A stretch of 64,000 nucleotides of DNA from Candidatus Altiarchaeota archaeon (lineage in GTDB: Archaea; Altiarchaeota; Altiarchaeia; IMC4; SCGC-AAA252-I15), in NCBI GenBank assembly GCA_043804895.1, contig JAZDIN010000025.1, forward strand, positions 36,764-100,763, in the 5' to 3' direction. Positions 1 to 64,000 of the stretch are shown here, one piece after another; within the stretch, counting starts at the first letter, position 1, and each line of letters starts with the position of its first letter. The notes beneath the pieces were generated by a model that did no database searches, had not been told where the DNA came from, and saw nothing but the letters and a program-made list of their open reading frames with translations. The position numbers were made by a program, and so were the translations under genes.

Positions 1-660
1 ACAGTAACCGAGTCTTTTCCATAATAAATATTTTGTTTTGTGTTTCGGATTATTAAAGCCAATCATACTGGCCCACTCTTCTAGTTGCTCTTTACCATTA
101 ATCTGAATTCTAACAACTTTATCTGAATAAATTCGTGGGGCTAACATGATATCAAACCCAGATTGTACTAGCATATTGATAAATTGATTACGCATAGGAG
201 ACGGTAGCATCTTGATTTCAAGCCTTGGGTAATAATGTCTATCCGTATGTTGCTTATCAAACACTAAACAGCCATCAGTGTCAAAAAGACCACGCATAAA
301 ATCTCGTTCAAGATTTTCAGTCGTTATAAACTCAGGAATACTTGCATTATCCCTTTTTGGGGCAGGTTTTAACCCTAAACTAATCAGCGAATAGTAATAT
401 TCTCTACCAAATAGTAGCAACTCCACTACTCTCTCGGTGGTTTTAAACCTAAGTAGTGGCTCTTTTTTGAATACTCGCTCCATCAAAGGAGAAACAAAGT
501 TCATAATATACGGTAAATCTTCATCCGAGTCACATGTTATCTTAACTCTATACTGGGTTTTTATCCCCTTTTCAGAATGACATTTGTACTTACCAAGTGA
601 TCCATCCCCCAACAGTATCCCAATAAACTCTGCTATTTCCTCAGTCCACTCAAAGATCAT
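1..660 (-). CDS. LAGLIDADG-family homing endonuclease (two-motif, single-chain); 3' end lies beyond the window start
   Basis: Manual minus-strand translation from the ATG at 660 reads MIFEWTEEIAEFIGILLGDGSL...RGLFDTDGCLVFDK... open to position 1 (220 aa, no stops). It has two LAGLIDADG-type motifs (LLGDGS and LFDTDGC) about 105 aa apart. An in-frame TGA lies upstream of the ATG. The region is markedly AT-rich compared with the rest of the window. It is absent from the ORF track because the ORF is not closed inside the window. Confidence 0.6.
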   Translation of the reverse strand, partial: MIFEWTEEIAEFIGILLGDGSLGKYKCHSEKGIKTQYRVKITCDSDEDLPYIMNFVSPLMERVFKKEPLLRFKTTERVVELLLFGREYYYSLISLGLKPAPKRDNASIPEFITTENLERDFMRGLFDTDGCLVFDKQHTDRHYYPRLEIKMLPSPMRNQFINMLVQSGFDIMLAPRIYSDKVVRIQINGKEQLEEWASMIGFNNPKHKTKYLLWKRLGYC

Positions 661-787
661 ATAACCTAACCTTGGTGGCTGGTCTAAAACAATTCACCCC
701 TGAGTAAAGGAAAAGTAATCCCTCATCCTGCTGTAGTTAAAACTCTTCTGATTTTTATATCTCACTACCCTATATATTGGCTGCATT

Positions 788-943
788 ATGGCTAAGTTTA
801 AGGAGGCTGAGGTCAGGTTTTTTAAGGGCGTTTGCATGAGTTGCAACGCTAAGAATCCTGTTGATGCCACCAAGTGCCGCAAGTGCGGGAAGGTTAACAG
901 GATTAGGCGCAAGCGTAGGAAGAAGGCTGTCAGCGCAGCTTAA
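788..943 (+). CDS. rpl40e: ribosomal protein L40e
   Basis: Translation [51 protein letters not shown]: a 52-aa basic C4 zinc-ribbon protein typical of L40e. It is followed by an oligo-T stretch. The antisense 694..912 ORF in the track is a shadow. Confidence 0.8.
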
Positions 944-1031
944 GGTATGTCCTGTACTACTCCTGTTTAATGTACTCTTTTTTAAGGCTCTACTGTCAGG
1001 TCAGATTAGGGTGGTCTAATTGGCTGACAGG

Positions 1032-1385
1032 ATGCTTTACGCGGCCTTGTTCGTCTCAGTATTGGGTTTGTTTTTGATTTCATTCATCTCTCCGTCGATT
1101 AAGCCTCCGCGTTCCAGCGTCTGTGATGTAACATCATCCTCGCTTGAGAAGGTTGTCGTGGTAGGAGGCAACATCACAAGGGTTCATGAGTTCAAGGGCG
1201 GGAGTATGGCCTTGACTTTGTCTGACAGTGGTTGCGACATTGAAGTCTACCTGTCATATGACGTTGCAGCATCACTCAACAGCACCACCCTACTTGGTAG
1301 GCGTGTGGAGTTGTCGGGGGTTGTGCAGATTTATCGGGGTAGGGTGGAGGTTGTGGTTGAGAAGCCTACTTTGGTGTTGAGATGA
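1032..1385 (+). CDS. membrane-anchored OB-fold (tRNA_anti-like) nucleic-acid-binding domain protein
   Basis: N-terminal hydrophobic helix followed by ...VVVVGGNITRVHEFKGGSMALTLSDSGCDIEVYL...GRRVELSGVVQIYRGRVEVVV, a typical OB-fold nucleic-acid-binding segment. Its stop overlaps the start of the next gene (ATGA). Confidence 0.45.
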   Translation: MLYAALFVSVLGLFLISFISPSIKPPRSSVCDVTSSSLEKVVVVGGNITRVHEFKGGSMALTLSDSGCDIEVYLSYDVAASLNSTTLLGRRVELSGVVQIYRGRVEVVVEKPTLVLR

Positions 1386-2161
1386 TACGCGCGTCTGACC
1401 TTAGCAGGTTCACGTACTGTGCTCGCCTCATCTACCTATACTCAGTGCTTGGCTTGGAAGAAGAAAAAACTCCAGAGCGGATTAGGGGCGTCGTAGGCCA
1501 TGCAGTGAGGCGTGAATTGTCTATGAGGCAGGCTCGCCTATTGGGGGGTATTCGCTCAGAGGAGGATGTGTATCATATCCTGTGTATGGAGCTTGATTCA
1601 GCTTTCTCTGACCTGCCGTGCATATTTGCGCAGGAGTGGTCAGCACTGCATTCTATCTTAATACCTGAAGTCAAGGCTGAAGTGCTAGCTGAATTGGATA
1701 CACTCCAGAAGGATTTGGAGGCTATGGTCGAGGACGTCGGCTTCGAGAGGGCATTGAAGATAGTCACCCCCTGGAGGATAGAATACAACCTGAAGTCCGA
1801 CTCTCTGGGCCTTTCAGGCCGCGTTGACAAGATAATGTATAACAGTGGTCTGGTCCCAGTTGACATAAAGACCGGTGTTGCCTCTGAGTTGGGGTGGGAA
1901 AGCGACAGGATACAGTTGTGCGCCTACGGTATGCTCATGGAAGACAAATTCAGCGGAAACATACCCTACGGTCTTTTAGAGTACACGAGAATTGCGAAGA
2001 GGAGGCCGGTCTTGTTCACAGAGGAACTGAGGCGACAGGTGTTTGACGCCCGTGACGGCGTTCAAGAAATCCTGGAGGGGGCGGCCCCAGACGTGTGCCC
2101 GCATGGTCAGCCGAGAAAATGTGAGTCATGCAATCTAAGGGATGAATGCTACAGGAATTAG
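1382..2161 (+). CDS. Cas4-like PD-(D/E)XK (RecB-family) nuclease with a 4-Cys Fe-S cluster (DUF83-like)
   Basis: N-terminal FTYC cysteine, VDIKTG (D-x-K) and QLCAYG (QxxxY) motifs, and a C-terminal [18 protein letters not shown] cysteine cluster. This matches the Cas4/AddB-nuclease signature. No CRISPR array or other cas genes are nearby. Confidence 0.55.
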
Positions 2162-2379
2162 TCCTTCTTCTTAGCCTTCTGCTTTATCTTCTTCGTGATG
2201 TATCCTGCGACCTTGTTCCTTATGCTCTTGCTCGTTATGTCAGTGTAGTGTCCGACCTTCTTCTTGTTGTCCTGGAACTCTGACTTCGTGAAGGCGTCAG
2301 GATACTCCTTCAATAGCTTCTCCGCGATCCTCTTCAAGTACGTCTGCTTAATCCTACCCATTGTCTTACCATAACGCAT
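2158..2379 (-). CDS. rps17e: ribosomal protein S17e
   Basis: [36 protein letters not shown]... is the conserved S17e N-terminus, 73 aa. Confidence 0.85.
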
Positions 2380-2494
2380 TAGGGGTTTAAAAAAGCAAGA
2401 TATCTGTTCCCTTCAGGAACAGCACCTGTCCTGGTATGGTTTGGCAAATATCAGCTTATCAAACCAGCGGCTTCAGCCGCTGGTCGTTGATACC

Positions 2495-3367
2495 TCAGGT
2501 TAGCAGGTCAGTCAGCTTGACCTTCTTTTCAGGCCGCTTAATCCCCGGTTCTCCTTTTATCCCGCCAAGCTCCGCTGCCATTTTAACAGCATCGTCCAAT
2601 CCACCTAACTCATCAACTAACCCCAGCTCCTTAGCCTCACTCCCCAGGTAAATCTTCCCCTGTGATATGTTACTGACGTAAGCCATGCTCAGGTTGCGGT
2701 TCTTTGCGACATCAGAAGTGAAACTGTAATAAACCTTATCCATCATACCCTGCAACTCTCCCTTCTCCTCCTCTGTCATAGGCCTGTAAGGGCTTGCGAT
2801 GTCCTTGCTATCACCTGCCTTCAGCACTGTGACGTTGACGCCAATCTTGTCCATGAGTCCATAGTAGTGGGTGACCGGCATGATAACCCCTATGCTCCCA
2901 GTCATCGAATCCTCGTCAGCCATGACCTTGTCCGCTGCGGAGGCCGCATAGTACGCCCCTGAAGCTCCAATTTCCCCTATCCATGCAACGGTTGGTTTCT
3001 CAGTCTTCTTCACAGCCCTCATAAGCTCCCTTGACGCTACGACGTTTCCACCGCCTGAGTAAACGTCCAACACTATAGCCTTAACGTTGAAGTCACTTTC
3101 AGCCTCCTTAAGCTGGGACTTTATCTCATCAACGTCTGCGCAGCTTTCAGTGAATAGGATGCTAGTTGGGCAGCCGCCTAATGTGATCTCACCGTGGATT
3201 GGGATGATGGCAACATCCCCCCCTCCAATGGTGGGCATGTCGAATCCGCTCATCAGGCCGGCCATGATGAAAGCTATGATAAGCACAAACAGCCCCAACA
3301 CCCCGAAGGTCACAACAACCTTCCAAAAAGTCCGCACCACCAACACCTCTACAACTATAATACGCAA
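2495..3367 (-). CDS. sppA: signal peptide peptidase SppA (S49 serine protease), membrane anchored
   Basis: N-terminal TM helix; VKAIVLDVYSGGG, the catalytic region ...TGSIGV... and general S49 architecture. The track start is a TTG, so the true start is uncertain. Confidence 0.75.
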   Translation of the reverse strand: MRIIVVEVLVVRTFWKVVVTFGVLGLFVLIIAFIMAGLMSGFDMPTIGGGDVAIIPIHGEITLGGCPTSILFTESCADVDEIKSQLKEAESDFNVKAIVLDVYSGGGNVVASRELMRAVKKTEKPTVAWIGEIGASGAYYAASAADKVMADEDSMTGSIGVIMPVTHYYGLMDKIGVNVTVLKAGDSKDIASPYRPMTEEEKGELQGMMDKVYYSFTSDVAKNRNLSMAYVSNISQGKIYLGSEAKELGLVDELGGLDDAVKMAAELGGIKGEPGIKRPEKKVKLTDLLT

Positions 3368-3377
3368 GGCCTATAAA

Positions 3378-3395
3378 GAGCTGACGCGTCAGCTC
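3378..3395. promoter_or_regulatory. perfect 18-nt palindrome GAGCTGACGCGTCAGCTC immediately upstream of the sppA start
   Basis: Read directly from the sequence; it lies about 10-30 nt upstream of the sppA start codon on the minus strand. Confidence 0.3.
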
Positions 3396-3449
3396 GCACC
3401 GAAATGAATTGTGCCTTCTCCAGAAGGCACGAATGCATTATCACGCCCA

Positions 3450-3531
3450 GTGCTGTCGAGCGTTAGCGATGTGACCGAGATTTTTGTCTCGGACACACAC
3501 CCGACGCTTTGCGTCGGTTGTGAGACAGCAC
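3450..3531. ncRNA. candidate small structured RNA / regulatory element, copy 1
   Basis: Closing helix GTGCTGTC (3450-3457) / GACAGCAC (3524-3531). It encloses ATGTGA, hairpin 1 CCGAGAT-tttt-GTCTCGG, ACACACACC, hairpin 2 CCGACGC-ttt-GCGTCGG and TGTGA. A second copy at 59855-59916 has an identical hairpin 1 and ACACACACC but a covarying hairpin 2. Confidence 0.3.
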
Positions 3532-3556
3532 CTTCGCGAGCCTTAGTAAGGCTCTT

Positions 3557-3630
3557 TGCGACTGCCGGGATTTGAACCCAGGTCGCGAGATTGGCAACCT
3601 CGAGTGATAGCCAGACTACACTACAGTCGC
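3557..3630 (-). tRNA. tRNA-Gly (anticodon GCC)
   Basis: Manual cloverleaf fold: acceptor GCGACTG/CAGTCGC, D-arm GTGT-AGTCTGGCTA-TCAC, anticodon stem CGAGG/TCTCG with loop TTGCCAA (anticodon GCC), V-loop CGAC, T-arm CTGGG-TTCAAAT-CCCGG, discriminator A. No encoded CCA. An AT-rich TATA-like box lies upstream (3643-3670). Confidence 0.8.
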
Positions 3631-3661
3631 GTTTTTTGTGGATTTAATATATGCACTGATC

Positions 3662-4966
3662 TTAAATATACTCGTTTTTGAGCAGGTGTTTAACTGCTTC
3701 GTGTAGGTTTTTGAACGTGTAGTCTGGTTTGACATCGTATTTGCCGTCTCTGCAGGCGTGGCCTGTTTTCACGCCAACGGTCTTTATTCCCGCGTTTTTG
3801 CCGAGTTTTATGTCTCTTGTCGAGTCTCCGATTATGTACGATTTTTTCAGGTCTATGTTGAACCTTCTAGCTGCCTCCCTTATCATCCCCGTCTTCGGCT
3901 TACGGCATTCGCAGTCTGTCTTGTATCTTCGATTTTCCCCGTTGTATCCTCTATCCGGGTGGTGGGGGCACCAGTAGATTGCATCTAGTTTTGCGCCTTC
4001 CTTGCCAAGGAGGGTTTCCATCTTCTTATGGACCTCCTCAACATCTTTGAAGGTGCAGAGGCCTCTTGCCACGACCGGCTGGTTTGTTACTACGATAGCA
4101 AGGTGTCCTGATTCGTTTATCCTTCTTATCGCCTCTACCGAGCCTGGGATGAGTTCGAAGTTTATGGCTTCGTTGAGGAGGTGTCTTTCCACGTTTATGA
4201 CTCCGTCTCTATCAAGAAAGAATGCAGGCCTCTTTTTCTCTAGGTTGTATTTTCTTGGCAGTCCCCTTGTGTAGTCCCTCCTCACCTGCCTCAGCCTTTC
4301 AGGGGTCCCCATGTCCTTTATGTATTCCGGCGTGTTGTATCCGAATACTCTTTCCTTTGCCTTAATCATCCTTGGGAACACTTCCCTGTAAAGGTCTGAT
4401 TTTCCCCTTCTTGGTATATGCCTGAGTACTCTCTCAGATAGAACGTGAACTCCGGCGTTGACAAGGTTAGTGTAGAATCTGCCATTCTGCATTGGTTTCC
4501 GGTGGAAGGCCGTTATCCTACACCGTGAATCCATTTCCAGGAGGTCTGAGTCATTTGGGTGGTTGTTCGGGTGTATTGTTAGCGTGGCGTTGGCTTTTTT
4601 TGCCTTGTGGAATTCCACAAGTTTTTTCAGGTTCATGTCCACCATTACGTCGCCGTTGAGGAGGATGAAGTATCCTTTGATTTTTCCTTCAATCAGTCTA
4701 AGGCAGCCTGCAGACCCAAGTGGTTTGTCTTCGATGGAGTATTCGATTCTGGCTTTGAATCCCCTCCCGTCTCCGAAGTGGTCCTCTATCCTCCCGGACA
4801 CGTGGCCTGTGCAGAGTATTATGTCCTTGAACCCGTATCTTGTGAGCAGTCTTATCTGGTGTTCTAGTAGTGGCTTACCACCCACTTCGATCATAGGTTT
4901 CGGGGTTTTTTCAGTCAGTTTCCCGAGTCTTTCACCTCTGCCGCCTGCGAGTATTACTGCCTTCAT
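3662..4966 (-). CDS. bifunctional sugar-1-phosphate nucleotidyltransferase (HddC-like) fused to a D,D-heptose-1,7-bisphosphate phosphatase (GmhB-like HAD)
   Basis: The N-terminal half begins MKAVILAGGRGERLG...KPM..VGGKPLL, an NTP-transferase fold. The C-terminal half carries FFLDRDGVIN (HAD motif I) and ...CECRKPKTGM... (the GmhB histidinol-phosphatase-family signature with a Zn-binding Cys pair). Total 434 aa. Confidence 0.65.
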   Translation of the reverse strand: MKAVILAGGRGERLGKLTEKTPKPMIEVGGKPLLEHQIRLLTRYGFKDIILCTGHVSGRIEDHFGDGRGFKARIEYSIEDKPLGSAGCLRLIEGKIKGYFILLNGDVMVDMNLKKLVEFHKAKKANATLTIHPNNHPNDSDLLEMDSRCRITAFHRKPMQNGRFYTNLVNAGVHVLSERVLRHIPRRGKSDLYREVFPRMIKAKERVFGYNTPEYIKDMGTPERLRQVRRDYTRGLPRKYNLEKKRPAFFLDRDGVINVERHLLNEAINFELIPGSVEAIRRINESGHLAIVVTNQPVVARGLCTFKDVEEVHKKMETLLGKEGAKLDAIYWCPHHPDRGYNGENRRYKTDCECRKPKTGMIREAARRFNIDLKKSYIIGDSTRDIKLGKNAGIKTVGVKTGHACRDGKYDVKPDYTFKNLHEAVKHLLKNEYI

Positions 4967-5002
4967 CTTTGGTAGTGATTTAATATTATAAGATAATATC
5001 TC

Positions 5003-6004
5003 TTGGAGGTTGAGATGATAAGTCTACTTGCTGTTTTGGCGGTCTCGTTTGCGTTCACTTACCTGACTGTCCCCTGGTTCATTCCGCGGCTTTTGAAGGC
5101 TAAGATAGCAGGCAGGGACATGAACAAGCAGGGCAACATTGTTGTTCCTGAGATGGGCGGTTTCGCCATCATAGGCGGCTTTTTGGTCGGGGTGCTGTTC
5201 GCCATCGCCCTCACCACATTCAATGTGGTTGGCGTGGAGATGAACCTCACATACGTCCTGGCTTGTCTGTCAACCGTCCTCCTCATGGCATTGATAGGGG
5301 TCATAGATGACCTCCTACTCTTGGACCAGCGCGTTAAGGCAATCCTACCTGTCTTCGCAGCGTTGCCTTTGGTTGCAGTCAGCGCTGGGGTTCAATCGAT
5401 GGAACTCCCTATTTTCGGCGTGGTCGACTTCGGTATACTCTACCCGCTCATCGTAATACCTATCGCAATCACAGGGGCATCCAATGCGACTAACATGCTC
5501 GCCGGGTTCAACGGGCTTGAGGCCGGGTTGGGGATTGTCATGTGCTCGACCGTCGGGTTGGTGGCCTACAGTCTAGGTCGTGTCGAGGCTGTTGTCATCG
5601 TGTTCGCGATGCTTGGCGCCCTTTTGGCGTTCCTCAGGTACAATTGGTACCCTGCCAGGATCCTCATAGGCGATGTCGGGACTTTGAGCATCGGGGCTGT
5701 CGTCGCCTCGTCCGTGATTGTCGGCAACATAGAGAAGGTCGGCATCATACTGATAGCTCCATTCTTCCTCGAGCTTTACCTTAAGGCAAGAAGCAGGTTT
5801 AAGGCGCAATCATGGTGCGAGCTTAAGGGTGGCAGGCTCCTCTGCCCTAAGTTGAGCGAGGTTTATGGCATTGGTCGGCTTGTAATGTATATCAACGGGG
5901 GGGTATCGGAGAGGAAGCTTGTGCTGAGCATCATAGCGTTCGAGTGTCTCTTCGCATTACTTGCGTTGTATTCGTTTTCTGGGGTTTTATTGGCTACCAT
6001 ATGA
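5003..6004 (+). CDS. UDP-HexNAc:polyprenyl-phosphate HexNAc-1-phosphate transferase (MraY/WecA/AglH family)
   Basis: Polytopic membrane protein with the ASNATNMLAGFNGLEAG and VIDD motifs of the glycosyltransferase-4 (GPT) family. Confidence 0.7.
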   Translation: MEVEMISLLAVLAVSFAFTYLTVPWFIPRLLKAKIAGRDMNKQGNIVVPEMGGFAIIGGFLVGVLFAIALTTFNVVGVEMNLTYVLACLSTVLLMALIGVIDDLLLLDQRVKAILPVFAALPLVAVSAGVQSMELPIFGVVDFGILYPLIVIPIAITGASNATNMLAGFNGLEAGLGIVMCSTVGLVAYSLGRVEAVVIVFAMLGALLAFLRYNWYPARILIGDVGTLSIGAVVASSVIVGNIEKVGIILIAPFFLELYLKARSRFKAQSWCELKGGRLLCPKLSEVYGIGRLVMYINGGVSERKLVLSIIAFECLFALLALYSFSGVLLATI

Positions 6005-7125
6005 TGAAAGTCTGCATGGTTTCAAAGCACTTCCTCCCCTACTCTGGGGGTTTGGAGGTGAGGGTTCTGGAGCTGGCAAGGTGGCTTGTCGGCAAGGGAG
6101 AGAAGGTTCTGGTTTTGACCACTCACGAGCCCAGAACCAAGTCATCAGAAGTTGTTGACGGCGTTGATGTGAGCAGGTCGAAGGTCTGGTTCAGTCTGTT
6201 CAACGGGCCATTCTCCCCAGGAGTGCTTCTTGACCTGTTAGAAAGAGAATATGACATTATTGACGTGAACCTTCCCGACCCTGTGGGTAGCGTCTGGGCT
6301 TACATCGCTTCTGTCATCAGGGGTAAGCCTCTATTCGTAACTTACCATGCCGACATATTGAAGGACGGGATAATCTTCCTACCTCTTAAAATAATATACG
6401 GCCCACTACACTGGATTCTGTTGCGGCGTGCTGTCAGAATCTTCGTAACATCCCCGAACTACGCACAGTCCTCGGCGGTGCTTTCTGGATTCATGGCCAA
6501 GGTCGTGGTCGCTCCAAGCTTCGTGGACCTTAAGAGGTACAATCCCTCGGTTGACAACTCAAAGGTCAGGGAGAAAATGGGTCTTTCAGGCAGGAAAGTT
6601 GTGTTGTTCGTAGGCAGGCTCGTGGAGTACAAGGGTTTAGATTACCTCGTCGAGGCAGCTGGAATGTTGAGCGATGCGGTTTTCGTGATTGTCGGCGACG
6701 GTCCCCTGAGAGGCAGACTGGAAAGGAAGGTATTGGCGTCTGGTGTCAAAAACGTACTCCTCGCAGGCCATGTCGGTGATGGCGAGCTTTCTGGCTACTA
6801 CGGTGCTTGCGACGTCTTCGTCCTGCCTTCTGTCACGCGGCAGGAGGCGTTCGGCCTAGTCCTTGTTGAGGCGATGGCGTGCGGCAAACCCGTCGTCTCA
6901 ACGAACTTCTCAGGGATGCCCTATGTCGTCGACGGCGGCGGCCTCCTGGTGGAACCCAGAGACGCTGTTGCATTAGCTGAGGCATTGGGCAAGATACTTG
7001 CGGACAGTGCCCTGGCATCTGACCTGGCGGAGAAGGGCGTTAAGAGGGTCAGGGATTTCTTTGCAAGGGATGTCGTGTGCTCTAAGATTAGTGAAATATA
7101 TAAGTCTTCTGTTCGTAAGGGATAA
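6001..7125 (+). CDS. GT4-family (GT-B, group 1) glycosyltransferase
   Basis: N-terminus MMKVCMVSKHFLPYSGGLE and a C-terminal EAFGLVLVEAMACGKPVVSTNFSGMPYVV...GLLVEP EX7E-type motif. The ATG at 6001 was chosen over the 5944 extension, which overlaps the upstream gene. Confidence 0.75.
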   Translation: MMKVCMVSKHFLPYSGGLEVRVLELARWLVGKGEKVLVLTTHEPRTKSSEVVDGVDVSRSKVWFSLFNGPFSPGVLLDLLEREYDIIDVNLPDPVGSVWAYIASVIRGKPLFVTYHADILKDGIIFLPLKIIYGPLHWILLRRAVRIFVTSPNYAQSSAVLSGFMAKVVVAPSFVDLKRYNPSVDNSKVREKMGLSGRKVVLFVGRLVEYKGLDYLVEAAGMLSDAVFVIVGDGPLRGRLERKVLASGVKNVLLAGHVGDGELSGYYGACDVFVLPSVTRQEAFGLVLVEAMACGKPVVSTNFSGMPYVVDGGGLLVEPRDAVALAEALGKILADSALASDLAEKGVKRVRDFFARDVVCSKISEIYKSSVRKG

Positions 7126-7128
7126 CCG

Positions 7129-8139
7129 ATGGTCATACACACTCGCGCCCCTGTCAGGATAAGTTTCGGAGGCGGCGGAACCGACGTTTCACCATATACT
7201 GAAGAACATGGTGGATGCGTCGTCAGCGCCGCAATAAACAAGTACGCATCGGGTAGTGTGGAGTTGAGGAAGGACAGGGAAATCCACCTGAAAGACAGCC
7301 ACACCAAAGGTTTGACATTCAAGTCCACTGATGACATAAAATACGGGACTCCACTCGACCTCCTTGCCGCAGTCGTCAAGAACATGCACTCCACTAAGGA
7401 AGGCCTCAACCTTAGGCTGCGTGGCGACGTGCCTCCAAGAAGCGGACTCGGGTCCTCGGCTTCGGCGTTCATAGCGCTGATAGGATTGTTCAATCACATG
7501 CGAAGGGAGTCGAGGATGACGGACTACGAGATAGCGGAGCTAGCGTACAACCTCGAACGCGAGGAACTCCACAACAAAGGCGGACGCCAGGACCAGTACG
7601 CGTCAGTGTTTGGGGGCATCAACTACATCGAGTTCCGCGGCCACGATTTCGTGAGGGTTAATCCAGTCCGGATGAGGAGGGCTCACCATCTTGAGCTTGA
7701 GAAAAACCTTGTACTCGTCCACATCATGGAACGCAGCAAATCAGGTGACATAATCTCAGACCAGATAGACTCCTATGTGAAGGGGAAGAAGGAAGTTGTG
7801 GCGGCTCTCCACAAAGTCAAAGCCCTAGCGGAGGAAACCCACCACTCCCTCAGAAAAGGAGACCTCAACCGCTTCGGCGAGCTCCTGCACGAAGGATGGG
7901 TTGAGAAGAAAAAGTTCAGCCCGATGATGAGCAACGAACACATAGACCGGCTGTACGAGAAGGCCCGCAAGCACGGCGCAATCGGGGGGAAGATAGGCGG
8001 AGCCGGCGGCGGAGGCCACATGATACTCTACTGCGAATCAGGCAGGGAGGAAGAAGTCGCGAAGGTCTTCTCAGACGCTGGCTCGACAGTGAGAAGTTTC
8101 AGCTTTGACATGCACGGGCTTCAGACCTGGGAGGTGTGA
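7129..8139 (+). CDS. hddA: GHMP-family sugar kinase, D-glycero-alpha-D-manno-heptose-7-phosphate kinase (HddA)-like
   Basis: MVIHTRAPVRISFGGGGTDVSPY closely resembles the HddA N-terminus. The GHMP motif PPRSGLGSSASAF and a C-terminal GGKIGGAGGGG are also present. Confidence 0.6.
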   Translation: MVIHTRAPVRISFGGGGTDVSPYTEEHGGCVVSAAINKYASGSVELRKDREIHLKDSHTKGLTFKSTDDIKYGTPLDLLAAVVKNMHSTKEGLNLRLRGDVPPRSGLGSSASAFIALIGLFNHMRRESRMTDYEIAELAYNLEREELHNKGGRQDQYASVFGGINYIEFRGHDFVRVNPVRMRRAHHLELEKNLVLVHIMERSKSGDIISDQIDSYVKGKKEVVAALHKVKALAEETHHSLRKGDLNRFGELLHEGWVEKKKFSPMMSNEHIDRLYEKARKHGAIGGKIGGAGGGGHMILYCESGREEEVAKVFSDAGSTVRSFSFDMHGLQTWEV

Positions 8140-9302
8140 GTTTGAGACTCGGCTACGTCAGCCAGTACTTCACCAGAGAGTACCGCGGCCCAGTCACTAA
8201 CCTCCTTATTGAGCTTTCGAAGAAGGTTGACGTCGTCAACTACTCCTCAAAAGAAAGGCATGCCCAATACTACTCCGGCGGCGTCCACGCCATGGATTCC
8301 GAGAAAATCGGCGACCACCTCAGCCTGCGCAGGTATGAGGTTGGCTTGAAGTTGTCTGGTGTTCTCTTTCCGAAGAATCTCACCCCACTCATCTCGCAGG
8401 ACAAGCTGGACATTATACAGTCTGAAGAATACTATCAGCCTGCGTCGCACATCGCATTCAAACATGCGCGGAAAAATGGCATACCATTTATATTCAACCA
8501 CCGTGGAAGCGAGGAGCGGAAAAGAACGCTGAAGGAGCGCGTTTTCTTCACTATGGCGAATCCAATGAGTAGAGGCCTTGTCGAAGGCTCAGACGCGATT
8601 GTGTGCATCTCTGAGGCAGGGAAGAAGGCGTTGTGTGTTGTATTCCCCAAGGCACAGGACAAAGTCCACGTAATACCGAATTCAATAGACCCGCTATTAT
8701 TCGACGGAGCAAATGGTCGCTCGTTCAGGTATGAATACAGGATACCTGAAGCAAGCCCGCTCCTCCTATGTGTCGCCCGCCTACACTTCCAAAAGAGGAT
8801 AGACCTCCTAATCAGGACATTCGCTGAGGTGAAGAAACAGTCTCCTGATTCAGTCCTTTGCGTCGTAGGTCCGTGGTTTGATGAGGAGAAGAGGAAGGTC
8901 GATTCACTAATATCAAAGTTGAGGGTCGATGACGTGGTATTCACAGGACCTATACCAAACGACAACGTCAAGGACGCCTACGCGGCAGCCGACGTCGTCG
9001 CCATGACATCAGAATACGAACCGTTCGGCTACTGCCTCCTCGAGGCTATGTGCCTTTCCAAACCGGTTGTGGCATTCAACATAGGGGCGGTACCGGAGAT
9101 AATAGAAGATGGCGTCAGCGGCTATCACATCCCATTTGCGGACACCAAAGGGTTGGGTATGAAAATCTCAACCCTCCTCAACGACAAGAAACTCTCAAAG
9201 AAGATGGGCAAGGAAGGTCTAAGGCGAGTGAACGAGAAGTTCAGCCTGAGCGACAACTCCAAACGACTGATCAAGCTTTACGAGAGAATGGTGAAAAGAT
9301 AA
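8136..9302 (+). CDS. GT4-family glycosyltransferase
   Basis: C-terminal TSEYEPFGYCLLEAMCLSKPVVAFNIGAVPEII.DGVSGY motif; GT-B two-domain size. Confidence 0.7.
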   Translation: MSLRLGYVSQYFTREYRGPVTNLLIELSKKVDVVNYSSKERHAQYYSGGVHAMDSEKIGDHLSLRRYEVGLKLSGVLFPKNLTPLISQDKLDIIQSEEYYQPASHIAFKHARKNGIPFIFNHRGSEERKRTLKERVFFTMANPMSRGLVEGSDAIVCISEAGKKALCVVFPKAQDKVHVIPNSIDPLLFDGANGRSFRYEYRIPEASPLLLCVARLHFQKRIDLLIRTFAEVKKQSPDSVLCVVGPWFDEEKRKVDSLISKLRVDDVVFTGPIPNDNVKDAYAAADVVAMTSEYEPFGYCLLEAMCLSKPVVAFNIGAVPEIIEDGVSGYHIPFADTKGLGMKISTLLNDKKLSKKMGKEGLRRVNEKFSLSDNSKRLIKLYERMVKR

Positions 9303-10849
9303 TGGCAGATGAGATATCCCTGAAGGACGTGATGCTGAAGGCAAGCGTCACAATGATGGCAATCATGGTAGCCTCAAGATTCCTAGGTTACTTATTCCAC
9401 CTAATATTCGTCAGGTCATTCCCCCAAGAAGATTACGGCACATTCATCTTCGTCTGGTCCATGGGCCTCTTCCTGTGCGGTCTCATACCCAACATACCTG
9501 CTGCCATGGGCCGTTACGTCGCATTCTACCGCGGCGGAAAAGACAGTAAGGGGTTGGAGTCTACAATATCCACCGGCCTACTACTCAACACCGCTCTTTT
9601 AATCCTGGCTTTGGCCATCACCTCCACTATTTACCTGTCTGGATTATACTCATTCGGCATCAAAAACCATCCATCGTTCGCCTTCATGTTATCAGCCATG
9701 ATACTGACCTCAGTGAGTTGCCTCTTTGGAGGCATACTCACCGGCCACCGAAGGCCGGAGGTCTCGTCGTTCTTCAACTTCCTACAGAACCTGCTTAGAA
9801 TATCAGCTGTTGTCTTAGCGGCACTGCTTTTGGCGTCCCTATGGGGTGTCATGGTCCTTGTGGCATTCTCATTCCTTCTTTCCACAATGCTCCTCATTAT
9901 ATACGAGCACAGGACCTACGGCTTCGGTCGCTCATTCGACGCTGGCATTGCGAAGAAACTCATCGGTTTCGGGTTTTTCAGCATCATCCACGTGACCTCA
10001 AACAACATGCTCTCCTGGGCTAACATATTCCTCCTGCAGTTCTTCCTAAGTTCGGCAGTCGTTGCGGTCTACAACGTCGCATGGCTTGCATCGACAGTCA
10101 ATTTGCTCTTCTTCACAGCTGTGCTTCAGATATTCTCCCCCGTGGTGACTGAGCTGTTCGGTGCCAAGAAAAGTGAAAGGATATCCTACATCACCTCCTA
10201 CCTCATTGAATCATTCTTCCTCCTGTTCCTACCCATTTTCCTCGCGGTGTTTATTTTCGCTCGTGAAATCCTTGTCCTGTTCGTAACTTCAGACTACCTC
10301 CAGGCAGCTGACCCCCTTCGAATACTCTCATTAAACGCGTTCTTCTTCGGCATAGCGATGCTATTCATAGAGCTTATCAACGCGGAAGGCAGGCCTGAGC
10401 TTAACGCCAGGAACATCGGATTCGGTGCACTGTTGAATTTGGCCCTGAACCTGTTGTTAATACCTCCGTTAGGGATGTTTGGCTCAGCGTTGGCGACGCT
10501 CGCATCATCAGTCGCAATACTGCTTCTGTCATACGGTCACGTGAGGGGCGTAGTGCGACTGTCATACTCTCCCCTCAGGATATGCAAACTATTCGCATCC
10601 TCGATTCTAACCATCCTCTCCATCTCTGTCATCAAGGAGGCTGTTGAGGCCTCGGTAATATCACTCGTCTTGTCGTCAGTATCCCTCGTCCTCATCTACT
10701 GCCTGCTGGTTGTCGCATTGAAGTCCCTACGGCAGGAGGACGTGATGCTGGCATCGACTCTTATGGACAAGTTCAAGATCCCGACCGTACTCAGACATGG
10801 TATCTCACGCCTCCTAGGATACGGCGTCTACTCTAAGACTTCCTCGTAA
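9302..10849 (+). CDS. oligosaccharide/polysaccharide flippase (Wzx-like, MOP superfamily)
   Basis: Roughly 12-14 TM helices across 515 aa, with typical polysaccharide-biosynthesis-protein topology. The start was taken at ATG 9302 (MADEISLKDV) rather than the overlapping 9050 extension. Confidence 0.6.
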   Translation: MADEISLKDVMLKASVTMMAIMVASRFLGYLFHLIFVRSFPQEDYGTFIFVWSMGLFLCGLIPNIPAAMGRYVAFYRGGKDSKGLESTISTGLLLNTALLILALAITSTIYLSGLYSFGIKNHPSFAFMLSAMILTSVSCLFGGILTGHRRPEVSSFFNFLQNLLRISAVVLAALLLASLWGVMVLVAFSFLLSTMLLIIYEHRTYGFGRSFDAGIAKKLIGFGFFSIIHVTSNNMLSWANIFLLQFFLSSAVVAVYNVAWLASTVNLLFFTAVLQIFSPVVTELFGAKKSERISYITSYLIESFFLLFLPIFLAVFIFAREILVLFVTSDYLQAADPLRILSLNAFFFGIAMLFIELINAEGRPELNARNIGFGALLNLALNLLLIPPLGMFGSALATLASSVAILLLSYGHVRGVVRLSYSPLRICKLFASSILTILSISVIKEAVEASVISLVLSSVSLVLIYCLLVVALKSLRQEDVMLASTLMDKFKIPTVLRHGISRLLGYGVYSKTSS

Positions 10850-11955
10850 AGCTGCATAGTCTTTGCTGCTATACTATCCCAAGAATGCGGCAGAGCGCTC
10901 TTTCTGGCTTTCGCGCTCATCCTGCCTAGGAGGTCATCATCCAGCACGTGTCTGACCTTCTCTGCAATGTCCTTTCCCTCCCTCTCTATGAAGAATCCGT
11001 TCTCCCCCTCCCTTATCAAATCCTCAGTGCCGTTAACGAGGGTCGCAAGGACTGGAAGGCCTGATGCAGCCGCCTCGAGCGTGGCCATGCTAAACCCCTC
11101 ATATGCGGTCGGGAACACGAATAGGTCGGCTGATGCATAGTACTTCCTGGCTTCACTTGAGTGTCCTGTGAACACGACTCTATCACTGACGCCCAATTCA
11201 GCAGCGCGTCTCTCATAAGGTTGTCTTTTGTCGCCGCCGACTGCGACCAGTTTCACGTCCTTCGGCAGGTGTGGTAAGGCCTCGATTACGTGCCTCAGGC
11301 CCTTTCTCTTGAACTCCCATCCAACGAATAGTAGGACGATGTCGTTTTCATCGATTCCGTGCATTCTCCTGACGTCAGTCCTGTATAACTTCCTGTTCTC
11401 TGGTGTGAACTCCTCTATGTTGACACCGTTTGGTATCAGCCTAATGTACTCATCAGGGACCCCATAGTAATGTTGTACCTCCCTGAGGTTGCCCTTTGAC
11501 AAGGCAATCAACTTCTTAAAGTTCCTGTGCGTTAGGTTGTACTTCTCTATTTGTAAGACGATGTTTGACGCGGGCTCGAAGGTCTTCAGCACCCTATACC
11601 CGAAGCCCCTCTCCCTCTTGAACTGTTCGACCGCAGCCTTATGGCAGCTTGGCGCCTTAAGTATGTTCTGGTAAAGCGACTCAGCCCCCTGACTGTGTAT
11701 GATGTCGAATTTATGTTCCTTGTCGAGCTTCCTTGCGAACACCGTGTTCTTCACTGCATTGAGGCCGATTAGCATATAATACGGCCATCGTGGTATCGGG
11801 ATCTTGTGGAATGTCACGCCGTCTATGTCGTGTTTCTGCCATGTAGTCAGGACGTGGACTTCATTGTCTTTCGCGAACCTTTCAGCCAGTTCGACAGCGT
11901 ATTTCGCGACCGCGCCCTGCTTGAAAAAGCTTGCAGTCAGGAAAAGTATTTTCAC
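10828..11955 (-). CDS. GT4-family glycosyltransferase
   Basis: MKILFLTASFF... N-terminus; C-terminal YEGFSMATLEAAASGLPVLATLVNGTEDLIREGENGFF motif. Confidence 0.75.
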   Translation of the reverse strand: MKILFLTASFFKQGAVAKYAVELAERFAKDNEVHVLTTWQKHDIDGVTFHKIPIPRWPYYMLIGLNAVKNTVFARKLDKEHKFDIIHSQGAESLYQNILKAPSCHKAAVEQFKRERGFGYRVLKTFEPASNIVLQIEKYNLTHRNFKKLIALSKGNLREVQHYYGVPDEYIRLIPNGVNIEEFTPENRKLYRTDVRRMHGIDENDIVLLFVGWEFKRKGLRHVIEALPHLPKDVKLVAVGGDKRQPYERRAAELGVSDRVVFTGHSSEARKYYASADLFVFPTAYEGFSMATLEAAASGLPVLATLVNGTEDLIREGENGFFIEREGKDIAEKVRHVLDDDLLGRMSAKARKSALPHSWDSIAAKTMQLYEEVLE

Positions 11956-13847
11956 CCCCCAGCCTCCTCCATGAAAATCTCATGCCATGTCTTAAAGCAG
12001 TGTAACAGCCCCCAAAGCCTACGACCGTTCTCGTATTCTGTGTCTTTCGCCCTGGATTTCATGTAATGTTCAAGCAACCTCATTGTATTGGCTTTCCTGA
12101 AGTACTCTGTTCTGTCAATGAACTTCAAGACATTATCGAAGTCTGCCTTCAGTTCCTCCTTCAGCCACGCATCGAATGGTATCTCGAACCCGTGTTTTTT
12201 CCGCCTGACTATGCTCTTTGGGAGAATGTCTTTCACAGCCTTCCTGAAGATCATCTTATCCTTGCCTGCAATGCCGACCTTCATATAGGATGGTATCGTG
12301 TAAGCGTGTTCCACGAGCAGTTGGTCCAAGAGCGGAGACCTAGCTTCTACAGAATGTGCCATCGTCATCTTATCTACCTTCATTAGGAAGTCCTCAGCAA
12401 GCCATGTCTTCACGTCAAGATAAAGTATCCTGTTCAGGAAATCATTGCCTTTCGACTCCTTTGCATGTGATATGTGGGGCTCAACAGTCAGCTCATATGG
12501 ATTCGACTCGAAGATATCACGAGCTAGGACATCTTTCTTATACTCCTCTGTGAGCACCCTCGAGCCCCTGATGTACGTCCCCTTTAAGTCTCTCGCACTC
12601 CTGATAACATTTCTAACGTCCCTTGAGTCAGCCATGTTATCCATGAGGTCGCCGACGTGTTTATTGTCAGCAGCAAGGTTCAAAAGACGTGAAGTGAGCG
12701 GGATGTTGAATAGGAACTCCCGCTTTCTAACCCACCTGTACTTCGAATACCCCCCATACAGCTCATCGCCTCCGTCGCCTGTGAGATACACCGTCGCATG
12801 CTTCTTCGCGTATTTGCTCATAAGGTATGTCGGGACAATAGCATAGTCAGCAATCGGTTCGTCAATGTGCCATACAATATCCCTAAACGATTTCATCGCA
12901 TCACCGCCAATCACGATTTCAGTATGCTCGGTGTTGAATTTTTCAGCGACTATGCGCGAGTAGGGTCGCTCGTCAAGTCCGCCCCATTCAAACCCGATGG
13001 ATATAGTCTTCACAGTCTCTTCCCCTAGTCTAGAAGCCAAAGCCACAATGGTGCTGGAGTCAAGCCCGCCAGAGAGGTATACGCCAAGCGGGACGTCGCT
13101 CACCAGCCTCATAGCGACCGCATCCTCAAGGAGCATCATCATCCCAGATATGAACTGTCGTTCGCTCTTGGCCACATTACTCTCAAGGTCAATATCCCAA
13201 TACTTTTCTAACATGACCCTACCTTCCCTCACAGTCATATGGTGTCCAGGCCTCAGCTTGTGCACCCCATCGAACATAGTCAGAGGTGCTGGGACGTACT
13301 GGTGGGTCATGTAGGCGTTCAAACCTTCCAATGAAACCTTCCTCACGAATCCAGGATACCTAAGCATCGCCTTTATCTCAGAGGCGAATATGAAATTGCC
13401 TTCCACTAGGGAGTAGTAAAGCGGCTTCTTCCCAAGTCTGTCCCTGGCCAGGAAAAGGCGTTCCCCCTTCCTGTCCCATATTGCGAATGCGAACATGCCT
13501 CTTAGTTTTTTCACGCAGTCTTTGCCGTATTCCTCGAAGCTGTGTATTATGACTTCCGTGTCTGTGTCGGTCCTGAACCTGTGTCCTTTGGCTTCTAGGT
13601 CTGCTCGCAGACTCTTGAAGTTGTATATCTCCCCGTTGTAGACTATCCATATGTCTCCGTCCTCGTTGCACATCGGCTGGCGGCCTCGTTCGCTCAGGTC
13701 TATGATGCTCAACCTAGTGTGGCCGAGGCTGATTCCCGCATCAGTGTATACTCCAGAATCATCCGGCCCACGATGCCTGAGAGATTCTCCCATCCTCTCA
13801 AGAAGTCCTCTGTCATCAACACCCAGTATGCCGAATATCCCGCACAT
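11952..13847 (-). CDS. asnB: asparagine synthetase B-type glutamine amidotransferase (AsnB/WbpS/PseA-like), copy 1
   Basis: MCGIFGILG Ntn-amidotransferase start, the SGGLDSS PP-loop, 631 aa. Confidence 0.8.
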   Translation of the reverse strand: MCGIFGILGVDDRGLLERMGESLRHRGPDDSGVYTDAGISLGHTRLSIIDLSERGRQPMCNEDGDIWIVYNGEIYNFKSLRADLEAKGHRFRTDTDTEVIIHSFEEYGKDCVKKLRGMFAFAIWDRKGERLFLARDRLGKKPLYYSLVEGNFIFASEIKAMLRYPGFVRKVSLEGLNAYMTHQYVPAPLTMFDGVHKLRPGHHMTVREGRVMLEKYWDIDLESNVAKSERQFISGMMMLLEDAVAMRLVSDVPLGVYLSGGLDSSTIVALASRLGEETVKTISIGFEWGGLDERPYSRIVAEKFNTEHTEIVIGGDAMKSFRDIVWHIDEPIADYAIVPTYLMSKYAKKHATVYLTGDGGDELYGGYSKYRWVRKREFLFNIPLTSRLLNLAADNKHVGDLMDNMADSRDVRNVIRSARDLKGTYIRGSRVLTEEYKKDVLARDIFESNPYELTVEPHISHAKESKGNDFLNRILYLDVKTWLAEDFLMKVDKMTMAHSVEARSPLLDQLLVEHAYTIPSYMKVGIAGKDKMIFRKAVKDILPKSIVRRKKHGFEIPFDAWLKEELKADFDNVLKFIDRTEYFRKANTMRLLEHYMKSRAKDTEYENGRRLWGLLHCFKTWHEIFMEEAGG

Positions 13848-15019
13848 TACCTAATGCACCCACCATAGACTTTGATTGTGTCGGCAACCATCTTCTCCCT
13901 GCTGAAGCCCTCCTCTATTGTCTTGCGTGCTGAACTTCCAAGTCGCCTTGCCAGTTTCTCATTTTCAAGGACTTCAATCAACCTATTAGCAAGCGTGTCA
14001 ATGTCTTTAGGCTTGACCAGTAAACCGTTAACGCCGTCGGTGATTACTGACGGAATCCCCCCAATCTCAGAGGCTATTACCGGTTTCCCGCAGGCCATAG
14101 CCTCAAGTTCAATTAAAGGCAGACCCTCAACACGGATGGTAGGTATTATGAAAGCTTCACAGGCGTTGTAGTAGTCTGCCAATCCCTCGTGTTGGACCTT
14201 TCCCATGAATGTGACATTTTTTCCAAGTTTCAGTCTGATAGTCCGTTGTTCTAAACTCTTACGGTAAGGTCCGTCCCCGACTACTATGAGATGCGCGTTT
14301 GGAATCCTATCAACAAGCTTTGCGAGAGCCTCAATGAGGTACTGCACACCCTTCTGCCTGTGCAGGACCGAGACGCTAAGAATAATCCTCTCTCCTGGAT
14401 ACTCCCCCATAACCTTGCTAGCATACGATCTAAATACTGTAGTGTCAATGCCATTGTATATGGTTTTAACCGTGTCCTTGGCTATGTTGAATTCTTTTGG
14501 TATATCCTCACTGAGTTCCTTGCTTATAGCTATCACCGCCTCGCTTTCCTTTATGAATTCTTTTGTCCAGTAATAGTGGTTAAAGGTATGGAACAGAATT
14601 TTCGGAAATAGCATCAGACTGAAACCCTGGTTGATGATGCTTCGGATTTCGCTCAATGACGTTCCATGCATCGTCGTGATCAAAGGCACTCCCAGCCTCT
14701 TTTTGATTCCATCGCGCACGTAATAGAAGGCAGCTGTAGACTGGCTGTGTACGACGTCAAATTTCTTTTCCCTGTGTAGTTCTTCCAGTTTATTCAAGGC
14801 TTTCCTACCAAGTGGTTTCTTGCTTGTTGCATCGACGTCCGTATAATAGATTTCGACTCCGTCCACGGACTCATGCATAATCCCACTCGGGTGCCTGCTC
14901 GTTATGACTATAACCTCATGTCCGGATTTTGCTATACCTTTCGCCAAATCCATGGCGTGTATCTCCATCCCACCCAGAACGTGAGACGGCAACAGCATCG
15001 TGAACATGCAAACTCTCAT
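13847..15019 (-). CDS. GT4-family glycosyltransferase
   Basis: MRVCMFTMLLPSHVLGGMEIHAMDLAKGIAKSGHEV N-terminus; C-terminal RVEGLPLIELEAMACGKPVIASEIGGIPSVITDGVNGLLV motif. The start was set at the ATG at 15019; the 15106 extension would read through two palindromes. Confidence 0.7.
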   Translation of the reverse strand: MRVCMFTMLLPSHVLGGMEIHAMDLAKGIAKSGHEVIVITSRHPSGIMHESVDGVEIYYTDVDATSKKPLGRKALNKLEELHREKKFDVVHSQSTAAFYYVRDGIKKRLGVPLITTMHGTSLSEIRSIINQGFSLMLFPKILFHTFNHYYWTKEFIKESEAVIAISKELSEDIPKEFNIAKDTVKTIYNGIDTTVFRSYASKVMGEYPGERIILSVSVLHRQKGVQYLIEALAKLVDRIPNAHLIVVGDGPYRKSLEQRTIRLKLGKNVTFMGKVQHEGLADYYNACEAFIIPTIRVEGLPLIELEAMACGKPVIASEIGGIPSVITDGVNGLLVKPKDIDTLANRLIEVLENEKLARRLGSSARKTIEEGFSREKMVADTIKVYGGCIR

Positions 15020-15038
15020 TACAAATACGCGAGGATAT

Positions 15039-15089
15039 TCGCTAGACTGCAGTCTAGCGAATGTGTGCGAGCATGGCTCGCCCACATTC
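15039..15089. promoter_or_regulatory. two adjacent palindromes upstream of the GT4 gene: TCGCTAGACTGCAGTCTAGCGA (perfect, 22 nt) and GAATGTGTGCGAGC-ATG-GCTCGCCCACATTC (31 nt, one mismatch)
   Basis: Read directly; they lie 20-70 nt upstream of the 15019 start and downstream of the stop of the methyltransferase gene. Confidence 0.4.
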
Positions 15090-15172
15090 CCTTTACTCGC
15101 TTGCACCTCCTACGTGTTTTCGACTGTTTGACATTTTAAGTGTTAATACTGACGCCTTTAAGATTCGGTCAT

Positions 15173-16234
15173 TTATTTTATGCCGCTGAAACCTATGTCG
15201 TCCCTGAAGTTCTTCCTCCCAATATCGTCCTCCCTCCTCCTGTTAAGCTTTAGTTTGGAGTATCCTTCCCCCTCCAACCAACCCCTAACCTCGCCTTCGG
15301 TGTGGAAGTGCTCGTACTCTGGGCTCCACCAATCGAAGGTGTCAGCCCACCGCTCTTCCGGGTAAGGCCTCTTTGAAATGAAGAAGAAAAGCCTTCCCAC
15401 CTGCAGCCTAAGCCATTCGTTACCTATACCCCTCACGAGCCCCCCCAGCGGAACCCCAACCCAAGAGAGCCTCCATAACATCCATATAGGCATCCGTGTA
15501 GTGAAGACCCTGATTACATTGTTTAAGAACATCGAAAGAGGACTCCTCTTACGGTAGACCCACACCGCTAGCAGGCCGCCTCTTTTCACCATCTTTGATA
15601 TGCATTTGAACGCGCCTTTCGGGTCGGGTGTGTGGTGTAACACACCAATGCTATAAACGAAGTCGAATGTACCCTCCCTAAGTGGGATGTTGAAGAGGTC
15701 GGCTTGGACGACGTGCACCCTCCCGACCCCTCGTGTATTCTCATAAGCGCTTTCAACTGCCTGGCTTAAGTCCACGGCCACGATCTCTGCCCCATGTTTG
15801 GCGGCTACTAGGCTGTATCTGCCGTAGCCGCATCCTCCATCCAGGCACAATTTTCCTTTTAGGAATTTCTCGTCAACCCCTGTCTTATCGAAGAATATGG
15901 GGCTTTCTTCCATTTCGTTTATAATTTTGTACTTGGTCCACTGGAATCCAAAGCTCTTGCTGGTGCTCTCCTTAAACTTCTTGAACTCCTGGATGTCTCT
16001 ATCGGATACTATTCCCTCCGGTAGTTTGTCTCTGTATCTCTCAGCAAAGGAAGGATGTTCCTTTAGGGTGTTGGGGAGAATTCTTGGAATCCCTCCGATA
16101 ATGGGGTACCAGTTTCCGCAATTGCATGTGAGTAGCCCGTCGACAATCTCCTCCTTGTTATACAAAAATGGCGTGCACTTGAAATCTCCTTTGCAACTTG
16201 GGCAGGCCAAGAAATCAAGCAACCTACGGTCCAT
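15173..16234 (-). CDS. Trm112-like zinc-ribbon domain fused to a class I SAM-dependent methyltransferase (type 11)
   Basis: MDRRLLDFLACPSCKGDFKC...LTCNCGNWYPIIGGIPR is a Trm112/DUF343 start. LDGGCGYGRYS...VAVDLS is SAM-binding motif I. The start was set at MDRR (16234) with a TATA-like TTATATTATATA upstream; the 16357 extension overlaps asnB-2. Confidence 0.6.
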   Translation of the reverse strand: MDRRLLDFLACPSCKGDFKCTPFLYNKEEIVDGLLTCNCGNWYPIIGGIPRILPNTLKEHPSFAERYRDKLPEGIVSDRDIQEFKKFKESTSKSFGFQWTKYKIINEMEESPIFFDKTGVDEKFLKGKLCLDGGCGYGRYSLVAAKHGAEIVAVDLSQAVESAYENTRGVGRVHVVQADLFNIPLREGTFDFVYSIGVLHHTPDPKGAFKCISKMVKRGGLLAVWVYRKRSPLSMFLNNVIRVFTTRMPIWMLWRLSWVGVPLGGLVRGIGNEWLRLQVGRLFFFISKRPYPEERWADTFDWWSPEYEHFHTEGEVRGWLEGEGYSKLKLNRRREDDIGRKNFRDDIGFSGIK

Positions 16235-16269
16235 ACTAACTACATGTATTGTGTATATAATATAAGCCT

Positions 16270-18144
16270 CTACAGGCTCCCTGGTGGCATTCCATCGATG
16301 TACATCCTCTGCCACAGTTCCAGTGTGATGAGGGCCCATATCTGGTGCCCCCTCCACAGGTTTTTTGGTTTTCCGAGGAGTGCTTGGACCTTATCGGGCC
16401 TAAGTATCCCTCGTCTTCTCACATTTTCCTTTGATAATATGTCATGCGCAAACTCGCGCAGTTCGTTGAGCATCCAGTGGTGCATCGGCACCCGGAATCC
16501 CTGCTTTTTGCGTGCAAGTATCTCCTTAGGTAGCCTATCCCTCATAAGCCTCTTGAGTATGTACTTGTCTGTGGAGCCCCTCAGCTTCATATGGGCTGGA
16601 AGCGACATGGTGTATTCGAGGAGTTTGTGGTCTAGGAGGGGTACGCGGCCCTCTATCGCCCACGCCATGCTAGTCTTATCAAGTTTCATGAGTAGGTCCT
16701 CTGGGACCCACGTCTTCAAGTCAACGTATTGTAAGCGGCTGAGGAACGTCGGCATGTTCCGTGCCCTGAAGCACTGGCGTACTGTGCTGAGGGAGTCGAC
16801 GCTGGCGTTCGCCTTCTGGAACTCCCCAGTATAATACTCACCCCTCTCCTCCTCGTCTAGGACGTGGCCCTGACCCAAGTAGACCTTTTCCTCGTCTGCA
16901 GCTGAGATATACCTTAAGTATCTTTTACCTCGTGTGAATCCGGGGATATTTTTTATCGCGTATGGTATGACATTATCCTTCATCACAGGGGGCAGGATAT
17001 TGCGCATGCGGTCGCCTACGTTGAGTAGTTTGTATGTTCTGTAGCCTGCGAATGCCTCGTCTCCGCCTTCGCCCGTGAGTACTACCGTCACCTTCCTTTT
17101 CGCCCGTTCAGACAGGAAATATGTCGGCACAGCCGCAGGGTCGCCGATGGGTTCATCCAGATGCCATATCACCAATGGAAGGGACTTCAGCGCATGATGG
17201 GAGTCGATAATGATCTCATGATGGTCTGTTCTATAGTGGTCTGCCACAGTCTTCGCGTATTTCACCTCATCAACGTCCTCGTACCCGAATCCTACGCTAA
17301 ACGTCTTCACAGGTTCAGGCATCATCGACGTCATCATGTCAACCATTGTGCTTGAGTCAAGGCCGCCTGAGAGATAGGCGCCGAGTGACACGTCGCTCAT
17401 CAGGCGCATCCTCACGCAATCCGAAAGTAGCGCATCAAGTTCTTTAAGGCACTGGCTTTCGCTGACATCATGCAGTTGAGCCTTAAGGTCCCAGTATTGG
17501 GTGACGTTGGTCTTGCCACCCTCGCGCACTAGCATGTGGCCTGGCTGTAGTTTCATCACCCCCTCAAGTGCAGTTTGCATTCCTGGGACATACTGGAGGG
17601 TGAGGTAATAGTGGATTGCCTTCTTGTTCAACGCCGGATTTAAGCCATCATACTCTAAAAGCGCCTTCACTTCCGAGGCGAACAGGAACGCTCCATCCTT
17701 TTCAAAGTAGTAGACTGGTTTTATGCCTAACCTGTCTCTTGCTAGGACGAGCCTCTTCTTGGACGCATCCCAGAGGGCGATTGCGAACATCCCCCTCAGG
17801 TGTTCGACAAAAAGTGGACCATGTTCCTCATACAGGTGCACGATGACCTCCGTGTCGGTGTTTGTCCTGAACTTGTGGCCTTCAGCCTCGAGTTCTCTCC
17901 TCAGTTCAAGGTAGTTGTAAATCTCCCCATTGTATATCGTGACCACATCACCTTCCTCGTTGAATATCGGCTGCTTCCCTGTTGAAAGGTCTATGATGGA
18001 AAGGCGCAGGTGGCCGAGCATCACGTCTGAATCATGGTATTCGCCGCAGTCATCTGGGCCCCTATGGTGGACTGTATCCATCATATCCCTGAGCAGTCCC
18101 CTGTCCTCAAAACCCATTATCCCCACAATACCACACACCGTCAA
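16270..18144 (-). CDS. asnB: asparagine synthetase B-type glutamine amidotransferase, copy 2
   Basis: MTVCGIVGIMG, SGGLDSS, 624 aa; a paralog of 11952..13847. Confidence 0.8.
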   Translation of the reverse strand: MTVCGIVGIMGFEDRGLLRDMMDTVHHRGPDDCGEYHDSDVMLGHLRLSIIDLSTGKQPIFNEEGDVVTIYNGEIYNYLELRRELEAEGHKFRTNTDTEVIVHLYEEHGPLFVEHLRGMFAIALWDASKKRLVLARDRLGIKPVYYFEKDGAFLFASEVKALLEYDGLNPALNKKAIHYYLTLQYVPGMQTALEGVMKLQPGHMLVREGGKTNVTQYWDLKAQLHDVSESQCLKELDALLSDCVRMRLMSDVSLGAYLSGGLDSSTMVDMMTSMMPEPVKTFSVGFGYEDVDEVKYAKTVADHYRTDHHEIIIDSHHALKSLPLVIWHLDEPIGDPAAVPTYFLSERAKRKVTVVLTGEGGDEAFAGYRTYKLLNVGDRMRNILPPVMKDNVIPYAIKNIPGFTRGKRYLRYISAADEEKVYLGQGHVLDEEERGEYYTGEFQKANASVDSLSTVRQCFRARNMPTFLSRLQYVDLKTWVPEDLLMKLDKTSMAWAIEGRVPLLDHKLLEYTMSLPAHMKLRGSTDKYILKRLMRDRLPKEILARKKQGFRVPMHHWMLNELREFAHDILSKENVRRRGILRPDKVQALLGKPKNLWRGHQIWALITLELWQRMYIDGMPPGSL

Positions 18145-19250
18145 TCACCAATCAACTCATCGTATATTCCTTCAAGCTTCGCAGCCTGTTTTTTAATGTT
18201 AAACTCCGATTCAACATGCTTCCTCCCCTCCACACCCATCTTATCACATAGGTTGGTGTTATCTATAAGCCTGATCATTGCACTGCCAAGGCTCTTAATA
18301 TCCCTCTCCTCAACCACAATGCCCGTTTTACCCTCCAATACAAGCTCTGGTATCCCAGCGTGTCGTGTTGAGACAACTGGCATACCGGTTGCGGCGGCTT
18401 CCATAAGCACATTTGGTATCCCCTCCTTCTCTCCATCCGGTGTGGTGAATGATTGGAGCACGAAGATGTGGGATTTTAACATCTCTTCAATAACCTTATG
18501 ATGCGGTAAAGCGCCGAACAAATCAACATCGTCTAAGACACGGAGCTCCTTAGCCCTCCGTTCAATAACATCCCTGTAGGGGCCTTCGCCGACAATCTTC
18601 AGCCGCGTATTAGGGCGGCTCTCATGTACTTGTGCGAATGCCTCGACTGCGTCTTGGACGCCCTTGTTTTCCGCCAGTCTTGCCACTGTCAGAAATACAG
18701 TCCTATCTGATGGTTGCCTCTTCACGTATTGGAATTCATCCAAGTTTATCCCAGAGTGGTGGACCATTACCTTACCCTCAGGGCAGCCCATCCTGACAAG
18801 GTCCTTTTTCATGTCATACGAGCGAGCTAGGAAAATGTCCCCCTCCTTGAATAGCAGGTCGTACATTCCCGGCTTCCTTGACGGGAAAAGTGACGCATCA
18901 ATGCCCCTGAACGACGTAACAAGCGGGATAATATGCCTCCTCTTTAGGGAAAGCATTCTCAACCCGGTGGGGCCGTAATGGGCGTGCAAAAGCCTTACAT
19001 CCTCCCGCTCTATTACCTGTGAGAAGTGCGGGCACCCTAGGTGAAAATGCAGGTATGCGCCGTTAATGAGATAGCTTATGGGATTCAAGTCCGAAATGCT
19101 TCGCAAACCAGCGTAAGGGAAAGACTCCAGGTTCTTTTTTTGCGCGCAGAACACCAAAACCCTGTAAGATGTGATGCTAGTTATCTCGTTGTATATGAAT
19201 GTTTCCGTCAGCGGCAGGTACCTGAGCCTCACGTGCGCTATGGTCTCCAT
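18141..19250 (-). CDS. GT4-family glycosyltransferase
   Basis: C-terminal GEKEGIPNVLMEAAATGMPVVSTRHAGIPELVLEGKTG motif. Confidence 0.75.
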   Translation of the reverse strand: METIAHVRLRYLPLTETFIYNEITSITSYRVLVFCAQKKNLESFPYAGLRSISDLNPISYLINGAYLHFHLGCPHFSQVIEREDVRLLHAHYGPTGLRMLSLKRRHIIPLVTSFRGIDASLFPSRKPGMYDLLFKEGDIFLARSYDMKKDLVRMGCPEGKVMVHHSGINLDEFQYVKRQPSDRTVFLTVARLAENKGVQDAVEAFAQVHESRPNTRLKIVGEGPYRDVIERRAKELRVLDDVDLFGALPHHKVIEEMLKSHIFVLQSFTTPDGEKEGIPNVLMEAAATGMPVVSTRHAGIPELVLEGKTGIVVEERDIKSLGSAMIRLIDNTNLCDKMGVEGRKHVESEFNIKKQAAKLEGIYDELIGD

Positions 19251-19305
19251 CTTGGTTAACTATCCTCCGGATATTTTAAAAGGAGCGACTAAAGACTAAA
19301 CTGAC

Positions 19306-20082
19306 ATGAAAGTTGTTATACTCTGCGGTGGCCGCGGAACTCGGCTAAGGGAGGAGACAGAGTACAAGCCAAAGCCCCTGGTTGAGGTAGGCGGCAGGCC
19401 CCTACTCTGGCACCTAATGCACATCTATGCGAAATACGGGTTTAAAGAGTTTGTTCTGTGCCTCGGGTACAAGGGGAACTTGATCAAGGAGTATTTCCTT
19501 AATTACGATGCCATGAACAACGACTTCACAATACACCTTGGTGACCGGAAGGAGATTGCGGTGCACAGCATGCACCGCGAGCATGACTGGCGTGTAACCC
19601 TAGCTGACACCGACGAGGAGTCACTAACTGGCACAAGGATTAAGAAGATAGAAAAGTACATTGACAGCGACACGTTCATGTTAACATACGGAGATGGACT
19701 GGCAGACGTCGATATAAAAAAACTACTTGAATTCCACAAATCCCATGGGAAGATCGGGACCATCACTGGAGTGCACCCCTCATCACGCTTCGGTGAGATA
19801 CAAGCCGAGGGGGGCAGGGTATTGTCCTTCCACGAGAAACCAAGTTCATTCTCAGGGCTTATAAACGGCGGATTCTTCGTCTTCGATAAAAAGTTCTTCA
19901 GGTACCTAGACCTGGAAAAGAATCAAGCCCTAGAGGCAAAGCCCCTCGTTGAACTATCACGTGAGGGTGAGCTTATGGTCTTCAAGCATGAGGGGTTCTG
20001 GCAATGCATGGACACCTACCGGGAGGTCGAGATTCTGAACAACTTATGGAACTCTGGAAAACCTCCCTGGAAAATCTGGTGA
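19306..20082 (+). CDS. rfbF: glucose-1-phosphate cytidylyltransferase (RfbF/DdhA)
   Basis: MKVVILCGGRGTRLREETEYKPKPLVEVGGRPLLWHLMHIYAKYGFKEFVLCLGYKGNLIKEYFLNY is the characteristic RfbF N-terminus; 258 aa. Confidence 0.8.
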   Translation: MKVVILCGGRGTRLREETEYKPKPLVEVGGRPLLWHLMHIYAKYGFKEFVLCLGYKGNLIKEYFLNYDAMNNDFTIHLGDRKEIAVHSMHREHDWRVTLADTDEESLTGTRIKKIEKYIDSDTFMLTYGDGLADVDIKKLLEFHKSHGKIGTITGVHPSSRFGEIQAEGGRVLSFHEKPSSFSGLINGGFFVFDKKFFRYLDLEKNQALEAKPLVELSREGELMVFKHEGFWQCMDTYREVEILNNLWNSGKPPWKIW

Positions 20083-20135
20083 AATGCCTTTAACTTCTCT
20101 TTAAAACCCTTAACTGTTAAATAATTTAAAGTAAA

Positions 20136-21134
20136 ATGGATGACAGGTTTTGGAGGGACAGAAATGTCTTCGTGACCGGTTGCACTGGCTTCCTCGGGTC
20201 GTGGCTTACGAAAGCATTGGTTGATCGAGGGGCTAATGTCACCGGACTTATTCGTGACTGGATTCCAAAATCCAACCTGGTACTGACCGGATACAACGAA
20301 AAGGTTAGTGTCGTGAGGGGAGCGGTCGAGGATTATCCACTACTGGAAAGAACGCTGAACGAATATGAAATAGATACAGTATTCCACCTGGCAGCTCAGA
20401 CCATAGTAACAATAGCTAATAGGGGCCCGTTATCGACATTCGAGACCAACATAAAAGGAAGCTGGAGCCTGCTCGAGGCCAGTAGGAGGGCTCCTCTTGT
20501 CAGGCGCATCATATGCGCCTCAAGCGACAAGGCATACGGAAACCAGATACGGCTTCCCTACAGCGAGGACACACCTCTTGAGGGCAGGCATCCGTACGAC
20601 GTCTCCAAGAGTTGCGAAGACCTAATCGCTAGATCATACTTCGAGACCTACGGCCTCCCGGTCTGCGTCACAAGGTGCGGGAACTTCTTTGGCGGCGGGG
20701 ACTTGAATTTCAACAGGATCGTGCCCGGGACGATACGTTCTGTAAACTACGGTGAGAGGCCACTGATTCGAAGCGATGGAAAATCCACTAGGGATTACAT
20801 ATACATAGAGGACGCTGTAGAAGCCTATATGCTCTTGGCTGAGCGGATGGGCGACAAAAAAATCCACGGCGAGGCGTTAAACTTCAGCAACGAGAAGCCG
20901 ATGACAGTCAAAGGGCTGGTGGAAAGGATAATCAAGATTATGGGAAGTGACCTCAGACCGGTAATACTGGACGAGGCATCCAACGAGATACGGCACCAGT
21001 ACCTTTCTTCAAAAAAGGCGAGGAAAATTCTGAATTGGAAGCCACACTACGACTTTGAGGCGGGTATGAAAAGGACGATAGAATGGTATGTCGGATTCTT
21101 GAACGATGGGGTAGTCATCGGGGAGAAACACTGA
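20136..21134 (+). CDS. rfbG: CDP-glucose 4,6-dehydratase (RfbG/DdhB)
   Basis: [20 protein letters not shown], the SDR YxxxK region ...[11 protein letters not shown]..., about 330 aa; it lies adjacent to rfbF. Confidence 0.75.
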
Positions 21135-21213
21135 TGGACGAATGACTGTCCTCGCACGAAGACAACCCCCGGGAAGAATATTAAGGGATAATATACAAGT
21201 GTTGTGAAAGAAG

Positions 21214-22434
21214 ATGATTAAAGTTAAAAGGCGGGAGACGTGTCGCATCTGTGGTTGCCATGACATGCGTAAGGTAATTAATTTTCCTGAATGCCCCCTA
21301 GTTGAGGATTTCAGGACAAAAAAGGATGTGGGTGGTGAATTCCTCTATCCTCTAACCATTTACGTGTGCGAAAGATGTAAGCAGATACAGACACTACACG
21401 ATGTGGATGTGAGCGGCTACTATAAGGGTTTCATATACTCCGTCGCAAGTTCGCCTTTCGCCAGACAGTTCATGAAGAATTTAGCAGGCTCACTCTTTGA
21501 GAGATACAACCTGAAGAAGGGAGCGTCCGTCCTTGAGATAGGCAGCGGTGACGGTTTCCAGTTGTCTTGCTTCCAAGACATTGGGGCTAGGGTGTACGGT
21601 ATAGAACCCTCCAAGCCTCTTGTTGATATAAGCTTGGAAAGGGGGGTCCCAGTCATACAAGCGCTTTTCTCCAATGATGTCCTTGACAGAATACCCAAAG
21701 AACTCTTCCCATTTCAGGTGGTCCTTCTGACCTACACATTCGACCACCTTACTGACCCCTTATCCTTCCTTGTCTCAATAAGAGATTTCATAGACCAGAA
21801 GAAGGGTCTTCTGGTACTTGAGGTGCACGATCTTCCGAAGATAATGGAACGAAGAGAGTACTGCCTTTTCGGTCACGAGCACCCATGCTATTTCAGCGTT
21901 GACACAATACGCAACGTCCTTGTTGAGGGTGGGTTCGAGCTTGTTGACTGCGAACTTCTACCTGAAAGCCAAAGACGCGGGAACTCGTTGCTTGTCGTGG
22001 CAAAGCCTGCCGCTGACCCACAAAAAACCCCGAAACACCTAATCTATCCCAAATTACAACGACTAGAAGCCTATGATGCGTTCGGGCATCAGGTGGAGAA
22101 TAGCCTGTACAATTTTAGAAACCAGGTAATCGAAGATAAAAAAATAGGCACAACGTTCGCTGGATATGGGGCTGGAGGAAGGGGGGTTCTTACCCTGGCG
22201 ATGACGGGTCTTAAGTCAGATGATATAGGATACCTATGCGACAAGAATGAGAAATTCTACGGGTACTACACTCCCAAGTCACATGTGCCGATAGTGCCGC
22301 TTGAACACGCGCTTGAGAACATGGTCGATAAAATGATCGTGTTTTCATACGGATACATGAAGGACATATCACAAGACATGTCAGGATTTACAAAAAGCGG
22401 GGGCATTCTGATACCCCTGCTGGAGCTACTCTAA
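21214..22434 (+). CDS. NDP-hexose C-methyltransferase (TylC3/EryBIII-type: N-terminal Zn ribbon + class I MTase + C-terminal C-methyltransferase domain)
   Basis: CRICGCHDM...CERCKQIQ zinc ribbon; LEIGSGDGFQ SAM motif; a roughly 150-aa C-terminal domain typical of sugar C-3 methyltransferases. Confidence 0.6.
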   Translation: MIKVKRRETCRICGCHDMRKVINFPECPLVEDFRTKKDVGGEFLYPLTIYVCERCKQIQTLHDVDVSGYYKGFIYSVASSPFARQFMKNLAGSLFERYNLKKGASVLEIGSGDGFQLSCFQDIGARVYGIEPSKPLVDISLERGVPVIQALFSNDVLDRIPKELFPFQVVLLTYTFDHLTDPLSFLVSIRDFIDQKKGLLVLEVHDLPKIMERREYCLFGHEHPCYFSVDTIRNVLVEGGFELVDCELLPESQRRGNSLLVVAKPAADPQKTPKHLIYPKLQRLEAYDAFGHQVENSLYNFRNQVIEDKKIGTTFAGYGAGGRGVLTLAMTGLKSDDIGYLCDKNEKFYGYYTPKSHVPIVPLEHALENMVDKMIVFSYGYMKDISQDMSGFTKSGGILIPLLELL

Positions 22435-22435
22435 C

Positions 22436-23365
22436 ATGCGTGCTCTGATCAGCGGCGGAACAGGTTTTGTGGGCTCTCATCTGGTTCGCCGACTGGTCGG
22501 TGACGGATGGGATGTCTCGATTCTGGTCAGACGGGAAAGCGATACTTGGAGGATAAAGGATGTCCTGCGTGACGTTGCCGTCGTATATGGGGACCTGAGG
22601 AAACTAAGCGACTGCGAAGAGAAGATAAAATCGCTGAAACCTGAAGCACTCTTCCATCTTGCATGGCATGGCGCGGGCTCTAACAAGGATGCTAACAACA
22701 TTGGACAGGTGTTCGACAACATCGATGGGAGCCTTAAGCTTGTGAAGGCTTGCGGTGAAACTGGATGCAGCTGCATGGTTGGGCTAGGTTCGGTCCTTGA
22801 GTACGGTAACTACAGCATCCCCGTCAAAGAGGATGGTATAGCCACCCCAAAGACGCTATACGGAACAGCCAAATATGCAACAGGAGTTATCGCAGAGCGT
22901 TTATGTGCGCAATACGATATGAGATTCTCCTGGCTTAGGCTATTCTGGTCATACGGCCCAGCTGACATTGAGACCCGTATGATACCCTACGTGATAACGA
23001 GACTCCTTAAGGGTGAGACCCCCTCTCTGACTGAGGGGAGGCAGAAGTGGGACTACATCTATATTGACGACGCTGTGAACGCAGTGATTTCTGCAGCGGA
23101 AAATCAGAAGGCAAATGGATTCTTCAATCTCGGCTCTGGACAGGCTTATACAGTACGTCACGTCGCGGAAAAGGCAAGGGATCTCATTAACCCGAATCTG
23201 AAGCTTGGTTTGGGAAAGATACCCTACGCTCCCGGCCAGATTATGCACCTTGAGGCTGATATAAACTCCCTACGAACCGCGACAGGATGGAGTCCAAAAG
23301 TTGAGCTTGCCGATGGTTTGGCATCGACAATCTCATGGTATAAAAAACATATGGTGCGTTCATGA
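22436..23365 (+). CDS. NAD(P)-dependent SDR epimerase/reductase (CDP-sugar 4-reductase/epimerase, RfbS/RfbJ-like)
   Basis: MRALISGGTGFVGSHLVRRL Rossmann motif; YGTAKYATG (YxxxK); 309 aa. Confidence 0.6.
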   Translation: MRALISGGTGFVGSHLVRRLVGDGWDVSILVRRESDTWRIKDVLRDVAVVYGDLRKLSDCEEKIKSLKPEALFHLAWHGAGSNKDANNIGQVFDNIDGSLKLVKACGETGCSCMVGLGSVLEYGNYSIPVKEDGIATPKTLYGTAKYATGVIAERLCAQYDMRFSWLRLFWSYGPADIETRMIPYVITRLLKGETPSLTEGRQKWDYIYIDDAVNAVISAAENQKANGFFNLGSGQAYTVRHVAEKARDLINPNLKLGLGKIPYAPGQIMHLEADINSLRTATGWSPKVELADGLASTISWYKKHMVRS

Positions 23366-24219
23366 GCCTTAAGAGGAAGTCGTGTGACTCAAAAGCACTA
23401 GCCACGAGAGTGCGCGCGCATGCGCTCAACATGACACATAACGCCCGCGCCTCACACATCGGTTCGTCCCTTTCAGTCGCTGACATACTTACGGTACTTT
23501 ACAGCAGAATACTCCGCATCGACCCGGCCAGACCAGACTGGCCCATGCGTGACAGGTTCATACTAAGCAAGGGACATGCTGCCGCAGCACTTTACGCAGT
23601 GCTTTCAGAGTCAGGATTCCTTCAGAAAAACTCCCTGAAGACCTACTGCCAGGATGACTCGGCGCTTGGCGGCCACGCATCAATGAAGGTTTCGGGTGTA
23701 GACTTTTCAACTGGTTCACTTGGACACGGTCTTGCGATAGGATCTGGGATGGCTCTTGCAGCCAAGCGGGATCGCTGCAGATACAGGGTTTTCGTTCTTT
23801 TAAGCGATGGCGAATGTAATGAGGGTTCAATCTGGGAGGCAGCAATGTTCGCTGCACACCACAGGTTGGATAATCTGACCGCTATTATAGACTATAACAA
23901 ACTGCAGGCGTTTGGCCGAGTTGAGGATGTACTTGACCTTGAGCCTCTCGCTGAGAAATGGAAGTCCTTCGGATGGTCAACCCAAGAGATTGATGGCCAC
24001 AATCACGTTAAGATAGAAGGCGCTCTGAGTCGCGTTCCTCTCAAATCAGGTAAACCAAGCTGTATAATAGCGCACACAGTTAAAGGCAAGGGTGTCTCTT
24101 TCATGGAAGACCAACTTGACTGGCATTACAAGTCGCCTGACATAAAACAACTAACCTCAGCACTCATCGAGCTTGGGGTACCCAATAATGATCTCCCACC
24201 TTGGGGACAACGAAGATGA
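23362..24219 (+). CDS. transketolase, N-terminal (thiamine-diphosphate-binding) subunit
   Basis: HIGSSLSVADILTVLY, GHAAAALYA, ...LSDGECNEGSIWEAAMFAAHH...: the split-transketolase N subunit. Confidence 0.8.
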   Translation: MSLKRKSCDSKALATRVRAHALNMTHNARASHIGSSLSVADILTVLYSRILRIDPARPDWPMRDRFILSKGHAAAALYAVLSESGFLQKNSLKTYCQDDSALGGHASMKVSGVDFSTGSLGHGLAIGSGMALAAKRDRCRYRVFVLLSDGECNEGSIWEAAMFAAHHRLDNLTAIIDYNKLQAFGRVEDVLDLEPLAEKWKSFGWSTQEIDGHNHVKIEGALSRVPLKSGKPSCIIAHTVKGKGVSFMEDQLDWHYKSPDIKQLTSALIELGVPNNDLPPWGQRR

Positions 24220-24225
24220 AAAAAC

Positions 24226-25446
24226 ATGAACCAAAAACTTAACTCAAAAAAGGCTACAAGAGTGTACATGTGGCAGAATGGGCTTTGCATAACCTACTTG
24301 TTGATTTTCAGAAAGTTCCAGGAATTCCTTAAGGCGAATGGCTGGGAAATAGTCAACAAACCCGCCGATGCCGAGTGGATAGTGACCGGGGCATGCGGCA
24401 GCTTCCTACCAGTGATAGACGACTACCTCAGGCACATCGAGTCCTACCTCCGCGGAGGTAAGAAGGTCTTAGTATACGGCTGCCTGCCAAAAATTACTCC
24501 GGAAAGATACCATGAGTACGAAAAAAGGGCGAATCTTCTAATACCTCCGGAAAGGCCAGAGCTTATAGAGGAACTTATCCCAAATGCTAGGGTCAGATGG
24601 TCTGACATCCCAAACAATGGAGAGTTCAGGAGAGAAGACTACCGGAACTACGACCCCACGAGGAAGTATGTCCTAATACAATACGGTTGTAGCATAGAGT
24701 GCACATACTGCCCTCACGTGAAGGGTATAGGCAAGAACGTCAGCAGGTCTAAAAAGGAAGTGATAAATGAGGTCAATTCTATGCTAAACAACGGGGCCAA
24801 GACCATATTCCTTGAAGGCAGAGACATAGGGTCCTGGGGTATCGATCTCAAACAGCAAGACTCCTTCCCCAGCATTCTAGAGGAAATACTAACTCTGCCA
24901 GGCAACTTCGACGTCTACGTAAACCAATTTGGAGCTAACTGGGCAGTACACTACGGGAAAAGGCTATTCGAACTTTTTGAGAACCCGAAGATAAGGGACG
25001 TGCACATACCCATTCAGACGACAAGTGAACGGCTGTTGACGCTCATGGGACGTAACCCAAATGTTAAAAAACTCAGCCCACTCCTTAAGTCTTTGAGGGT
25101 GAACAGACCCAACCTCATGCTCAGGACCGACCTGATAATAGGTTTCCCGACCGAGACAGAGGAGGAACTCAATGACACCCTAGAGTTCGTAAAGGAACAT
25201 TTTGATGAGGTCGCATGTCACGGTCTCGAGCTTCACCCTAACACCAAACTCATGGAGATGAAGCTGCCCTTCTTCGACCAATCCTTAATCGAAGAGCGCG
25301 TAGAACGCGCGAGAAAATACCTTGAGGAAAGCGGTGTGGTGGCCCACCGCGGAGGCCAGGTCTTCAAGACTATGGTCAAGCGTGAGAGGGTGATGAAAAA
25401 GAAGAGGGGGAGGACACATCTGTCAAGGGGTGGCATTAAGAAATGA
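24226..25446 (+). CDS. radical SAM enzyme, MiaB/RimO-like (MTTase-type N-terminal domain + CxxxCxxC core)
   Basis: YGCSIECTYCPH is a radical-SAM cluster motif. An N-terminal region of about 130 aa with conserved Cys resembles the MTTase N-domain. No TRAM domain. Confidence 0.5.
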   Translation: MNQKLNSKKATRVYMWQNGLCITYLLIFRKFQEFLKANGWEIVNKPADAEWIVTGACGSFLPVIDDYLRHIESYLRGGKKVLVYGCLPKITPERYHEYEKRANLLIPPERPELIEELIPNARVRWSDIPNNGEFRREDYRNYDPTRKYVLIQYGCSIECTYCPHVKGIGKNVSRSKKEVINEVNSMLNNGAKTIFLEGRDIGSWGIDLKQQDSFPSILEEILTLPGNFDVYVNQFGANWAVHYGKRLFELFENPKIRDVHIPIQTTSERLLTLMGRNPNVKKLSPLLKSLRVNRPNLMLRTDLIIGFPTETEEELNDTLEFVKEHFDEVACHGLELHPNTKLMEMKLPFFDQSLIEERVERARKYLEESGVVAHRGGQVFKTMVKRERVMKKKRGRTHLSRGGIKK

Positions 25447-26357
25447 GGCCCACATTTGCCAACACTCTTTACGACCTAGCTAAACGAGACAAAGGGGTCT
25501 ACCTACTCACATCGGACGTAGGCTACTCAGTCTTCGAGAGGTTCATCGACGACCTACCCAAACAATACGTCAACGTCGGCATAGCTGAAGCCAATATGAT
25601 TGGCATTTCCGCGGGCCTCGCGTCTTCTGGAAAGAAGGTTTTCGCCTACTCAATGTCGCATTTCCTAACCCTCCGGTGTTACGAGCAGATAAAACTTGAC
25701 CTATGTTACCCAAAGCTCAACGTCAAGTTAATAGGTTCAGGAGGCGGTTTGACTTACGGCTCGCAGGGGCCAACTCACCAGTCGAATGAAGACATCTCGA
25801 TAATGCGTTCCCTACCCAACATGTGCGTCATTTGCCCAGGAGATCCTATTGAGACAGGGTATGCAGTGAGAGAGGCGTTGAAACGAGGCGGACCTGTCTA
25901 CATAAGGCTCAGTAAAAAAGATCCGATTGTGCACGCATCTGATGACATAGACTTCCGGATTGGTAAGGGCATCATCCTGAATAATGGTTCAGACCTTACA
26001 CTCATATCTACTGGCAACATGCTAGCTACGGCAAAGGAAGTGTGCGAGAGGTTTCAAGCCGATGGAAAAAAGGTGTGTCTTGTGAGCATGCACACTATCA
26101 AACCTCTTGACATTAGGTTGGTCAAGGAACTTGCTGAGACAGGCAGACCGATGTTTTCGCTTGAAGAGCACAGCTTAGTGGGTGGATTGGGAGGTGCAAT
26201 CTCAGAAGTTCTTGCGGAACTAGACTGCAAGGTCCCATTCCGGCGGATAGCCCTACCAGATGGTTTCTGCAACGTTATCGGAAGCCAAACCCACCTGCGG
26301 AGGAGTTACGGGCTAGACCCGGATAGTGTTTACAGGACTATCAGAGATATCCTATAA
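25443..26357 (+). CDS. transketolase, C-terminal (pyrimidine-binding/C-terminal) subunit
   Basis: FIDDLPKQYVNVGIAEANMIGISAGLA... is a transketolase C-subunit signature. Confidence 0.8.
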   Translation: MRPTFANTLYDLAKRDKGVYLLTSDVGYSVFERFIDDLPKQYVNVGIAEANMIGISAGLASSGKKVFAYSMSHFLTLRCYEQIKLDLCYPKLNVKLIGSGGGLTYGSQGPTHQSNEDISIMRSLPNMCVICPGDPIETGYAVREALKRGGPVYIRLSKKDPIVHASDDIDFRIGKGIILNNGSDLTLISTGNMLATAKEVCERFQADGKKVCLVSMHTIKPLDIRLVKELAETGRPMFSLEEHSLVGGLGGAISEVLAELDCKVPFRRIALPDGFCNVIGSQTHLRRSYGLDPDSVYRTIRDIL

Positions 26358-26393
26358 TCAAAAGTTATTAAGGGGGGGCACAGAATCTATACC

Positions 26394-27116
26394 ATGCCAG
26401 AAAGTGGATTCAAAGGTCCGATATTCTCGATAATCATCCCCTCATACAACGAAGAGGAAACATTGCCAATATCGATTCCCGATTTATTAAAGCATCTTGG
26501 AGAGGCGGAAATATCAGATTTTGAGCTCTTGATAGTAGATAATGGCTCCTTTGACAAAACAGGTGACGTAATACGCGAGCTAATGGGAAAAGACAGGAGG
26601 ATAAGGTCCGTAAGGGTTCCTTTCAACCAGGGGTGGGGGTTAGGCGTGATGTCAGGGTGCTCTCAGGCGTTGGGCAGGTACGTCGTGTATATGTGCGCGG
26701 ACCTGCAGGTGCCTCACAAAGCCCTGGTTGAGGTGTGCGAGAGGATTGCCAGGGAAGACTCTGACAAAGTTATCGTCAAGGTGAATAGGGTTGTTAGGGA
26801 TGACGGGGTAGCCAGGGGGATATCATCCAACCTCTACAACCTTTTTATTAACCTCATGTTCCTTGGGGTTTCACCAGACGTTAACGGCACACCCAAGGCA
26901 CTTTCCCTGAAGTTGTGGAGGCAGCTTGACGTGAGGAACAGGGGTTCGTTTACTGACACTGAGGTCTTGATTAAGGCTAAGAGGGCTAATGCGAGGATTA
27001 TCGAGATAGAAACAGTTTCAGTTAAGAGGATATGTGGTTCGTCCACTGTTAGGATATCCCAACTTCCTTTTGAGATGTTTTTTGACGCCATCAAATTCAG
27101 GCTAAACATTACCTAG
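26394..27116 (+). CDS. GT2-family glycosyltransferase (Dpm1-like)
   Basis: FSIIIPSYNEEETLP...LLIVDNGSFDKTGDV is a GT-A DxD-type N-terminus. Confidence 0.7.
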   Translation: MPESGFKGPIFSIIIPSYNEEETLPISIPDLLKHLGEAEISDFELLIVDNGSFDKTGDVIRELMGKDRRIRSVRVPFNQGWGLGVMSGCSQALGRYVVYMCADLQVPHKALVEVCERIAREDSDKVIVKVNRVVRDDGVARGISSNLYNLFINLMFLGVSPDVNGTPKALSLKLWRQLDVRNRGSFTDTEVLIKAKRANARIIEIETVSVKRICGSSTVRISQLPFEMFFDAIKFRLNIT

Positions 27117-27142
27117 ATGTCATAGACTGACTTGATGTCAAT

Positions 27143-29002
27143 GTGATTGGTGTGGGCGTTAATATGGTAAGGAAAATCAATGTAACGGATCATTGGCTTG
27201 TACTGGTAGTATTCCTTTTGTCTATAGTCTACATTACGGGATACGATTTCTCACTCAACTCAAATGACCCGAATGAGCAATTACCCCTTATCAAGAGGGT
27301 ATTGGATAAGGAGTATCTCACCAATGACTGGTATGTAAACAGCTCTCAGGCATTTTCTATACGGTCCTACTACACATACGTGGTCGCTTTTTTCCCCGAA
27401 TTCATCGGGCTGGCTAATGTGTACTTCATACTCTACTTACTGTCCTATTCACTCACAATCTATGCTTCCTATCGCATATCCAAAATGATGCTAAAGGACA
27501 ACCTTGCAACACTCCTAGTCATGTTCATGGTAATCTTCGGACCAAATGCTTCCCTTGGCAGCTTCAGACTAGTGGAATGGGAGTTCATACCAAGGTCGCT
27601 AGCTAACCCCCTGATACTCTTAGGGATATATTTCATCCTCAATGGTAGTTTGCCCGTTTCCGGATTCCTATTCGGCCTTGCAAGCATATTCCACCCGTCT
27701 ATGGGCATACTAATGGGTGTGGTGTTCTTGACATACCTACTCTTTAATGCGCGAAGTATCGGGCTTCGTGAAGTCCTAAAATCATCGGCATGTTTTATAG
27801 TGGTCAGCCTCTTCGTCATAATCCCAACAATACTCCTGGGCTCATCGGTTTCAGACCCGGAGGCCATTGCCATATTTACTAAGGTGGTTAGTCCTCACAT
27901 CTTCTTCCCCACATACTTCGGGTTAAATCAGTACCTAACGTTCATGTCACTTGCAGCTTTGGTCGCACTCGCAATAAAATATGGATCTAAGCTTGATAAT
28001 ACTAAGGCCGCATTTTCTTTGATTGCACTTATTTTAATGCTTGCATTAACTGGCGCATTTTTCACGGAAATCGTTCCATTGCCTTGGATTTACATATTCA
28101 ACCTCTTCAGGCCAATGCAGTTCGCCTACCTATTTGGATTCATATTTGTCTCTGGTTTTCTGGCGCATGAAATTAATCGCTCGACAAGTCCGGTCAATCG
28201 GATAATCCCCCTCGCCGTTGCATCTTCATTTGCAGCATCTTATGTGATGTCTGCCACCACGATACTCTACCTTGTGTATGTTAAGTACCTCAGGAACAGG
28301 ATAGAATCATTAGCCCCGAAAAAAGCATTGGTTGGAATAGTAGCTGTGTTAGTTCTAGCTACTGCATCCATTACCATATACCTGTTCCATCTAGAAGGGT
28401 CGTCCTTATATTTAAATTTGTCAAAGACATTGCGTCTTTTGGGCATATTTGTCTTTTTAGCATCTGCCTCTTCAAAGGTTATCGTATCGTACTCTAAACG
28501 TGTAATGGATGGGTACATAGAACATTTAATATCGATATTCATCGCCATGTTAGTACTATTCTCCGTATACCAGTCTGGTGGTCTAAGTACTGAAAGAATG
28601 CCGCGCGATCCAATGACAGCCAACCTTTATCAATGGGTAAAGGTCAATACACCCAAGGATGCGGTTTTTATAATACCCCCACACCTATATACATTCCGCA
28701 TTGGAGCTTCTAGAGCGGTTTTCGCCGATTCATTTTCAAGGCCTTTCACTGATGAAGGTATTATCGACTGGAGCAGCAGAATGAAGCAGTTTGCAAAAAA
28801 CTTCGACACGAGGTTAGGCTATGACCTCTCCAATGACTTGAAAGCTGGTTACAACTCAACAAACACCTTAGAATTTGAGCGTATTGGAAAAACGTACGGT
28901 GCGTCCTACGTACTTACTGAAAAACCGAAAGTGCTCGAAATTGATCCGGTATTTGAGAATGAAAAATACGTACTCTACAATCTAAGCCAATATTCAAACT
29001 AA
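27143..29002 (+). CDS. large polytopic membrane protein, putative GT-C-type glycosyltransferase / glycan polymerase
   Basis: 619 aa with at least 12 predicted TM helices and a C-terminal soluble domain. No WWDYG motif, so it is not called AglB. GC is visibly lower than in neighbouring genes. Confidence 0.3.
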   Translation: MIGVGVNMVRKINVTDHWLVLVVFLLSIVYITGYDFSLNSNDPNEQLPLIKRVLDKEYLTNDWYVNSSQAFSIRSYYTYVVAFFPEFIGLANVYFILYLLSYSLTIYASYRISKMMLKDNLATLLVMFMVIFGPNASLGSFRLVEWEFIPRSLANPLILLGIYFILNGSLPVSGFLFGLASIFHPSMGILMGVVFLTYLLFNARSIGLREVLKSSACFIVVSLFVIIPTILLGSSVSDPEAIAIFTKVVSPHIFFPTYFGLNQYLTFMSLAALVALAIKYGSKLDNTKAAFSLIALILMLALTGAFFTEIVPLPWIYIFNLFRPMQFAYLFGFIFVSGFLAHEINRSTSPVNRIIPLAVASSFAASYVMSATTILYLVYVKYLRNRIESLAPKKALVGIVAVLVLATASITIYLFHLEGSSLYLNLSKTLRLLGIFVFLASASSKVIVSYSKRVMDGYIEHLISIFIAMLVLFSVYQSGGLSTERMPRDPMTANLYQWVKVNTPKDAVFIIPPHLYTFRIGASRAVFADSFSRPFTDEGIIDWSSRMKQFAKNFDTRLGYDLSNDLKAGYNSTNTLEFERIGKTYGASYVLTEKPKVLEIDPVFENEKYVLYNLSQYSN

Positions 29003-30775
29003 TCTGTAGACGCTGAATCTCTCGTTCTCCCAGACGAGTTCACCAACTCCTCCCAATTTTTCCTTGTCGACATCCCTCAGACTACCATCCGACTGGGTGA
29101 AAATATAATAACTGACGTTCTGTGCCCTGGCAGTCTCAACTATCCTGTCCCACCCCTCATACGGCGGTATAACCGCCAGTAGTCCTGTGTAGAAGTTGAC
29201 GCGTTGACCGTCCTCTGACATTATGATACTCCCTTCAGGCACTGTCTCTCCAATCATATTCATCGCCTTAAGGTCAGGCCTTTCAGATATTCTTACGCCT
29301 GAGAGTAATGCAGTCTGAGCGACCATAGAAAGTACAATAACCGTTAAGAGTACACCCCTCCTCCCCACAATATATGCTGCTGCATATGCTAAAAATATTG
29401 GGGTTAAGGGGCTTAGGAAGTCCACGCTAACTCCGTCCGACTTCGGGTAGCCAGTCCACAATGGGCCCACAAAGCTGGAGAATGCTAGAACAAAAAACAG
29501 TAATGTGCCACTCACATGCCTTAGGTTGGATAGTATGTAAAGGATGGCGGCCGTGAAGGCCAATAAGCTAACTAGGTTCATAACAGAATTGCTCATAGTC
29601 CAAATAAACCCATACTCCTGCATCTTGTTCGGTGGCGGGACGTACGTTGTCACCATATTTATCAGCCGATACATCACGGCCTTCAATACCCCGAGAACAC
29701 CGCCCCCCAACCTTTCAAGATAGGATGTTGGTGTTGGGGGGGTTAGTGACTGGTATTCATCCCACTTCGTCATGAACGGCACATACCTTGCCGTCGTATA
29801 CAACGGATTGCCAAACAGGGTATAGTTTCTGACAAACCACGGTGTCAACACAACAATGAAAATCAAAGCAGCCATAATATTCTCCCTCGCGAATATCTGA
29901 TACTTATTCCTTATGGCCTGATAAACGACCACTGCAATTATAAACCATACTGCCGTATAGTGCGTCAGATAAGCGAATGCGGCAGATAGTGCCGCATACG
30001 CACTGAAACCCCTACCCCTCACTGTGAAATAAACCATCATCGTTACGAAAAAAGAAACCATTACTCTCGGTTCAAGCTCTATAGAACGCGAGATAAGGAA
30101 AAAATTCACAGAAACCAGCAATCCACTTATCCACCCTACCTCATGATTGAACAGCCTAGTTGCCAGAAGATAAATACCTAATACCAGGAAAACCCCGAAG
30201 AATACATTAATTGAGACTGCTGAGGCGTAGTCTACTCCATTAAACACCATGCCAAGAGCGTGCAGAAAATCCTGAAGTGGTGGCCTATAATTGCCAGGAA
30301 ACGGGAATCTAGTGTATGGTGTCCAGTAATTGTCTATAACATCAGTTGTGAACCATTCAGCGGTGAGGAAGCTTCTAGCATAAGAATAGTGGGCGTATGA
30401 GTCGCCGACAACGGGATTGGGGTTTAGTTCAAACAAAGCTACTCTCAAGGCCAATGCCAATACCAGTACCACAATAAACTTATCTAATCCACTGCTAACT
30501 CCTGCCGCCTCCCGACGTTTGAGCCCCTCTGGCCTCCACTTTCTTGCGGACAGATACACTACTACTGTGGCAAATGTAACCGCTCCCAACAGTGCATCGA
30601 ACCCAAGCTGGACCCCAATGGCGTGAAGTACAAGGGCGCATGAACCGTACAAGAGGGTCGAAGCCAAGACTGCAGCACAGAACCGTTCGACAGCGTCAAG
30701 CCTCCTGTCAAGGCCAGACAGAACGTAACCGGGGGCATAAAAGAACACCACTGTCCTTAGAAATTCTATTATCAT
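28994..30775 (-). CDS. GT-C-family glycosyltransferase (ArnT/PMT-like polyprenyl-phosphate-sugar-dependent transferase)
   Basis: Polytopic membrane protein with DSYAHYSYARSF in the first loop (ArnT/PMT-like acidic motif). The start was chosen at MIIEFLRTVVFF (ATG 30775) with an AT-rich promoter upstream. Confidence 0.45.
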   Translation of the reverse strand: MIIEFLRTVVFFYAPGYVLSGLDRRLDAVERFCAAVLASTLLYGSCALVLHAIGVQLGFDALLGAVTFATVVVYLSARKWRPEGLKRREAAGVSSGLDKFIVVLVLALALRVALFELNPNPVVGDSYAHYSYARSFLTAEWFTTDVIDNYWTPYTRFPFPGNYRPPLQDFLHALGMVFNGVDYASAVSINVFFGVFLVLGIYLLATRLFNHEVGWISGLLVSVNFFLISRSIELEPRVMVSFFVTMMVYFTVRGRGFSAYAALSAAFAYLTHYTAVWFIIAVVVYQAIRNKYQIFARENIMAALIFIVVLTPWFVRNYTLFGNPLYTTARYVPFMTKWDEYQSLTPPTPTSYLERLGGGVLGVLKAVMYRLINMVTTYVPPPNKMQEYGFIWTMSNSVMNLVSLLAFTAAILYILSNLRHVSGTLLFFVLAFSSFVGPLWTGYPKSDGVSVDFLSPLTPIFLAYAAAYIVGRRGVLLTVIVLSMVAQTALLSGVRISERPDLKAMNMIGETVPEGSIIMSEDGQRVNFYTGLLAVIPPYEGWDRIVETARAQNVSYYIFTQSDGSLRDVDKEKLGGVGELVWENERFSVYRLV

Positions 30776-30855
30776 TGGTCTGCTAAGACTATTGTTAAGT
30801 AATATATTTATCCTCAATCCAACGGTTTTTAGCATACACTGACATAGCATAAACC

Positions 30856-31635
30856 ATGGGTTCACCCGCAGGTAACGGCTGCCTAGTTGACCGAATCTTG
30901 AAGAAATGCGGGGCATTGGGCATTGTGGACTTGTGGGCTTCCACAGACAAGAAGTACATAGACCATCACGAGAATTTCCTGAACCTCACAGAGGAGGGGT
31001 ACTCCGATGACCTCATAAAACATATGCGTGATGTCAGCGGACTTATTGGTGTGGACATAGGCTCCGGTGGCGGCGTGGTTGCAAATAGGCTGGCATCTTT
31101 GGGCGCGTCAGTCAATGTGATGGACATATCATTAAACGCTGTGAGGCATGCTACGTCATCTGGTCGCGTTCTTGGGGTTCAGGCTAATGTAGAGCATATG
31201 CCCTACAAGGATGATGCGTTCGATTTCTGTGTCTGCACGGATGTTGTGGAGCATGTGGTTGAATATCATCAGCTAGTTAGTGAGATACAAAGGGTATTAA
31301 AACGAAGTGGTGTGGCTTATCTAACAGTACCAAACGCGTACAGTTGCAAGAACTTACTTCTTGATCTCATATTTCCTATCCTCACAGGAGTATCTCGAAA
31401 GGTCACTGGCCACAAGCCTCAACTACCCTCCCGGGGCCATATAAACCTCTTCAGCAGGAAGAGCTTTGCAACCTTTTTGTCCGAGAGTGGTTTCATCATA
31501 GAGGCTGTTGAGGGCAGTAAGGTCAAGGATATCTCCAGGTACCGTCTTGTGGTGAATCCTCTATCAACTCTAGCTGGCTTTATCATACCCTCGATGGTGG
31601 TTGATGAGCTCATGTTCATGGTAACACCCGAATGA
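30856..31635 (+). CDS. class I SAM-dependent methyltransferase (type 11)
   Basis: VDIGSGGGVVANRL...VMDIS, FDFCVCTDVVEHV. Confidence 0.65.
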   Translation: MGSPAGNGCLVDRILKKCGALGIVDLWASTDKKYIDHHENFLNLTEEGYSDDLIKHMRDVSGLIGVDIGSGGGVVANRLASLGASVNVMDISLNAVRHATSSGRVLGVQANVEHMPYKDDAFDFCVCTDVVEHVVEYHQLVSEIQRVLKRSGVAYLTVPNAYSCKNLLLDLIFPILTGVSRKVTGHKPQLPSRGHINLFSRKSFATFLSESGFIIEAVEGSKVKDISRYRLVVNPLSTLAGFIIPSMVVDELMFMVTPE

Positions 31636-31685
31636 TGCACCATGCTATCTCAGAGGTGTTACTCACAGGGCGCAGAAAAAAGGTT

Positions 31686-32405
31686 TTACCTTCGCCTACT
31701 CTTGTATGTCAACCTCAGCGCAAAAAGGCTCACATATCGTATTCCCATCCGGATTAAGTTGAACTTTGTCTTTCCGAATCGCCTGTTGAAATAGGTCGTT
31801 GGTATCTCGCCGAGTTTGTAACCGTTCATATGGGCTTTTATCGCAAACTCTGGGCTGATGGAAAAGTCGCCTGCCTCAGGCATGGCGTGGTCGAAGACCT
31901 CCCTTTGAAATCCCCTATAGGCATTTGTTATGTCATGTATAGGTATCCTAAAAATCAACCTAGCAAGCCTTGTGTAAGTGGAGCCGTAAATCGCCTTATC
32001 AGTTCCGAGTTCCCCCCTTGAGCCGCCCCTCATGTAACGGGAGGCCATCACCATGTCGTAGCCTCTGTCGAGTTTGCCGACCATCTCCCCTATTATGTCT
32101 AGTTTGTCTGACCTGTCTGCCATAACCCAGATTACGTACTCTCCTCTTGAGCTTCTTGTGCCTTCAATCAGGGCGTATCCCATGCCATTATCTCCCCTCC
32201 TCCTGTGGATACACCTTATCCTGGGATTACTCTTAACTAGTTTGTCGCATATTTCCGGTGTCTTGTCGCTGCTGTTGTCATCAACGATTACAATCTCCCA
32301 GTCATCATCTGAAATGACTCCCAATAAATTTTCAACAAGGGGTGTGAGGTTGTCATCCTCGTTGTAGGCTGGAATTATGACAGAATACTTCACCATTCTA
32401 CTCAC
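31686..32405 (-). CDS. GT2-family glycosyltransferase (polyprenyl-phosphate sugar synthase-like)
   Basis: MVKYSVIIPAYNEDDNLTPLVE...IVIVDDNSSDKTPE. Confidence 0.7.
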   Translation of the reverse strand: MSRMVKYSVIIPAYNEDDNLTPLVENLLGVISDDDWEIVIVDDNSSDKTPEICDKLVKSNPRIRCIHRRRGDNGMGYALIEGTRSSRGEYVIWVMADRSDKLDIIGEMVGKLDRGYDMVMASRYMRGGSRGELGTDKAIYGSTYTRLARLIFRIPIHDITNAYRGFQREVFDHAMPEAGDFSISPEFAIKAHMNGYKLGEIPTTYFNRRFGKTKFNLIRMGIRYVSLFALRLTYKSRRR

Positions 32406-33526
32406 TTCTCGACGAGGTTCCTGTCCTCAAGCTCCTTCAGGGCATCTTGGCTTCTGTCTTCTGCCTCCTGTTTTGCGCCCCATTTCACCAGGTCTCTCAT
32501 CCCGTCCTCGAACTTCACGTTCGGTTTGAAGCCTATCTTCCTTATCTTAGTGATGTCAGCGTAGCAGTGCCTTATGTCGCCTGCCCGGTATTTGTTCTTG
32601 ATTTCAGGCTTGATTCTTTTGCCGTATAGCTTGGCAAATGTTTCGGCTATGTGCAACACAGTGACTGGTTTGCCTGTGCCGACGTTGAACATCTCATAAT
32701 CTGCCTTCCTGCTATCCAACACCAGCATGTTGGCTGCGACGATGTCCCTAACATCTATAAAGTCCCGGCTCTGCAGCCCGTCCTCATAGATGACTGGGGG
32801 GTTGTCGTTTTTTATATTGGATTGGAATATCGCGCACACTCCAGTGTATGGATTGGAAAGTGACTGCCTTGGGCCATATACGTTGAAATACCTCAAGGCA
32901 ACGGATGGTATGCCATATGCTTTCCCAACGGACAGGACCATCTCCTCCTGGTCGCGCTTGCTGACGGCGTAAACTGAAGTTGGCCTAAGCGGTTTATCCT
33001 CCGGTGTCGGGGTAGATATTGCCTCACAACCACAGCATGGGCATCTCATCTCCCACTCATGCGATTCAAGCTGCTTCTGCTGCCGGTAGTCTGGTATTAT
33101 CCTTCCACATTTGCTGCACTCGTACACGCCTTCACCGTATATGCTCATGGAACTTGCCACAACAATCTTTTTTATGTCGTATTCTCCATTCACTATCTCG
33201 TCGAGGAGAAGTCCAGTGCCCCTGCAATTGACGTCAACATAATAGTCTATGAGGTACATGGACTGGCCTACCCCGACAGCCGATGCTTCGTGGAAGACGA
33301 CATCAACATCTGATAAGGCGCGTTTTAGGTCGTCTCGGTTTCTAACGTCCCCCCCGATGAACTTGGCCTTCTGGTTCAAGTAATCTGGATTCTTCCGGTC
33401 TTTGCCATGGACTTGCGGGTCAAGGTTATCGAGTATCCTCACATCGTTTCCGCGTTTTATAAGTTCGTCGACTATGTGGCTTCCTATGAAGCCAGCGCCG
33501 CCAGTGACAAGAACAGAATGTTTCAT
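32402..33526 (-). CDS. NAD-dependent epimerase/dehydratase (SDR) with an inserted 4-Cys zinc ribbon
   Basis: MKHSVLVTGGAGFIGSHIVDEL; YAVSKRDQE (YxxxK). An insertion reads CSKCGRIIPDY...CPCCGCE. Confidence 0.6.
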   Translation of the reverse strand: MKHSVLVTGGAGFIGSHIVDELIKRGNDVRILDNLDPQVHGKDRKNPDYLNQKAKFIGGDVRNRDDLKRALSDVDVVFHEASAVGVGQSMYLIDYYVDVNCRGTGLLLDEIVNGEYDIKKIVVASSMSIYGEGVYECSKCGRIIPDYRQQKQLESHEWEMRCPCCGCEAISTPTPEDKPLRPTSVYAVSKRDQEEMVLSVGKAYGIPSVALRYFNVYGPRQSLSNPYTGVCAIFQSNIKNDNPPVIYEDGLQSRDFIDVRDIVAANMLVLDSRKADYEMFNVGTGKPVTVLHIAETFAKLYGKRIKPEIKNKYRAGDIRHCYADITKIRKIGFKPNVKFEDGMRDLVKWGAKQEAEDRSQDALKELEDRNLVEK

Positions 33527-33543
33527 ATTAGGGCTAATATTAT

Positions 33544-34485
33544 TTACTGGTTTTTATAAATGCCTTCCACCCACTCCACTGTCCCTTTGAGGCCGTCGTC
33601 GAACTTGACCTTAGGGGTCCAGTCCAACTCCCCCCTAGCCTTCGTAGTGTCCGAGGATGTGTGCTCTACGTCGCCTTTCTGGTCCTCTACGTACTTTATC
33701 CTCCCCTTACCCGTTAGTTCGATTATCCTCTCAGCCAACTCTTTCACTGTTATTGTCGTGCCTCCGCCTATGTTGTATGCGCCGCTACCCCTCGTCAAGG
33801 CAAGTGTCGTGGCCTCCACAGCGTCCGAGACATGGGTGAAGTCGCGGCTTTTGCTACCGTTCCCATAGACCTCCAATTCTCCGCCTGCAAGAGCCAACCT
33901 CGTGAACTTTGAAATCGCAAGGTCAGGCCTAATCCTCGGTCCGTACACGGTGAAATACCTCAGCGCAACATACTTCATACCATAAAGCTCCTCATAGACT
34001 CTGAAATAGTTTTCACATGCCAGTTTGCTGACACCATACGGTGATATTGGGGTTTTCGGGTGTTCCTCGTCGAAGGGCAGGTACTCGACCCTGCCGTATA
34101 CTGATGAAGAAGAAGCGAAGACAGTCTTTTTCACATCCGAATCCCGCGTTGCCTCAAGCAGGTTCAGCGTTCCCGTGACATTGACTTCGTTGGTTTTCAC
34201 AGGGTTGTCGACTGATGCCCTCACACCCGCTTGCGCAGCCTCATGAACCACGTAATCTGGTTCCTCCTGCGATACTACCCTCTTGAGCCTCTCCAAATCC
34301 CTTATATCTGCCTTAATCAGCTTGAACTCCCCAACTATAGGCCTGATGTTGTCTCTTTTTATTTTTTTGCTGTAGTAGTCGTCAAAGTTGTCAATGCAGG
34401 TCACATCATGCCCGTCTTTAACCAACCTCTCGCACAAGTGTGAACCTATGAAACCCGCCCCTCCAGTAACAAGAACCCTACTCAT
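33544..34485 (-). CDS. NAD-dependent nucleotide-sugar 4-epimerase (UDP-GlcA/UDP-Glc 4-epimerase-like SDR)
   Basis: MSRVLVTGGAGFIGSHLCERL; YGVSKLACE; 313 aa. Confidence 0.65.
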   Translation of the reverse strand: MSRVLVTGGAGFIGSHLCERLVKDGHDVTCIDNFDDYYSKKIKRDNIRPIVGEFKLIKADIRDLERLKRVVSQEEPDYVVHEAAQAGVRASVDNPVKTNEVNVTGTLNLLEATRDSDVKKTVFASSSSVYGRVEYLPFDEEHPKTPISPYGVSKLACENYFRVYEELYGMKYVALRYFTVYGPRIRPDLAISKFTRLALAGGELEVYGNGSKSRDFTHVSDAVEATTLALTRGSGAYNIGGGTTITVKELAERIIELTGKGRIKYVEDQKGDVEHTSSDTTKARGELDWTPKVKFDDGLKGTVEWVEGIYKNQ

Positions 34486-34572
34486 ACTACGTACTTATCT
34501 AATGCGAGCCTTTATAAGACCGCTTTATCCACATCCTAATTAACACGCCCTCAAATAACTACCTGAAGTTAG

Positions 34573-35637
34573 GTGTCCAAAACGAGTCTAATACGTCGGA
34601 TAACGCGGTTTATGGTGAATCTAAGGTATGTGCTGAAGGTTTGCAAGCCGCGACTCTATTTACGTCTGATAAAAACTTACATACTCATAGCCTTCGGCGC
34701 AAGACCGCTGCGTTACGTTGACTTCGCTCTTGATTACCGCTGCAACCTGAAGTGCGAGCACTGTTTCGCCACCGTATTGGAGAAGCCCAAGGGCGCTCGG
34801 AAGATGACACTCGAAGACTATCGCAGGGTCGCTGACGAGTGCATGAGTGAAGGGGCGATACAGTTCTCATTCCAAGGCGGCGAACCCCTCCTAATCAACA
34901 ACCTGGCCGAAATAATAGCATGCTTCAAACCAGACTGGAACCTAATCTCTGTGACAACGAACGGAACACTCCTCAACGAGGATAGGCTAAAATACCTCAA
35001 GAAGGCAGGAGTCGACATACTGACTGTGAGCCTCGACAGCGGCATACCCGATGAGCACGACTCATTCAGAGGCCTCAAAGGAGCATTCGACAAGACTGTC
35101 TCAGGCATAGAGCTAGCATTGAAATCAGGCTTGAAAGTAACTGTCGGGACAGTGGTCTCTCACAGCAACCTCCGCTCCGATGGACTTAGGAAGCTATTAG
35201 AATGGGCTAAGGGCAGGAAACTCCTAGTGACACTCGCACTGGCCGTTCCAGCGGGACGGTGGCTTGACAACAAGGGCATACTCCTGACAGAGCAGGACAT
35301 GACATATGTCCATAAGCTTTCGTCAGAAAGCCAGTTCATAACAACGGATATCGAAGCAAATTTCATATCATACGGGTGCGGGGCAGGGAAGGAGATACTT
35401 TACATCACCCCCTATGGTGATGTGTTCGTATGCCCGTTCATACACATAAGATTCGGCAACGTGTTCGAGGAGAGCATAAAGGCCATACGTGCAAGGGCGC
35501 TTAGGAACAAGTATCTAGACCACTACCACGACAAATGTCTCGCAGCACAGGACAGGGAATTCATCGAGAAATACCTCTCCAAGACGTTCGGACAAAAACA
35601 ACTACCACTAGACTACAAAGAAGTCTTCAGTGATTAA
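34573..35637 (+). CDS. radical SAM protein with a C-terminal Cys-rich (SPASM/twitch-like) domain
   Basis: DYRCNLKCEHC (CxxxCxxC); C-terminal YGCGAGKE...VCPF. Confidence 0.55.
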   Translation: MSKTSLIRRITRFMVNLRYVLKVCKPRLYLRLIKTYILIAFGARPLRYVDFALDYRCNLKCEHCFATVLEKPKGARKMTLEDYRRVADECMSEGAIQFSFQGGEPLLINNLAEIIACFKPDWNLISVTTNGTLLNEDRLKYLKKAGVDILTVSLDSGIPDEHDSFRGLKGAFDKTVSGIELALKSGLKVTVGTVVSHSNLRSDGLRKLLEWAKGRKLLVTLALAVPAGRWLDNKGILLTEQDMTYVHKLSSESQFITTDIEANFISYGCGAGKEILYITPYGDVFVCPFIHIRFGNVFEESIKAIRARALRNKYLDHYHDKCLAAQDREFIEKYLSKTFGQKQLPLDYKEVFSD

Positions 35638-36616
35638 CATGGCAAAGGTCTTCGTCACAGGCGCTTCAGGGTTCATCGGCTCAAACCTTGTTCGTAGGCT
35701 TGTTGAAGACGGCCATGACGTCTCTGCCATGATGAATAGGCACCCCTACCATCCACTTCTTGAAGGCGTAAAGTTCGAACGCGTTGTCGGAAACCTAACT
35801 GAGCCGACCTCCTTCAGGGAGGCTCTTGCAGGATGCGACACCGTCTACCACTGCGCTGCGTTGATAACGTTCCGCGGAGGCTACAATGAACCCTACAAGG
35901 TCAACGTCGAGGGGACCCGTAATATCCTGGATGTTTCATTGGGTGCTAGAGTAAGGAGGTTCGTGTTCACCAGCGCATGCGTCACCCTAGGCATATCAAA
36001 GTCGCCGGATGTCGTGCTTGACGAGTCCTCCAAATTTGCGCCGCCGAAGTCCTGGGTCTACGCTAACACGAAGCACTTGGCTGAAGAGATGGTGATGTCC
36101 TACTCAAAGAAAGGAATGGATACAGTCTCTTTGAACCCTTCCACAGTATACGGTGCCGGAGACCATTCCCTAAACAGCGGGTTCACAATAAAGAAGGTTG
36201 CTGAAGGTAAGGCAATTTTCGCACCACCAGGCGGAACAAGCTATGTCTCAGTCAACGACGTCGTAGATGCTCACATCCTAGCCATGAACAAGGGAGTGTC
36301 TGGTGAGCGTTACATAATCTCAAGAGAGAACCTCACATATAAAGAACTCTTCAACCGTATAGCCGACGCAGTCAAATCCACCCGGGTTAAGTATGTGTTG
36401 CCAAAAATACTACGATATCCTGCATACTATCCCATGGTTGCTATTGAACAACTCATAACTCCCCCAATTCCATCACGCCTAATTGATGAGCTTTTCATCT
36501 TCAAATACTATAACAACCAAAAGGCCGTCCGTGAGCTTGTTTGGGCTCCAAAAGAGGATTTAGGCGCAGCAGTGCTTGAAGCCGTAGAATATTACAGAAA
36601 GTACAATTTGTTTTGA
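35630..36616 (+). CDS. NAD-dependent epimerase/dehydratase (SDR, HpnA/dihydroflavonol-reductase-like)
   Basis: MAKVFVTGASGFIGSNLVRRL; YANTKHLAEE. Confidence 0.6.
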   Translation: MINMAKVFVTGASGFIGSNLVRRLVEDGHDVSAMMNRHPYHPLLEGVKFERVVGNLTEPTSFREALAGCDTVYHCAALITFRGGYNEPYKVNVEGTRNILDVSLGARVRRFVFTSACVTLGISKSPDVVLDESSKFAPPKSWVYANTKHLAEEMVMSYSKKGMDTVSLNPSTVYGAGDHSLNSGFTIKKVAEGKAIFAPPGGTSYVSVNDVVDAHILAMNKGVSGERYIISRENLTYKELFNRIADAVKSTRVKYVLPKILRYPAYYPMVAIEQLITPPIPSRLIDELFIFKYYNNQKAVRELVWAPKEDLGAAVLEAVEYYRKYNLF

Positions 36617-36620
36617 CTGA

Positions 36621-38036
36621 TTGAAATGGGGTGTTGGTATGTCTCTTAGGATATGTCTGGTGATGCCGAAGATAGATGACAACAACTTGACTCCGCCCCT
36701 TGGTCTCCTGTACATAGCCGCTGTGTTGGAAAAGGAAGGCCACACGGTAAAATACTTCGACGCCAGGATAGAAGGCGACGTCATAGGTAAGCTAAAGGAA
36801 TTCAGGCCTGATGTCCTCGGCGTTACAGCAGTCACTCCGTCTTTTCTTTCAGCTGTGGAGATAGCGGAAAACGCAAAGAAGGCACTGCCAAAATTAAAGG
36901 TAGTGTTTGGCGGGCCGCATCCCTCAGCCCTACCTAAGGAGACCCTTGAATCTGGGCCGGTAGACTTTGTTGTGATAGGCGAGGGGGAGTATCCGATGCG
37001 GGATCTCTGCAGGCTACTTGGGGAGGGCGAGGATCCTTCAACGGTCGCGAATCTAGCCTACATGAAAGACAGAAGATACGTGCGAAACGCCAGAGTCAGA
37101 ATACTCACCGAGGAGGAGTTGAATTCGCTACCCTTTCCAGCACTACACCTGCTTGATGTTGAGAGATACTTCACAGTGGACAAGTCGTATGGCGTGTTCC
37201 TCAAAGACCGCCGCAACCTGCCGATCATATCGAGCCGCGGATGCCCTAGTTCATGCACCTACTGTAGCAGGATGATGGGAGCAAAGTTCAGGGGTCGCAC
37301 TCCAGAGAGCGTATTAGCTGAGATGGAGCATCTAATCAGGGACTTCAATGTGGGGGAAATACACATAGTCGATGACAATTTCACCCATGACCGTTCGAGG
37401 GCGATGAGGATACTAGATGGCATAATAGAGAGGAAATTCAACATAGCAATAAAGTTCCCCAATGGTATGCGTGCCGACAGGACCGACCCGGAGCTCTTCA
37501 TGAAGATGAAGCTGGCCGGGGTGTACTCTATAGGATTCGGGATAGAATCTGGTTCTCCGAGGATTCTGGAGTTGATGAGAAAAGGTGTAAAAATAGAAAG
37601 GGTCGCCCAGGCCATAAGGGATGCGAAGGAAGCCGGCTTATTGGTCGGGGGGGCTTTCATCATAGGATACCCTGGAGAAAACAAGGAGAGCATACTGGAG
37701 ACCATAAAATTCGCAACAAGCGTGCCGCTTGACACGGCAAGCATAGTGACTATTGTCCCGATGCCTGGCACAGAAGTCAGGAGGATATGCGAGGAGGGGG
37801 GGTATCTTACCGAAGACGCCAAGGACTGGAGCAAATATTTATTCATTAGAAACCGTCCATACAAGCTATTCGAAACAGAGCATCTCAGCTTCGAGGACAT
37901 AAAGAAATACACTGACTTGTTCCACAAGCGATTCTATATGCGTCCAACATACGTTTTGAGGATGCTTAAGGTGCTGAACATAACCCAGATAATAAGGGGT
38001 GTGAAGACCGTATTCTTTCCCTTCCTTGACCATTAA
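36621..38036 (+). CDS. class B (B12-binding domain) radical SAM enzyme, copy 1
   Basis: N-terminal cobalamin-binding Rossmann-like domain (LRICLVMPK...LGLLYIAAVL...VVFGGPHPSALP) followed by SRGCPSSCTYCS, a radical-SAM motif. Confidence 0.65.
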   Translation: MKWGVGMSLRICLVMPKIDDNNLTPPLGLLYIAAVLEKEGHTVKYFDARIEGDVIGKLKEFRPDVLGVTAVTPSFLSAVEIAENAKKALPKLKVVFGGPHPSALPKETLESGPVDFVVIGEGEYPMRDLCRLLGEGEDPSTVANLAYMKDRRYVRNARVRILTEEELNSLPFPALHLLDVERYFTVDKSYGVFLKDRRNLPIISSRGCPSSCTYCSRMMGAKFRGRTPESVLAEMEHLIRDFNVGEIHIVDDNFTHDRSRAMRILDGIIERKFNIAIKFPNGMRADRTDPELFMKMKLAGVYSIGFGIESGSPRILELMRKGVKIERVAQAIRDAKEAGLLVGGAFIIGYPGENKESILETIKFATSVPLDTASIVTIVPMPGTEVRRICEEGGYLTEDAKDWSKYLFIRNRPYKLFETEHLSFEDIKKYTDLFHKRFYMRPTYVLRMLKVLNITQIIRGVKTVFFPFLDH

Positions 38037-38080
38037 ACCGGTGCTACTGGAATATTATATGTCAAACAATATGTCTTAAG

Positions 38081-38827
38081 ATGGCAACAGCCGACGACGT
38101 AAAGGATGCGAACAGGCGATTTTTCGACTTAGCAGCCGACGTCTACGAGGGTGTTGACAAACGGCGTGGCGATAAGGTTAGCAGATGGCTTGACGACGGC
38201 ATAGGTGAGTTGAGTAAGAGAGCTACTGGTGGCGCGTTACTCGACATCGGATGCGGGACGGGATTTGTGATGCGAAAGTCAAATGGCAAGTTCAACCTCA
38301 TAGTCGGCGTTGACATAAGCCCGAACATGCTAAAGCAGACTAATGTCGGTTATCCTGTCTGCGCTGACACCGATTACCTCCCATTCAAGGGCGGAGTCTT
38401 CGATGCCGCGGCGTCTGTGGCTGTGCTACATCACATACTCGACCACAAGTCTATGTTCCAAGAAGCGCAGAGGGTCCTCAGGAAAGGTGGTGTATTCTAC
38501 AGCGACCATGACATAGACTCCGAGTTCGTTAAAAAGTTCGGCTGGCTTGTAAGGTTGAGGCGGAGATTCTGCGACAATAGCATAGCCTATCTCAGGGCTA
38601 AAAAAGACCTCACCAAGGAACTGTATGAGAAATCAGAGATACACCACGACGGAGTTGACTCCCCTCTGCTCAAGACTCAACTCCAAGATGCAGGATTCTC
38701 AAAAGTGAAAGTCAGATACCACTGGCTCGGCCTAAACACAGCCCTGAATGTTATACTATCACTTCCCCCCCTCAAATATCTGCCTCACGGATTCGCACCG
38801 AACGCATCATTTTGGGCTGTAAAATGA
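38081..38827 (+). CDS. class I SAM-dependent methyltransferase (type 11)
   Basis: LLDIGCGTGFVMRK...VGVDIS; FDAAASVAVLHH. Confidence 0.6.
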   Translation: MATADDVKDANRRFFDLAADVYEGVDKRRGDKVSRWLDDGIGELSKRATGGALLDIGCGTGFVMRKSNGKFNLIVGVDISPNMLKQTNVGYPVCADTDYLPFKGGVFDAAASVAVLHHILDHKSMFQEAQRVLRKGGVFYSDHDIDSEFVKKFGWLVRLRRRFCDNSIAYLRAKKDLTKELYEKSEIHHDGVDSPLLKTQLQDAGFSKVKVRYHWLGLNTALNVILSLPPLKYLPHGFAPNASFWAVK

Positions 38828-40251
38828 AGATACTCCTCATTAACCCGCCGAACTACCACATAGCCAAATCCTCCTCAGGCTGGGACATGGAAATAGACAA
38901 CATCGGACTTTACCCCCCCATCGGCCTCATGTACATCGCTGCATACATGAGGAAGAACACAGACTATGAAATCAGGATTCTTGACACGCTAGTTGACAGA
39001 TTAAGCTACGATGAGATAGGCGAACACGCCAGAAAATACAACCCAAACCTTGTGGGAGTAACCTCCTTCACCCTAACATTCTACGACGTTATGGAAACCA
39101 TCAAATCCGTACGGAAGGCCTGCCCGGGGGCGCACATAAACGTCGGAGGCCCACACACTTTCCTCTGGTGGGAGGATACGATCAAGAAACCAGAAGTAGA
39201 TTCAGTGCTCCTGGGTGAAGGTGAAGTTTCCTTCACCCAGCTTGCAGAAACGCTTGAAAGAAAAGGCGAACTGAAGGGTGTTAAAGGTATTGTACTTAAG
39301 GATGGCGACAAAATCATAAAGACCGGGAACGGTGAACTAATCAGGAATCTTGATGAACTGCCTTTCCCAGCATTTGATCTGGTCCCGTATAAGAGGTACA
39401 ACTCCATCAATTCACGCGAAAAATCACTGGCAGTCATATTCAGCTCTAGGGGGTGTCCATTCCAATGCACATACTGCGACAAGACCAACTTCCTCTACAG
39501 GGGCAGGAGCGTCGAGAACATACTGGATGAGATGCAACAGTACTATTCTGCCGGAATCCGCGAGTTCCTCTTCTTCGACGACCTGTTCAACATAAACCCC
39601 AAAAAGGTCATCGACGTCTCGGAGGGGATAATGCGCCGCGGATTCAAGATACGCTGGACGTTCAGGGCTAGGGTGGACCAGGTCACAGACGAAATGGTGA
39701 AGGCAGCGAAAAAATCAGGGTGCACCCTAATATCATTCGGGGTCGAAGACTGCACAGACGAAGGCCTGCGGATGATAAAAAAGGGGATAACGACAGAGCA
39801 GGTACTGGAGGCGGTCGAGACTGCCAAAAAGCATGGCCTTGAGACGAGCACCAACTGGATTATTGGCCTCCCACGGCACAAGAGCGAGAAGGATGTGATG
39901 GAGCTTTTGGATTTCGCGAAGAAGGTCGATTCCACATATGCTGAATTCACCATACTAGTGCCCTATTACGGCACGCAAATATACTGGGAGGGTATAACGA
40001 AGGGGGTTATCAAGGCCGGCATATGGGAGGGTTTCGTTAGGAGTCCACAACCAGACTTCCTCCTGCCCATGTGGGAAGAACACCTAAGTCGTGAAAAACT
40101 AAGCGAACTATATCACAAATGCTACAAAGGCTACTACTGGAGGTCGAAATACGTGCTAAAAAGCCTCCTTAACACAAAAAACCTCAACGAACTATGCAAG
40201 AAAGCAATCGCAGCCATGAAGATACTGGGTGTGGCGTCAAAGAAAAAATGA
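38812..40251 (+). CDS. class B (B12-binding) radical SAM enzyme, copy 2
   Basis: MKILLINPP...IGLMYIAAYM...VGGPHTF B12 domain; SRGCPFQCTYCDK radical-SAM motif. Confidence 0.65.
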   Translation: MGCKMKILLINPPNYHIAKSSSGWDMEIDNIGLYPPIGLMYIAAYMRKNTDYEIRILDTLVDRLSYDEIGEHARKYNPNLVGVTSFTLTFYDVMETIKSVRKACPGAHINVGGPHTFLWWEDTIKKPEVDSVLLGEGEVSFTQLAETLERKGELKGVKGIVLKDGDKIIKTGNGELIRNLDELPFPAFDLVPYKRYNSINSREKSLAVIFSSRGCPFQCTYCDKTNFLYRGRSVENILDEMQQYYSAGIREFLFFDDLFNINPKKVIDVSEGIMRRGFKIRWTFRARVDQVTDEMVKAAKKSGCTLISFGVEDCTDEGLRMIKKGITTEQVLEAVETAKKHGLETSTNWIIGLPRHKSEKDVMELLDFAKKVDSTYAEFTILVPYYGTQIYWEGITKGVIKAGIWEGFVRSPQPDFLLPMWEEHLSREKLSELYHKCYKGYYWRSKYVLKSLLNTKNLNELCKKAIAAMKILGVASKKK

Positions 40252-41201
40252 TAAAGAAAAAATACCTTGCATTAGTGAGCGTAGCACTAATACTCATAAT
40301 AATCTACTCGAGCAATCCTTCATCTCTGGTCGAGAATATACTTAAGATTAAGGTTGAAGTCCTACCCAAACTTGCCGCCCTCCTTATCATCTCGATTTTC
40401 TTGAGGACATTAAAGTGGCAGTTTGTCTTGAACAAAACAAAAAGGGTCTCGTTTGCATCGCTCCTCCCCGTTAACCTATCTGGTGTGCTTTTGCGCGATA
40501 CACTGCCTGCAAAGGTCGGTGAGCCACTTAAGGCGTTGCTTTTGAAGGATATCTTCAGCATACCAATCTCCAAGGGTATAGTATCTGTGGTGTGGGATCG
40601 ACTCATTGACTTCATAGCGCTTGCATCGCTTACAGTCCTGTTTCTCGCATTAACTCTGGGAAATTTTGGAAGTAGCGGTGTCTTAGCAGGGTTGGGTGGA
40701 ATTGCAATCGTACTTATTGCATGCGTTGTGGCCGTTTTCGGGCTGATTGATAAGAAAGTCGGAGCCATAGTCATAAAACCCTTCTCAAAAACCCTGTTCT
40801 TCAGGAGGTTTCTTACTGTAGATGCGGTGGATTCATTTTATTCGACCAGCGTAGGATTGACTAATGTTGTAATCAACTACATATTAACTCTTTTTTCAGT
40901 ATGTGTGGAGGGCCTTATGTTCTATGTTGTGTTATTGTCGATGGGTGTTAACATTAATCCACTATACGTTGTATCTGCCTTTTCCTTCTCTGTAATCTGT
41001 GGTTCTGTCAGTTTCCTCCCAGCAGGCATAGGTTCACTTGAGGCGGTCTTCATATTGTCTCTGATGTACGACGGCGTAAACCAAAGTCAGGCTGCTGCTT
41101 GCATAATATCTGTCCGGTCATTCAGCATACTATCAATGTATCTACTTGGACTTCTATCCTCCACAGTATGTATAAAAAAAGGCTCCAGCTTAGAATCCTA
41201 G
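40248..41201 (+). CDS. lysylphosphatidylglycerol-synthase-TM-like (flippase-like) membrane protein
   Basis: MIKKKYLALVSVALILII... with about 8 TM helices and the UPF0104/LPG_synthase_TM-type pattern often fused to GT2 enzymes. The start was chosen at ATG 40248. Confidence 0.45.
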   Translation: MIKKKYLALVSVALILIIIYSSNPSSLVENILKIKVEVLPKLAALLIISIFLRTLKWQFVLNKTKRVSFASLLPVNLSGVLLRDTLPAKVGEPLKALLLKDIFSIPISKGIVSVVWDRLIDFIALASLTVLFLALTLGNFGSSGVLAGLGGIAIVLIACVVAVFGLIDKKVGAIVIKPFSKTLFFRRFLTVDAVDSFYSTSVGLTNVVINYILTLFSVCVEGLMFYVVLLSMGVNINPLYVVSAFSFSVICGSVSFLPAGIGSLEAVFILSLMYDGVNQSQAAACIISVRSFSILSMYLLGLLSSTVCIKKGSSLES

Positions 41202-42182
41202 CTTCTCCTTCAAGATTAAGATAATGCCCTCAACCATGCCAACACCCATGGCTAGGCTTCTGTATATCATGAGTGGGAATACTAGGAGTGTCTCAGTTTT
41301 TTGAAATTTCTTAGATATTGTTATAGTGTAGTTGAGCATGAGCGCCAGGTAGAAGATGAGAAGGAGGATATATGGTGTGGTTAGTTGTGGCTCTACTACT
41401 ACTGGCAACAGACTTAAAATAAGAACCCACACGAGCGGCGGTGTTATCATTAGCGTCGGATTCGCCAAGTTGTCTCCTTTGATGCCGTGCGGGTGTTTTA
41501 TAAGTATCTGGAACCTGGACTTTGAGGTTTGGGATTGCTGCCTCCAGTATGATTTAAGGCCCGCCCTGTGGTAATGCCAGACCCTTGCTTTAGGGTTGAA
41601 TTCTATCTTGTAGCCTGCCTCGTTGACCCTGTATCCTATGTCTACGTCGTAGCCTGTCCTGAACTGAGTGTCATAGCCCCCAACCTCTTCAAGTACTTTC
41701 CTCCTGTATGCTAGGTTGCTGTCCTGCGGCGAGAGGATGTATCTTGGGTATCTTGAGTATCTGTATTCCAGCTCGTATCCTATTAGTCTCTGGAGGATGT
41801 TCATACCATCCGGCGTTATCACATTCCCCGTGGCTCCGCCCACCGCGGAATCCTGGAAGGGCTTTAGTATCTCAGTCAGCCAGTCTTTCGCGACGACGCA
41901 GTCTGCATTGGTCACCGCAACCAAATCGGACTTAGCGGCCTTCCACCCGATGTTGATTGCGTTTCCAGCCCCGAGGACGCCACCCCCCTTCAGTATCGTC
42001 GTCTCTATCCTAAGGTGTTCCCTCTTGAACTTTCTCATAATCTCGAAAGTCTTGTCTGTGCTGCCGTCATCAATCAGAATCAATTCGAACCCATCTGGGA
42101 ATTCCAACTCGGCTATCGACTTAAGGCACATCTCTAATGTGTCTTGCCCGTTCTTGCATGGTATCACAATGCTTGCCTTCAC
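41190..42182 (-). CDS. GT2-family glycosyltransferase with C-terminal TM helices
   Basis: MKASIVIPCKNGQDTLEMCLKSI...LILIDDGSTDKT; about 4 C-terminal TM helices. Confidence 0.7.
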   Translation of the reverse strand: MKASIVIPCKNGQDTLEMCLKSIAELEFPDGFELILIDDGSTDKTFEIMRKFKREHLRIETTILKGGGVLGAGNAINIGWKAAKSDLVAVTNADCVVAKDWLTEILKPFQDSAVGGATGNVITPDGMNILQRLIGYELEYRYSRYPRYILSPQDSNLAYRRKVLEEVGGYDTQFRTGYDVDIGYRVNEAGYKIEFNPKARVWHYHRAGLKSYWRQQSQTSKSRFQILIKHPHGIKGDNLANPTLMITPPLVWVLILSLLPVVVEPQLTTPYILLLIFYLALMLNYTITISKKFQKTETLLVFPLMIYRSLAMGVGMVEGIILILKEKLGF

Positions 42183-43084
42183 TTAAGCTGCCTCCTGATA
42201 AGCTGGTCTAAGAGTATGTTCTGGCTTCTTATGGAGTGTAGTATAAGGCCGATTGCTATGAACTGTATGCCAAGGATTATGAAGGAGAGGGATGCGATTA
42301 GGCTGAGCATCATCATCTGGCTGTATGGAGTCGACGTCAGTGAGAGAATCGATATTATGAGGCCAATTGTGAGGGACACTATCGACAGTATCGAGAACAG
42401 GAACATCGGCCTATAGTCCCTCAACAGGGTTATTATCGTCCATAGTATTATGAAGCCGTCACTGAAGGAGTCGAGCTTGGATTCGCTACCTTTCGGGCGG
42501 GACCTGTATCTTATCGGAACCTCCTTTATTCTGAAATTCTCTATTAGGGTCCTTATCGTCAGTTCAGTCTCTATCTCAAAGCCACTTGATATAAGGTTAA
42601 GGTGTTTGGCAAGGTTCCGGTTCAACACCCTGTATCCAGAGAGCACGTCCTCAAGTTTCATGCCGAAGGAAGTGTTTATCATGGTGACTATAGCCCAGTT
42701 GCCAAAGACATGGAGCCTCTTCATCGAATCCGATTCCTTGTCCCCAATCCTTGAGCCTACTGTCATGTCACATTCGCCGTCCAAGACTGGCTTTAGAAGA
42801 TTCTTAACGTCCTCTGCAGGGTACGTGTCGTCCCCGTCAACAAATACGTAGTAGTCTGCATCGATGTTGTCAAGGGCGGATTTCATCACGAAACCCTTGC
42901 CTCTGCGCGTTTCAGTCAGGACCTTGGCCCCGGCTTTCTTTGCAGCCTCCACAGTCCCATCGGTTGAGTTGTTGTTGTAGACTATTATGTCGGCGTCTGG
43001 AATCTCCCTCCTGAAATCCTTCACCACCTTTCCTATACTCTTCTCCTCGTTCAAGGCCGGGATTATTACTGCTGTCCTCACCAT
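42179..43084 (-). CDS. GT2-family polyprenyl-phosphate glycosyltransferase (Dpm1/GtrB-like) with C-terminal TM helices
   Basis: MVRTAVIIPALNEEKSIGKVV...IIVYNNNSTDGT...FVDGDDTY. The start was set at ATG 43084; the 43216 extension overlaps the upstream gene. Confidence 0.7.
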   Translation of the reverse strand: MVRTAVIIPALNEEKSIGKVVKDFRREIPDADIIVYNNNSTDGTVEAAKKAGAKVLTETRRGKGFVMKSALDNIDADYYVFVDGDDTYPAEDVKNLLKPVLDGECDMTVGSRIGDKESDSMKRLHVFGNWAIVTMINTSFGMKLEDVLSGYRVLNRNLAKHLNLISSGFEIETELTIRTLIENFRIKEVPIRYRSRPKGSESKLDSFSDGFIILWTIITLLRDYRPMFLFSILSIVSLTIGLIISILSLTSTPYSQMMMLSLIASLSFIILGIQFIAIGLILHSIRSQNILLDQLIRRQLK

Positions 43085-44463
43085 TTTTTCCAAAACATCG
43101 CAGGCAACGCATACCTTGCCGCACTCAAAATGTGCTCCAATTCCCCGGGGTTCCTGAGGGTCCTCAGCATATACTTGGGTCTCAGGTAATAAGACCTGAC
43201 GCCCCTTTTCGCCCACTCCCTGATTTCCTCGTTGCTCATGTGCGGGTAGCTAACTTCGCCGTTTTTTAGGCAGCCTCTTGAATTGAGCTCCGCATACATC
43301 GGGGCTGCCTTCGTGATTACTGGTATTGAGTACTGTATTGTCTCCACGTCAAGCGAATTAGCCCAATTTACCGTGTTTTTTATCGTCTCCTCCGTCTCTC
43401 CTGGCAGTCCGACTACGAAGTCTGCGTGTATCTCAAGGCCAGCTTTTTTAGCGTCTTTCGTGAACCTCTCCATAGTCTCCCTTGTAATGCCTTTCCTTAT
43501 GTTTTTCAGTATCGTCGGGTCAGCGGATTCATACCCTACATGCAACACCCTACATCCCGCCTTCTTCATCTTCTCCATCGTCTCAAGCTTCAGGTCGCCT
43601 TTGGCGTAGCAGCCCCATGTCACATCCAGCTTTTGCCTTATCACCTCCTCAGAAATCTCATCAGCCCACCATCCTGGCAGCATGTCATCTTGGAAGAACT
43701 GCTCCTTAATCTGCGGGAGGTTCTCCTTCACCCATCTCATCTCCTCCACGACATTGCTGGCGCTCCTGTGCCTGTACACTCCGGCCTCAGTTAGGGTGTT
43801 AACCCACAGGCAGAAGGTGCACATACCCCACACGCACCCGCGGCCTGTGAACATGTCAATGAACGGGTGCTTTTGCGCCACGACATGGTAGTTCCTGAAG
43901 TCCAGGTTCCTGCTGTAGAATTCGGTCACGAATGGGAAACTGTCTAAGTCTCCCTCAGGAATAGGAGGCCTCGGCTTGTTCTTAACGATTTTTCCGTTCC
44001 TCCTCCACATCAACCCCTCGATTTCAGCCGAGTTTTTGCCTGCAGCCAGGTCCCGTATGGTGTAGTCGAACTCACCGTATGCGACGTAGTCTATCTCATC
44101 AGAGGAGTTCATGACAGCGTCCGTGTCAATCGTAACCCAAGGGCCTGCGTAGACGATTCTCGAGCCAGTCTGCGACTTTATCTCATCGGCCAGTTTGGAG
44201 TCGTCTTTGAGGCTTCTCGTCGAACTATACAGTAGCGTCAAATCAGGCGATAACTTCTTAGCCTTCTCAAGTACCTGTTCAGGCGTCAGGTTCTCTGGTG
44301 GGGCGTCGACAAGCTTGACATTATGTCCCTCACGTTCAAGCAGGGCTCCGCAGTATCCGAGCCATATGGGGTACCATTGCGTGCCTGAGATTGACACTCC
44401 TTCACATCGCGCGTTCCGCATGAAATACTTCACGTACGGCGGATTCAGTAACAAGACATCCAT
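43078..44463 (-). CDS. class B (B12-binding) radical SAM enzyme, copy 3
   Basis: MDVLLLNPPYVKY...YPIWLGYCGALL B12 domain; GRGCVWGMCTFCLW radical-SAM motif. Confidence 0.65.
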   Translation of the reverse strand: MDVLLLNPPYVKYFMRNARCEGVSISGTQWYPIWLGYCGALLEREGHNVKLVDAPPENLTPEQVLEKAKKLSPDLTLLYSSTRSLKDDSKLADEIKSQTGSRIVYAGPWVTIDTDAVMNSSDEIDYVAYGEFDYTIRDLAAGKNSAEIEGLMWRRNGKIVKNKPRPPIPEGDLDSFPFVTEFYSRNLDFRNYHVVAQKHPFIDMFTGRGCVWGMCTFCLWVNTLTEAGVYRHRSASNVVEEMRWVKENLPQIKEQFFQDDMLPGWWADEISEEVIRQKLDVTWGCYAKGDLKLETMEKMKKAGCRVLHVGYESADPTILKNIRKGITRETMERFTKDAKKAGLEIHADFVVGLPGETEETIKNTVNWANSLDVETIQYSIPVITKAAPMYAELNSRGCLKNGEVSYPHMSNEEIREWAKRGVRSYYLRPKYMLRTLRNPGELEHILSAARYALPAMFWKKW

Positions 44464-44555
44464 TGCTGTTCATCTCATGTTTGCCAGCATTTATCCCCTA
44501 CCCTTGCTGTCGTACTCTATGTATGGCTTTATCCCCTTAAAGCGGTCGCATACTC

Positions 44556-45275
44556 TCATCTTAACCTTAGGATTTTGGCAACCCTTGAAAGGAACCCTAA
44601 GGCGAGGACTCTCGAATATCCTGGGCCTATGTTCATGTAGTTGAGCTTTGACTTTCCCTGCCTGCGGTCGACGTAGCTGATGGGTATCTCGCCTATTCTA
44701 TAACCTTCTATCGTGGCTTTCACCACAAGTTCGGAGTGTATCTCAGGCCCCGTTGACTTCAGATTCAGGGATTCGAACGTTTTTTTGTGGAATCCCCTGT
44801 AGCCGCTTGTTATGTCAGCCACTTTGACACTGATGAGCGCTCTGGAGACTATGTTGTAGGTGCCTGATATAACATTCCTTGTGGTCCCCCTCTTGAGGTT
44901 ACCCCCGCTCATGAACCTTGAACCAACTACCACATCATGCTCCTTCAAACTATTAACGAAGTTTGCTATCTCCTTTGGGTCATGGCTTAGGTCAGCATCC
45001 ATGAAAACCACCAATTCGTTTGATGCAACGCCGACACCCTCCCTGAGTGCATTGCCGAGGCCATTTCTGACCTCTCTAGCAAGCACTTTAACATTCCCGT
45101 ATACGGAGTTCATCTTCCGCGCCAGTTCTGGTGTCCCATCAGTTGATAAGTCGTCCACGACAATAACCTCACCATGTAAGCCTGCAGCATCGAAAATCCT
45201 CTCTACCCTTGGTATCAGCTCTTTTATGTTTTCAGCCTCGTTTATGGTCGGTATAACAACTGAAACTGAGTCCAT
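44556..45275 (-). CDS. GT2-family glycosyltransferase (dolichyl/polyprenyl-phosphate hexosyltransferase-like)
   Basis: MDSVSVVIPTINEAENIKELI...VIVVDDLSTDGT...FMDADLSHDP is a DPM-synthase-like signature. Confidence 0.75.
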   Translation of the reverse strand: MDSVSVVIPTINEAENIKELIPRVERIFDAAGLHGEVIVVDDLSTDGTPELARKMNSVYGNVKVLAREVRNGLGNALREGVGVASNELVVFMDADLSHDPKEIANFVNSLKEHDVVVGSRFMSGGNLKRGTTRNVISGTYNIVSRALISVKVADITSGYRGFHKKTFESLNLKSTGPEIHSELVVKATIEGYRIGEIPISYVDRRQGKSKLNYMNIGPGYSRVLALGFLSRVAKILRLR

Positions 45276-45279
45276 ATGT

Positions 45280-46242
45280 TCAACCGCCAGCCTCCTTTAT
45301 CCTCCCTAACCCCTCTGCCATACTGGTTTTTGGTTTCCAACCTAATGCGCAGAGTTTTGTGTTGTCTGAGCGTATATCCTTACTCTCCTTCCTCAACTTA
45401 GCTGAATCCAGATTAACCTCTGGTCTGCGTCCGTATAATCCAGCCGCTGTCTTAACAACGTCGCCTAATTGCATGCTTTTTCCGCCGCCGACGTTGAAGA
45501 TGTTTAATCCCCTGACTCGTTTTTCTATGAGTATCATGTATGCGTCCACTAGGTCGTCTACGTATAGAAAGTCCCTCTTAACTGTGATGTTTCCCAACTT
45601 GAGTTTATTGCCTTCTGAAAGCTGATTTAAAAGTGTGGGTATGAAAAAGTCGCCCGCCTGTCCTGGCCCGTAGATATTAAACTGTCGAAGTATTATGAAA
45701 AATCCTCCCCGTTCCTCGTGGAATACTCTTATTAGGTCTTCAGCAGCCTTTTTAGACCTACCGTAGCTGTTCGTCGGATTTGTTGGGTGTTTTTCGTCAA
45801 CAGGCAGATACTTCGGTTCACCATAAACCTTCGAGGATGATGCGAAGATGTAATTCGCATTCTCGCACTTGGTATGGAACTTAAGCGTATTGTATGTTCC
45901 AATGACGTTTATATCGTACGTCTTAAGCAAATCTTCCTCTGCTTCGGGTATAAATGAAATTCCTGCAAGATGCACGACACAGTCTATGTCCAAGGGCAGG
46001 CTCCTGAAACTCCGGAAGTCCGATACATCAACACTGTGGTGTTCCACACCTGCCAATCCGGCACGCTTGATGTCGGCGCCGACAACTGCATACCCGCCCT
46101 CGACAAGGCGTTTGCACAGGTTGGCTCCTATGAATCCAGAGTAGCCGGTGACCAGAATGTTACCAGTCAATCCTACCCCACCATTTATCCTTGTTTTCTG
46201 CGTAGTATTTGATGGTCTCCTTAACACTTTCCCTTCTGTCAT
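45280..46242 (-). CDS. NAD-dependent SDR (GDP-4-keto-6-deoxy-sugar reductase/epimerase, Rmd/DmhB-like); start uncertain
   Basis: ILVTGYSGFIGANLCKRL; YGRSKKAAE. The track start is 83 nt inside the upstream gene; a TTG near 46170 is a more plausible start. Confidence 0.55.
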   Translation of the reverse strand: MTEGKVLRRPSNTTQKTRINGGVGLTGNILVTGYSGFIGANLCKRLVEGGYAVVGADIKRAGLAGVEHHSVDVSDFRSFRSLPLDIDCVVHLAGISFIPEAEEDLLKTYDINVIGTYNTLKFHTKCENANYIFASSSKVYGEPKYLPVDEKHPTNPTNSYGRSKKAAEDLIRVFHEERGGFFIILRQFNIYGPGQAGDFFIPTLLNQLSEGNKLKLGNITVKRDFLYVDDLVDAYMILIEKRVRGLNIFNVGGGKSMQLGDVVKTAAGLYGRRPEVNLDSAKLRKESKDIRSDNTKLCALGWKPKTSMAEGLGRIKEAGG

Positions 46243-47230
46243 GCCGGGGTATCCATCCTGTCTCTCTCCTCATCTTCGTATAATCCACTCCAAGCCTCAT
46301 CAAGTCGGTCTTACCTGGTCTGTACCTCACTTTATCCTCCCTCACCTTGACAGTACCCCAATACCCTTCCTCCTGTCCACATTCTATTATGAATTTGGCC
46401 CAGTCGCCAATGCTAATGTCCTTGCCGTAGCCGTAGGAGTATGTCTGCCCTGGCTTCCCTTTGAGTGTCGCGTAGATGTGTCCTCTCACGCCATCTAGGA
46501 CGTAGGTGAAGTCTCTCGTAGGCTTAAGTGCCCCCAATAGCACCTCCTTCTTGTTCAGGGCCTGCGTTATAATTGTCCCTGTCACATACCTGGGACTCTG
46601 CCTTGGGCCGTAGTTGTTGAACATACGGGTTATAACCGTCGGCACGCCATAGGCGTTGTAGAAGTTCTTGCATAGGAAGTCTCCCGCGACTTTAGAGACT
46701 GCATAAGGGCTTTCGGGATTGATAGGGCTTCTCTCGTTGAATATGATTATGCCATCCTTGTTGAACGTGTACAGGTCTTTCATCTCCTCTACCATGTTGC
46801 CGAATTCTTCGCTCGTGCCTGCAAAGTCCATTTTCAACAGGTCAAGGTCCTCATCGACTACCGATTGTAGGATGTTTAGCGTCCCGATGGTGTTCGCTTG
46901 GAATGTCTCATAAGGGCGCTGCCAGCTTTCCCCTACGTGTGCCTGCGCCCCAAGGTGGAAGATTATCGGCTTGTCTTTTGCCTCAGCCTTGAGCCTCCTG
47001 ATAGTCAACCTCACTGACAAGGGGTCGGCTAGGTCTCCTCTGTGCACCTTGACTTTCCTCAGGAGATGCCCGATGTTCTTCATCTCCCCGCTTGATGTCG
47101 CCCTAATGAACACATGAACGTCGCTTCCGTATTCAACAAGCTTCTCTGTCAGGTGGCTTCCCATGAAGCCGTCAGCTCCCGTCACAAGGATCGTCCTATC
47201 CCTCAACTCCCCCACAAGCCTGTCTTCCAT
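46160..47230 (-). CDS. NDP-sugar 4,6-dehydratase (GDP-mannose / GDP-heptose 4,6-dehydratase, Gmd/DmhA-like)
   Basis: ILVTGADGFMGSHLTEKL...VHVFIR; PYAVSKVAGD; NNYGPRQSPRYV; 4,6-dehydratase-length C-terminus. The start was chosen at MEDR (ATG 47230) with CTATATTTTA upstream. The 47305 extension is low-complexity. Confidence 0.55.
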   Translation of the reverse strand: MEDRLVGELRDRTILVTGADGFMGSHLTEKLVEYGSDVHVFIRATSSGEMKNIGHLLRKVKVHRGDLADPLSVRLTIRRLKAEAKDKPIIFHLGAQAHVGESWQRPYETFQANTIGTLNILQSVVDEDLDLLKMDFAGTSEEFGNMVEEMKDLYTFNKDGIIIFNERSPINPESPYAVSKVAGDFLCKNFYNAYGVPTVITRMFNNYGPRQSPRYVTGTIITQALNKKEVLLGALKPTRDFTYVLDGVRGHIYATLKGKPGQTYSYGYGKDISIGDWAKFIIECGQEEGYWGTVKVREDKVRYRPGKTDLMRLGVDYTKMRRETGWIPRHDRRESVKETIKYYAENKDKWWGRIDW

Positions 47231-47384
47231 AACCAAGATATTATTTTCCCCCGTTAAAATATAGCGGATAGGGAATACTTTGGAATTTCGGTTTTCCCTA
47301 TCCAATATATCTAATAATCCTGGGGTTTGGTGAATTCTATTCTATGAAAGTTTAATTCTCAGGATTATTCGCTATAGCCAAAGT

Positions 47385-47732
47385 TCACTGGCCAAATCCT
47401 ATGAGGGTGACACCCAGGATGATGAACGCTATCCCTGCCCACTTTAATGTAGTCATCCTCTCCCCAAGGTATTTTTGTGAGAGTACGCACACCCAGATGT
47501 AGCCTGTTGAGACAAGCGGGAAGAGCACCGAAAGTTCACCGCCTTTTATGCCGATGACGTAGAAAACCGTGGATGACCCGTATATCAGCACTCCCTTCAT
47601 CAGGTCGAAGTTCGTCAATATGGACTTGATGTTGGGTTTCAGCTTTCCTGCTCCTTTCTTGAAGTAGAGCGAGCCAAACGAGCCAACGAATGCTGCAAGC
47701 AAGACCATAGCTGCAGCCCACGCCTCTGTCAT
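47385..47732 (-). CDS. small 4-TM EamA/SMR-like membrane protein (ArnE/ArnF-like flippase subunit)
   Basis: 115 aa with four TM helices and LKWAGIAFIILGVTLIGFG at the C-terminus; it is paired with the next gene. Confidence 0.5.
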   Translation of the reverse strand: MTEAWAAAMVLLAAFVGSFGSLYFKKGAGKLKPNIKSILTNFDLMKGVLIYGSSTVFYVIGIKGGELSVLFPLVSTGYIWVCVLSQKYLGERMTTLKWAGIAFIILGVTLIGFGQ

Positions 47733-48097
47733 TTACCCCCCTCCGTGCTGCCGTAACCTATCAGGATGACTCCAACGACTATCGAGAATATCCCCGCCCA
47801 TTTCAGGGGGTTCATGCTGTCTGTTGCGAAGAACATCGGTGACATGATTGCTACCCAGATGAAGTTCATAGCATATATCGGGTAAAGCACAGACAGCTCA
47901 CCGTACTTTAATGAGACTACAAGTATCGCGGCGCTGAGGCCGTAGAGACAGTAACCGATTATTAGTGGTATGTTCGTTGCTACTGACATTATGTCAAGTA
48001 CTGTGCTGTTTACTCCGGTCTTGATGAGTATCTGACCTGACGCTGCGAACAATGTGGATAGGAACACCAGCCCCATAGCCCATCGTCTAGTCTTCAT
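47729..48097 (-). CDS. small 4-TM EamA/SMR-like membrane protein (ArnE/ArnF-like flippase subunit)
   Basis: 122 aa with four TM helices and PLKWAGIFSIVVGVILIGYG; it overlaps both neighbours by 4 nt. Confidence 0.5.
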   Translation of the reverse strand: MKTRRWAMGLVFLSTLFAASGQILIKTGVNSTVLDIMSVATNIPLIIGYCLYGLSAAILVVSLKYGELSVLYPIYAMNFIWVAIMSPMFFATDSMNPLKWAGIFSIVVGVILIGYGSTEGGK

Positions 48098-48774
48098 CCC
48101 AAACCCAGCCTATATCTGTACAACCTATACAGGTGTCTGAGGTAGTTTATGTACTCCCCTAAGTTCAGTTTGCTTTCGCCAACCCTGCGGTCGCGGAAAA
48201 TGTAAGGCACCTCAACGACTCTCCCATACTTCCCCTTTACCAATATCTCAAGCCCAATCTTGAAGCCGACTGCATCCAACTTTACACCCTCAATAACCTC
48301 CCTTCTGAGGAAGAAATATCCTGACATGCAGTCTCTCACACCAGTTAGAGGTCTTGCAAGCATTTTCGCCCCCCTTGAGGTGAGTCGCCTCATAATAGGC
48401 CAGTTCTCGACTCCTCCTCCTTCAATGTATCGGCTTGCGAACACCATCCCCGCATCCCCATTCAGGATTGGCTGTATAAGTTTCGGAATAAGTCTCGGGG
48501 GGTGGCTGAAGTCAGCGTCCATGACACCGATTATCTCACCTGATGATGCATTGAGCCCGTCAAGTATAGCCGAAGACAATCCCAGCTTACCTTTCCTGTG
48601 GATGACCTTAATCCCGTATGTGACAGCTAGCTGGTCCGCCAACTCCCCCGTCCCATCCGGGCTTCCATCATCTACCACGACGACTTCGACATCTGCATTC
48701 GAGAGTATGTCCTCTACAAGCCCCTTAAGGTTCTTCACTTCATTGTATGTTGGCACGACGACTGAAGCACGCAT
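48094..48774 (-). CDS. GT2-family polyprenyl-phosphate glycosyltransferase (ArnC/Dpm1-like, soluble type)
   Basis: [21 protein letters not shown]...[12 protein letters not shown]...[12 protein letters not shown]. Confidence 0.75.
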
Positions 48775-48830
48775 TTTTATGGTTAATGCATATAATTAGT
48801 GGAATATATTCGGTTTTGAGGTGGTTTCAG

Positions 48831-49487
48831 GTGAAATTCTTCATAGACACAGCCAATGTGGATGAGATAAGGACTGCCAAGTCCTGGGGCATACTAGACG
48901 GGGTCACAACCAATCCGACGCTACTTGCTAAGGAGGAATGCGACTTCAAGACAGCAGCAAAGGAGATACTATCCCTCGTCGAAGGCCCAGTAAGCCTTGA
49001 GGCGGTAAGCGCAGACGCTGAGGGGATGGTGAAGGAGGCCAGGGAACTCTCCAAGCTCGGCAAAAACGTCGTGGTTAAGATACCCATGACCCCCGAGGGG
49101 ATTAAGGCAGTGCAGAAACTAAGTTCAGAGGGAGTGAAGACGAATGTCACGCTCCTCTTCAGCGCCAACCAAGCCCTCATAGCTGCGAAAGCAGGGGCAA
49201 CCTACGTAAGCCCGTTCATAGGCCGCCTTGACGACCAAGGATGGGATGGTGTTCAACTCATAGCCGACATTCTTGAAATATACTCAAACTTTGGGTTCAA
49301 GACCGAGGTCATAGCTGCGAGCATCAGGGACCCGGTTCATGTGGCAGACTGCGCGAGGCTCGGCTGCCATGTCGCGACAGTGCCCTTCGGAGTCCTAAAG
49401 AAGATGTTCACACACTCTCTCACTGACGTCGGAGTACAGAAGTTCCTTGAGGACTGGAAGAAGGTCGAAGGCAGGTGCAAAAAATAG
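48831..49487 (+). CDS. tal: transaldolase (Tal/FSA family, short archaeal type)
   Basis: [14 protein letters not shown]...GVTTNPTLL...VVVKIPMT is the transaldolase signature. A GTG start at 48831 after GAGGTG is likely; the track gives an upstream TTG-type start. Confidence 0.75.
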
Positions 49488-49488
49488 G

Positions 49489-50046
49489 ATGGACAGAATA
49501 TCAAAGGAGATTGAGGAAAGCGTTGTAGTGAAGAGAACGCTCAAAGTAAAGGACATCGAGGAAGCAACCAAGCTGATAGTGGACGCACTCAAATCAAAGC
49601 GCAAGATTCTCCTTTGCGGAAACGGTGGAAGCGCCGCTGACTGCCAGCACATCGCAGGCGAATTCGTAGGCAGGTTCAAGAAGGAGCGGCAGGCCCTGCC
49701 TGCAATAGCGCTCTCGACTGACACGTCAATCCTCACCGCCCTCACCAACGACTACGGCGGAGACATAATATTCTCACGGCAGGTCGAGGCCCTCGGGAAT
49801 GAGGGGGATGTGTTGGTTGCGATATCAACCAGTGGAACCTCCTCCAACATACTCAAAGCAGTCGAGGCAGGAAGGAAGAAGGGGATGAAGGTCGTCGGAT
49901 TCACAGGAGCCAAAGGCCAGAAACTGAAAAGCCTCTCAGACGCCTGTATCATGGTCGGCTCAGACGACACCCCACGGATACAGGAAGCCCACATCACCGC
50001 AGCACACATAATATGCGGACTGGTCGAGGAAAAAGTTGGTAACTAA
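49489..50046 (+). CDS. gmhA: sedoheptulose-7-phosphate isomerase (GmhA, SIS domain)
   Basis: KILLCGNGGSAADCQHIAGEFVGRF...LSTDTSILTALTNDYG...GDVLVAISTSGTSSNIL matches GmhA motifs closely. Confidence 0.8.
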   Translation: MDRISKEIEESVVVKRTLKVKDIEEATKLIVDALKSKRKILLCGNGGSAADCQHIAGEFVGRFKKERQALPAIALSTDTSILTALTNDYGGDIIFSRQVEALGNEGDVLVAISTSGTSSNILKAVEAGRKKGMKVVGFTGAKGQKLKSLSDACIMVGSDDTPRIQEAHITAAHIICGLVEEKVGN

Positions 50047-50131
50047 AAAGTAGAGAATTATGCGTCTTTCTCGAGAAACTTAAAAAATTAAGGCAGGGCC
50101 ATATTTCTTTATAAAGTCCCATATTCTACCA

Positions 50132-51523
50132 ATGGCTTCAGATTACAGGCAGCAGATGCCGACACCGCTTTCTGAGATTAGGACGACCAAGGACGTAAGG
50201 ATACCAAAAGACATACTGAATCAGGTCATCGGCCAGCCTAAGGCTGTGAAGAAGGTGAGACTTGCGATAATGCAAAGACGCCACCTTCTCCTCGTCGGTC
50301 CGCCGGGGGTGGGGAAGAGTATGCTCGCCCAAGGTCTTGCAGTGCACCTTCCCAAGTCGACTGAGCAAATCAATGTAGTGCATAATCCTCAGAACATGAA
50401 CAAACCCTACGTCGAGGTCGTGAAAAACAAGAGCGACGAGAAGATAGTCGACCCCACCGAGATACCGGCGTACGTCGCAGAACAGCTCGGATTCAAGTGC
50501 CCGGTGTGCGGCGCGTTCGGGAAGTACAACGTGAACATATGCGGCAAATGCGGGGAGGACAAGTTCAAGCGAATAACAAGGAAGGACGAGATAAGGGCCT
50601 CCTGCTACGGGGCAGACGGCATCGAGCACTCGATACTCTACGAGAGGAAGGGTTTAATGGTCGCCATAACCGGGCAGGACCCCGATGCTGCTGTCAAAGA
50701 CAAAGACAAGGTCAAAAGGCACACGATAGTACCCCTGGTCAGGAAGAATTTCGTGCACGCGACGGGCGCGAGCGAAGTAGAGCTTTTGGGCGACGTCAGG
50801 CACGACCCATACGGCATGCACCCTGAGATAGGGACTCCGGCGTACATTCGAGTCGTACCAGGGGCAATACACGAGGCCCATGAGGGTGTGCTGTTCATAG
50901 ACGAACTCCCGCACCTCGGGGAGATACAGAACTACATATTGACTGCTATGCAGGAGCGGAAGTTCCCGATAACAGGACGGAATCCGCAATCCGGGGGGGC
51001 GTCGATCAAAGTCGATGACGTGCCTTGCGACTTCGTCTTCGTCGCGGCGTGCAACATAAAGGACGTACAGAACATACTGCCGCCTCTGCGCTCAAGGATA
51101 CTCGGCAACGGCTATGAGATACTGCTTGAGACCTCCATGGACGACAACGAAGTCAATCAATCCTACCTGGCGCAGTTCATGGCGCAGGAGATTGTGAAAG
51201 ACGGGAAGATACCGCATGCGACAAGGGAGTCCGTGGAGGCTGTGATAGAGGAGGCTAGGAAGAGGGCGAGGATAATAGACGACAAACGCAACTCCCTGAC
51301 CTTGCGCCTCAGGGACCTGGGCGGCGTGATACGGCTTGCCGGAGACCTCGCGCATGATGAGGGTTCGAAGCTGATCGAGCTCAAACACATAGTCTCGGCA
51401 ATCGAAGAGTCGAAGCCCATAGAATACCAGCTGCAGGAGAGGTACGGCAGCGTCTGGAAGGGCATAGAGAAAGACCAGGTAATAAATCCAGAGTACGGCA
51501 AGATAGGGTCAAGCTACCAATAG
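50132..51523 (+). CDS. LonB-family AAA+ ATPase lacking a protease domain, with a zinc-ribbon insertion
   Basis: Walker A LVGPPGVGKS; GAIHEAHEGVLFIDEL resembles the LonB sensor/Walker B region. CPVCGAFGKYNVNICGKCGEDKF sits where LonB normally carries its membrane anchor. 463 aa is too short to carry the Lon protease domain. Confidence 0.5.
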   Translation: MASDYRQQMPTPLSEIRTTKDVRIPKDILNQVIGQPKAVKKVRLAIMQRRHLLLVGPPGVGKSMLAQGLAVHLPKSTEQINVVHNPQNMNKPYVEVVKNKSDEKIVDPTEIPAYVAEQLGFKCPVCGAFGKYNVNICGKCGEDKFKRITRKDEIRASCYGADGIEHSILYERKGLMVAITGQDPDAAVKDKDKVKRHTIVPLVRKNFVHATGASEVELLGDVRHDPYGMHPEIGTPAYIRVVPGAIHEAHEGVLFIDELPHLGEIQNYILTAMQERKFPITGRNPQSGGASIKVDDVPCDFVFVAACNIKDVQNILPPLRSRILGNGYEILLETSMDDNEVNQSYLAQFMAQEIVKDGKIPHATRESVEAVIEEARKRARIIDDKRNSLTLRLRDLGGVIRLAGDLAHDEGSKLIELKHIVSAIEESKPIEYQLQERYGSVWKGIEKDQVINPEYGKIGSSYQ

Positions 51524-51525
51524 AG

Positions 51526-52017
51526 ATGATACATTACACAGACGTCGAAAAGACCTACAGGCAGGAGAGGACAAGTCCGTTACTCCAGAGGATACCGCGC
51601 GACTTCTACGCCGAGGCGAGGAAACTCGCCCAAAGCCCAGAGGTCGGCGCCTACAGGGAAACAGTGCTTGAGCACCTGAAGAAGACATACTACCTTCGCG
51701 CGAACAAGATAATACACTACGCAGGCCGTGCCGCGGATGACACCAAACCCCCAGAGAACATACTACTAGAGGAACTACCCCTATATGAAAGGATATTGCA
51801 GGCTGTTAACGATAACAAAGCACTCATAGTCGACAAGCCCCCAGAGCCTGAAATAGAGAAGAAACCGACAATCCGCGTCAGGATGAAACACGCGCTCCCA
51901 GCCATAATCGGCTCAGACTCTAAGGAATACGGGCCCTTCAAGGAGGATGACGTCGTCGAACTACCGAAGGACAGCGCAAACCTACTCATAGAACGGGAAG
52001 TCGCTGAAAGCGCGTGA
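51526..52017 (+). CDS. GINS complex subunit (Gins51-like)
   Basis: The N-terminal helical A-domain reads ...LLQRIPRDFYAEARKL... The C-terminal B-domain reads IRVRMKHALPAIIGSDSKEYGPFKEDDVVELPKDSANLLIEREVAE, which fits the archaeal Gins51 pattern. Confidence 0.5.
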   Translation: MIHYTDVEKTYRQERTSPLLQRIPRDFYAEARKLAQSPEVGAYRETVLEHLKKTYYLRANKIIHYAGRAADDTKPPENILLEELPLYERILQAVNDNKALIVDKPPEPEIEKKPTIRVRMKHALPAIIGSDSKEYGPFKEDDVVELPKDSANLLIEREVAESA

Positions 52018-52057
52018 AAGCGCTTTTATAGGATGTCTGCATATTATATTGCTACCG

Positions 52058-52342
52058 ATGAAAATCCCGGACAAAATCAGGACCAACTGTCCCTCATGCA
52101 ACAAGCACACCGTCCACGCCGTGAAGGTGAACCGAAAGGGCAAGGAGAGGAGCATGAACATGGGAAGGCGCAAATACAAGGCAGTGAAGGCCGGGTACGG
52201 TGGAAGTCCGAGAACCCCGAAGAAACCCTGCTTCAAGATAGGTAAAAGGACTGTACTAATACTCGAATGCTCAGTGTGCAAGAAAAAGCACCAGAGGGCG
52301 TATGCCGCAAGAACCAAGAGGGCGGTGGAGGTCGGAGGATGA
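52058..52342 (+). CDS. rpl44e: ribosomal protein L44e (eL42)
   Basis: MKIPDKIRTNCPSCNKHTVHAV...ECSVCKKKHQ: a C4 zinc ribbon with the MKIP start typical of L44e. A TATA box lies about 28 nt upstream. Confidence 0.8.
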   Translation: MKIPDKIRTNCPSCNKHTVHAVKVNRKGKERSMNMGRRKYKAVKAGYGGSPRTPKKPCFKIGKRTVLILECSVCKKKHQRAYAARTKRAVEVGG

Positions 52343-52530
52343 TGGAAAATAAGACTAAAAGCAGGTTCCTTAAGGTGAAATGTAACGACTGCGGAAACGA
52401 ACAGGTCATATTCGGCGCGGCAGCCTCAAGCATAAAATGCCTTGTCTGCGAGAAGCCGATGGCCGAAAGCACTGGCGGGAAGACAAAAGTCAAGACGCAG
52501 ATACTCTCCGTGGTTGACAAGGACCTTTAA
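52339..52530 (+). CDS. rps27e: ribosomal protein S27e
   Basis: FLKVKCNDCGNEQVIFGAAASSIKCLVCEKPMA is a C4 zinc ribbon, 63 aa. The start overlaps the L44e stop (ATGATGG). Confidence 0.8.
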   Translation: MMENKTKSRFLKVKCNDCGNEQVIFGAAASSIKCLVCEKPMAESTGGKTKVKTQILSVVDKDL

Positions 52531-52535
52531 CTCTA

Positions 52536-52955
52536 ATGGCCTACGAATTCCTGGAGCACACGGCTGACCTGAAGATTAGGGCGACAGGCAAGACCCTTCC
52601 TGAAGCGTTAAGCGAGTCCGCCAAAGCCCTCTTCGAGGCGATAGCATCCAACAGCAAAATAGCCCCCACCCTCGAGAGGGAACTCACCATAAAAGTCAAC
52701 AAACCAGAGATACTCGTCCACGACTTCCTCAGCCAGCTAATCTACCTGTTCTCGACAGAACACCTGCTCTTCAGCGAATTCAACCTAGACCTCAAGGAAT
52801 CCATAGGATACAAGCTCACAGCCAAACTGAAAGGCGAAAAATACGACCCCAAAAAACACAAACTCGTGAAGGAAGTGAAGGCCGCAACATACCATGAGAT
52901 GAAAGTTGAGGAAGGTAAAAATGGCTGGACGATAGAAGTCATATGCGATACCTAA
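52536..52955 (+). CDS. archease (RtcB tRNA-ligase cofactor)
   Basis: MAYEFLEHTADLKIRATGKTLPEAL... is the archease signature; 139 aa. Confidence 0.7.
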   Translation: MAYEFLEHTADLKIRATGKTLPEALSESAKALFEAIASNSKIAPTLERELTIKVNKPEILVHDFLSQLIYLFSTEHLLFSEFNLDLKESIGYKLTAKLKGEKYDPKKHKLVKEVKAATYHEMKVEEGKNGWTIEVICDT

Positions 52956-52988
52956 TTCTATTTTTTAACGTCTGCGACCACTATCATT

Positions 52989-53975
52989 GTGATGAACAGG
53001 CTCATCCTGACGCTGTTGGTGGTTGTTTTGTCCTTGAGTGCCTGCATATCTCAAAGTCCCACGTGCGTTGCACCATACATTTCTGTCGCCGGCTCATGCT
53101 GTCTTGACGAGAACGCTGACGGCATATGCGACCGGGATAAGCCAGTATGCCGCAGGCCGTACTCTCTTGTTGGTTTGTCATGCTGTCTTGATGAGAACGC
53201 TGACGGCATCTGCGACTCAGACAGGCCTGTGACGACCACATCCATAATGACGACTTCGACTGTGGCTGCAACGACGTCGACTACCAGGCCCACCTTCAGG
53301 ACTACTTCGACTACCACCCTGCTTGATGTAGAGTGTATGAGTTTCGAGGACTGCTCCTCATCTGATGGCGTACAATGCGACGACGACGGCCGCGTGGTTC
53401 TAATTCACTATACTCCAACGTCCTGTTCTGGCGGAAAATGCATCTACAGGAGCAGCCGGGACATAGCCGCCATCCACTGCTACGACTGGGAGCAGTGCGT
53501 CAGCGGGGTCGGTTGTGTCAGGAAGACTGACGTGACCTCCACGTCGACGACCTTGGCGCCGGATATACTGGTGCAATCACAGTTCCAGAAAATCCTCGAC
53601 AGGGTCATTGAACGGAAGTCTGAGATTGCAGCTTCGATGGCCTCAACGACAACAACACTACAGCCGTGCGTCGACCCCGACGGCGGGAAGAAATACGACA
53701 TAAGGAGCGTGAACGTCTCAGGCTACTTCGACTACAACAAAACCCAAGTCCTAAGCGGAAGCGAATACTGTTGGGACAACCTCAAACTAGTGGAATTCTA
53801 TTGCGAAAAAACAGCTGGCGTGGAAAGCCTGGAGTCAGTGGTATACGACTGCACAAGCCGTTGCATAGACGGCCGATGCTGCAGCAGCGAAGGCCGGACG
53901 TGTGAGAGCTGGAGGGACTGCTGCAGTGGCTTATGCCAGGCCGTGGGTATGGCAAATTACTGCATAGCGACTTGA
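52989..53975 (+). CDS. secreted/lipoprotein-like cysteine-rich protein with a duplicated CCLDENADGICD module and a Thr-rich linker
   Basis: Signal peptide MMNRLILTLLVVVLSLSAC (lipobox-like). The repeats are VAGSCCLDENADGICDRDKPVC and LVGLSCCLDENADGICDSDRPV. A TTTSIMTTSTVAATTSTTRPTFRTTSTTT linker follows. The C-terminal tail is CCSSEGRTCESWRDCCSGLCQ. Confidence 0.45.
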   Translation: MMNRLILTLLVVVLSLSACISQSPTCVAPYISVAGSCCLDENADGICDRDKPVCRRPYSLVGLSCCLDENADGICDSDRPVTTTSIMTTSTVAATTSTTRPTFRTTSTTTLLDVECMSFEDCSSSDGVQCDDDGRVVLIHYTPTSCSGGKCIYRSSRDIAAIHCYDWEQCVSGVGCVRKTDVTSTSTTLAPDILVQSQFQKILDRVIERKSEIAASMASTTTTLQPCVDPDGGKKYDIRSVNVSGYFDYNKTQVLSGSEYCWDNLKLVEFYCEKTAGVESLESVVYDCTSRCIDGRCCSSEGRTCESWRDCCSGLCQAVGMANYCIAT

Positions 53976-54015
53976 TAGGTACATTTAACCGAATACTGTT
54001 CAATATTATTCTGCT

Positions 54016-55500
54016 ATGGGCGGATTCGTAAAGACTAACGGCGGGATCTGGGTGCCACCTAACACTCTAGGACTTGATTCTGCAATCGGAACTGAGGAGG
54101 TGAAGGAGGCTGGAGAAGGCAAGGGAATAAAGAATTTAAGACAACTCCAGATGACAGTGTTTAGGGAATTAAAGCGTCTGAAGGATGATAAGCCGGATGC
54201 GGTGGCAGCGGCTTTGCGCGGCATACTGTTTAAGGATTCATTTACGCTTAGATGGGAATTGGTAGGCAAGGCTCCACTGGCAGTGGCAAGGAGCCTGGAA
54301 CTGCCAGAAGGCACACAATTAGATGTTTACCAAGAACAGCAGAGGCATAACCTCCAAGACATGCTGGTTTGTAAGGTCCCAGACGCTGTGGCCCCCACAC
54401 TGGAACGTGATGACTCAGACGCTGCATGGGAACTCAGGGATAAGATGATGAAGGGGCGAATATATTCGAATGTGCTTAGGAGCCTAATCGGAGTCGGTTC
54501 AAAGCGTGCGGAGAAACTCTTGGATGCGTTGAAAGATAAGGAACCAGAGGCTGTGATTGCGACCCGTAAGGGCGTGTTCACAGACCATGCGAAGAAACTC
54601 AGAATCGAGATGAAGGAAAGCTTCCCCGGGCCGGTGGCATTAAGCCTTGAAGGAGACGATTCAGAATTTTCGCGGAGCCTCTTGGATGAGTTGAAGGGTA
54701 AAGTGCCGTGGCAGACTGTTTACAGCCGCAGGCGAGTGTCCAGCGAACATGCGGACAATCTTAGGAAGGCGGGTATATTCGACAACTCCCATGCCGTGGC
54801 GGAGAGCTTGGATGGAGTACACACAGACCAAGCCTATGATCTCATGGAGATGCTGTTAATCAAGGAACCCATGCTCATTGCCATCCGGTTGCGCAGGGAT
54901 AACTCAGAGCGGGCGCAGGAAATCAGAAATAAGATAGAGAAGCGCGCTTATTCGGATCTTATTCTGGCTGTGAGCCTTGGGGGGGTAACCACGGAAGAGG
55001 CGCAGGACATGAGGGAGAGGATTTTAAGACGTGAATCAAAAGCCAACTCCCAGGCGTATCTGGATTTAGCCGAAAAAGAGAATAAACGGATTGAGCCTCT
55101 GCTCAACATTGAAGAAGGCAAAGGCGACATAGACAATGAAAAAGGCGATAAGCGGCTTTTCGTTCATGGTGGTTCAACACTTAATAAGAGTTTGTTGAAA
55201 GAATTATACTCCGACAATTCATTATTTCGCAACGGTGTTGGGTTAGATTTGGACAGGTTGGATAGGGGGTGGAACGACTTGAATAAGAAGGAAATCCTGC
55301 TACAGTCTGTTGTCGTCCGTGGTTTGGAGGGAGTATTCACAGAAAGGGCGCAGAAAATCAGAAGAATGCTCCTGGCTATTATGCCTGGAGAGGTGGCTGA
55401 GAGTCTAAGCGGCTCACCACCTCAATATAAGCTGGAACTTGCGGAACTGCTGTTGTACTTCAAAGATGACCCATACGTTCTCGCCTCCCTGTTGAAGTAA
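54016..55500 (+). CDS. cytoplasmic protein built from about 9 degenerate ~27/54-aa alpha-helical repeats (unknown function)
   Basis: Recurring pattern L-K-x-K-x-P-x-A-V...R(R)DxS...A.E(L)R.K(M/I), for example LKDDKPDAVAAALRG, CKVPDAVAPTLERDDSDAAWELRDKMM, LKDKEPEAVIATRKGVFTDHAKKLRIEM, LIKEPMLIAIRLRRDNSERAQEIRNKIE. No signal peptide. Confidence 0.35.
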   Translation: MGGFVKTNGGIWVPPNTLGLDSAIGTEEVKEAGEGKGIKNLRQLQMTVFRELKRLKDDKPDAVAAALRGILFKDSFTLRWELVGKAPLAVARSLELPEGTQLDVYQEQQRHNLQDMLVCKVPDAVAPTLERDDSDAAWELRDKMMKGRIYSNVLRSLIGVGSKRAEKLLDALKDKEPEAVIATRKGVFTDHAKKLRIEMKESFPGPVALSLEGDDSEFSRSLLDELKGKVPWQTVYSRRRVSSEHADNLRKAGIFDNSHAVAESLDGVHTDQAYDLMEMLLIKEPMLIAIRLRRDNSERAQEIRNKIEKRAYSDLILAVSLGGVTTEEAQDMRERILRRESKANSQAYLDLAEKENKRIEPLLNIEEGKGDIDNEKGDKRLFVHGGSTLNKSLLKELYSDNSLFRNGVGLDLDRLDRGWNDLNKKEILLQSVVVRGLEGVFTERAQKIRRMLLAIMPGEVAESLSGSPPQYKLELAELLLYFKDDPYVLASLLK

Positions 55501-55664
55501 TAAATCTAACTTTTCCCCTGCTCTAGGCCAGCTTCTTTAATCCTGTACAGCCATCAGATAATCGATTACACAACCACTTGGAATCTGGCGGGCGGCTCAC
55601 TTGTGAGTTCCTCACCCGCCCGCCGGACGCCCAAGTATATAACCTCCACCTTCCTATCCTCTCC

Positions 55665-55871
55665 ATGGCAAATGAAAACGAGCCTAAGAGGCTGTTCAGA
55701 AGCCGCGAAAACAGGATACTCGGTGGAGTACTCGGCGGAGTAGGCGAATACCTGAACACAGACCCGGTGGCTGTCAGAGTAGCCTATGTCATAGCGGCGC
55801 TACTAACCGGCGTAGGCCCCCTACTTGTCGGCTATGTCATACTGTGGTTCATAATACCTGAGCGGAAATAA
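55665..55871 (+). CDS. PspC-domain membrane protein
   Basis: LFRSRENRILGGVLGGVGEYLNTDPVAVRVAYVIAALLTGVGPLLVGYVILWFIIPE is a classic PspC domain. A TATA box AAGTATATAA lies about 25 nt upstream of the ATG. Confidence 0.7.
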   Translation: MANENEPKRLFRSRENRILGGVLGGVGEYLNTDPVAVRVAYVIAALLTGVGPLLVGYVILWFIIPERK

Positions 55872-55873
55872 TA

Positions 55874-57142
55874 CTACCTGGATTTTCTTATCCACTCCTT
55901 GCCGGTGTTCACAAGCTCATCTAATCTCTTCCGCGTCTTCGCCTCAGCAGTTATCCTGACGTAATCCTCGGTGCCGGAAGGTCTGATGAGCACCCAACCG
56001 TAGTCGTATCCGACTCTTATGCCGTCGACGTCCGTGTAATCGAGTGTCTTGAGGTCCCTCCTCAGGTTGGCCATCACCTTCTCTTTCTCATCTATCCGGC
56101 AGGGTATCTTAACACGTTCCATAGGATACGATGGTATTTCGGTAACAGTCTCGTAGAAATCGCCGTCAGCGACCATCCGAACTGCCTTCGCCACGGTCGC
56201 AACCCCGTCAGGGAAGATGTGGATGTCAGGGAAGATGTATGTCCCGCTTGGTTCGCCTCCGAATCCTGCTTTGTTCCTCCTTATCCCCTCCGCGACTGCG
56301 ACGTCGCCGACCGCGACCCTGATGACCTTCCTACAGTACTCCTCAACCCTCATCGAGGCGTCCACTGTCGTAACGACCTTGTCATACTGCGACGCCAGGG
56401 CAGTCAGGAACGTGTCCCACTCGATTAGACTGCCGTCAGGGCCTATGGCGCATGTCCTGTCCGCGTCCCCGTCATGGGCGAATCCGATGTCGACCTTATT
56501 TTTTCCGACAATCCTGCAGGTATCCTTAAGGTTCTCCGCAGTCGGCTCAAGGGGGTGGGGGAATACGCCGTCGCAGTTGTCATTCACAACCTTCGTCTCA
56601 CAACCCATCCTATCAAGCAGCCTAGGCGTCACGACGCTTCCAGCCCCGCCTGCGCAGTCCAGAAGCACCTTCACTCCATCAGCATCCTTCACCCTCTTCC
56701 GTATCAACTCAATATGTCTTCTGACGTAATCGGCGTCTTTAACGCTGCCTCGACCATTCTTGAATTTTCCCGCAATAAAATTCTCCTCAACCTTTCCCTC
56801 GTCACCTGGCTTGAAGGCTCCCTCCTTGTTGAAGAACTTGAACCCGTTGTATTCCGGCGGATTATGGGATGCAGTCACGACTACCCCCACACCTAACTTG
56901 GCAGTCGCGACCCCGACTGTCGGAGTCGGCACAACACCCAGTCGGACAACATTCCTCCCGCTAGATAACACTCCTGATATGAACGCATCCTGAAGTCTCG
57001 GGCCGGACTTCCGCGTGTCCCTGCCGACTGCCACGTCAGATTTGATGCAGGAGCCGAGGGCCCTGCCGAGGTCAGATGCGAACCCGTCGGTGAGCTCCCC
57101 CTCCCTCCTGCGTATTCCTGATGTTCCGAACAAACCTGACAT
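55874..57142 (-). CDS. phosphohexomutase (phosphoglucosamine/phosphomannomutase, GlmM/ManB family)
   Basis: MSGLFGTSGIRR N-terminus and the VVVTASHNPPEYNGFKF active-site serine loop. The start was chosen at ATG 57142. Confidence 0.75.
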   Translation of the reverse strand: MSGLFGTSGIRRREGELTDGFASDLGRALGSCIKSDVAVGRDTRKSGPRLQDAFISGVLSSGRNVVRLGVVPTPTVGVATAKLGVGVVVTASHNPPEYNGFKFFNKEGAFKPGDEGKVEENFIAGKFKNGRGSVKDADYVRRHIELIRKRVKDADGVKVLLDCAGGAGSVVTPRLLDRMGCETKVVNDNCDGVFPHPLEPTAENLKDTCRIVGKNKVDIGFAHDGDADRTCAIGPDGSLIEWDTFLTALASQYDKVVTTVDASMRVEEYCRKVIRVAVGDVAVAEGIRRNKAGFGGEPSGTYIFPDIHIFPDGVATVAKAVRMVADGDFYETVTEIPSYPMERVKIPCRIDEKEKVMANLRRDLKTLDYTDVDGIRVGYDYGWVLIRPSGTEDYVRITAEAKTRKRLDELVNTGKEWIRKSR

Positions 57143-57184
57143 CTTTTGGGTTATAAGATAGTCTGTCCCGTTATTTAATATAAG

Positions 57185-58165
57185 ATGGTAAAGGAGCATG
57201 AAAAGCCTGATGAAACACTCACAAGAATGTTAGGCTTAACTCCAAAGAATAAGGGCGAGTTATCCTATGCGCGCGAATGGGAACCAGGCCTTAAGGCGGG
57301 CATAGATGACCTAATAGCTGACATTAAAAGGCGCAGTGAACTCCCTCTCCATGAGGAAGCGCGTATCCGGAAAACAGCCGAGCTCGTAATGGATGCGCAT
57401 AAGTTCCAGACGAGGAAGGATGATATTACTCCATATTTCATGCACCAGCTCGATGTCACCAAAAAGTTAGTCAACCTTTTCGGCGTAACAGACCCGCTTG
57501 TGATACAAGTGTCCCTGCTCCATGACACCCGTGAGGACCAGGTGGAGATATATGACAAGCTCATGGACGAGTTATACCCTGACTTGTCAGGAGAGGATAA
57601 GGCCAAACATCTCAGCCTCATACACCTTGGCGTAAGACTGCTTTCAAAGCTGAAGGAGCCCAAGTACACGGAACAGTACGCTCACCTACCCGAGCCTGAG
57701 CGTAAGGCGAAACTACTTGACGAATATTTCGAGCGCATGGTCAACCCACACGCATTCTACGACAAGGAGAAGACATCCGATGACCTTGCATATTCACCGT
57801 ACGACGACGTTTTCATACGCAAAATGCAACTTGTGAAGTTGTCTGATATCCTCTCCAACACAGGTGATTTGATTCATCTCTTCAGGCCTGGTTTGGAATT
57901 AAGCGAGTCCGCGACTAATCACCCCGGACGCTTCTTCCCAGAGGTCGTCGGCGTAGCCATCCCCAACTTTGTCGAAGCTTCCAAGCAACTAACAGACCTT
58001 GACAAAAAAAAGTTCTATGACGAGCTAGTGTATAATATGGGAAAGTATTCTAACCTCGATTTGGATGATTATCCGAATGCCACCCCTCTGAAGGAGGCGG
58101 TGCAGAAGGAGCTCAGGGACTGGAAACTGAATGAGTTGAAGGTGAAATACTCCACTGCGATATAA
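57185..58165 (+). CDS. HD-domain phosphohydrolase (RelA/SpoT-hydrolase-like HD motif)
   Basis: FMHQLDVTKKLVNLFG...IQVSLLHDTREDQ resembles the H...HD motif of HD / ppGpp-hydrolase domains; 326 aa. Confidence 0.4.
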   Translation: MVKEHEKPDETLTRMLGLTPKNKGELSYAREWEPGLKAGIDDLIADIKRRSELPLHEEARIRKTAELVMDAHKFQTRKDDITPYFMHQLDVTKKLVNLFGVTDPLVIQVSLLHDTREDQVEIYDKLMDELYPDLSGEDKAKHLSLIHLGVRLLSKLKEPKYTEQYAHLPEPERKAKLLDEYFERMVNPHAFYDKEKTSDDLAYSPYDDVFIRKMQLVKLSDILSNTGDLIHLFRPGLELSESATNHPGRFFPEVVGVAIPNFVEASKQLTDLDKKKFYDELVYNMGKYSNLDLDDYPNATPLKEAVQKELRDWKLNELKVKYSTAI

Positions 58166-58170
58166 CCAGT

Positions 58171-59109
58171 CTACTTCAACAGGGCGAGCCTCGCCAGTAG
58201 TGCCTCAAGTTGTATTCGTTCGTTCGCGCCTTCCACCAGGGTGAAGTTCGCCTCCCCGACGAGGTCTATTATCCTCACCTTCACCTTGTCGTCTGCGTCG
58301 AGGTTCATGGCCTCCCGGTTCATCTGCAGGAGTATGTCTTCGCCGCTGAGGCCTACGTTCAGCATCAGTTTGTCGAGGAGGTTTCTGGCGTCCAGGAACT
58401 TCCCATCCAAAGCTAGCTTGAGTATCGTCTTTATGTCCTCAGGCCTCGCCCTTGTGGTTATCGCATACACGTTCTCCTCGTTGACAGCGCCTAAGGCGGC
58501 GGCGCTCTGGAGTATGTTTATGGCCTTTCTCATGTCTCCTTCGCTGACGTAGACTATCGCCTCAAGGCCGTTCTGGTCGTGTTTTATGTTCTCGTGTTTC
58601 AATATCTTCTCCAGGTACTTCTTCACCGACTCCTTCGTGAGTCTGGTGAACCTGAACACCGCGCACCTGCTTTGTATCGGCTCGATTATCTTCGATGAAT
58701 AGTTGCATGACAGTATGAACCTGCACGTTGCGGTGTACTGTTCCATCGTCCTCCTCAGGGCGTTTTGGGCGTCGCTTGTCAGCGAGTCTGACTCGTCCAG
58801 GAATATTATCTTATACTCCCCCATCAGCGGCTTCGTCCTTGCGAAATCCTTTATCTTGTTCCTGACGACGTCAATGCCACGCTCATCAGAGGCGTTCAAC
58901 TCCAGGAAATCATGGCTTATGTCGCCGAATAGTTCCCTTGCAATGCACATCGCAGCCGTCGTCTTCCCGACGCCTGCAGGCCCTGCGAACATCAGATGAG
59001 GCATGCTCTTAGCCTTCACATAAGCCTCCAGACGGCCTACTATCCCCTCCTGGCCGGCTATCTCCGAAAGTCTCTTAGGCCGGTACTTCTCAGTCCAAGG
59101 CAGGTCCAT
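58171..59109 (-). CDS. rfcS: replication factor C small subunit
   Basis: MDLPWTEKYRPKRLSEIAGQE...MPHLMFAGPAGVGKTTAA...IIFLDESDSLT (DExx), SRC motif IQSRCAVFRF. Confidence 0.85.
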   Translation of the reverse strand: MDLPWTEKYRPKRLSEIAGQEGIVGRLEAYVKAKSMPHLMFAGPAGVGKTTAAMCIARELFGDISHDFLELNASDERGIDVVRNKIKDFARTKPLMGEYKIIFLDESDSLTSDAQNALRRTMEQYTATCRFILSCNYSSKIIEPIQSRCAVFRFTRLTKESVKKYLEKILKHENIKHDQNGLEAIVYVSEGDMRKAINILQSAAALGAVNEENVYAITTRARPEDIKTILKLALDGKFLDARNLLDKLMLNVGLSGEDILLQMNREAMNLDADDKVKVRIIDLVGEANFTLVEGANERIQLEALLARLALLK

Positions 59110-59182
59110 ATCCCTAATTAATGGTCATGGTAGTTAAAGAACATTCTATCCTGTTTTTTAATTTAGGTGAATAATACTTTCC

Positions 59183-59773
59183 ATGCCAATGAAACCCAGA
59201 AGGAGGGGGCTCGTTGGCCTGGATACTCTCATACTTTTTATCGCAATCCTACTGGCGGTGTCAGTCGCAGCTTATGCCCTCATATCAACCACCAACACGC
59301 TTTCAGTGCGCAACCAGAGGGAGGTGGCAGAGAAGTCCAAGAATATACAAAAGCCAATAATAATAGAGTCTGTCAGGGGTTTGGACAATAATGATGACAA
59401 ACGTATGGATGAGTTGGTGTTTTCAATGAGGCTTCAGGAGAGCAGCGAACCAATCAACCTTAACAGCACGATCGTGATCATAAACTCTAGGACCTTAAAC
59501 TGCACCAGCCTCGAATATGAAGACGGCTTATCGGACGGCTGTCACTTCACGATATTTTACGGGAAGCGCGGACGCGACTATAGTTACCCCTATCTGAACA
59601 TTGGCGACCTCGTCGAGATACACTATAATGGTTCAGGCATTCAACCAGGCGTCGACGACTCGCATGCAAGCATGATACTCCTCCCCCCACACGGGTACGG
59701 GACTAATGTGAAAGTCGATATCCCCTCCAGATTCTACAAAAGGAACACGGTCATATGGCCGCTAAAAGACTGA
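59183..59773 (+). CDS. archaeal type IV pilin/archaellin-like protein (class III signal peptide)
   Basis: MPMKPRRRGLVGLDTLILFIAILLAVSVAAYAL is an archaellin/pilin-type N-terminus. Several N-x-S/T sequons are present (NST, NCT, NGS). A terminator-like hairpin ATACCGCACCC-TTAA-GGGTGCGGTAT lies downstream. Confidence 0.55.
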   Translation: MPMKPRRRGLVGLDTLILFIAILLAVSVAAYALISTTNTLSVRNQREVAEKSKNIQKPIIIESVRGLDNNDDKRMDELVFSMRLQESSEPINLNSTIVIINSRTLNCTSLEYEDGLSDGCHFTIFYGKRGRDYSYPYLNIGDLVEIHYNGSGIQPGVDDSHASMILLPPHGYGTNVKVDIPSRFYKRNTVIWPLKD

Positions 59774-59854
59774 TTTGAGTTTTTTACCTGGTTTCTCAGA
59801 ATATATCCTCCTAAAATCAAATACCGCACCCTTAAGGGTGCGGTATGACTTACA

Positions 59855-59916
59855 ATGTGGCCGAGACAAATGTCTCGGACACACACCGGAGGCTAAGAGC
59901 CTCCGATGTGATACGC
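59855..59916. ncRNA. candidate small structured RNA / regulatory element, copy 2 (upstream of ileS)
   Basis: ATGTGG, hairpin 1 CCGAGAC-aaat-GTCTCGG, ACACACACC, hairpin 2 CGGAGGCT-aag-AGCCTCCG, ATGTGA. It follows the same layout as the 3466-3529 copy, with compensatory changes in hairpin 2. Confidence 0.3.
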
Positions 59917-59995
59917 TCAAAATGCCAAATACTCAAACAAGTAAAGGAGGTGCATATGCAAGAGTGGAATTCGTCGTAATTCCTCTGCGACATAA

Positions 59996-62900
59996 ATGTT
60001 GCAGTATCCTTGCGAGTTTGTAATGGTTGTCGAATCTGTGAGTGACTTTGATCCGAAGGCTCTTGAGGAGCGCATACTCGAGTATTGGCGCAAGAACAAG
60101 GTGATGGAGGAGACCCTGAAGCCCCGGAAGGGCGAACTATTCTCCTTCCTTGAGGGCCCTCCGACAGCCAACGCTTCACCAGCGCTACACCACGTGGAGG
60201 TGCGCACATTCAAGGACCTCATCAACCGATTCAACTTCATGCTCGGATGCTCTGTGCCAAGGAAAGCGGGGTGGGACTGCCATGGCCTCCCGGTGGAAGT
60301 GCAGGTTGAAAAGGAACTTAAGCTCAACAGCAAGAAGGAGATAGTGAAGTACGGGGTTGACAGATTCGTTGACATGTGCCGGCAGAGCGTCTTCAGCCAC
60401 ATCAAGGAGTGGGATGCGCTCACTGAGAGGATGGCGTACTGGGTCGACTTGGAGAACCCGTATGTCACAATGGACAACGAATACATAGAGAGCGTCTGGT
60501 GGAGCATAAAGAAGCTATGGGACAATAAAATGCTGTACGAGGGCGACCGGGTGGTGCCATTGTGCCCGCGATGCGGCACGCCGTTATCGTCTCACGAGGT
60601 CGCCTTAGGATATCAGACGGTTAAAGAGGAGACAGTCATCGTTTCATTCCGGGCTAAAGGAAGGGATTTCGGCATTCTAGCATGGACTACCACTCCGTGG
60701 ACACTACTTAGCAACGTAGCACTAGCAGTCCACCCTGATGTGACATACGTTGTGATAAAATACAACGGCGAAAAGTACGTTCTCGGCAAAGACCTCGCTG
60801 AAAAAAGGTTCCCCGAGGCGGAGATTGTCGGGAAGATGAAAGGCAAAGACCTCGTTGGAGTGGAATATCACCCTCTCTTCAACCACTTCATAGGAAAACT
60901 GGATAAGCCAGCCTGGAGGGTGATATCAGGCGACTTCGTTACAACCGAAGAGGGTACTGGGATAGTCCATATTGCTCCAGCCTTCGGTGAGGACGACTAC
61001 AACGTTGGTGTCAAAAATGGCATGCCTGTGATAAACCCGGTTGACGTTGAGGGCAAGTTCACATCAGACGTGCCTGAGCTCGCCGGGACCTTCGTCAAGG
61101 ACGCTGACCCCAAGATAATAGGATGGCTTGACGAGATGGGCCTCCTGATAGCGCACTACCCATACGAGCACGAGTACCCCTTCTGTTGGAGGTGTAAGAC
61201 GCCGCTACTCTACTATTCGATGAAGTCTTGGTTCATCAAAGTCAGCCAGTGTGTGCCGAAGCTTGTTGAACAGAACAATAAGGTAAAATGGTATCCTGAA
61301 ACGATAGGTTCAGGTCGTTTCGGCAACTGGGTTGAGAACGCCAGGGACTGGAGCCTAAGCCGCAACCGATTCTGGGGGACTCCTCTGCCCATATGGCAAT
61401 GCCATTGCGGGCAGGCTAAGGTCATCGGCTCAAGGCAGGAGCTTGAGGAGAACGCAACAACCAAGATGAAGCCTGAAATGGACCTACACAGACCCCACGT
61501 GGACGAAGTCAAACTACGGTGCAAATGCGGCGGGGAAATGAAAAGAGTAGAATACGTCATAGACTGCTGGTACGACTCCGGCGCTGCAACATTCGCTCAG
61601 TTCCACTACCCCTTCGAAAACAAAGAACTGTTCGAAAAAAGCTTCCCCTACGACTTCATATGCGAGGCCACAGATCAAACGAGAGGTGGGTTCTACACGC
61701 TTCTTGTCATCTCTGCACTGATTTTCGATAAACCTGCGTATAAGAGCTGCGTCGTAGGCGGCCTCCTACTTGACGACAAGGGGGAGAAGATGAGCAAGAG
61801 CAACAAGAATATTATAGACCCCTGGCAGCTGTTCAACACGTTCGGCGCCGATGCAGTGAGGCTTCAGATGTGCTCAACCGCCCCATGGAACTCCAAGAGG
61901 TTCGGGCAAGACAGCATGAACGAGTCAGTGATACCTATGCTCCGTACACTCTGGAACTGCTACTCGTTCACAGCCCGCTATATGCTCCTTGACGGCTTCG
62001 ACCCCAAAGAGAACAAACTGGATGAAAGGTACCTTTCTCTCGAGGACAAGTGGGTGCTAGCAGCAGCAGACTCCATGGTAAGCTCAGTAACAGAATCCCT
62101 CACACTACACGAATACCACCACGCCCTAGCGAGGATTTACAATTTCATAGTCGAGGACCTCTCTCGCTGGTACATCAAGATAATACGGGACAGGCTCTGG
62201 CTAGAGGATAAGGAAGGCAGAATCAACCCATCCAAAAAGGCAGCCTACATGACCTTGACCGCAGTGTTCGAGAAGGTCTGTCTCACAATGGCTCCGCTTG
62301 CGCCTTTCACAAGCGAGGAGATATTCCTGAATCTCGTCAGAAAAGAAGGCAATAGCATACACCACATGAGCTGGCCTAAGCCGAAGAAGCCTGATGAGAG
62401 AATCCTCAGGGAGATGAAGATAGTCCGCGCGATATTCGAGGCAGGCAGCAAATGCCGCCAGGATGCGAAGATAAAGCTGCGCTACCCGATAAGGAAGGTC
62501 ACGGTCTCAGGCGACGCCCACATAAAAGGGGCAGTGGAAGAACTTAGTGGGATAATAACAAAGCAGCTCAACTGCAAGGAAGTGGAGTTCGTCTCAACCC
62601 TCCCTGAAATCAGCTACGCCGCTGTGCCTGACTTCAAAATCATAGGCCCGAAGCTAGGGAAAGACGCAGGCCGTGTAGCGCAGCTGATAAAGTCGAATCC
62701 GATGGAAGCCAAGAAGATAAAGGAGTCTAAGAAGTCTGGGAAAATAGGCGACACCGAAGTTGAGCCTGAGATGGTTTCTGAGATAAAACTCATAATATCA
62801 GAGAAGTACGCTGCAGCCAACTTCACCCACGGCCAATCAGCTGGAATAGTCCTCATAGAAACAGCCAGGGACAAAAGCCTCCAGAACGAAGCCCTAGCAA

Positions 62901-63133
62901 GGGACCTGATAAGGAACATCCAGGAGTTGAGGAAGAAGAACAACCTAAACGAGCTGCAGAGAATCAAAGTCAAGGTCTCAAAGACCCGGGAAGTGGAAGA
63001 AATGCTCACAGAATTCAAGGACATCATCCTCAGGGAAGTGAGAGGAGACTCCATAGAACTGTCAAAAGACATAAAATCACCCGAATGCCTGAAATACGAG
63101 GGCGAGACGGTCTGCTACGAGATAGCCTACTAA
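59996..63133 (+). CDS. ileS: isoleucyl-tRNA synthetase
   Basis: Class I aaRS with a HIGH-like motif (PPTANASPALHHV), KMSKS, CP1 editing domain, zinc-binding Cys pairs and archaeal-type C-terminus; 1045 aa. The true start may be the ATG at 60023 (MVVESVSDFDPKALEERILEYW). Confidence 0.85.
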   Translation: MLQYPCEFVMVVESVSDFDPKALEERILEYWRKNKVMEETLKPRKGELFSFLEGPPTANASPALHHVEVRTFKDLINRFNFMLGCSVPRKAGWDCHGLPVEVQVEKELKLNSKKEIVKYGVDRFVDMCRQSVFSHIKEWDALTERMAYWVDLENPYVTMDNEYIESVWWSIKKLWDNKMLYEGDRVVPLCPRCGTPLSSHEVALGYQTVKEETVIVSFRAKGRDFGILAWTTTPWTLLSNVALAVHPDVTYVVIKYNGEKYVLGKDLAEKRFPEAEIVGKMKGKDLVGVEYHPLFNHFIGKLDKPAWRVISGDFVTTEEGTGIVHIAPAFGEDDYNVGVKNGMPVINPVDVEGKFTSDVPELAGTFVKDADPKIIGWLDEMGLLIAHYPYEHEYPFCWRCKTPLLYYSMKSWFIKVSQCVPKLVEQNNKVKWYPETIGSGRFGNWVENARDWSLSRNRFWGTPLPIWQCHCGQAKVIGSRQELEENATTKMKPEMDLHRPHVDEVKLRCKCGGEMKRVEYVIDCWYDSGAATFAQFHYPFENKELFEKSFPYDFICEATDQTRGGFYTLLVISALIFDKPAYKSCVVGGLLLDDKGEKMSKSNKNIIDPWQLFNTFGADAVRLQMCSTAPWNSKRFGQDSMNESVIPMLRTLWNCYSFTARYMLLDGFDPKENKLDERYLSLEDKWVLAAADSMVSSVTESLTLHEYHHALARIYNFIVEDLSRWYIKIIRDRLWLEDKEGRINPSKKAAYMTLTAVFEKVCLTMAPLAPFTSEEIFLNLVRKEGNSIHHMSWPKPKKPDERILREMKIVRAIFEAGSKCRQDAKIKLRYPIRKVTVSGDAHIKGAVEELSGIITKQLNCKEVEFVSTLPEISYAAVPDFKIIGPKLGKDAGRVAQLIKSNPMEAKKIKESKKSGKIGDTEVEPEMVSEIKLIISEKYAAANFTHGQSAGIVLIETARDKSLQNEALARDLIRNIQELRKKNNLNELQRIKVKVSKTREVEEMLTEFKDIILREVRGDSIELSKDIKSPECLKYEGETVCYEIAY

Positions 63134-63180
63134 GAGACCTTTTTTATACCCTAAATACCTACTATATATTCCGCTTTAAG

Positions 63181-63465
63181 ATGAAAGGTTCCCACGGTAT
63201 CAGACGGAGGACTAGGCAGTTGAGTGTCAAGCCCAGGATGAAGGGGAAGGTCAGCATACGCTCTAGACTCCAGAAGTTCCAGGACGCAGATACCGTTTCC
63301 ATACGGATAAACCCGGCATACCAGGCCATACCGCATCCCCGATTCAACGGCCGCACTGGGAAGGTCGTTGGCACACAGGGGAGGGCGTATTTGATTGCAA
63401 TCGTTGACGGAACTAAGCCGAAGCGCATTCTGGTGACTCCGGAGCATCTGAGGAGGATGGGGTAA
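63181..63465 (+). CDS. rpl21e: ribosomal protein L21e
   Basis: MKGSHGIRRRTRQL...HPRFNGRTGKVVG... is the L21e signature. The start was chosen at ATG 63181 after the TATA-like CTATATATTCC; the track ORF has a spurious N-terminal extension. Confidence 0.75.
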   Translation: MKGSHGIRRRTRQLSVKPRMKGKVSIRSRLQKFQDADTVSIRINPAYQAIPHPRFNGRTGKVVGTQGRAYLIAIVDGTKPKRILVTPEHLRRMG

Positions 63466-63809
63466 TGAACGTCTTAGAAGAGAAGCCGGTCGCTCTCACT
63501 GATGTTTCCGCGATACTGAAGGAGAAGGATAAGGACTACACCGAGCGTGGCACAGAGTTGACGTACGAGCAGAAGCGTGCGTTCGAGCATGCGCAGAAGT
63601 TCAGCAAGGTCAGCGTCAAGGACGCTCAGGAGATGTCAGCAAAGCTAGCGGAACTTGGCATAACACTGAGCGACGATAGGATAGTCAAGATAATAGACCT
63701 GATGCCGAAGTCAGTCGATGACATCAGGGCGATTTTCGCAAAGGAGCGCTTCAAATACTCGGAAGAGGAGATCAAGAAGATTACTGACGTAGTTGATCAG
63801 TACCGTTAA
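63465..63809 (+). CDS. rpoF: DNA-directed RNA polymerase subunit F (Rpo4/Rpb4-like)
   Basis: 114-aa acidic helical protein (LTYEQKRAFEHAQKFS...IVKIIDLMPKSVDDIRAIF). It sits in the conserved archaeal L21e-RpoF-DUF655 gene order. Confidence 0.65.
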   Translation: MNVLEEKPVALTDVSAILKEKDKDYTERGTELTYEQKRAFEHAQKFSKVSVKDAQEMSAKLAELGITLSDDRIVKIIDLMPKSVDDIRAIFAKERFKYSEEEIKKITDVVDQYR

Positions 63810-63821
63810 GGGGTGGTTCCT

Positions 63822-64000
63822 GTGAAAAAAGACGACTATGCTCGAGTCCTAGATTACCTACCCAAAGGGAAATCAGACGTGCCGCCGCACAAGAGAAAGC
63901 CATTAGTGCAGGCCATAGGCGACAAATACTTCTCTCTTCTGGAGCTTTCCCCAAGGGAAGGTAAATTGTTCGAGCTTGGGGAGAGGATTTACATAGGTGA
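63822..64000 (+). CDS. DUF655-family protein (partial, continues past the window end)
   Basis: GTG start after GGGGTGG; VKKDDYARVLDYLPKGKSDVPPHKRKPLVQAIGDKYFSLLEL... Its conserved position after rpoF supports the call. Confidence 0.5.
   Translation, partial: MKKDDYARVLDYLPKGKSDVPPHKRKPLVQAIGDKYFSLLELSPREGKLFELGERIYIG

Follow-up and report, generated by a model that had tools for sequence, protein, structure and literature searches.

A nine-gene operon in an archaeal genome appears to build and deliver a C-branched CDP-6-deoxyhexose by means of a cassette that is probably of bacterial origin, a reading that we hold with moderate confidence. The product is most likely a CDP-6-deoxyhexose bearing both a C-methyl group and a two-carbon branch and, as such, would probably be a more elaborate, uncharacterised branched sugar than a plain C-methyl sugar.

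The operon and its sugar-forming enzymes

The window, that is, the whole 64,000-nucleotide stretch of Candidatus Altiarchaeota DNA that was analysed, contains at 19306-29002 a tightly packed operon of nine co-directional genes, with intergenic gaps of -4 to 79 nt by ORF coordinates, and four sugar genes open it (Table 1). The initial annotation had identified these four as RfbF, a CDP-glucose-type dehydratase, a C-methyltransferase and an SDR, and all four are indeed plus-strand ORFs with family matches that agree. Their treatment as a four-gene unit, however, was too narrow: the operon runs on to 29002 with transketolase-like, radical SAM, GT2 and membrane-protein genes. The start of the transketolase-like N-terminal half (TKN) overlaps the stop codon of the SDR gene by 4 nt, and that of the C-terminal half (TKC) overlaps the stop codon of the radical SAM gene, which sits between the two halves, also by 4 nt. 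In the divergent intergenic region, the palindromic TTTTAAAA stands 24 nt away from the start codon of the minus-strand gene (19250) and 25 nt away from the plus-strand ATG (19306), and is a possible candidate for an archaeal TATA element shared by the divergent genes.

Table 1. Features of the operon and its borders (positions in the window)
Feature	Position	Strand	Basis
RfbF, glucose-1-phosphate cytidylyltransferase, 258 aa	19306-20082	+	TIGR02623; PDB 1tzf
CDP-glucose-type 4,6-dehydratase, short subtype, 332 aa	20136-21134	+	TIGR02622 below cut-off; PDB; motifs
TylC3/TcaB9/MtmC-type SAM-dependent sugar C-methyltransferase, 406 aa	21214-22434	+	PF08421, PF13489, PF08484; PDB 4rv9
Extended SDR, 309 aa	22436-23365	+	PF01370; PDB matches; motifs
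Split transketolase-like enzyme, N-terminal (ThDP/PP-domain) half (TKN), 285 aa	23362-24219	+	PF00456; PDB 6yak
TRAM-less MiaB/RimO-like radical SAM enzyme, two clusters, 406 aa	24226-25446	+	TIGR00089 below cut-off; conserved Cys; AF2
Split transketolase-like enzyme, C-terminal (Pyr + C domain) half (TKC), 304 aa	25443-26357	+	PF02779, PF02780; PDB 6yaj
GT2 glycosyltransferase, polyprenyl-phosphate sugar synthase type (ArnC/GtrB/DPMS-like), 240 aa	26394-27116	+	PF00535; PDB
Hydrophobic membrane protein, probably multi-pass, containing DUF6798, 619 aa	27143-29002	+	PF20604; sequence reading
PMT_2 (GT-C type) membrane glycosyltransferase, convergent to operon	28994-30916	-	PF13231
Divergent intergenic region, 55 nt, with palindromic TTTTAAAA at 19274-19281	19251-19305		Sequence reading

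RfbF, which by family assignment would form CDP-glucose, exceeds the TIGR02623 cut-off of 300.25 with 333.9 bits and matches PDB 1tzf at 1.1e-85. The top family of the dehydratase is TIGR02622 (217.6 bits, under the cut-off of 278.45), and among PDB entries the CDP-glucose 4,6-dehydratases 1wvg and 1rkx match it best. With them it shares a Ser-Asp-Lys triad (SSDKAYG) where dTDP enzymes carry Thr-Asp-Glu; a YDVSK (YxxxK) motif is also present. Enzymes of this S-D-K type are expected, again by family, to yield CDP-4-keto-6-deoxyglucose, and in bacterial cassettes the same slot is occupied either by orthologues of about 60% identity or by canonical RfbG proteins that also have (S/T)DK. These results do not refute the earlier assignment of both enzymes to CDP rather than dTDP or UDP sugars, and the proposed lack of 3-deoxygenation genes is correct: a scan of all window ORFs of about 225 aa and longer turned up none of DegT/E1 or E3 type.

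The methyltransferase had been predicted to have three domains, and profile search recovers all of them, including the C-terminal one, above their gathering scores (PF08421, 50.7 bits; PF13489, 60.1; PF08484, 72.6). It shares this architecture and a four-Cys zinc ribbon with TylC3/TcaB9/MtmC (PDB 3ndi, 4rv9, 5t64), aligning over its full length with TcaB9 and with MtmC (4rv9, 1.9e-49), its best match at 171.8 bits and low identity, and also matching 5t64. The Zn-ribbon residues C10, C13, C52 and C55, together with H178 and E222-H223, show no variation among 22 homologues. The solved members of this type are known to act on dTDP-sugars in antibiotic pathways, whereas the context of the window enzyme suggests a CDP-sugar. 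Its family assignment predicts transfer of a methyl group onto the carbon adjoining the 4-keto group; C-3 would fit the precedent reported for Bacillus cereus, and C-5 would be possible too, as the family includes C-5 methylases. The SDR (PF01370, 148.4 bits) has GxxGxxG and YGTAK motifs and PDB matches to GalE-like enzymes and to the GDP-4-keto-6-deoxyhexose reductase 2pk3. It is taken to be a putative ketoreductase for C-4 or for a branch carbonyl, and would reduce whichever carbonyl remains.

A split transketolase-like enzyme and a proposed two-carbon branch

The two transketolase-like halves have as their closest solved structure the split-chain transketolase of Carboxydothermus hydrogenoformans (TKN: PF00456, 155.4 bits, PDB 6yak, 1.5e-82; TKC: PF02779 and PF02780, PDB 6yaj, 2.1e-57). 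In TKN, neither the catalytic His residues nor the ThDP motif (S/G)DGE..EG...DxN varies across 71-72 cassette homologues, and TKC keeps the cofactor-activating Glu and two Arg, likewise invariant among cassette homologues. The acceptor side differs: the canonical ...H.G....GEDG..HQ of C. hydrogenoformans is G.G....GSQG..HQ in the window, where H...GEDG thus reads G...GSQG. The His and Glu-Asp affected, both present in the C. hydrogenoformans and human transketolases, have given way to other residues in the window, as in 67 of 67 cassette copies, while DXS has Arg and Glu/Ala-Asp at these positions. To judge from these residues, the enzyme is apparently an altered one that could still be catalytically competent. 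It also retains the Arg and Ser by which true transketolases bind phosphate, which would suit ordinary sugar-phosphate substrates just as well.

The association of this enzyme with the methyltransferase was examined in 55 bacterial loci of GTDB species representatives, retrieved by the methyltransferase alone and flanked by 5 kb or more in both directions. Of these, 51 carry TKN, 50 carry TKC and 50 (91%) carry both halves, and the halves therefore accompany the methyltransferase as often as do RfbF (49) and the dehydratase (50); the SDR is found in 51 and all five partners in 44. These loci come from Verrucomicrobia, Planctomycetes, Acidobacteria, Actinobacteria, Paenibacillus, Clostridium and cyanobacteria, and further ones from SAR11, SAR86, Omnitrophota and Saccharibacteria. 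The CDP-linked C-methyl-6-deoxyhexose first predicted from this DNA is a sound minimal product, but, since both halves so regularly stand beside the methyltransferase, the end product probably exceeds it.

We propose that the transketolase-like ThDP enzyme transfers two carbons onto the 4-keto carbon, probably as a unit of glycolaldehyde type because the donor-side His residues are kept. The reaction would be analogous to the synthesis of CDP-yersiniose A in Yersinia pseudotuberculosis, in which the ThDP enzyme of the YerE/YerF pair attaches two carbons at the C-4 ketone of a CDP-6-deoxyhexose and a reduction comes next (PMC12247030). YerE differs in belonging to the acetolactate-synthase (TPP_enzyme_N/M/C) family and using pyruvate, and its substrate is a 3,6-dideoxy sugar that comes from E1 and E3, enzymes of which the window has no gene. 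YerE-like TPP enzymes hold the equivalent place in two otherwise similar CDP-sugar clusters (L090 and L094), beside members of the same radical SAM family as in the window. [quoted passage not shown] Those are Streptomyces secondary-metabolite genes, whereas the window pair belongs to a cell-surface glycan cassette of many phyla and one archaeon. No split transketolase is known from biochemical work to act on a nucleotide keto-sugar.

Gene linkage is correlation only, which counts against the two-carbon proposal, and reciprocal retrieval weakens the case for a transketolase specific to sugar branching. Of 27 well-flanked metagenomic loci retrieved via a transketolase half, six have an RfbF homologue and one a weak methyltransferase homologue, and locus L134 has a non-sugar context. 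The variant acceptor-site motif is common to all 80 of 80 loci so retrieved and hence characterises a wide clade rather than being a sign of sugar branching in itself.

Alternatively, and with a smaller yet real chance of being right, the first four genes form a self-contained pathway to CDP-3-C-methyl-6-deoxyhexose, in which the SDR is the 4-ketoreductase, while the genes for the transketolase-like and radical SAM enzymes act on a different sugar within the same glycan. The CDP-cereose/CDP-cillose route of B. cereus, attributed to Li et al. 2017 (J Biol Chem 292:7636), reportedly uses a CTP:Glc-1-P cytidylyltransferase, a CDP-Glc 4,6-dehydratase, a C-methyltransferase and a 4-reductase, so that the same four activities would suffice there. 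Its operon, going by this reported enzymology, has in common with the window the four enzyme types, their logical order, CDP activation and the lack of 3-deoxygenation, and both routes have CDP-3-C-methyl-4-keto-6-deoxyhexose as predicted intermediate; the window differs in its added split transketolase-like and radical SAM enzymes, its archaeal host and its short-subtype dehydratase, which scores under the TIGR02622 cut-off. That the four-gene core can stand alone follows from the existence of transketolase-free cassettes (L003, L013, L017, L087), and the many other sugar-modifying genes of the island could make use of the extra enzymes. Against this, the halves occur with the methyltransferase on a par with RfbF, the 4-nt overlaps in the window couple their translation to that of the SDR, and the SDR orthologue tracks the transketolase, the two being together in 46 of the 55 loci, while transketolase-less L003 has an SDR of another kind (279 aa).

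It is improbable that the split transketolase merely serves pentose-phosphate metabolism and entered the operon by chance, for instance as a source of sedoheptulose 7-phosphate for the island's heptose-nucleotide genes. Heptose-pathway-like genes (3662-4966 and 7129-8139) and a transaldolase (48747-49487) do occur in the window, the split transketolase that is nearest among solved structures is active, and the phosphate-binding Arg and Ser would suit such a role. However, cassettes from more than ten bacterial phyla contain this same pair, and bacteria of the cassette-bearing kinds normally also own a full-length housekeeping transketolase; in addition, the acceptor-site His and Glu-Asp are gone and a radical SAM gene separates the halves.

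Radical SAM enzyme and proposed transfer to the cell surface

In our favoured reading, that of a doubly branched CDP-sugar, the radical SAM enzyme may make a further change to the sugar or its side chain. It shares with the methylthiotransferases MiaB, RimO and MtaB an N-terminal three-Cys auxiliary-cluster domain and a CxxxCxxC core, and its AF2 model (pLDDT 92.8) has MtaB, MiaB and RimO as its best structural matches, at TM 0.71-0.74. It differs in its helical C-terminus, in a TIGR00089 score of 176 bits (cut-off 251) and in the TRAM domain, for which a profile search of the protein gave no match. Cysteines 21, 57, 86, 155, 159 and 162 are 100% conserved among 69 relatives. The family is rare; it lay in nucleotide-sugar clusters in all seven contexts examined, adjoining a ThDP enzyme in five, in contrast to the tRNA or ribosomal-protein modification of MiaB/RimO/MtaB. 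The window order of C-methyltransferase, SDR, TKN and radical SAM genes recurs in locus L093.

The sugar would then be loaded onto polyprenyl (dolichyl) phosphate by the GT2 enzyme (PF00535, 85.4 bits), which has as best PDB matches ArnC (9bhc, 7e-11), GtrB (5ekp) and DPMS (5mlz). Bacterial cassettes also have a GT2 gene after the transketolase, non-orthologous to that of the window. After this step, membrane proteins may transfer the sugar outside the cell. The last operon gene (PF20604, 57.3 bits) is by its position a candidate for outer-face transfer or export, and the neighbouring PMT_2 protein (PF13231, 38.2 bits), tied to the operon by adjacency, could use a lipid-phosphate-linked sugar donor.

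Archaeal setting and origin of the cassette

Identities to the best cassette homologues range from 45% to 66%, and the close homologues that carry a taxon label are all bacterial, apart from entries of the MAG itself and a single transketolase half of class Micrarchaeia. With close relatives being bacterial, horizontal acquisition is likely, and the Altiarchaeota genome probably obtained the cassette from bacteria. These bacterial affinities would also be expected if bacterial DNA had been misjoined to an archaeal contig, but such an assembly or binning artefact is very improbable, given that GINS51, the RFC small subunit and a LonB-type ATPase share the 64-kb window, that GC stays at 0.44-0.54 throughout with no step at the operon, that the modest identities argue against known bacterial DNA having been inserted recently, and that a TATA-like element lies upstream at archaeal spacing. 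The initial annotation had regarded CDP-activated branched sugars as rare and, in archaea, essentially uncharted. The archaeal setting, attested by the GINS, RFC and LonB-type genes, is real; the chemistry, in contrast, is not uncharted. Many bacterial phyla have homologous cassettes, and a genome survey lists the cereose/cillose CDP-3-C-methyl-6-deoxyhexose route among characterised pathways and found it in 81 of 12,939 genomes.

The operon and its CDP-sugar genes

The four consecutive plus-strand ORFs that the initial annotation read as a CDP-hexose branch match the functions assigned to them there, the dehydratase with a score below its family cut-off, and the run of plus-strand genes extends unbroken beyond the SDR (short-chain dehydrogenase/reductase) gene to position 29002. 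In the PDB, the encoded glucose-1-phosphate cytidylyltransferase (RfbF) has a match at 1.1e-85 in 1tzf, the enzyme from Salmonella. For the dehydratase, a PDB search gave the two solved CDP-glucose dehydratases as the best structures, and in the printed alignments it has in common with such enzymes the N-terminal motif FW..VFVTG.TGF.GSWL and a Ser-Asp-Lys triad (SSDKAYG in the window protein, TSDKCYD in the solved enzymes), at the position where dTDP-glucose dehydratases have Thr-Asp-Glu. Both refuting conditions named in the initial annotation, a methyltransferase without its C-terminal domain and RfbF/RfbG homologs specific for dTDP or UDP, were checked, and neither overturned it.

The methyltransferase combines a zinc ribbon, a class I SAM domain and a C-terminal Methyltransf_14 domain, the last recognized by PF08484 above its gathering score, which is the architecture of sugar C-methyltransferases (TylC3/TcaB9 family). 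Its alignments with MtmC (4rv9), TcaB9 and 5t64/5t6b, the latter entries deposited as 'Sugar 3-C-methyl transferase', span the whole protein, and 22 homologues all keep its zinc-binding C10, C13, C52 and C55 and its His/Glu-His residues. C-5 methylases also belong to this family. Methylation beside the 4-keto group is supported by the family assignment, the choice between C-3 and another carbon not being readable from profile matches. The SDR is a predicted NAD(P)H-dependent reductase whose sequence does not disclose its substrate or the position acted on. No gene of the DegT_DnrJ_EryC1 type (E1, a PMP-dependent 3-dehydrase) and no E3-type reductase gene was found in those ORFs of the window that were scanned, in agreement with the initial annotation.

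What did not stand was the view of these genes as a unit without further tailoring enzymes. The operon goes on with the N- and C-terminal halves of a split transketolase-like enzyme (TKN and TKC) and, between them, a radical SAM gene, all three overlapping or abutting the SDR gene or one another; the split transketolase had been missed previously. The four genes are also less novel than was claimed. The enzymology of a four-enzyme route to CDP-cereose and CDP-cillose has reportedly been worked out in Bacillus cereus. A genome survey describes this route as a characterised pathway to the two sugars, citing Li et al. 2017, and places it in 81 of 12,939 genomes and in 22 of 3,384 species. The cytidylyltransferase and the TylC3-type methyltransferase of the CDP-3-C-methyl-6-deoxyhexose pathway have counterparts in the window, whose operon differs by the addition of TKN, the radical SAM gene and TKC. 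A comparison with Coxiella virenose, suggested in the initial annotation, was set aside because the proposed precursor of virenose is GDP-mannose rather than a CDP-sugar.

Coordinates of the operon and of other features in the window
Feature	Coordinates	Strand	Evidence or remark
Cas4/Csa1-like nuclease gene	1382-2161	+	left edge of glycan island
tRNA gene	3557-3630	-	left edge of glycan island
Nucleotidyltransferase/GmhB-type phosphatase fusion	3662-4966	-	heptose-nucleotide-like
HddA-like GHMP kinase	7129-8139	+	heptose-nucleotide-like
Asparagine-synthase-like amidotransferase	11952-13847	-	just upstream of operon
Trm112-fused methyltransferase	15173-16357	-	just upstream of operon
Asparagine-synthase-like amidotransferase	16270-18144	-	just upstream of operon
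Intergenic region, GT4 to RfbF	19251-19305		palindromic TTTTAAAA
Glucose-1-phosphate cytidylyltransferase (RfbF)	19306-20082	+	TIGR02623 equivalog, 333.9 bits (curated cut-off 300.25)
CDP-glucose 4,6-dehydratase-type SDR, 332 aa	20136-21134	+	best family 217.6 bits, below cut-off of 278.45
TylC3-type SAM-dependent sugar C-methyltransferase	21214-22434	+	PF08421, PF13489, PF08484, all above gathering scores
Extended SDR	22436-23365	+	GxxGxxG and YxxxK cofactor and catalytic motifs intact
Transketolase N-terminal half (TKN)	23362-24219	+	4-nt overlap with SDR
MiaB/RimO-like radical SAM gene	24226-25446	+
Transketolase C-terminal half (TKC)	25443-26357	+	4-nt overlap with radical SAM gene
GT2	26394-27116	+
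Membrane protein with DUF6798, 619 aa	27143-29002	+
Second block of unusual glycan genes	32402-47305
SPASM radical SAM enzyme	34573-35637
B12-binding radical SAM enzyme	36621-38036
B12-binding radical SAM enzyme	38812-40251
LPG_synthase_TM protein	40194-41201
B12-binding radical SAM enzyme	43078-44463
Transaldolase	48747-49487	+
Phosphoglucomutase/phosphomannomutase	55874-57199	-

The cassette in bacteria and a proposed branching route

Exact-sequence look-up and a single-sequence scan of genomes gave no match for the methyltransferase, and an alignment-based scan was needed. Run on GTDB genomes, one for each species, it recovered 80 loci, all bacterial and from more than ten phyla. The loci were searched with the window proteins, and partners within 8 kb were counted in the 55 loci where 5 kb or more flank the methyltransferase on either side. 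TKN is present in 51 of these, TKC in 50 and both halves in 50 (91%); RfbF was found in 49, the dehydratase in 50, the SDR in 51, and all five partners in 44. Since the split transketolase is kept with the methyltransferase in 50 of 55 loci, it is a core member of the cassette. Individual metagenomic loci have the order RfbF, dehydratase, C-methyltransferase, SDR, an optional TylF-like or second methyltransferase, TKN/TKC and GT2. The dehydratase slot is occupied by one of two subtypes, the short type of the window (~60% identity) or canonical RfbG (~32%), and (S/T)-Asp-Lys is present in both. A literature search found nothing useful on clusters of CDP-glucose/C-methyltransferase genes with transketolase, or on vinelose. 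Asparagine-synthase-like genes lie just upstream of the archaeal operon, and AsnB homologues with 29–37% identity also flank the bacterial cassettes L003, L004, L015, L017, L028, L030 and L046.

We consider it somewhat probable that the operon encodes a multi-gene branching route. As the family assignments support, CDP-glucose would be formed and dehydrated at C-4/C-6, and C-methylation beside the 4-keto group would follow. Gene linkage and analogy suggest that the transketolase-like enzyme may then move a two-carbon unit onto the keto carbon, that the SDR could reduce the carbonyl that remains, that the radical SAM enzyme might modify the sugar further, and that GT2 would attach it to a lipid phosphate, to be transferred outside the cell. 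If the CDP-keto sugar is the substrate of the transketolase-like pair, branching of a nucleotide sugar would be demonstrated for the first time in the transketolase family, and a product would be defined for a cassette of many abundant, little-studied bacteria (among them SAR11, Verrucomicrobia, Planctomycetes, Acidobacteria and Paenibacillus).

A simpler end product, the CDP-C-methyl-6-deoxyhexose expected from the four front genes, is possible but less probable. Three bacterial cassettes (L003, L013, L017) have no transketolase pair, and a fourth (L087) retains only a 98-aa Transketolase_C fragment at 7882-8178 of that locus, which suggests that the pair decayed there; on the strength of these loci, the four core genes are evidently able to function by themselves. 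Against this as the end product in the archaeon stand the prevalence of the pair among related loci and the overlapping or abutting arrangement of TKN, the radical SAM gene and TKC with the SDR gene.

The transketolase-like and radical SAM enzymes

Both transketolase halves find their best match in the split transketolase of C. hydrogenoformans. TKN keeps the motifs ASH, SKGH, GH, STGSLGHG, SDGE.NEG...DYN and WHY, and TKC keeps GIAE; 68–72 cassette copies show no variation in the ThDP motif, the catalytic His residues, the Glu that activates the cofactor or two Arg. The His of the acceptor/phosphate site and the Glu-Asp of GEDG are absent, with GSGGGLTYGSQG in place of ..H.G....GEDG. In the alignment, the window TKC reads gsGggltyGSQGptHQ, whereas the C. 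hydrogenoformans enzyme has atHagltvGEDGasHQ and human transketolase gsHcgvsiGEDGpsQ; in the related ThDP enzyme DXS, Arg stands in for the His, and Glu/Ala-Asp follows (idRag..vGEDGpTH). The same residues are lost in 67 of 67 cassette copies, in the best 120 database homologues and in 80 metagenomic relatives, and because of this variant site we name the enzyme transketolase-like rather than transketolase.

The specificity of the motif was tested by a reciprocal metagenome scan from the transketolase half. The variant motif is present in all 80 loci recovered, and among the 27 with adequate flanks an RfbF homologue occurs in only six, a methyltransferase homologue in one (a weak match) and some nucleotide-sugar-type gene in 17. 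One variant half adjoins a DegT aminotransferase gene in a capsule-type locus, and another lies in a non-sugar locus with amino-acid and methyltransferase genes (Glu/Leu dehydrogenase, URO-D-like, MTTB-like). The split transketolase-like clade without the acceptor His and Glu-Asp is thus large and its contexts are varied. Given the mixed contexts in the reciprocal scan, the motif marks a broad, uncharacterised transketolase-like clade, only part of it beside sugar genes, and was rejected as a signature of sugar branching: it shows a non-standard transketolase and is no proof of that reaction. Examples of the clade are encoded at 9001-9936 of L121 and 9001-9924 of L134, among the loci retrieved through the transketolase half (L095–L174). 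A housekeeping role for the archaeal pair, considered beside its altered acceptor site and its place in the cassette, seems unlikely. The same contig encodes a transaldolase and a phosphoglucomutase/phosphomannomutase, which could be sources of ketose donors and glucose 1-phosphate.

A precedent for two-carbon branching is YerE, the acetolactate-synthase-type ThDP enzyme of yersiniose synthesis, which attaches such a unit to a CDP-4-keto sugar; for two Streptomyces pathways, keto-sugar branching by split-gene transketolases has been put forward, without proof (PMC12247030). The likeness of the window enzyme to YerE is functional only, the YerE-type architecture (TPP_enzyme_N/M/C) being absent from the window and present in the related loci L090 and L094.

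The radical SAM protein contains a CxxxCxxC motif (C155, C159, C162) and N-terminal C21, C57 and C86 at the auxiliary-cluster positions of methylthiotransferases, and the six residues are 100% conserved in 69 relatives. Its confidently predicted structure (pLDDT 92.8) matches MtaB, MiaB and RimO at TM 0.71–0.74. The CxxxCxxC motif and the three-Cys cluster are common to these methylthiotransferases and the window protein, whereas the TRAM domain and the family-level score are theirs only: a profile search gave no PF01938 or PF18693 match, the C-terminus is modelled as two helices, and TIGR00089 scores 176 bits against a cut-off of 251. The family is small, with ~70 clusters at 90% identity; when 1.84 billion proteins were searched exhaustively, ~15 representatives at 50% identity scored above 175 bits. 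Its contexts, in the window and in loci L041 and L090–L094, are nucleotide-sugar clusters. L093 has the order of the window (methyltransferase, SDR, TKN, radical SAM), and in L041, from Oligoflexia, the radical SAM gene adjoins the methyltransferase and the transketolase halves. In L090 and L094 it lies in CDP-sugar clusters that also encode a YerE-like TPP enzyme and a TylF-like methyltransferase, to which L090 adds an E1-like and L094 an E3-like gene, and in L091 and L092 other sugar-tailoring genes accompany it. Family members usually have a TylF- or CmcI-type methyltransferase as a neighbour, and one of them carries a methyltransferase of the CmcI/TylF type as a fusion partner.

These features permit a bolder and doubtful extension of the branching route, in which a neofunctionalised split transketolase would put a two-carbon branch on a C-methyl CDP-4-keto sugar and the TRAM-less radical SAM enzyme would then modify an unactivated carbon, possibly by methylthiolation. 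The outcome would be a surface sugar with two branches and perhaps sulfur, so far undescribed in kind, specified by a cassette widespread in uncultured bacteria (including SAR11) and borrowed by the Altiarchaeota archaeon. If true, the radical SAM family would take MiaB/RimO-type chemistry beyond RNA and protein to sugars. For two uncharacterised enzyme families, the operon provides a lead that can be tested.

Archaeal setting and proposed delivery

Entries of a Candidatus Altiarchaeota MAG match the methyltransferase, the radical SAM protein and the transketolase half, each at 100% identity. The nearest methyltransferase homologues are only 45–56% identical, and all taxon-labelled ones are bacterial. 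A chimeric joining of bacterial DNA to an archaeal contig is very unlikely, with genes for archaeal replication proteins (GINS51, the small subunit of RFC) and for a LonB-type ATPase in the same window, no step in GC content at the operon, and the palindromic TTTTAAAA midway between the start codons of the divergent GT4 and RfbF genes, 24 and 25 nt from them. As a candidate shared TATA box, the palindrome would suit a pair of transcripts whose leaders are very short or absent.

Structurally, GT2 comes closest to the polyprenyl-phosphate sugar synthases ArnC, GtrB and DPMS; the GT2 genes in the bacterial cassettes are not its orthologues. A convergent gene for a GT-C-type PMT_2 protein lies downstream of the operon. 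The locus joins a bacterial-type CDP branched-sugar route to an apparent archaeal dolichyl-phosphate delivery step, and bears on the construction of the Altiarchaeota cell surface and on the reach of glycan-gene movement between domains.

Other genes of the glycan island are unusual as well. The first part of the phosphatase fusion is a sugar-1-phosphate nucleotidyltransferase, and the HddA-like kinase scores below its family cut-off. The second block includes, besides the radical SAM enzymes, several SDRs (one HpnA-like), methyltransferases and GT2 genes, and the left edge of the island carries the Cas4/Csa1-like nuclease gene and a tRNA gene.

What the first reader, a model, noticed from the sequence alone, without database searches (positions are those of the whole stretch)
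23362..26357. Split transketolase (N and C subunits) embedded in the sugar cluster and interrupted by a MiaB-like radical SAM gene
Transketolase N-subunit (23362-24219) and C-subunit (25443-26357) genes flank a radical SAM ORF with an MTTase-like N-domain; start and stop codons overlap at both junctions, so all three are co-translated. Split TK pairs in polysaccharide clusters act as two-carbon (glycolaldehyde) ketol transferases that build branched-chain or chain-extended sugars. Together with the C-methyltransferase next door, this suggests a C-branched or higher-carbon sugar. Insertion of a radical SAM gene between the subunits appears to be undescribed.
Basis: partly seen in the sequence, partly recalled or inferred. 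Interest (0 to 1): 0.65.

Follow-up and report, generated by a model that had tools for sequence, protein, structure and literature searches.

The report
Sugar-pathway transketolase pair flanking MiaB-like enzyme
An archaeal sugar-building operon carries a two-piece transketolase with a remodelled substrate pocket and, between its halves, a MiaB-like radical enzyme from an undescribed family tied to CDP-sugar pathways; the family matters more than the gene order.

Summary
The three ORFs and their domains are real. Only one of the two claimed start/stop overlaps exists: TK-N and the radical SAM gene are 6 nt apart.

They lie in a nine-gene, same-strand operon (19306-29002). It runs from glucose-1-phosphate cytidylyltransferase through a 4,6-dehydratase-like SDR, a 3-C-methyltransferase and a second SDR to a small GT2 and GT-C-like membrane proteins.

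The transketolase is not housekeeping-like. Six of six sampled nearest relatives sit in nucleotide-sugar operons with TK-N and TK-C adjacent. All eight examined sugar-cluster TK-C sequences replace three acceptor-side residues (E. coli H461, D469, R520) and keep the cofactor and donor-side residues.

The radical SAM protein belongs to a TRAM-less methylthiotransferase-like family of about 100 loci, almost always with CDP-hexose genes and methyltransferases. It keeps all six cluster cysteines and the MiaB/RimO fold.

Operons exist with the TK pair alone (L119) and with the radical SAM gene alone (L005). The interleaved order is therefore a lineage-specific arrangement of two separable modules, seen partly in two metagenomic relatives.

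The window's radical SAM clade associates with ThDP carboligases, either split TK or YerE-type. This supports a C2-branching role for the TK. All chemistry is inferred, and no description of this radical SAM family was found.

The parts
19306..20082 (+). Glucose-1-phosphate cytidylyltransferase (makes CDP-glucose); first gene of the operon
   Evidence: NCBIfam TIGR02623 equivalog, 333.9 bits, above the 300.25 cut-off. A homologue accompanies the radical SAM family in 26 of 32 loci with long flanks.
20136..21134 (+). CDP-glucose 4,6-dehydratase-like SDR
   Evidence: Pfam GDP_Man_Dehyd/Epimerase. TIGR02622 scores 217.6 bits, below the 278 cut-off but the best-scoring family.
21214..22434 (+). 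NDP-4-keto-sugar C-methyltransferase (TylC3/TcaB9 type, probably C3)
   Evidence: Pfam Methyltransf_13 + Methyltransf_14. Full-length match to D-mycarose 3-C-methyltransferase 4rv9 (E=1.9e-49), KijD1 and TcaB9.
22436..23365 (+). SDR epimerase/ketoreductase. Its stop overlaps the TK-N start (ATGA).
   Evidence: Pfam Epimerase, E=3e-43. The CMT-SDR pair precedes TK-N in L029, L116 and L119, and precedes the radical SAM gene in L005.
23362..24219 (+). Transketolase N-terminal (ThDP/PP-domain) subunit, sugar-cluster subfamily
   Evidence: Transketolase_N, E=2.5e-45. 52% identical to the validated split TK 6YAK and 63-69% identical to sugar-operon TK-Ns. H26, H66, H100, D155 and N185 are kept; the H261 equivalent (WH) is kept in the direct alignment to 6YAK, because the E. 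coli alignment gaps there. The motif is SDG instead of GDG, as in 117 of 120 nearest homologues.
24226..25446 (+). TRAM-less methylthiotransferase-like radical SAM enzyme with two predicted [4Fe-4S] sites
   Evidence: Radical_SAM plus a weak UPF0004 match. TIGR00089 scores 176 bits, below the 251 cut-off. C21/C57/C86 and C155/C159/C162 are invariant in 34 family members. Profile match to RimO 4jc0, E=8.5e-55. Model pLDDT 92.4; the best fold matches are MtaB, MiaB and RimO, TM 0.70-0.74.
25443..26357 (+). Transketolase C-terminal (Pyr + TKC domain) subunit with a remodelled acceptor pocket. Its start overlaps the radical SAM stop.
   Evidence: Transket_pyr + Transketolase_C. 36.5% identical to 6YAJ. 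R358, S385, E411 and H473 are kept. H461->G100, D469->Q108 and R520->K158.
26394..27116 (+). Small GT2, probably a polyprenyl/dolichyl-phosphate sugar synthase
   Evidence: Glycos_transf_2, E=5.7e-24. Weak NCBIfam matches to ArnC, PgfS, PpgS and AglJ-type enzymes. A GT2 also follows the radical SAM gene in L005 and the TK pair in L110, and lies just downstream of the TK pair in L121.
27143..29002 (+). Large membrane protein with DUF6798; candidate GT-C-type transferase. Last gene of the same-strand run.
   Evidence: Pfam DUF6798, E=1.2e-15; no NCBIfam match. The function is inferred from position only.
28994..30916 (-). Convergent PMT_2 (GT-C family) membrane glycosyltransferase
   Evidence: Pfam PMT_2, E=2.1e-9; NCBIfam LIC_10190 family membrane protein.

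Best explanation
The three genes are tailoring enzymes of one CDP-hexose pathway in an archaeal surface-glycan island.

Supported by homology:
- The operon makes CDP-glucose and converts it to CDP-4-keto-6-deoxyglucose.
- It then C-methylates the sugar next to the keto group, probably at C3.

Inferred:
- The TK-N/TK-C pair forms a ThDP enzyme of a sugar-cluster subfamily. It keeps transketolase cofactor and donor chemistry but has lost the residues that hold sugar-phosphate acceptors.
- It most likely adds a two-carbon ketol (hydroxyacetyl) unit to the C4 carbonyl of the CDP-keto-sugar, giving a branched tertiary alcohol. This is the reaction that YerE-type enzymes perform with pyruvate in sister clusters.
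- The adjacent SDR would then reduce a remaining carbonyl.
- The radical SAM protein is an independent module. It is a TRAM-less MiaB/RimO-like enzyme with a radical SAM cluster and an auxiliary cluster. It abstracts a hydrogen from an unactivated carbon of the sugar and most likely installs sulfur as a methylthio group.
- The small GT2 then loads the finished sugar onto a polyprenyl/dolichyl phosphate for transfer by the neighbouring GT-C-like proteins.

The TK-N / radical SAM / TK-C order is a lineage-specific gene arrangement. It joins two modules that occur separately elsewhere. It is not an obligate three-protein machine.

The confidence given (0.6) is for the overall reading: dedicated, separable sugar-tailoring modules. 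The specific chemistry is less certain: about 0.45 for C2 ketol branching by the TK and about 0.35-0.4 for sulfur/methylthio transfer by the radical SAM enzyme.
For: - Operon content and tight spacing.
- TK subfamily: six of six nearest TK-N homologues lie in nucleotide-sugar operons with overlapping TK-N/TK-C. L119 has the same NTP-transferase, dehydratase, CMT, SDR, TK-N, TK-C order at 32-67% identity, without the radical SAM gene.
- TK residues: cofactor and donor-side residues are conserved. H461, D469 and R520 become G, Q/A/L and K in all 8 sugar-cluster TK-Cs, but not in the validated TK 6YAJ.
- Radical SAM family: 104 tblastn-confirmed loci. In 32 with long flanks: CMT 26, G1P cytidylyltransferase 26, CmcI-type MT 24, RmlC 22. 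A methyltransferase is directly adjacent in 51 of 77 loci, and there is one true CmcI-radical SAM fusion.
- Radical SAM protein: six invariant cluster cysteines, RimO/MiaB profile and fold matches, no TRAM.
- Non-orthologous replacement: the window's radical SAM clade carries a ThDP carboligase (split TK or YerE-type) in 8 of 12 loci, against 1 of 92 elsewhere (Fisher p=1.7e-8, not corrected for relatedness).
- TK-N/radical SAM adjacency recurs in L029 and L116.
Against: - No enzyme of either subfamily has been assayed. Keto-sugar branching by split TKs is only a proposal in the literature.
- The TK donor (ketose phosphate, hydroxypyruvate or pyruvate) is unknown. TK-C scores slightly higher against the DXS model than against the TK model.
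- The roles of the two SDRs are not resolved. If the second SDR reduces C4 before the TK acts, no ketone acceptor remains.
- The only methylthio sugar in a surface glycan that my literature searches turned up is mycobacterial MTX, whose biosynthesis I did not examine.
- The frequent adjacent methyltransferases would be redundant for a self-methylating methylthiotransferase.
- The association statistic ignores phylogenetic relatedness, and many loci have short flanks.
- The archaeal assignment rests on a MAG label plus a few archaeal-type genes.
Confidence: 0.6

Rival explanations
1. The radical SAM enzyme does chemistry without sulfur transfer on the sugar or its two-carbon branch. Candidates are epimerisation, dehydrogenation, dehydration, or C-C bond formation/cyclisation. 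The auxiliary cluster would serve as an electron conduit or a substrate anchor. The adjacent methyltransferases would act on ordinary hydroxyl groups.
For: - TRAM is absent and the TIGR00089 cut-off is not reached.
- A conserved C-terminal HRGGQ motif replaces TRAM.
- Neighbours are O-/C-methyltransferases, not sulfur-supply genes.
- Carbohydrate-active radical SAM enzymes such as AprD4 appear among the weaker fold matches.
- Sulfur-containing glycan sugars are very rare in the literature searched.
Against: - All three auxiliary-cluster cysteines are invariant across about 30-66% identity.
- The best sequence and fold matches by a wide margin are methylthiotransferases.
- To my knowledge, this N-domain/auxiliary cluster has not been linked to any other chemistry.
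Confidence: 0.33
2. The split ThDP enzyme works like DXS or YerE rather than like a transketolase. It decarboxylates pyruvate or another 2-oxoacid and adds an acetyl/acyl branch to the 4-keto sugar.
For: - TK-C scores 180.5 bits against the dxs model and 166.4 bits against the TK model.
- YerE-type 2-oxoacid carboligases occupy the equivalent place in sister loci L001, L002, L004 and L030.
- Acceptor-side residues differ from those of transketolases.
Against: - TK-N matches TK models far better than dxs (308 vs 27.5 bits).
- H26, H66, H100 and H473, which handle the dihydroxyethyl donor in transketolases, are conserved.
- The closest solved protein is an active split transketolase.
Confidence: 0.2
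3. The three proteins form one obligate complex or coupled unit, and the radical SAM protein is needed for the function of the split transketolase.
For: - The genes are tightly packed, with a 6-nt spacer and a 4-nt overlap.
- TK-N/radical SAM adjacency is conserved in L029 and L116.
Against: - Six operons have TK-N/TK-C adjacent and no radical SAM gene between or beside the halves, including the syntenic L119.
- L005 and about 90 other loci have the radical SAM gene and no TK.
- L003 has both, on opposite strands, with TK-N/TK-C uninterrupted.
Confidence: 0.05
4. Coincidental neighbours: a housekeeping archaeal split transketolase and a tRNA methylthiotransferase that merely sit inside a glycan island.
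For: - Archaea commonly encode transketolase as two genes that need not be adjacent (PMC7661550).
- NCBI and JGI annotate homologues as MiaB.
Against: - Start/stop overlaps with the flanking sugar genes.
- Sugar-operon context of all sampled nearest homologues of both families.
- Loss of the H461, D469 and R520 equivalents.
- No TRAM domain; a score gap of 208 to 156 bits or less separates the family from true tRNA enzymes.
Confidence: 0.03

Closest known systems
Split-gene transketolase of Carboxydothermus hydrogenoformans (PDB 6YAK/6YAJ; PMC7661550)
   Same: Two-chain architecture, with the PP domain on one chain and Pyr+TKC on the other. 52% (N) and 36.5% (C) identity. ThDP/Mg ligands, catalytic Glu and donor-side histidines are conserved.
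   Different: The window's enzyme and its sugar-operon relatives have SDG instead of GDG. They replace H461/D469/R520 (E. coli numbering) by G, Q/A/L and K. They sit in nucleotide-sugar operons. The two genes are separated by another gene here.
Split transketolases proposed for hydroxyacetyl branching of keto sugars in miharamycin/amipurimycin biosynthesis (review PMC12247030)
   Same: A split TK encoded within a sugar-modification cluster, with a ketone proposed as acceptor.
   Different: Those are Streptomyces secondary-metabolite genes and are unproven in vitro. The case here is a CDP-hexose surface-glycan operon in an archaeal MAG with relatives across environmental bacteria. I could not compare sequences because none were available.
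YerE / yersiniose pathway (CDP-3,6-dideoxy-4-keto-glucose + pyruvate, AHAS-type ThDP enzyme)
   Same: CDP-glucose origin, 4-keto intermediate and ThDP-dependent C-C branching. YerE-like genes occupy the equivalent slot in sister loci of the same radical SAM clade.
   Different: The window has no E1-type 3-dehydrase and no AHAS-type enzyme. It has a transketolase-type enzyme, a 3-C-methyltransferase and a radical SAM enzyme.
MiaB / MtaB / RimO radical SAM methylthiotransferases (PDB 7MJV, 9A6D, 4JC0)
   Same: N-terminal three-Cys auxiliary-cluster domain plus a CxxxCxxC radical SAM core. Profile E=8.5e-55 to RimO. Fold TM 0.70-0.74.
   Different: No TRAM domain; a short helical tail with an HRGGQ motif instead. 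Below the family cut-off. The genomic context is CDP-hexose biosynthesis, not translation. The substrate is presumably a small molecule.
TylC3 / TcaB9 / KijD1 sugar 3-C-methyltransferases
   Same: The neighbouring gene 21214-22434 matches them over its full length, including the zinc-binding N-domain.
   Different: The known enzymes use dTDP-sugars in antibiotic pathways. Here the pathway starts from CDP-glucose.

Membership tests
Transketolase (EC 2.2.1.1), split-gene type | PP domain with the ThDP/Mg motif GDG-x(26-28)-N | tested here: met
   D149 and N179 align with E. coli D155 and N185. The first Gly is Ser (SDG), as in 117 of 120 nearest homologues.
Transketolase (EC 2.2.1.1), split-gene type | Pyr domain with the cofactor-activating Glu (E411), plus the TKC domain | tested here: met
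   TK-C E49 aligns with E411. Pfam Transket_pyr and Transketolase_C score above their cut-offs.
Transketolase (EC 2.2.1.1), split-gene type | Donor-side histidines H26, H66, H100, H473 (and H261) | tested here: met
   H32, H72 and H105 of TK-N and H112 of TK-C align. The H261 equivalent (WH) is conserved in the direct alignment to 6YAK; the E. coli alignment is gapped there.
Transketolase (EC 2.2.1.1), split-gene type | Acceptor/phosphate-binding residues H461, D469, R520 (with R358 and S385) | tested here: not met
   G100, Q108 and K158 replace H461, D469 and R520. R358 and S385 are kept. The same replacements occur in all 8 sugar-cluster TK-Cs; the validated 6YAJ keeps H, D and R.
Transketolase (EC 2.2.1.1), split-gene type | Ketol transfer between sugar phosphates | not testable with these tools
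   Needs an enzyme assay.
MiaB/RimO/MtaB methylthiotransferases | Radical SAM CxxxCxxC cluster motif | tested here: met
   C155-x3-C159-x2-C162, invariant in 34 sequences.
MiaB/RimO/MtaB methylthiotransferases | N-terminal UPF0004 domain with three Cys for the auxiliary [4Fe-4S] cluster | tested here: met
   C21, C57 and C86 are invariant. The profile alignment to RimO covers the N-domain. The Pfam UPF0004 match alone is below its cut-off (22.1 < 27).
MiaB/RimO/MtaB methylthiotransferases | C-terminal TRAM (RNA/protein-binding) domain | tested here: not met
   No PF01938 match in the window protein or in family members P0002-P0069, whereas most of the more distant matches (from P0079 on), which include annotated tRNA MiaB/MtaB enzymes, carry it.
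MiaB/RimO/MtaB methylthiotransferases | Score above the curated family cut-off (TIGR00089) | tested here: not met
   176.4 bits against a cut-off of 251.
MiaB/RimO/MtaB methylthiotransferases | Overall fold | tested here: met
   Model pLDDT 92.4. Foldseek top matches are MtaB 9a6d, MiaB 7mj* and RimO 4jc0, E=1e-22 to 1e-24, TM 0.70-0.74.
MiaB/RimO/MtaB methylthiotransferases | Methylthio transfer to a C-H of the substrate | not testable with these tools
   Needs anaerobic reconstitution and product analysis.
YerE-type CDP-branched-sugar (yersiniose-like) pathway | CDP-glucose synthesis and 4,6-dehydration | tested here: met
   TIGR02623 above its cut-off. A dehydratase-like SDR is present, though below the TIGR02622 cut-off.
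YerE-type CDP-branched-sugar (yersiniose-like) pathway | E1 (PMP-dependent 3-dehydrase) and an AHAS-type ThDP carboligase | tested here: not met
   No DegT/E1 or TPP_enzyme_N/M/C gene among the 19306-30916 operon genes or the further ORFs scanned between 11952 and 46242. Both are present in sister loci L001, L002 and L004.
Keto-sugar-branching split TKs proposed for miharamycin/amipurimycin | Sequence relatedness to those Streptomyces TK pairs | not tested

The most novel reading that the evidence does not exclude
The radical SAM protein represents the first methylthiotransferase (or sulfur-inserting enzyme) that acts on a nucleotide-activated sugar rather than on tRNA or a ribosomal protein. 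Together with a transketolase repurposed to branch a CDP-keto-sugar, it would build a C-methyl, C2-branched, sulfur-bearing 6-deoxyhexose. That sugar would be displayed on archaeal and many bacterial surface glycans.
Probability: 0.25. Interest if true: 0.85.

Novelty: new variant of a known kind. Interest (0 to 1): 0.6.

Why it matters
All characterised MiaB-type methylthiotransferases modify macromolecules. A conserved TRAM-less branch wired into about 100 CDP-hexose clusters, across Planctomycetota, Omnitrophota, Cyanobacteriota, Thermodesulfobacteriota, Proteobacteria and archaea, would extend this chemistry to sugars. It also predicts an unknown class of modified sugars, possibly containing sulfur.

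The transketolase subfamily, with its defined replacements at the H461, D469 and R520 positions, gives concrete and widespread candidates for ThDP-dependent hydroxyacetyl branching of keto sugars. That reaction has been proposed but never demonstrated, and it is of interest for biocatalytic synthesis of tertiary alcohols.

Two cultured bacteria carry the radical SAM family: Bowmanella denitrificans JCM 13378 and Fluctibacter corallii AA17. The question is therefore directly testable.

Tried and rejected
- An exact-sequence look-up of the window's radical SAM protein found no contig. The rest of the source genome could not be examined for a second transketolase or a tRNA MtaB.
- The contig of the closest relative, P0002, has no DNA on record. 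Its flanking partial genes overlap the radical SAM gene at both ends but could not be identified.
- In L029 and L116 the gene after the radical SAM gene is a B12-binding radical SAM gene, not TK-C, and the contigs end there. Whether TK-C follows is unknown.
- I considered an upstream ATG at 24216 that would overlap the TK-N stop. I rejected it because it is in another frame and ends after 8 codons.
- Literature searches for a TRAM-less methylthiotransferase in sugar or polysaccharide clusters, and for methylthio sugars, found nothing relevant except mycobacterial MTX.
- Two cited papers (Krug 2024; Romo 2019) are not held.
- A tblastn search of plasmids gave no match.
- I first took P0045 to be the L047 gene pair. 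It is a genuine CmcI-radical SAM fusion from another organism.
- One Pfam call failed because of a wrong coordinate range.
- I did not use the third large protein search or the representative-library search. Their output would be dominated by generic transketolases or methylthiotransferases and would not separate the subfamilies.

Full report
**1. Observation**

Three + strand ORFs occupy the stated coordinates: 23362-24219 (285 aa), 24226-25446 (406 aa) and 25443-26357 (304 aa).

Pfam results:
- Transketolase_N, E=2.5e-45.
- Radical_SAM, E=6e-14, plus a sub-threshold UPF0004 match (22.1 bits against a 27-bit cut-off).
- Transket_pyr, E=3.9e-34, and Transketolase_C, E=9.1e-24.

- The upstream SDR and TK-N overlap as ATGA.
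- The radical SAM gene and TK-C overlap as ATGA.
- The TK-N stop (TGA, 24217-24219) lies 6 nt before the radical SAM ATG at 24226, in the same frame. The ATG at 24216 belongs to another frame and terminates after 8 codons.

**2. Setting**

The genes lie in a same-strand run from 19306 to 29002:
- Glucose-1-phosphate cytidylyltransferase (TIGR02623, above the equivalog cut-off).
- A CDP-glucose-4,6-dehydratase-like SDR.
- A TylC3/TcaB9-type sugar C-methyltransferase. Its best solved match is D-mycarose 3-C-methyltransferase 4rv9, E=1.9e-49.
- A second SDR.
- TK-N, the radical SAM gene and TK-C.
- A 240-aa GT2 resembling polyprenyl-phosphate sugar synthases.
- A DUF6798 membrane protein. A convergent PMT_2 (GT-C) protein follows it.

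The wider stretch, about 12-47 kb, is a glycan island with glycosyltransferases, methyltransferases, amidotransferases and four further radical SAM genes.

NCBI labels the identical proteins as coming from a Candidatus Altiarchaeota MAG, on a 150,761-bp contig. Archaeal-type GlmM and LonB and a Cas4 in the window fit that label. Base composition shows no anomaly across the operon.

**3. The transketolase**

TK-N is 52% identical to the N chain of the only biochemically validated split transketolase (C. hydrogenoformans, PDB 6YAK). TK-C is 36.5% identical to its C chain, 6YAJ (PMC7661550).

TK-N is closer, at 63-69%, to a large set of metagenomic proteins. Of the 120 nearest, 117 share an SDG variant of the GDG ThDP motif.

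All six lie in nucleotide-sugar operons, and in each TK-N is immediately followed by an overlapping TK-C:
- L110: TK-N, TK-C, GT2.
- L112/L113: AglB ... NTP-transferase, dehydratase, DegT, SDR, CMT, TK-N, TK-C, flippase, GT2.
- L114: TylF, TK-N, TK-C, DegT, MT, SDR, NTP-transferase.
- L119.
- L120.
- L121.

L119 has exactly the window's order (NTP-transferase, dehydratase, CMT, SDR, TK-N, TK-C) at 57/32/45/46/67/46% identity, with no radical SAM gene.

I aligned the pair to E. coli TktA, fetched:
- Kept: H26, H66, H100, D155, N185, R358, S385, E411 and H473.
- Changed: H461, D469 and R520 become G100, Q108 and K158 of TK-C.
- The H261 position is gapped in this alignment. Its equivalent (WH) is conserved in the direct alignment to 6YAK.

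All eight sugar-operon TK-Cs examined carry G, Q/A/L and K at these three positions. 6YAJ keeps H, D and R. D469 and R520, together with R358 and S385, are cited as specificity-determining positions in E. coli TK (PMC7661550). From general knowledge, H461 is also a phosphate ligand.

So the cofactor and donor chemistry are transketolase-like, but the acceptor site is not that of a sugar-phosphate enzyme.

**4. The radical SAM protein**

It scores 176 bits on the MiaB/RimO subfamily model, against a cut-off of 251, and has no TRAM domain.

A database search found about 69 homologues above 200 bits. They are 31-66% identical, about 390 aa long and all TRAM-less. The score then drops to 156 bits or less for more distant proteins, most of which from P0079 on carry TRAM and include annotated tRNA enzymes.

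In a 34-sequence alignment, C21/C57/C86 (auxiliary cluster) and C155/C159/C162 (radical SAM cluster) are invariant. A C-terminal HRGGQ motif stands where TRAM would be.

The family profile matches RimO 4jc0 at E=8.5e-55 and MiaB at about 1e-37. An AlphaFold model (pLDDT 92.4) is most similar to MtaB, MiaB and RimO, with TM 0.70-0.74.

It is therefore a real member of the methylthiotransferase superfamily. It fails two defining features of the known enzymes: the TRAM domain and the family cut-off.

**5. Context of the radical SAM family**

Scans of species-representative genomes and of metagenomes gave 108 loci, plus two from exact look-ups; 104 were confirmed as family members by tblastn.

tblastn with the window's operon proteins and with conserved neighbour families gave these counts in 32 loci with at least 4 kb on both sides:

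| Neighbour | Loci (of 32) |
|---|---|
| C-methyltransferase | 26 |
| G1P cytidylyltransferase | 26 |
| CmcI-type methyltransferase | 24 |
| RmlC-type epimerase | 22 |
| Dehydratase | 15 |
| TylF-type methyltransferase | 14 |
| E1 dehydrase | 6 |
| YerE-like | 3 |
| TK | 2 |

A CmcI- or TylF-type methyltransferase is the direct neighbour in 51 of 77 loci where both sides are visible. One protein, P0045, is a true CmcI-radical SAM fusion.

Hosts span Planctomycetota, Omnitrophota, Cyanobacteriota, Thermodesulfobacteriota, Alpha- and Gammaproteobacteria and a Methanomicrobia MAG. They include the isolates Bowmanella denitrificans and Fluctibacter corallii.

The family is thus a conserved tailoring enzyme of CDP-hexose pathways, usually without any transketolase.

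**6. Is the interleaving meaningful?**

- L005 has G1P-CT, dehydratase, CMT, SDR, radical SAM and GT2 without a TK.
- L119 has the same core with a TK and no radical SAM gene.
- L003 has both, with TK-N/TK-C adjacent on the other strand.

The two modules are therefore separable, and the window combines them.

The TK-N/radical SAM adjacency is not unique. L029 and L116 carry radical SAM proteins 59% and 57% identical to the window's. Both show CMT, SDR, TK-N and radical SAM, followed by a B12-binding radical SAM gene. Both contigs end before any TK-C could be seen.

Split TK genes that are not adjacent are known in archaea (PMC7661550). I found no description of a radical SAM gene between them.

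**7. A stronger link between the modules**

In a neighbour-joining tree of 100 family members, the window falls in a clade of 13.

After dropping one duplicate locus, a ThDP-dependent carboligase lies nearby in 8 of 12:
- Split TK: window, L003, L029, L116.
- AHAS/YerE-type: L001, L002, L004, L030.

Outside the clade the figure is 1 of 92 (Fisher p=1.7e-8, not corrected for relatedness).

Two unrelated ThDP enzyme architectures occupy the same pathway slot. This is the best available evidence that the split TK does what YerE does: it adds a carbon branch to the 4-keto group of a CDP-deoxyhexose. The literature proposes this role for split TKs only in miharamycin/amipurimycin biosynthesis and stresses that it is unproven (PMC12247030).

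**8. Proposed mechanism**

Supported by homology: CDP-glucose formation, 4,6-dehydration and C-methylation next to the keto group.

Inferred:
- The TK transfers a dihydroxyethyl unit from a ketol donor to C4, giving a hydroxyacetyl-branched tertiary alcohol.
- An SDR reduces a remaining carbonyl.
- The radical SAM enzyme abstracts H from an unactivated carbon and, by analogy with its superfamily, installs a methylthio group from its auxiliary cluster.
- The GT2 loads the sugar onto a polyprenyl/dolichyl phosphate for the GT-C-like proteins.

Weak points:
- The donor is unknown. TK-C scores slightly higher on the DXS model.
- The order of the SDR steps is unknown.
- The adjacent methyltransferases would be redundant if the radical SAM enzyme methylates its own sulfur. 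This leaves room for sulfur insertion followed by S-methylation, or for chemistry without sulfur.

**9. Novelty**

My searches found no paper on TRAM-less methylthiotransferases in sugar clusters. The only methylthio sugar they turned up in a surface glycan is mycobacterial MTX.

I rate the finding as a new variant of known kinds. The gene order is a curiosity. The two subfamilies behind it are the substance.

Noticed in passing
window 34573-35637 (+), 36621-38036 (+), 38812-40251 (+), 43078-44463 (-): Four more radical SAM genes lie in the same glycan island: one SPASM-type and three B12-binding-domain enzymes. With the MiaB-like gene, that makes five radical SAM genes within 20 kb of sugar genes.
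   Followed up: partly
window 26394-27116 (+), 31686-32405 (-), 44556-45275 (-): Three paralogous GT2 genes of about 240 aa, each next to SDR genes. This suggests several parallel modules that load different modified sugars onto a lipid carrier.
   Followed up: no
window 11952-13847 (-) and 16270-18144 (-): Two asparagine-synthase-type glutamine amidotransferase paralogues sit among glycosyltransferase genes. One has a homologue next to the radical SAM gene in L002 (cluster c18).
   Followed up: no
window 3662-4966 (-) and 7129-8139 (+): Heptose-pathway-like genes: a fused sugar-phosphate nucleotidyltransferase/GmhB-type phosphatase and an HddA-like heptose-7-phosphate kinase (below its cut-off). 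An MraY/WecA-like transferase lies at 5003-6004.
   Followed up: no
window 1382-2161 (+): Cas4-family protein (TIGR00372, above its cut-off) at the edge of the window. A tRNA-Gly(GCC) lies at 3557-3630 (-).
   Followed up: no
window 24217-24228: TK-N and the radical SAM gene are in the same reading frame, separated only by TGA plus two codons (AAA AAC). Read-through would fuse them. The spacing is not conserved in L029 (about 90 nt) or L116 (28 nt), so this is probably incidental.
   Followed up: partly
L029 4075-4374 and L116 3787-5082: In the two closest loci with DNA, the MiaB-like gene is followed by a B12-binding radical SAM gene (76% identical between the two loci) rather than by TK-C. 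The window's three B12 radical SAM genes are only 23-36% identical to it in local tblastn matches.
   Followed up: partly
protein P0045 (647 aa, Logan assembly): A natural fusion of a CmcI/rhamnosyl-O-methyltransferase-type domain (residues 11-250) to the MiaB-like radical SAM enzyme (256-637). This points to functional coupling of the two activities.
   Followed up: yes
L062 about 13626-15362: A single-chain (fused) transketolase-like gene lies 4.5 kb from a radical SAM family member. It also lacks the H461 and D469 equivalents (Y and A).
   Followed up: partly
window 23362-24219 vs 25443-26357: Against the same partner operons, TK-N is much better conserved (63-69% identity) than TK-C (45-46%). 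This fits faster change in the acceptor-binding half.
   Followed up: partly
L112 1-1103: A close TK-N homologue's operon (NTP-transferase, dehydratase, DegT, SDR, CMT, TK-N, TK-C) lies about 1.7 kb downstream of an STT3/AglB oligosaccharyltransferase gene. The sugar-cluster TK subfamily therefore occurs in other archaeal-type glycosylation loci too.
   Followed up: no

Follow-up and report, generated by a model that had tools for sequence, protein, structure and literature searches.

The window, the whole stretch of 64,000 nucleotides analysed here, belongs to an Altiarchaeota MAG; a contig of a 'Candidatus Altiarchaeota archaeon' MAG gives an exact protein match, and the window also encodes three archaeal markers, GINS51, the small subunit of RFC and a flagellin of archaeal type. 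Positions 34573-44463 hold two convergent operons within a surface-glycan island of ~46 kb (Table 1). This block encodes four radical SAM proteins, three of which (C, E and I) carry an N-terminal B12-binding domain and one (A) a twitch/SPASM-type domain, together with one class I methyltransferase (D), one SDR (B), an LPG_synthase_TM flippase-like protein (F) and two membrane-anchored GT2s (G and H). A Pfam scan bore out what an earlier note on this DNA had read from the letters: PF04055 scores above gathering in four ORFs, PF02310 occurs in three, and the flippase-like protein and both TM-anchored GT2s are as described. The cluster motifs lie where the note had placed them (34.7, 37.2, 39.4 and 43.8 kb): CNLKCEHC at ~34.74 kb in A, CPSSCTYC at ~37.24 kb in C, CPFQCTYC at ~39.45 kb in E and CVWGMCTFC at ~43.84 kb in I, the last, however, being Cx4Cx2C and not CxxxCxxC. 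The note's two SDRs and its methyltransferases in the plural were an overcount for this interval, which contains one of each; four further SDRs and a second methyltransferase lie in the flanks.

Table 1. Genes and features of the radical SAM block and its flanks (positions in the window).
Feature	Position	Strand	Probable start	Principal matches
Left flank: DUF6798 membrane protein, PMT_2, class I methyltransferase, GT2, two NDP-sugar SDRs	27143-34485			Pfam
PMT_2 (GT-C)	28994-30916			
Class I methyltransferase	30856-31635			
Two SDRs	32402-33526 and 33544-34485			
Divergent intergenic region (87 bp) upstream of plus-strand operon	34486-34572			TTTATAA TATA-like element
A, radical SAM, twitch/SPASM-type C-terminal domain (3 Cys)	34573-35637	+		PF04055 84 bits; PF13186 29 bits
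B, extended SDR, HpnA/3-beta-HSD/OleD type	35630-36616	+	ATG 35639	
C, B12-binding-domain radical SAM	36621-38036	+	ATG 36639 (465 aa in NCBI calling)	PF02310 96 bits; PF04055 92 bits
D, class I SAM-dependent methyltransferase	38081-38827	+		Methyltransf_11 74 bits
E, B12-binding-domain radical SAM	38812-40251	+	ATG 38824 (475 aa in NCBI calling)	PF04055 89 bits; PF02310 65 bits
F, polytopic LPG_synthase_TM/flippase-like membrane protein	40194-41201	+	ATG 40248	PF03706 127 bits
G, membrane-anchored GT2, MftF-like	41190-42182	-		PF00535 94 bits; PF13641; PF13632
H, AglJ/dolichyl-phosphate-hexose-synthase-like GT2, 2 C-terminal TM helices (residues 269-331)	42179-43216	-	ATG 43084	
I, HpnJ-sister B12-binding-domain radical SAM, Cx4Cx2C	43078-44463	-		PF04055 79 bits; PF02310 50.5 bits
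J, soluble AglJ/Dol-P-hexose-synthase-like GT2, same operon as I	44556-45275	-		PF00535 103 bits
Two NDP-sugar-type SDRs, same operon	45280-46242 and 46160-47305	-		GDP_Man_Dehyd, Epimerase; LegB-type 4,6-dehydratase 200 and 147 bits; RmlB 156 and 105 bits
Two EamA-like half-transporters, 4 hydrophobic segments each	47729-48097 and 47385-47732	-		EamA and TMEM234 (47385-47732)
GT2 at minus-strand operon head	48094-48774	-		PF00535 125 bits; ArnC-family model 54 bits

Spacing between the block genes ranges from -139 (overlap) to +92 bp, with 4-bp overlaps of the kind typical of translational coupling. Only two gaps exceed 50 bp: the 87-bp divergent region, whose TATA-like element suggests a promoter for the plus-strand operon, and the 92 bp between I and J (44464-44555). 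The domain content and this tight packing count for a single cassette and, since the minus-strand operon continues to 48774, the functional unit extends beyond the block. Could the block instead be a chance gathering of housekeeping radical SAM genes? S. acidocaldarius, by a published count, carries 18 PF04055 genes on about 2.2 Mb, a density of ~0.08 per 10 kb, at which the Poisson probability of at least four in a given 10 kb would be ~2e-6 (an estimate). None of A, C, E and I reaches an NCBIfam equivalog cutoff, heme, tRNA and MoaA families included, and their orthologues are again found in glycan clusters of relatives; these two findings support a real functional unit over a chance cluster of housekeeping enzymes.

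On the plus strand, A had been labelled a SPASM/twitch enzyme; its C-terminal domain has only three cysteines and is therefore twitch/MoaA-like, not a full seven-cysteine SPASM domain. Its best NCBIfam models, both below equivalog level, are AhbD (108 bits) and MoaA (97 bits), its nearest solved chain is the sugar-acting radical SAM enzyme BlsE (7VOB, 53 bits), and orthologues of 48-57% identity occur in six other cassettes. B scores 185 bits on HpnA, 156 on SdmB, 128 on OleD and only 68 on GalE, a pattern reversed in the SDRs flanking the block (LegB/GalE/RmlB 150-200 bits, HpnA 42-72 bits). B thus shares the type of HpnA, SdmB and OleD, whose members act on lipids, whereas each SDR outside the block is an NDP-sugar-type enzyme; five cassettes hold B orthologues (42-46% identity). 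D matches no NCBIfam equivalog; it has orthologues of 39-45% identity in seven loci. F, with about 8 hydrophobic segments, passes the NCBIfam 'flippase-like domain' model TIGR00374 (83 bits, cutoff 43), and its Pfam family is present in five other cassettes.

The two B12-binding-domain enzymes of this strand match their best families below cutoff, C by far (HpnJ 191, Sden_1168 181 and BchE 161 bits; for E, BchE 186, HpnJ 160 and HpnR 128 bits). The solved chain nearest to C is the B12-dependent C-methylase MgmA/QCMT (9CCB, 77 bits); those nearest to E are AprD4 (73.5 bits) and MgmA (62 bits). C orthologues reach 70% identity in two loci (L087 and L089) and 47% in L088, where the gene adjoins an A orthologue; those of E reach 67% in L087, 57% in L090 and 44% in the cultured Solidesulfovibrio fructosivorans JJ. 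All three B12-binding domains had been taken to mark class-B methylases or C-C-bond-forming enzymes. The domains are present, but the function is a putative one, assigned at family level. Cobalamin use is not readable from sequence; AprD4, among the top matches to E both by structure and by sequence, shares this domain yet does not bind cobalamin.

On the minus strand, G consists of a GT-A domain followed by about 3 C-terminal TM helices (residues 241-324) and scores 143 bits on MftF (cutoff 280) and only 39 on HpnI. H, for which start-codon analysis gives a probable start that leaves a 7-nt overlap with the end of I, scores 252.5 bits on AglJ (TIGR04182, cutoff 325), 104.5 on the Dol-P hexose transferase family and 72 on PpgS; J, lacking any TM segment, gives 112 bits on AglJ and 75 on PpgS and is separated by 4 bp from the nearer of the two NDP-sugar-type SDRs of its operon (45280-46242). 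The match of H to AglJ, below cutoff, is the best to any described archaeal Agl pathway and a literature search found no description of this cassette, in agreement with the suggestion that the block stands outside those pathways.

The key enzyme of the block is I. It reaches 373.9 bits on HpnJ (TIGR03471, cutoff 577.6), the next family being BchE with 116 bits, and can be aligned with genuine HpnJ over the full length (35% identity). HpnJ is the proposed ring-contraction enzyme that turns hopanoid glucosamine into a cyclitol, a reaction assigned to it from a knockout. The earlier proposal of a sugar-derived carbocycle gains specific support from this kinship. I is nevertheless not HpnJ proper, as the missed equivalog cutoff and the low identity show, and its cluster motif differs as well. 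The motif C-x-W/Y-G/N-x-C-x-F/Y-C is found in 120 of the 120 top database matches to I and in all sequences tested that share 41% identity or more with it, in contrast to GCRS[RK]CTFC in HpnJ. By these sequence features I belongs to a distinct clade, nearest to HpnJ and marked by Cx4Cx2C; its AF2 model (pLDDT 88) matches class-B radical SAM structures at TM 0.6-0.72.

The genuine hopanoid operon runs GT2 (hpnI), hpnJ, hpnK and then an LPG_synthase_TM gene of HpnL type, and three of these families are those of G/H, I and F. The likeness has limits: G and the second type of GT2 that adjoins I are MftF-like or PgaC/NodC-like, scoring no more than 36-39 bits against HpnI, the hopanoid LPG_synthase_TM protein is but a distant relative of F (E = 0.04), and no HpnK-type deacetylase lies near I. 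A serious alternative is that I methylates carbon instead of contracting a ring, since Fom3 and MoeK5, both C-methylases, group with HpnJ in published sequence-similarity networks; the missed cutoff, the divergent motif and the missing deacetylase count against the reading by analogy with HpnJ, and the wide lead of HpnJ over every other family counts for it.

Members of the I clade occur in 63 bacterial and 15 archaeal genomes (78 at species level), all from uncultured organisms. The same gene combination recurs in unrelated genomes, and the cassette is conserved across domains. In 81 non-redundant loci, each with an I-clade member, the co-occurrence that the note had asked for is found: membrane GT2s, B12-binding-domain and SPASM radical SAM proteins, methyltransferases, HpnA-type SDRs and flippase-like proteins are neighbours of the HpnJ-like gene. 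The GT2 best matching G directly adjoins it in 31 loci and lies within 5 kb in 57; at the latter distance we counted the methyltransferase best matching D in 36 (directly adjoining in 15), a C-type enzyme in 32, SPASM radical SAM genes in 25 and HpnA-type SDR genes in 14. An unbiased Pfam census of 216 neighbouring ORFs from 26 loci, run in two batches, returned 34 GT2s, 31 radical SAM proteins (17 with B12 domains), 20 class I methyltransferases, 11 SDRs, at least seven PMT_2 (7 of 111 ORFs in the first batch) and at least four LPG_synthase_TM proteins; lipid-core or peptide-maturation families were absent from the top 25 of either batch. Searches seeded with C and E return the same cassettes as those with I. 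All three B12-binding-domain enzymes have orthologues together on 12.9 kb of a contig from a relative (L087; C 70%, E 67%, I 47% identity), and in L090 an I orthologue (49%) lies directly upstream of the E orthologue. A Saganbacteria genome (L004) encodes a C-type enzyme and a class I methyltransferase domain as one fused protein, and the fusion gene sits directly between a GT2 pair and the I orthologue.

The best reading is a conserved, so far uncharacterised, radical tailoring of a lipid-linked sugar, and on balance we lean towards a modular cassette in which a sugar is built on a membrane-bound carrier or acceptor, radically rebuilt and then exported to the cell surface. We infer all substrates and reactions, including ring contraction by I and C-methylation by the others, from family membership and gene context. 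H, J and G would attach at least one hexose, supplied as nucleotide sugar by the flanking SDRs, to dolichyl phosphate or to a membrane lipid or glycan alcohol at the cytoplasmic face. Acting on this lipid-linked sugar, I would then remove a hydrogen and set off a skeletal rearrangement. HpnJ and the calditol synthase Cds, which according to the literature both contract a hexose already attached to lipid, suggest by analogy that the pyranose ring would most likely shrink to a five-membered cyclitol (carbasugar). C and E might methylate carbons or catalyse other radical reactions, A and B could combine radical and redox chemistry in one step (for example a deoxygenation, an epimerisation or an oxidation), D would O-methylate and F would carry the product outward. 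The product is possibly a carbon-ring "pseudo-sugar" derived from a membrane-anchored sugar.

That the intermediate is lipid-linked is suggested by context. In L088 (a GT2, an A orthologue of 51% identity and the C orthologue) and in S. fructosivorans JJ, A-, C- and E-type enzymes occur amid nucleotide-sugar enzymes without an I orthologue, so that at least those steps may act on soluble NDP-sugars; the lipid-acting type of B and the lipid-attached substrates of HpnJ and Cds are more in keeping with a membrane-bound substrate. The earlier note's observation stands and its interpretation in part: its counts of SDRs and methyltransferases were too high, and the common enzyme class and the lipid-linked intermediate are predictions from family and context.

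Once outside, the product of the preferred lipid-linked route would be a glycolipid head group or be handed on by a GT-C such as PMT_2 of the left flank. PMT_2 and other large polytopic proteins recur near the HpnJ-like gene: among the 54 loci whose flank measures 10 kb or more, 38 encode a protein of 400 aa or longer that has at least 8 TM segments. These proteins are heterogeneous, most without a Pfam match, so transfer by a GT-C enzyme is not conserved among the cassettes. The left flank as a whole likely serves the same pathway. At the head of the minus-strand operon, where adjacent genes overlap by 4 bp, the GT2 and the two 4-TM proteins resemble ArnC/ArnE/ArnF, and the latter pair may act as a flippase.

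Scans of the predicted ORFs against Pfam and NCBIfam bore out the gene inventory that the earlier note had drawn up for this region, corrections apart, and resolved it into two convergent operons (see table). The six plus-strand genes (A to F) overlap or are spaced by at most 44 bp and terminate in the flippase-like gene F, while genes G to J lie on the minus strand, in an operon that starts beyond the block, at position 48774, and is headed by another GT2, two four-TM EamA-like half-transporters and two NDP-sugar SDRs. Long overlaps between several of these genes are probably only apparent, and vanish when the probable start codons of H, F, E and C are adopted; those of C and E match the lengths of the NCBI proteins. 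The corrections concern the SDRs and methyltransferases, of which the block contains just one each, and the fourth radical SAM protein, I (an HpnJ-like enzyme with a B12-binding domain), which had been credited with a CxxxCxxC motif but actually carries Cx4Cx2C. The SPASM domain attributed to A was upheld in part: PF13186 is matched (29 bits, cutoff 21.5), but only three cysteines are located beyond residue 260 and, taking seven cysteines as the criterion for SPASM and three to four for twitch, A is a twitch/MoaA-like variant rather than a full SPASM protein. The density of radical SAM genes is far beyond chance: taking the rate in S. acidocaldarius, whose 18 such genes over about 2.2 Mb correspond to about 0.08 per 10 kb, we estimate the Poisson probability of at least four genes per 10 kb at about 2e-6.

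Features of the block and of the region around it (window positions)
Feature	Position	Strand	Probable start	Description
Nuclease-like gene	1382-2161	+		Cas4/PD-(D/E)XK nuclease-like, left of the glycan island
tRNA-Gly(GCC)	3557-3630	-		Left edge of the island
Heptose-type pathway, part	3662-4966	-		GDP-glycero-manno-heptose type
Heptose-type pathway, part	7129-8139	+		GDP-glycero-manno-heptose type
Amidotransferase	11952-13847	-		AsnB-type glutamine amidotransferase
Amidotransferase	16270-18144	-		AsnB-type glutamine amidotransferase, paralogue
Branched-sugar cassette	19306-26357	+		Separate from the block
Split transketolase, part	23362-24219			Within the branched-sugar cassette
Fifth radical SAM	24226-25446			MiaB/RimO-like
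Split transketolase, part	25443-26357			Within the branched-sugar cassette
PMT_2	28994-30916			GT-C family
GT2	31686-32405			GT2 synthase-like
SDR	32402-33526	-		374 aa
A	34573-35637	+		Radical SAM with SPASM/twitch domain
B	35630-36616	+		Extended SDR
C	36621-38036	+	36639	B12-binding domain and radical SAM
D	38081-38827	+		Class I methyltransferase
E	38812-40251	+	38824	B12-binding domain and radical SAM
F	40194-41201	+	40248	LPG_synthase_TM; above NCBIfam 'flippase-like domain' cutoff; flippase candidate
G	41190-42182	-		GT2, about 3 C-terminal TM helices
H	42179-43216	-	43084 (ATG)	AglJ-like GT2, 2 TM helices; GT2 synthase-like
I	43078-44463	-		B12-binding domain and radical SAM
J	44556-45275	-		Soluble GT2; GT2 synthase-like
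EamA-like pair	47385-48097	-		Two adjacent proteins, 115 and 122 aa; flippase candidates
GT2	48094-48774			ArnC/AglJ-like; GT2 synthase-like
Heptose-type pathway, part	48747-50046	+		GDP-glycero-manno-heptose type
ORF outside the island	52989-53975	+		328 aa
ORF outside the island	54016-55500	+		494 aa
ORF outside the island	57185-58165	+		326 aa

Protein I matches both the B12-binding domain PF02310 (50.5 bits) and the radical SAM domain PF04055 (79 bits) over their gathering cutoffs. With the HpnJ model TIGR03471 it scores 373.9 bits against a cutoff of 577.6, every other family remaining at or below 116 bits (C and E score 190.6 and 160.5 bits with the same model), and thus, being below the cutoff, it is not an HpnJ equivalog. 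Comparison with genuine HpnJ sequences from Burkholderiaceae megaplasmids nevertheless revealed full-length homology (35% identity and 269 bits to Mycetohabitans HpnJ over residues 1-437 of 461), which supports a protein that works like HpnJ rather than one that belongs to that family. In a published survey HpnJ domains were confined to genomes with SHC and HpnH, that is, to hopanoid producers; squalene-hopene cyclase, HpnH, HpnI and HpnK were all absent from the window ORFs scanned, and the host is an archaeon.

The cluster motif of I, CVWGMCTFC (CX4CX2C), contains a one-residue insertion relative to the canonical CX3CX2C, yet the three cysteines are retained, so that cluster binding is still plausible. 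The pattern C-x-W/Y-G/N-x-C-x-F/Y-C was found in all 120 best database matches of I (44-53% identity), unlike the HpnJ motif GCRS[RK]CTFC (Cx3Cx2C), and an alignment-anchored analysis recovered the Cx4 insertion in all sequences at least 41% identical to I. In a UPGMA clustering, the group holding I has 28-30 members, 26-28 of which possess Cx4, and both HpnJ and a relative from Lawsonia fall outside it. Since a few divergent Cx4-spaced sequences also lie outside this core, the motif is near-diagnostic for the clade, not absolute. On these sequence comparisons, I belongs to a clade separate from HpnJ.

The class-B radical SAM family is very large, and very few of its functions are known. Like I, proteins C and E exceed the gathering cutoffs for PF02310 and PF04055 (96 and 92 bits for C, 65 and 89 bits for E), and both carry canonical CX3CX2C motifs (CPSSCTYC and CPFQCTYC, respectively). 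Cobalamin binding has no diagnostic sequence motif, and AprD4 and ArsL homologues possess the domain without binding cobalamin. E is nearest to AprD4 (73.5 bits, the best sequence match to a solved structure) and MgmA, although it reaches only 87 bits with the AprD4 family, the cutoff being 500. The earlier note had named membership of housekeeping families as evidence that would count against its reading; no equivalog cutoff of the heme, MoaA, tRNA or coproporphyrinogen families in NCBIfam was reached, and housekeeping functions were rejected.

An AF2 model of I (pLDDT 88.3, pTM 0.89) confirms a predicted class-B fold, with TsrM, MgmA, CysS, OxsB, AprD4 and TokK as the best Foldseek matches (E 1e-21 to 1e-16, TM 0.6-0.72), but this fold does not tell a methylase from a rearrangement enzyme and the search is equal for both readings. 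It is quite possible, if on the whole unlikely, that C, E and I are all methylcobalamin-dependent C-methyltransferases of the MoeK5/Fom3/GenK/MgmA kind, which together with D would produce a poly-methylated, branched sugar and no carbocycle. Methylases make up the majority of characterised class-B radical SAM enzymes, the solved structure closest to C is that of the B12-dependent C-methylase MgmA (77 bits), and one member of the I clade has been auto-annotated as '2-hydroxyethylphosphonate methyltransferase'. Furthermore, Fom3 and MoeK5 co-cluster with HpnJ at stringent similarity-network thresholds according to a review, MoeK5 methylates a lipid-phosphoglycerate-linked sugar, and the evidence for the role of HpnJ is a knockout, its ring contraction lacking an in vitro demonstration. 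Curated models, however, separate I from these enzymes, giving 374 bits for HpnJ against at most 93 bits for phosphonate and RiPP methylases and 41 bits for HpnR, and the presence of up to four different B12-type radical SAMs in a single cassette (loci L001, L083 and L087) exceeds the usual need of iterative methylation. The class-B architecture of C, E and I is shared with MoeK5, Fom3 and GenK, which act on sugars or small polar substrates, and with MgmA/QCMT, which acts on protein; the block enzymes reach no equivalog threshold of these C-methyltransferases, and methyl transfer in the block is a family-level prediction. In addition, the cassettes lie in primary cell-surface glycan islands and not in antibiotic clusters.

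We scanned 185,579 species-representative genomes with peptide patterns specific for the I clade, which define this clade and not all HpnJ relatives, and recovered it in 78, all of them MAGs or SAGs. Bacteria account for 63 of the carriers (Planctomycetota/Phycisphaerae, Omnitrophota, Patescibacteria, Dehalococcoidia, Acidobacteriota, Myxococcota and others), the remaining 15 being archaea (Altiarchaeota, Aenigmatarchaeota, Bathyarchaeia, ANME-1, Woesearchaeota and Methanosarcinales). In a library of 50%-identity representatives the Cx4Cx2C motif is found in about ten clusters, whereas a further 1,278 representatives matching at E ≤ 1e-30 correspond to HpnJ and other relatives; because it collapses to so few clusters, the clade is widespread but not hyper-diverse.

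The genes around I orthologues were assigned to window proteins by BLAST and iterated HMMs in 81 non-redundant loci, and the resulting counts are lower bounds, since many contigs are short. The strongest link is to membrane-anchored GT2s: a GT2 best matching G is directly adjacent to the I orthologue in 31 loci and within 5 kb in 57. Corresponding figures (adjacent, within 5 kb) are 18 and 32 for C-type B12-radical SAMs, 15 and 36 for D-type methyltransferases, 10 and 25 for A-type radical SAMs, 5 and 21 for H-type GT2s, and 1 and 14 for B-type SDRs. The adjacent GT2s score at most 36 bits with the HpnI model and are MftF-like or, in a second architecture, PgaC/NodC-like rather than HpnI-like. 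Entire segments of the block recur (identity to the window protein in brackets): L001 reads GT2, GT2, LPG_synthase_TM, two B12-type enzymes, SDR (46%), methyltransferase (45%), a 151-aa gene without Pfam match, I (52%) and a third B12-type enzyme; L032, from Omnitrophota, has genes for A (52%), C (46%), E-type and SPASM proteins, B (42%), D (39%) and I (44%) that follow one another in the same direction; and L004, from Saganbacteria, has two GT2s and a B12-radical SAM::methyltransferase fusion ahead of I. C (70%), E (67%) and I (47%) are accompanied by five further radical SAMs in L087 (12.9 kb), and in L090 the I orthologue (49%) overlaps the start of E (57%). Searches begun independently from C and from E retrieved the same units. 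The window block is thus composed of three recurring sub-modules, namely GT2 with I, A with C (joined in some cases by B and D), and E. A single conserved GT-C partner of I was sought and rejected: large polytopic neighbours are present in 38 of 54 loci but belong to many small unrelated families, most without a Pfam match and one being a K+ transporter.

Side observations on these relatives include two contigs still denser in radical SAM genes, L087 (JGI 3300045411; 8 of 11 genes) and L090 (ENA ERZ24794679, 9.8 kb; 7 of 9 genes), which have in common a run of a SPASM radical SAM, two radical SAMs of about 350 aa and a 189-aa protein without Pfam match, which diverges from the genes for the I and E orthologues.

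An unbiased count of Pfam families among 216 neighbouring ORFs, drawn from 26 diverse loci, gave 34 GT2s and 31 radical SAMs, of which 17 have B12 domains and at least 4 SPASM. It also gave 20 class I methyltransferases and 11 SDRs, with PMT_2 (at least 7) and LPG_synthase_TM proteins (at least 4) in smaller numbers; no family of lipid-core biosynthesis or peptide maturation was prominent in it. These neighbourhoods bear on the idea that the B12-type enzymes work not on sugars but on the hydrocarbon part of a membrane lipid or polyprenol carrier, in the manner of HpnP/HpnR, of the GMGT methylase Gmm and of GrsA/GrsB, which are GDGT ring synthases. GrsA, GrsB and Gmm are indeed archaeal radical SAMs with B12 domains, E matches HpnR (128 bits) and a ladderane-associated lipid radical SAM family (107 bits), and B is an SDR of lipid-acting type. 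Such a role is very unlikely in our view, given that 63 of the 78 carriers are bacteria, which make no isoprenoid tetraethers, and that the neighbours are overwhelmingly glycosyltransferases and sugar enzymes. Similarly, we regard as extremely improbable that genes A to E represent a RiPP maturation cassette that simply lies within a glycan island. SPASM/twitch radical SAMs and B12-dependent C-methylases are typical RiPP maturases, and C matches ApyD (146 bits) and a RiPP C-methyltransferase subfamily (124.5 bits), as A does AlbA (88.5 bits), but all these scores are far below the cutoffs, and it is GT2s, SDRs and flippase-like proteins that recur as conserved partners. Moreover, between 34.5 and 44.6 kb no candidate gene for a precursor peptide was detected, all ORFs of at least 25 aa overlapping large genes and the only intergenic gaps above 50 bp measuring 87 and 92 bp, and a protease and an ABC exporter are absent.

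The block lies within a glycan island of about 46 kb (from about 3.6 to 50 kb) in a window that is archaeal, as it encodes GINS51, the RFC small subunit and an archaeal flagellin. The island encodes a GT4-family initiating transferase and several further GT4s, together with a flippase resembling Wzx and a pair of AsnB-like amidotransferases. It also contains a CDP-glucose pathway that includes an NDP-hexose C-methyltransferase, a fifth radical SAM (MiaB-like) set between the halves of a split transketolase, a DUF6798 membrane protein and PMT_2, a GT-C protein. At family level, the locus has all the parts of a polyprenyl-phosphate-sugar 'three-component' surface glycosylation system, namely candidate GT2 synthase, flippase and GT-C genes. 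GC content in the block (0.46-0.50) is inside the 0.44-0.54 of the window overall, so that composition does not support recent horizontal transfer; the tRNA at the island edge could mark an integration site. To the right of the island, none of the three ORFs of 328, 494 and 326 aa has a Pfam match at E ≤ 1e-4.

Several parts of the island deserve mention in their own right. The branched-sugar cassette comprises a glucose-1-P cytidylyltransferase (334 bits, over its cutoff), a CDP-glucose 4,6-dehydratase-like SDR, the C-methyltransferase (Methyltransf_13/14), an epimerase and the transketolase halves that bracket the fifth radical SAM (MiaB/RimO-like, 176 bits against a cutoff of 251, with a UPF0004 domain); a methylthiotransferase-like radical SAM is unusual within a sugar pathway. 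A pathway of the GDP-glycero-manno-heptose type is apparently divided between the island ends. At one end are an NTP-transferase::HAD fusion, HddC+GmhB-like to judge by its domains, and a kinase resembling HddA, which at 214 bits stays under its cutoff; at the other, GmhA (212 bits, over cutoff) adjoins a transaldolase. Heptose may be among the sugars tailored by the block. The AsnB-type paralogues suggest amidated uronic or acetamidino sugars. In the 374-aa SDR left of the block, the Epimerase/GalE match is split into two stretches (about 5-133 and 171-353), implying that about 40 residues are inserted midway through the Rossmann/substrate domain. Finally, the two EamA-like proteins have four hydrophobic segments each, one of them weakly matching EamA and TMEM234, and show 4-bp overlaps with each other and with the ArnC/AglJ-like GT2, a layout that resembles the ArnE/ArnF undecaprenyl-P-sugar flippase pair.

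With so many sugar genes nearby, the radical SAM, SDR and methyltransferase genes could act on soluble nucleotide sugars, in a deoxy- or branched-sugar pathway, the GT2s merely transferring finished sugars that were not lipid-linked when modified; we find this doubtful for the block as a whole. The CDP-glucose synthase and GmhA exceed their cutoffs and NDP-sugar SDRs are numerous. In locus L088, a GT2 and orthologues of A (51%) and C (47%) stand directly before a set of NDP-sugar branching enzymes that comprises SDRs, genes of E1/transketolase type, an RmlC-like isomerase and an aldo-keto reductase. The cultured Solidesulfovibrio fructosivorans JJ encodes an E orthologue (44%), but no I, in a glycan island among DegT, hexapeptide acetyltransferase, AsnB, SIS and split-transketolase genes; the AsnB (34-35% identical) and the split transketolase (41-43%, in S. 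fructosivorans adjoining SPASM radical SAMs) are common to that island and the window. Furthermore, among solved structures A is closest to BlsE, a radical SAM acting on a nucleoside sugar. Against this, I is tied first of all to membrane-anchored GT2s, its closest characterised relative acts on a glycolipid, the radical SAM operon ends in a flippase-like gene, and B, whose best NCBIfam family is HpnA, falls in the lipid-acting HpnA/SdmB/OleD branch and not with the flanking SDRs, all of NDP-sugar type. For A, C and E, action on nucleotide sugars may be the correct reading even if I works otherwise.

The proposed tailoring of a lipid-linked sugar by I invites comparison with dolichyl- and polyprenyl-P-sugar systems (Haloferax-type Agl with AglJ, AglG, AglD and AglP; GtrA/B/C; ArnC/E/F/T; PpgS/Rv3632/Rv3779). 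Features in common with the Agl, Gtr and Arn pathways are AglJ/Dol-P-hexose-synthase-like GT2s (H, J and the GT2 heading the minus-strand operon, with 252.5, 112 and 77 bits for the AglJ model TIGR04182, cutoff 325, H being closest to AglJ without being its equivalog), a GT2 linked to an LPG_synthase_TM/AglD-type membrane domain, EamA-like putative flippase subunits, a GT-C protein (PMT_2) and a SAM methyltransferase. STT3/AglB was not found in the window, and we know of no described Agl or Gtr/Arn pathway that includes a radical SAM enzyme. The pairing of A with B is reminiscent of AprD4/AprD3 from apramycin biosynthesis, where a radical SAM diol dehydratase and an SDR-type reductase deoxygenate C3' of a sugar, but AprD4 binds no cobalamin and takes a free pseudodisaccharide as its substrate.

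The hopanoid module HpnI-HpnJ-HpnK(-HpnL), which converts bacteriohopanetetrol glucosamine into a cyclitol ether, is also among the closest known systems. The Mycetohabitans megaplasmid operon consists of hpnI (a GT2), hpnJ, hpnK and an LPG_synthase_TM gene of 'HpnL' type, and the module shares with the window the triad of neighbouring GT2, HpnJ-type radical SAM of the same subfamily and LPG-TM protein, an HpnA-type SDR and, if our reading of the block is right, the substrate logic by which a lipid-bound alcohol is glycosylated and the sugar then remodelled radically. The window differs in its archaeal host, in having no squalene-hopene cyclase, HpnH, HpnG or HpnK, and in the sub-cutoff score and Cx4Cx2C motif of I; it exceeds the hopanoid module by two more B12-type radical SAMs, the twitch radical SAM and the methyltransferase. 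Orthology of G to HpnI (21% identity, E = 1e-5, to the Mycetohabitans protein; 39 bits with TIGR03472, cutoff 310) and of F to HpnL (E = 0.04) was considered and rejected, these being family-level relatives. As with I itself, the resemblance of the block supports a similar way of working, not membership. A second parallel is Cds (Saci_1489) of Sulfolobus acidocaldarius, an archaeal radical SAM proposed to turn lipid-linked glucose into an ether-linked cyclopentane polyol head group, with a product that, by the mechanism as quoted, is isomeric with a hexosyl lipid; HpnJ and Cds are both proposed in the literature to convert a lipid-attached hexose from a pyranose into a five-membered cyclitol by a radical route. 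As far as the description of Cds goes, its homologues occur mainly in acidophiles and it is not placed in a multi-radical SAM cassette, whereas the I clade sits in one and is carried by uncultivated lineages, mostly candidate phyla, Planctomycetota and DPANN archaea. By analogy, the cassette is best filed with HpnIJK and Cds under radical tailoring of lipid-linked sugars; new are the enzyme clade, its two-domain host range in uncultivated lineages, and the additional B12-type and twitch radical SAMs and methyltransferase. No publication describing the I clade or the cassette was found, and searches of the literature on carbocyclic-sugar biosynthesis (bradyrhizose) and archaeal cyclitol ethers yielded nothing relevant. 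The view of the region as a candidate novel system is supported in part: the block is genuine and conserved, it is associated with glycan genes, and it is undescribed, its specific chemistry being a matter of hypothesis.

In our main hypothesis, in which we infer every substrate and reaction, G, H or J would make a membrane-anchored hexose that I rearranges, a step suggested by the dominant HpnJ similarity, the tight linkage to membrane-anchored GT2s and the flippase-like gene. On the same intermediate C and E might perform C-methylation or other radical steps, A and B a radical-plus-redox step and D an O-methylation, and the product would be flipped through F and possibly handed on by a GT-C protein. 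A bolder proposal, which we make tentatively and consider unlikely to hold, is that the Cx4Cx2C clade is a pan-domain 'cyclitol synthase' that converts lipid-linked hexoses into ether-linked, further C-methylated carbocyclic pseudo-sugars in uncultivated bacteria (Planctomycetota, Omnitrophota, Patescibacteria, Dehalococcoidia and others) and in archaea (Altiarchaeota, Aenigmatarchaeota, Bathyarchaeia, ANME-1 and Woesearchaeota). Were this true, calditol- or BHT-cyclitol-type chemistry would extend far beyond Sulfolobales and hopanoid producers. Carbocycle formation by I, if real, would make cyclitol-ether lipids or glycans a widespread surface feature of uncultivated archaea and bacteria, even of CPR and DPANN lineages, whose reduced genomes retain this costly kit, with implications for membrane and cell-surface stability, environmental lipidomics and the origin of hopanoid side-chain genes. 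If the mechanism proposed for Cds and HpnJ applies, the unmethylated product would be isomeric with a hexosyl lipid, and such head groups, acid-stable potential biomarkers, could hide among '1G'-type lipids in mass-spectrometric surveys.

The cassette ties three class-B radical SAMs and a twitch radical SAM to what is probably membrane-anchored sugar tailoring, and its clade-specific sequence signature and conserved partner genes make the chemistry testable. Cultured entry points are S. fructosivorans JJ, through its E orthologue at 10001-11485 of locus L086 (AECZ01000015), and Lawsonia intracellularis, a pig pathogen whose 27-kb plasmid 1 (NC_008012, locus L085, 5151-18745) possibly represents an experimentally tractable cousin of the cassette. 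Its HpnJ-family radical SAM (Cx3Cx2C) is 33% identical to I and also to HpnJ, and is accompanied by GT2s, DUF2304 proteins, a SIS domain protein, five class I methyltransferases, a second radical SAM, HAD-IIIA and GHMP kinase (heptose-type) genes, and DUF2142 and DUF6077 proteins. A further observation concerns six proteins of 1,500-2,300 aa (P0140, P0177, P0204, P0201, P0244 and P0247), in which three to four separate stretches match the HpnJ-like query and which, judging from this arrangement, appear to be tandem multi-module B12-radical SAM polyproteins.
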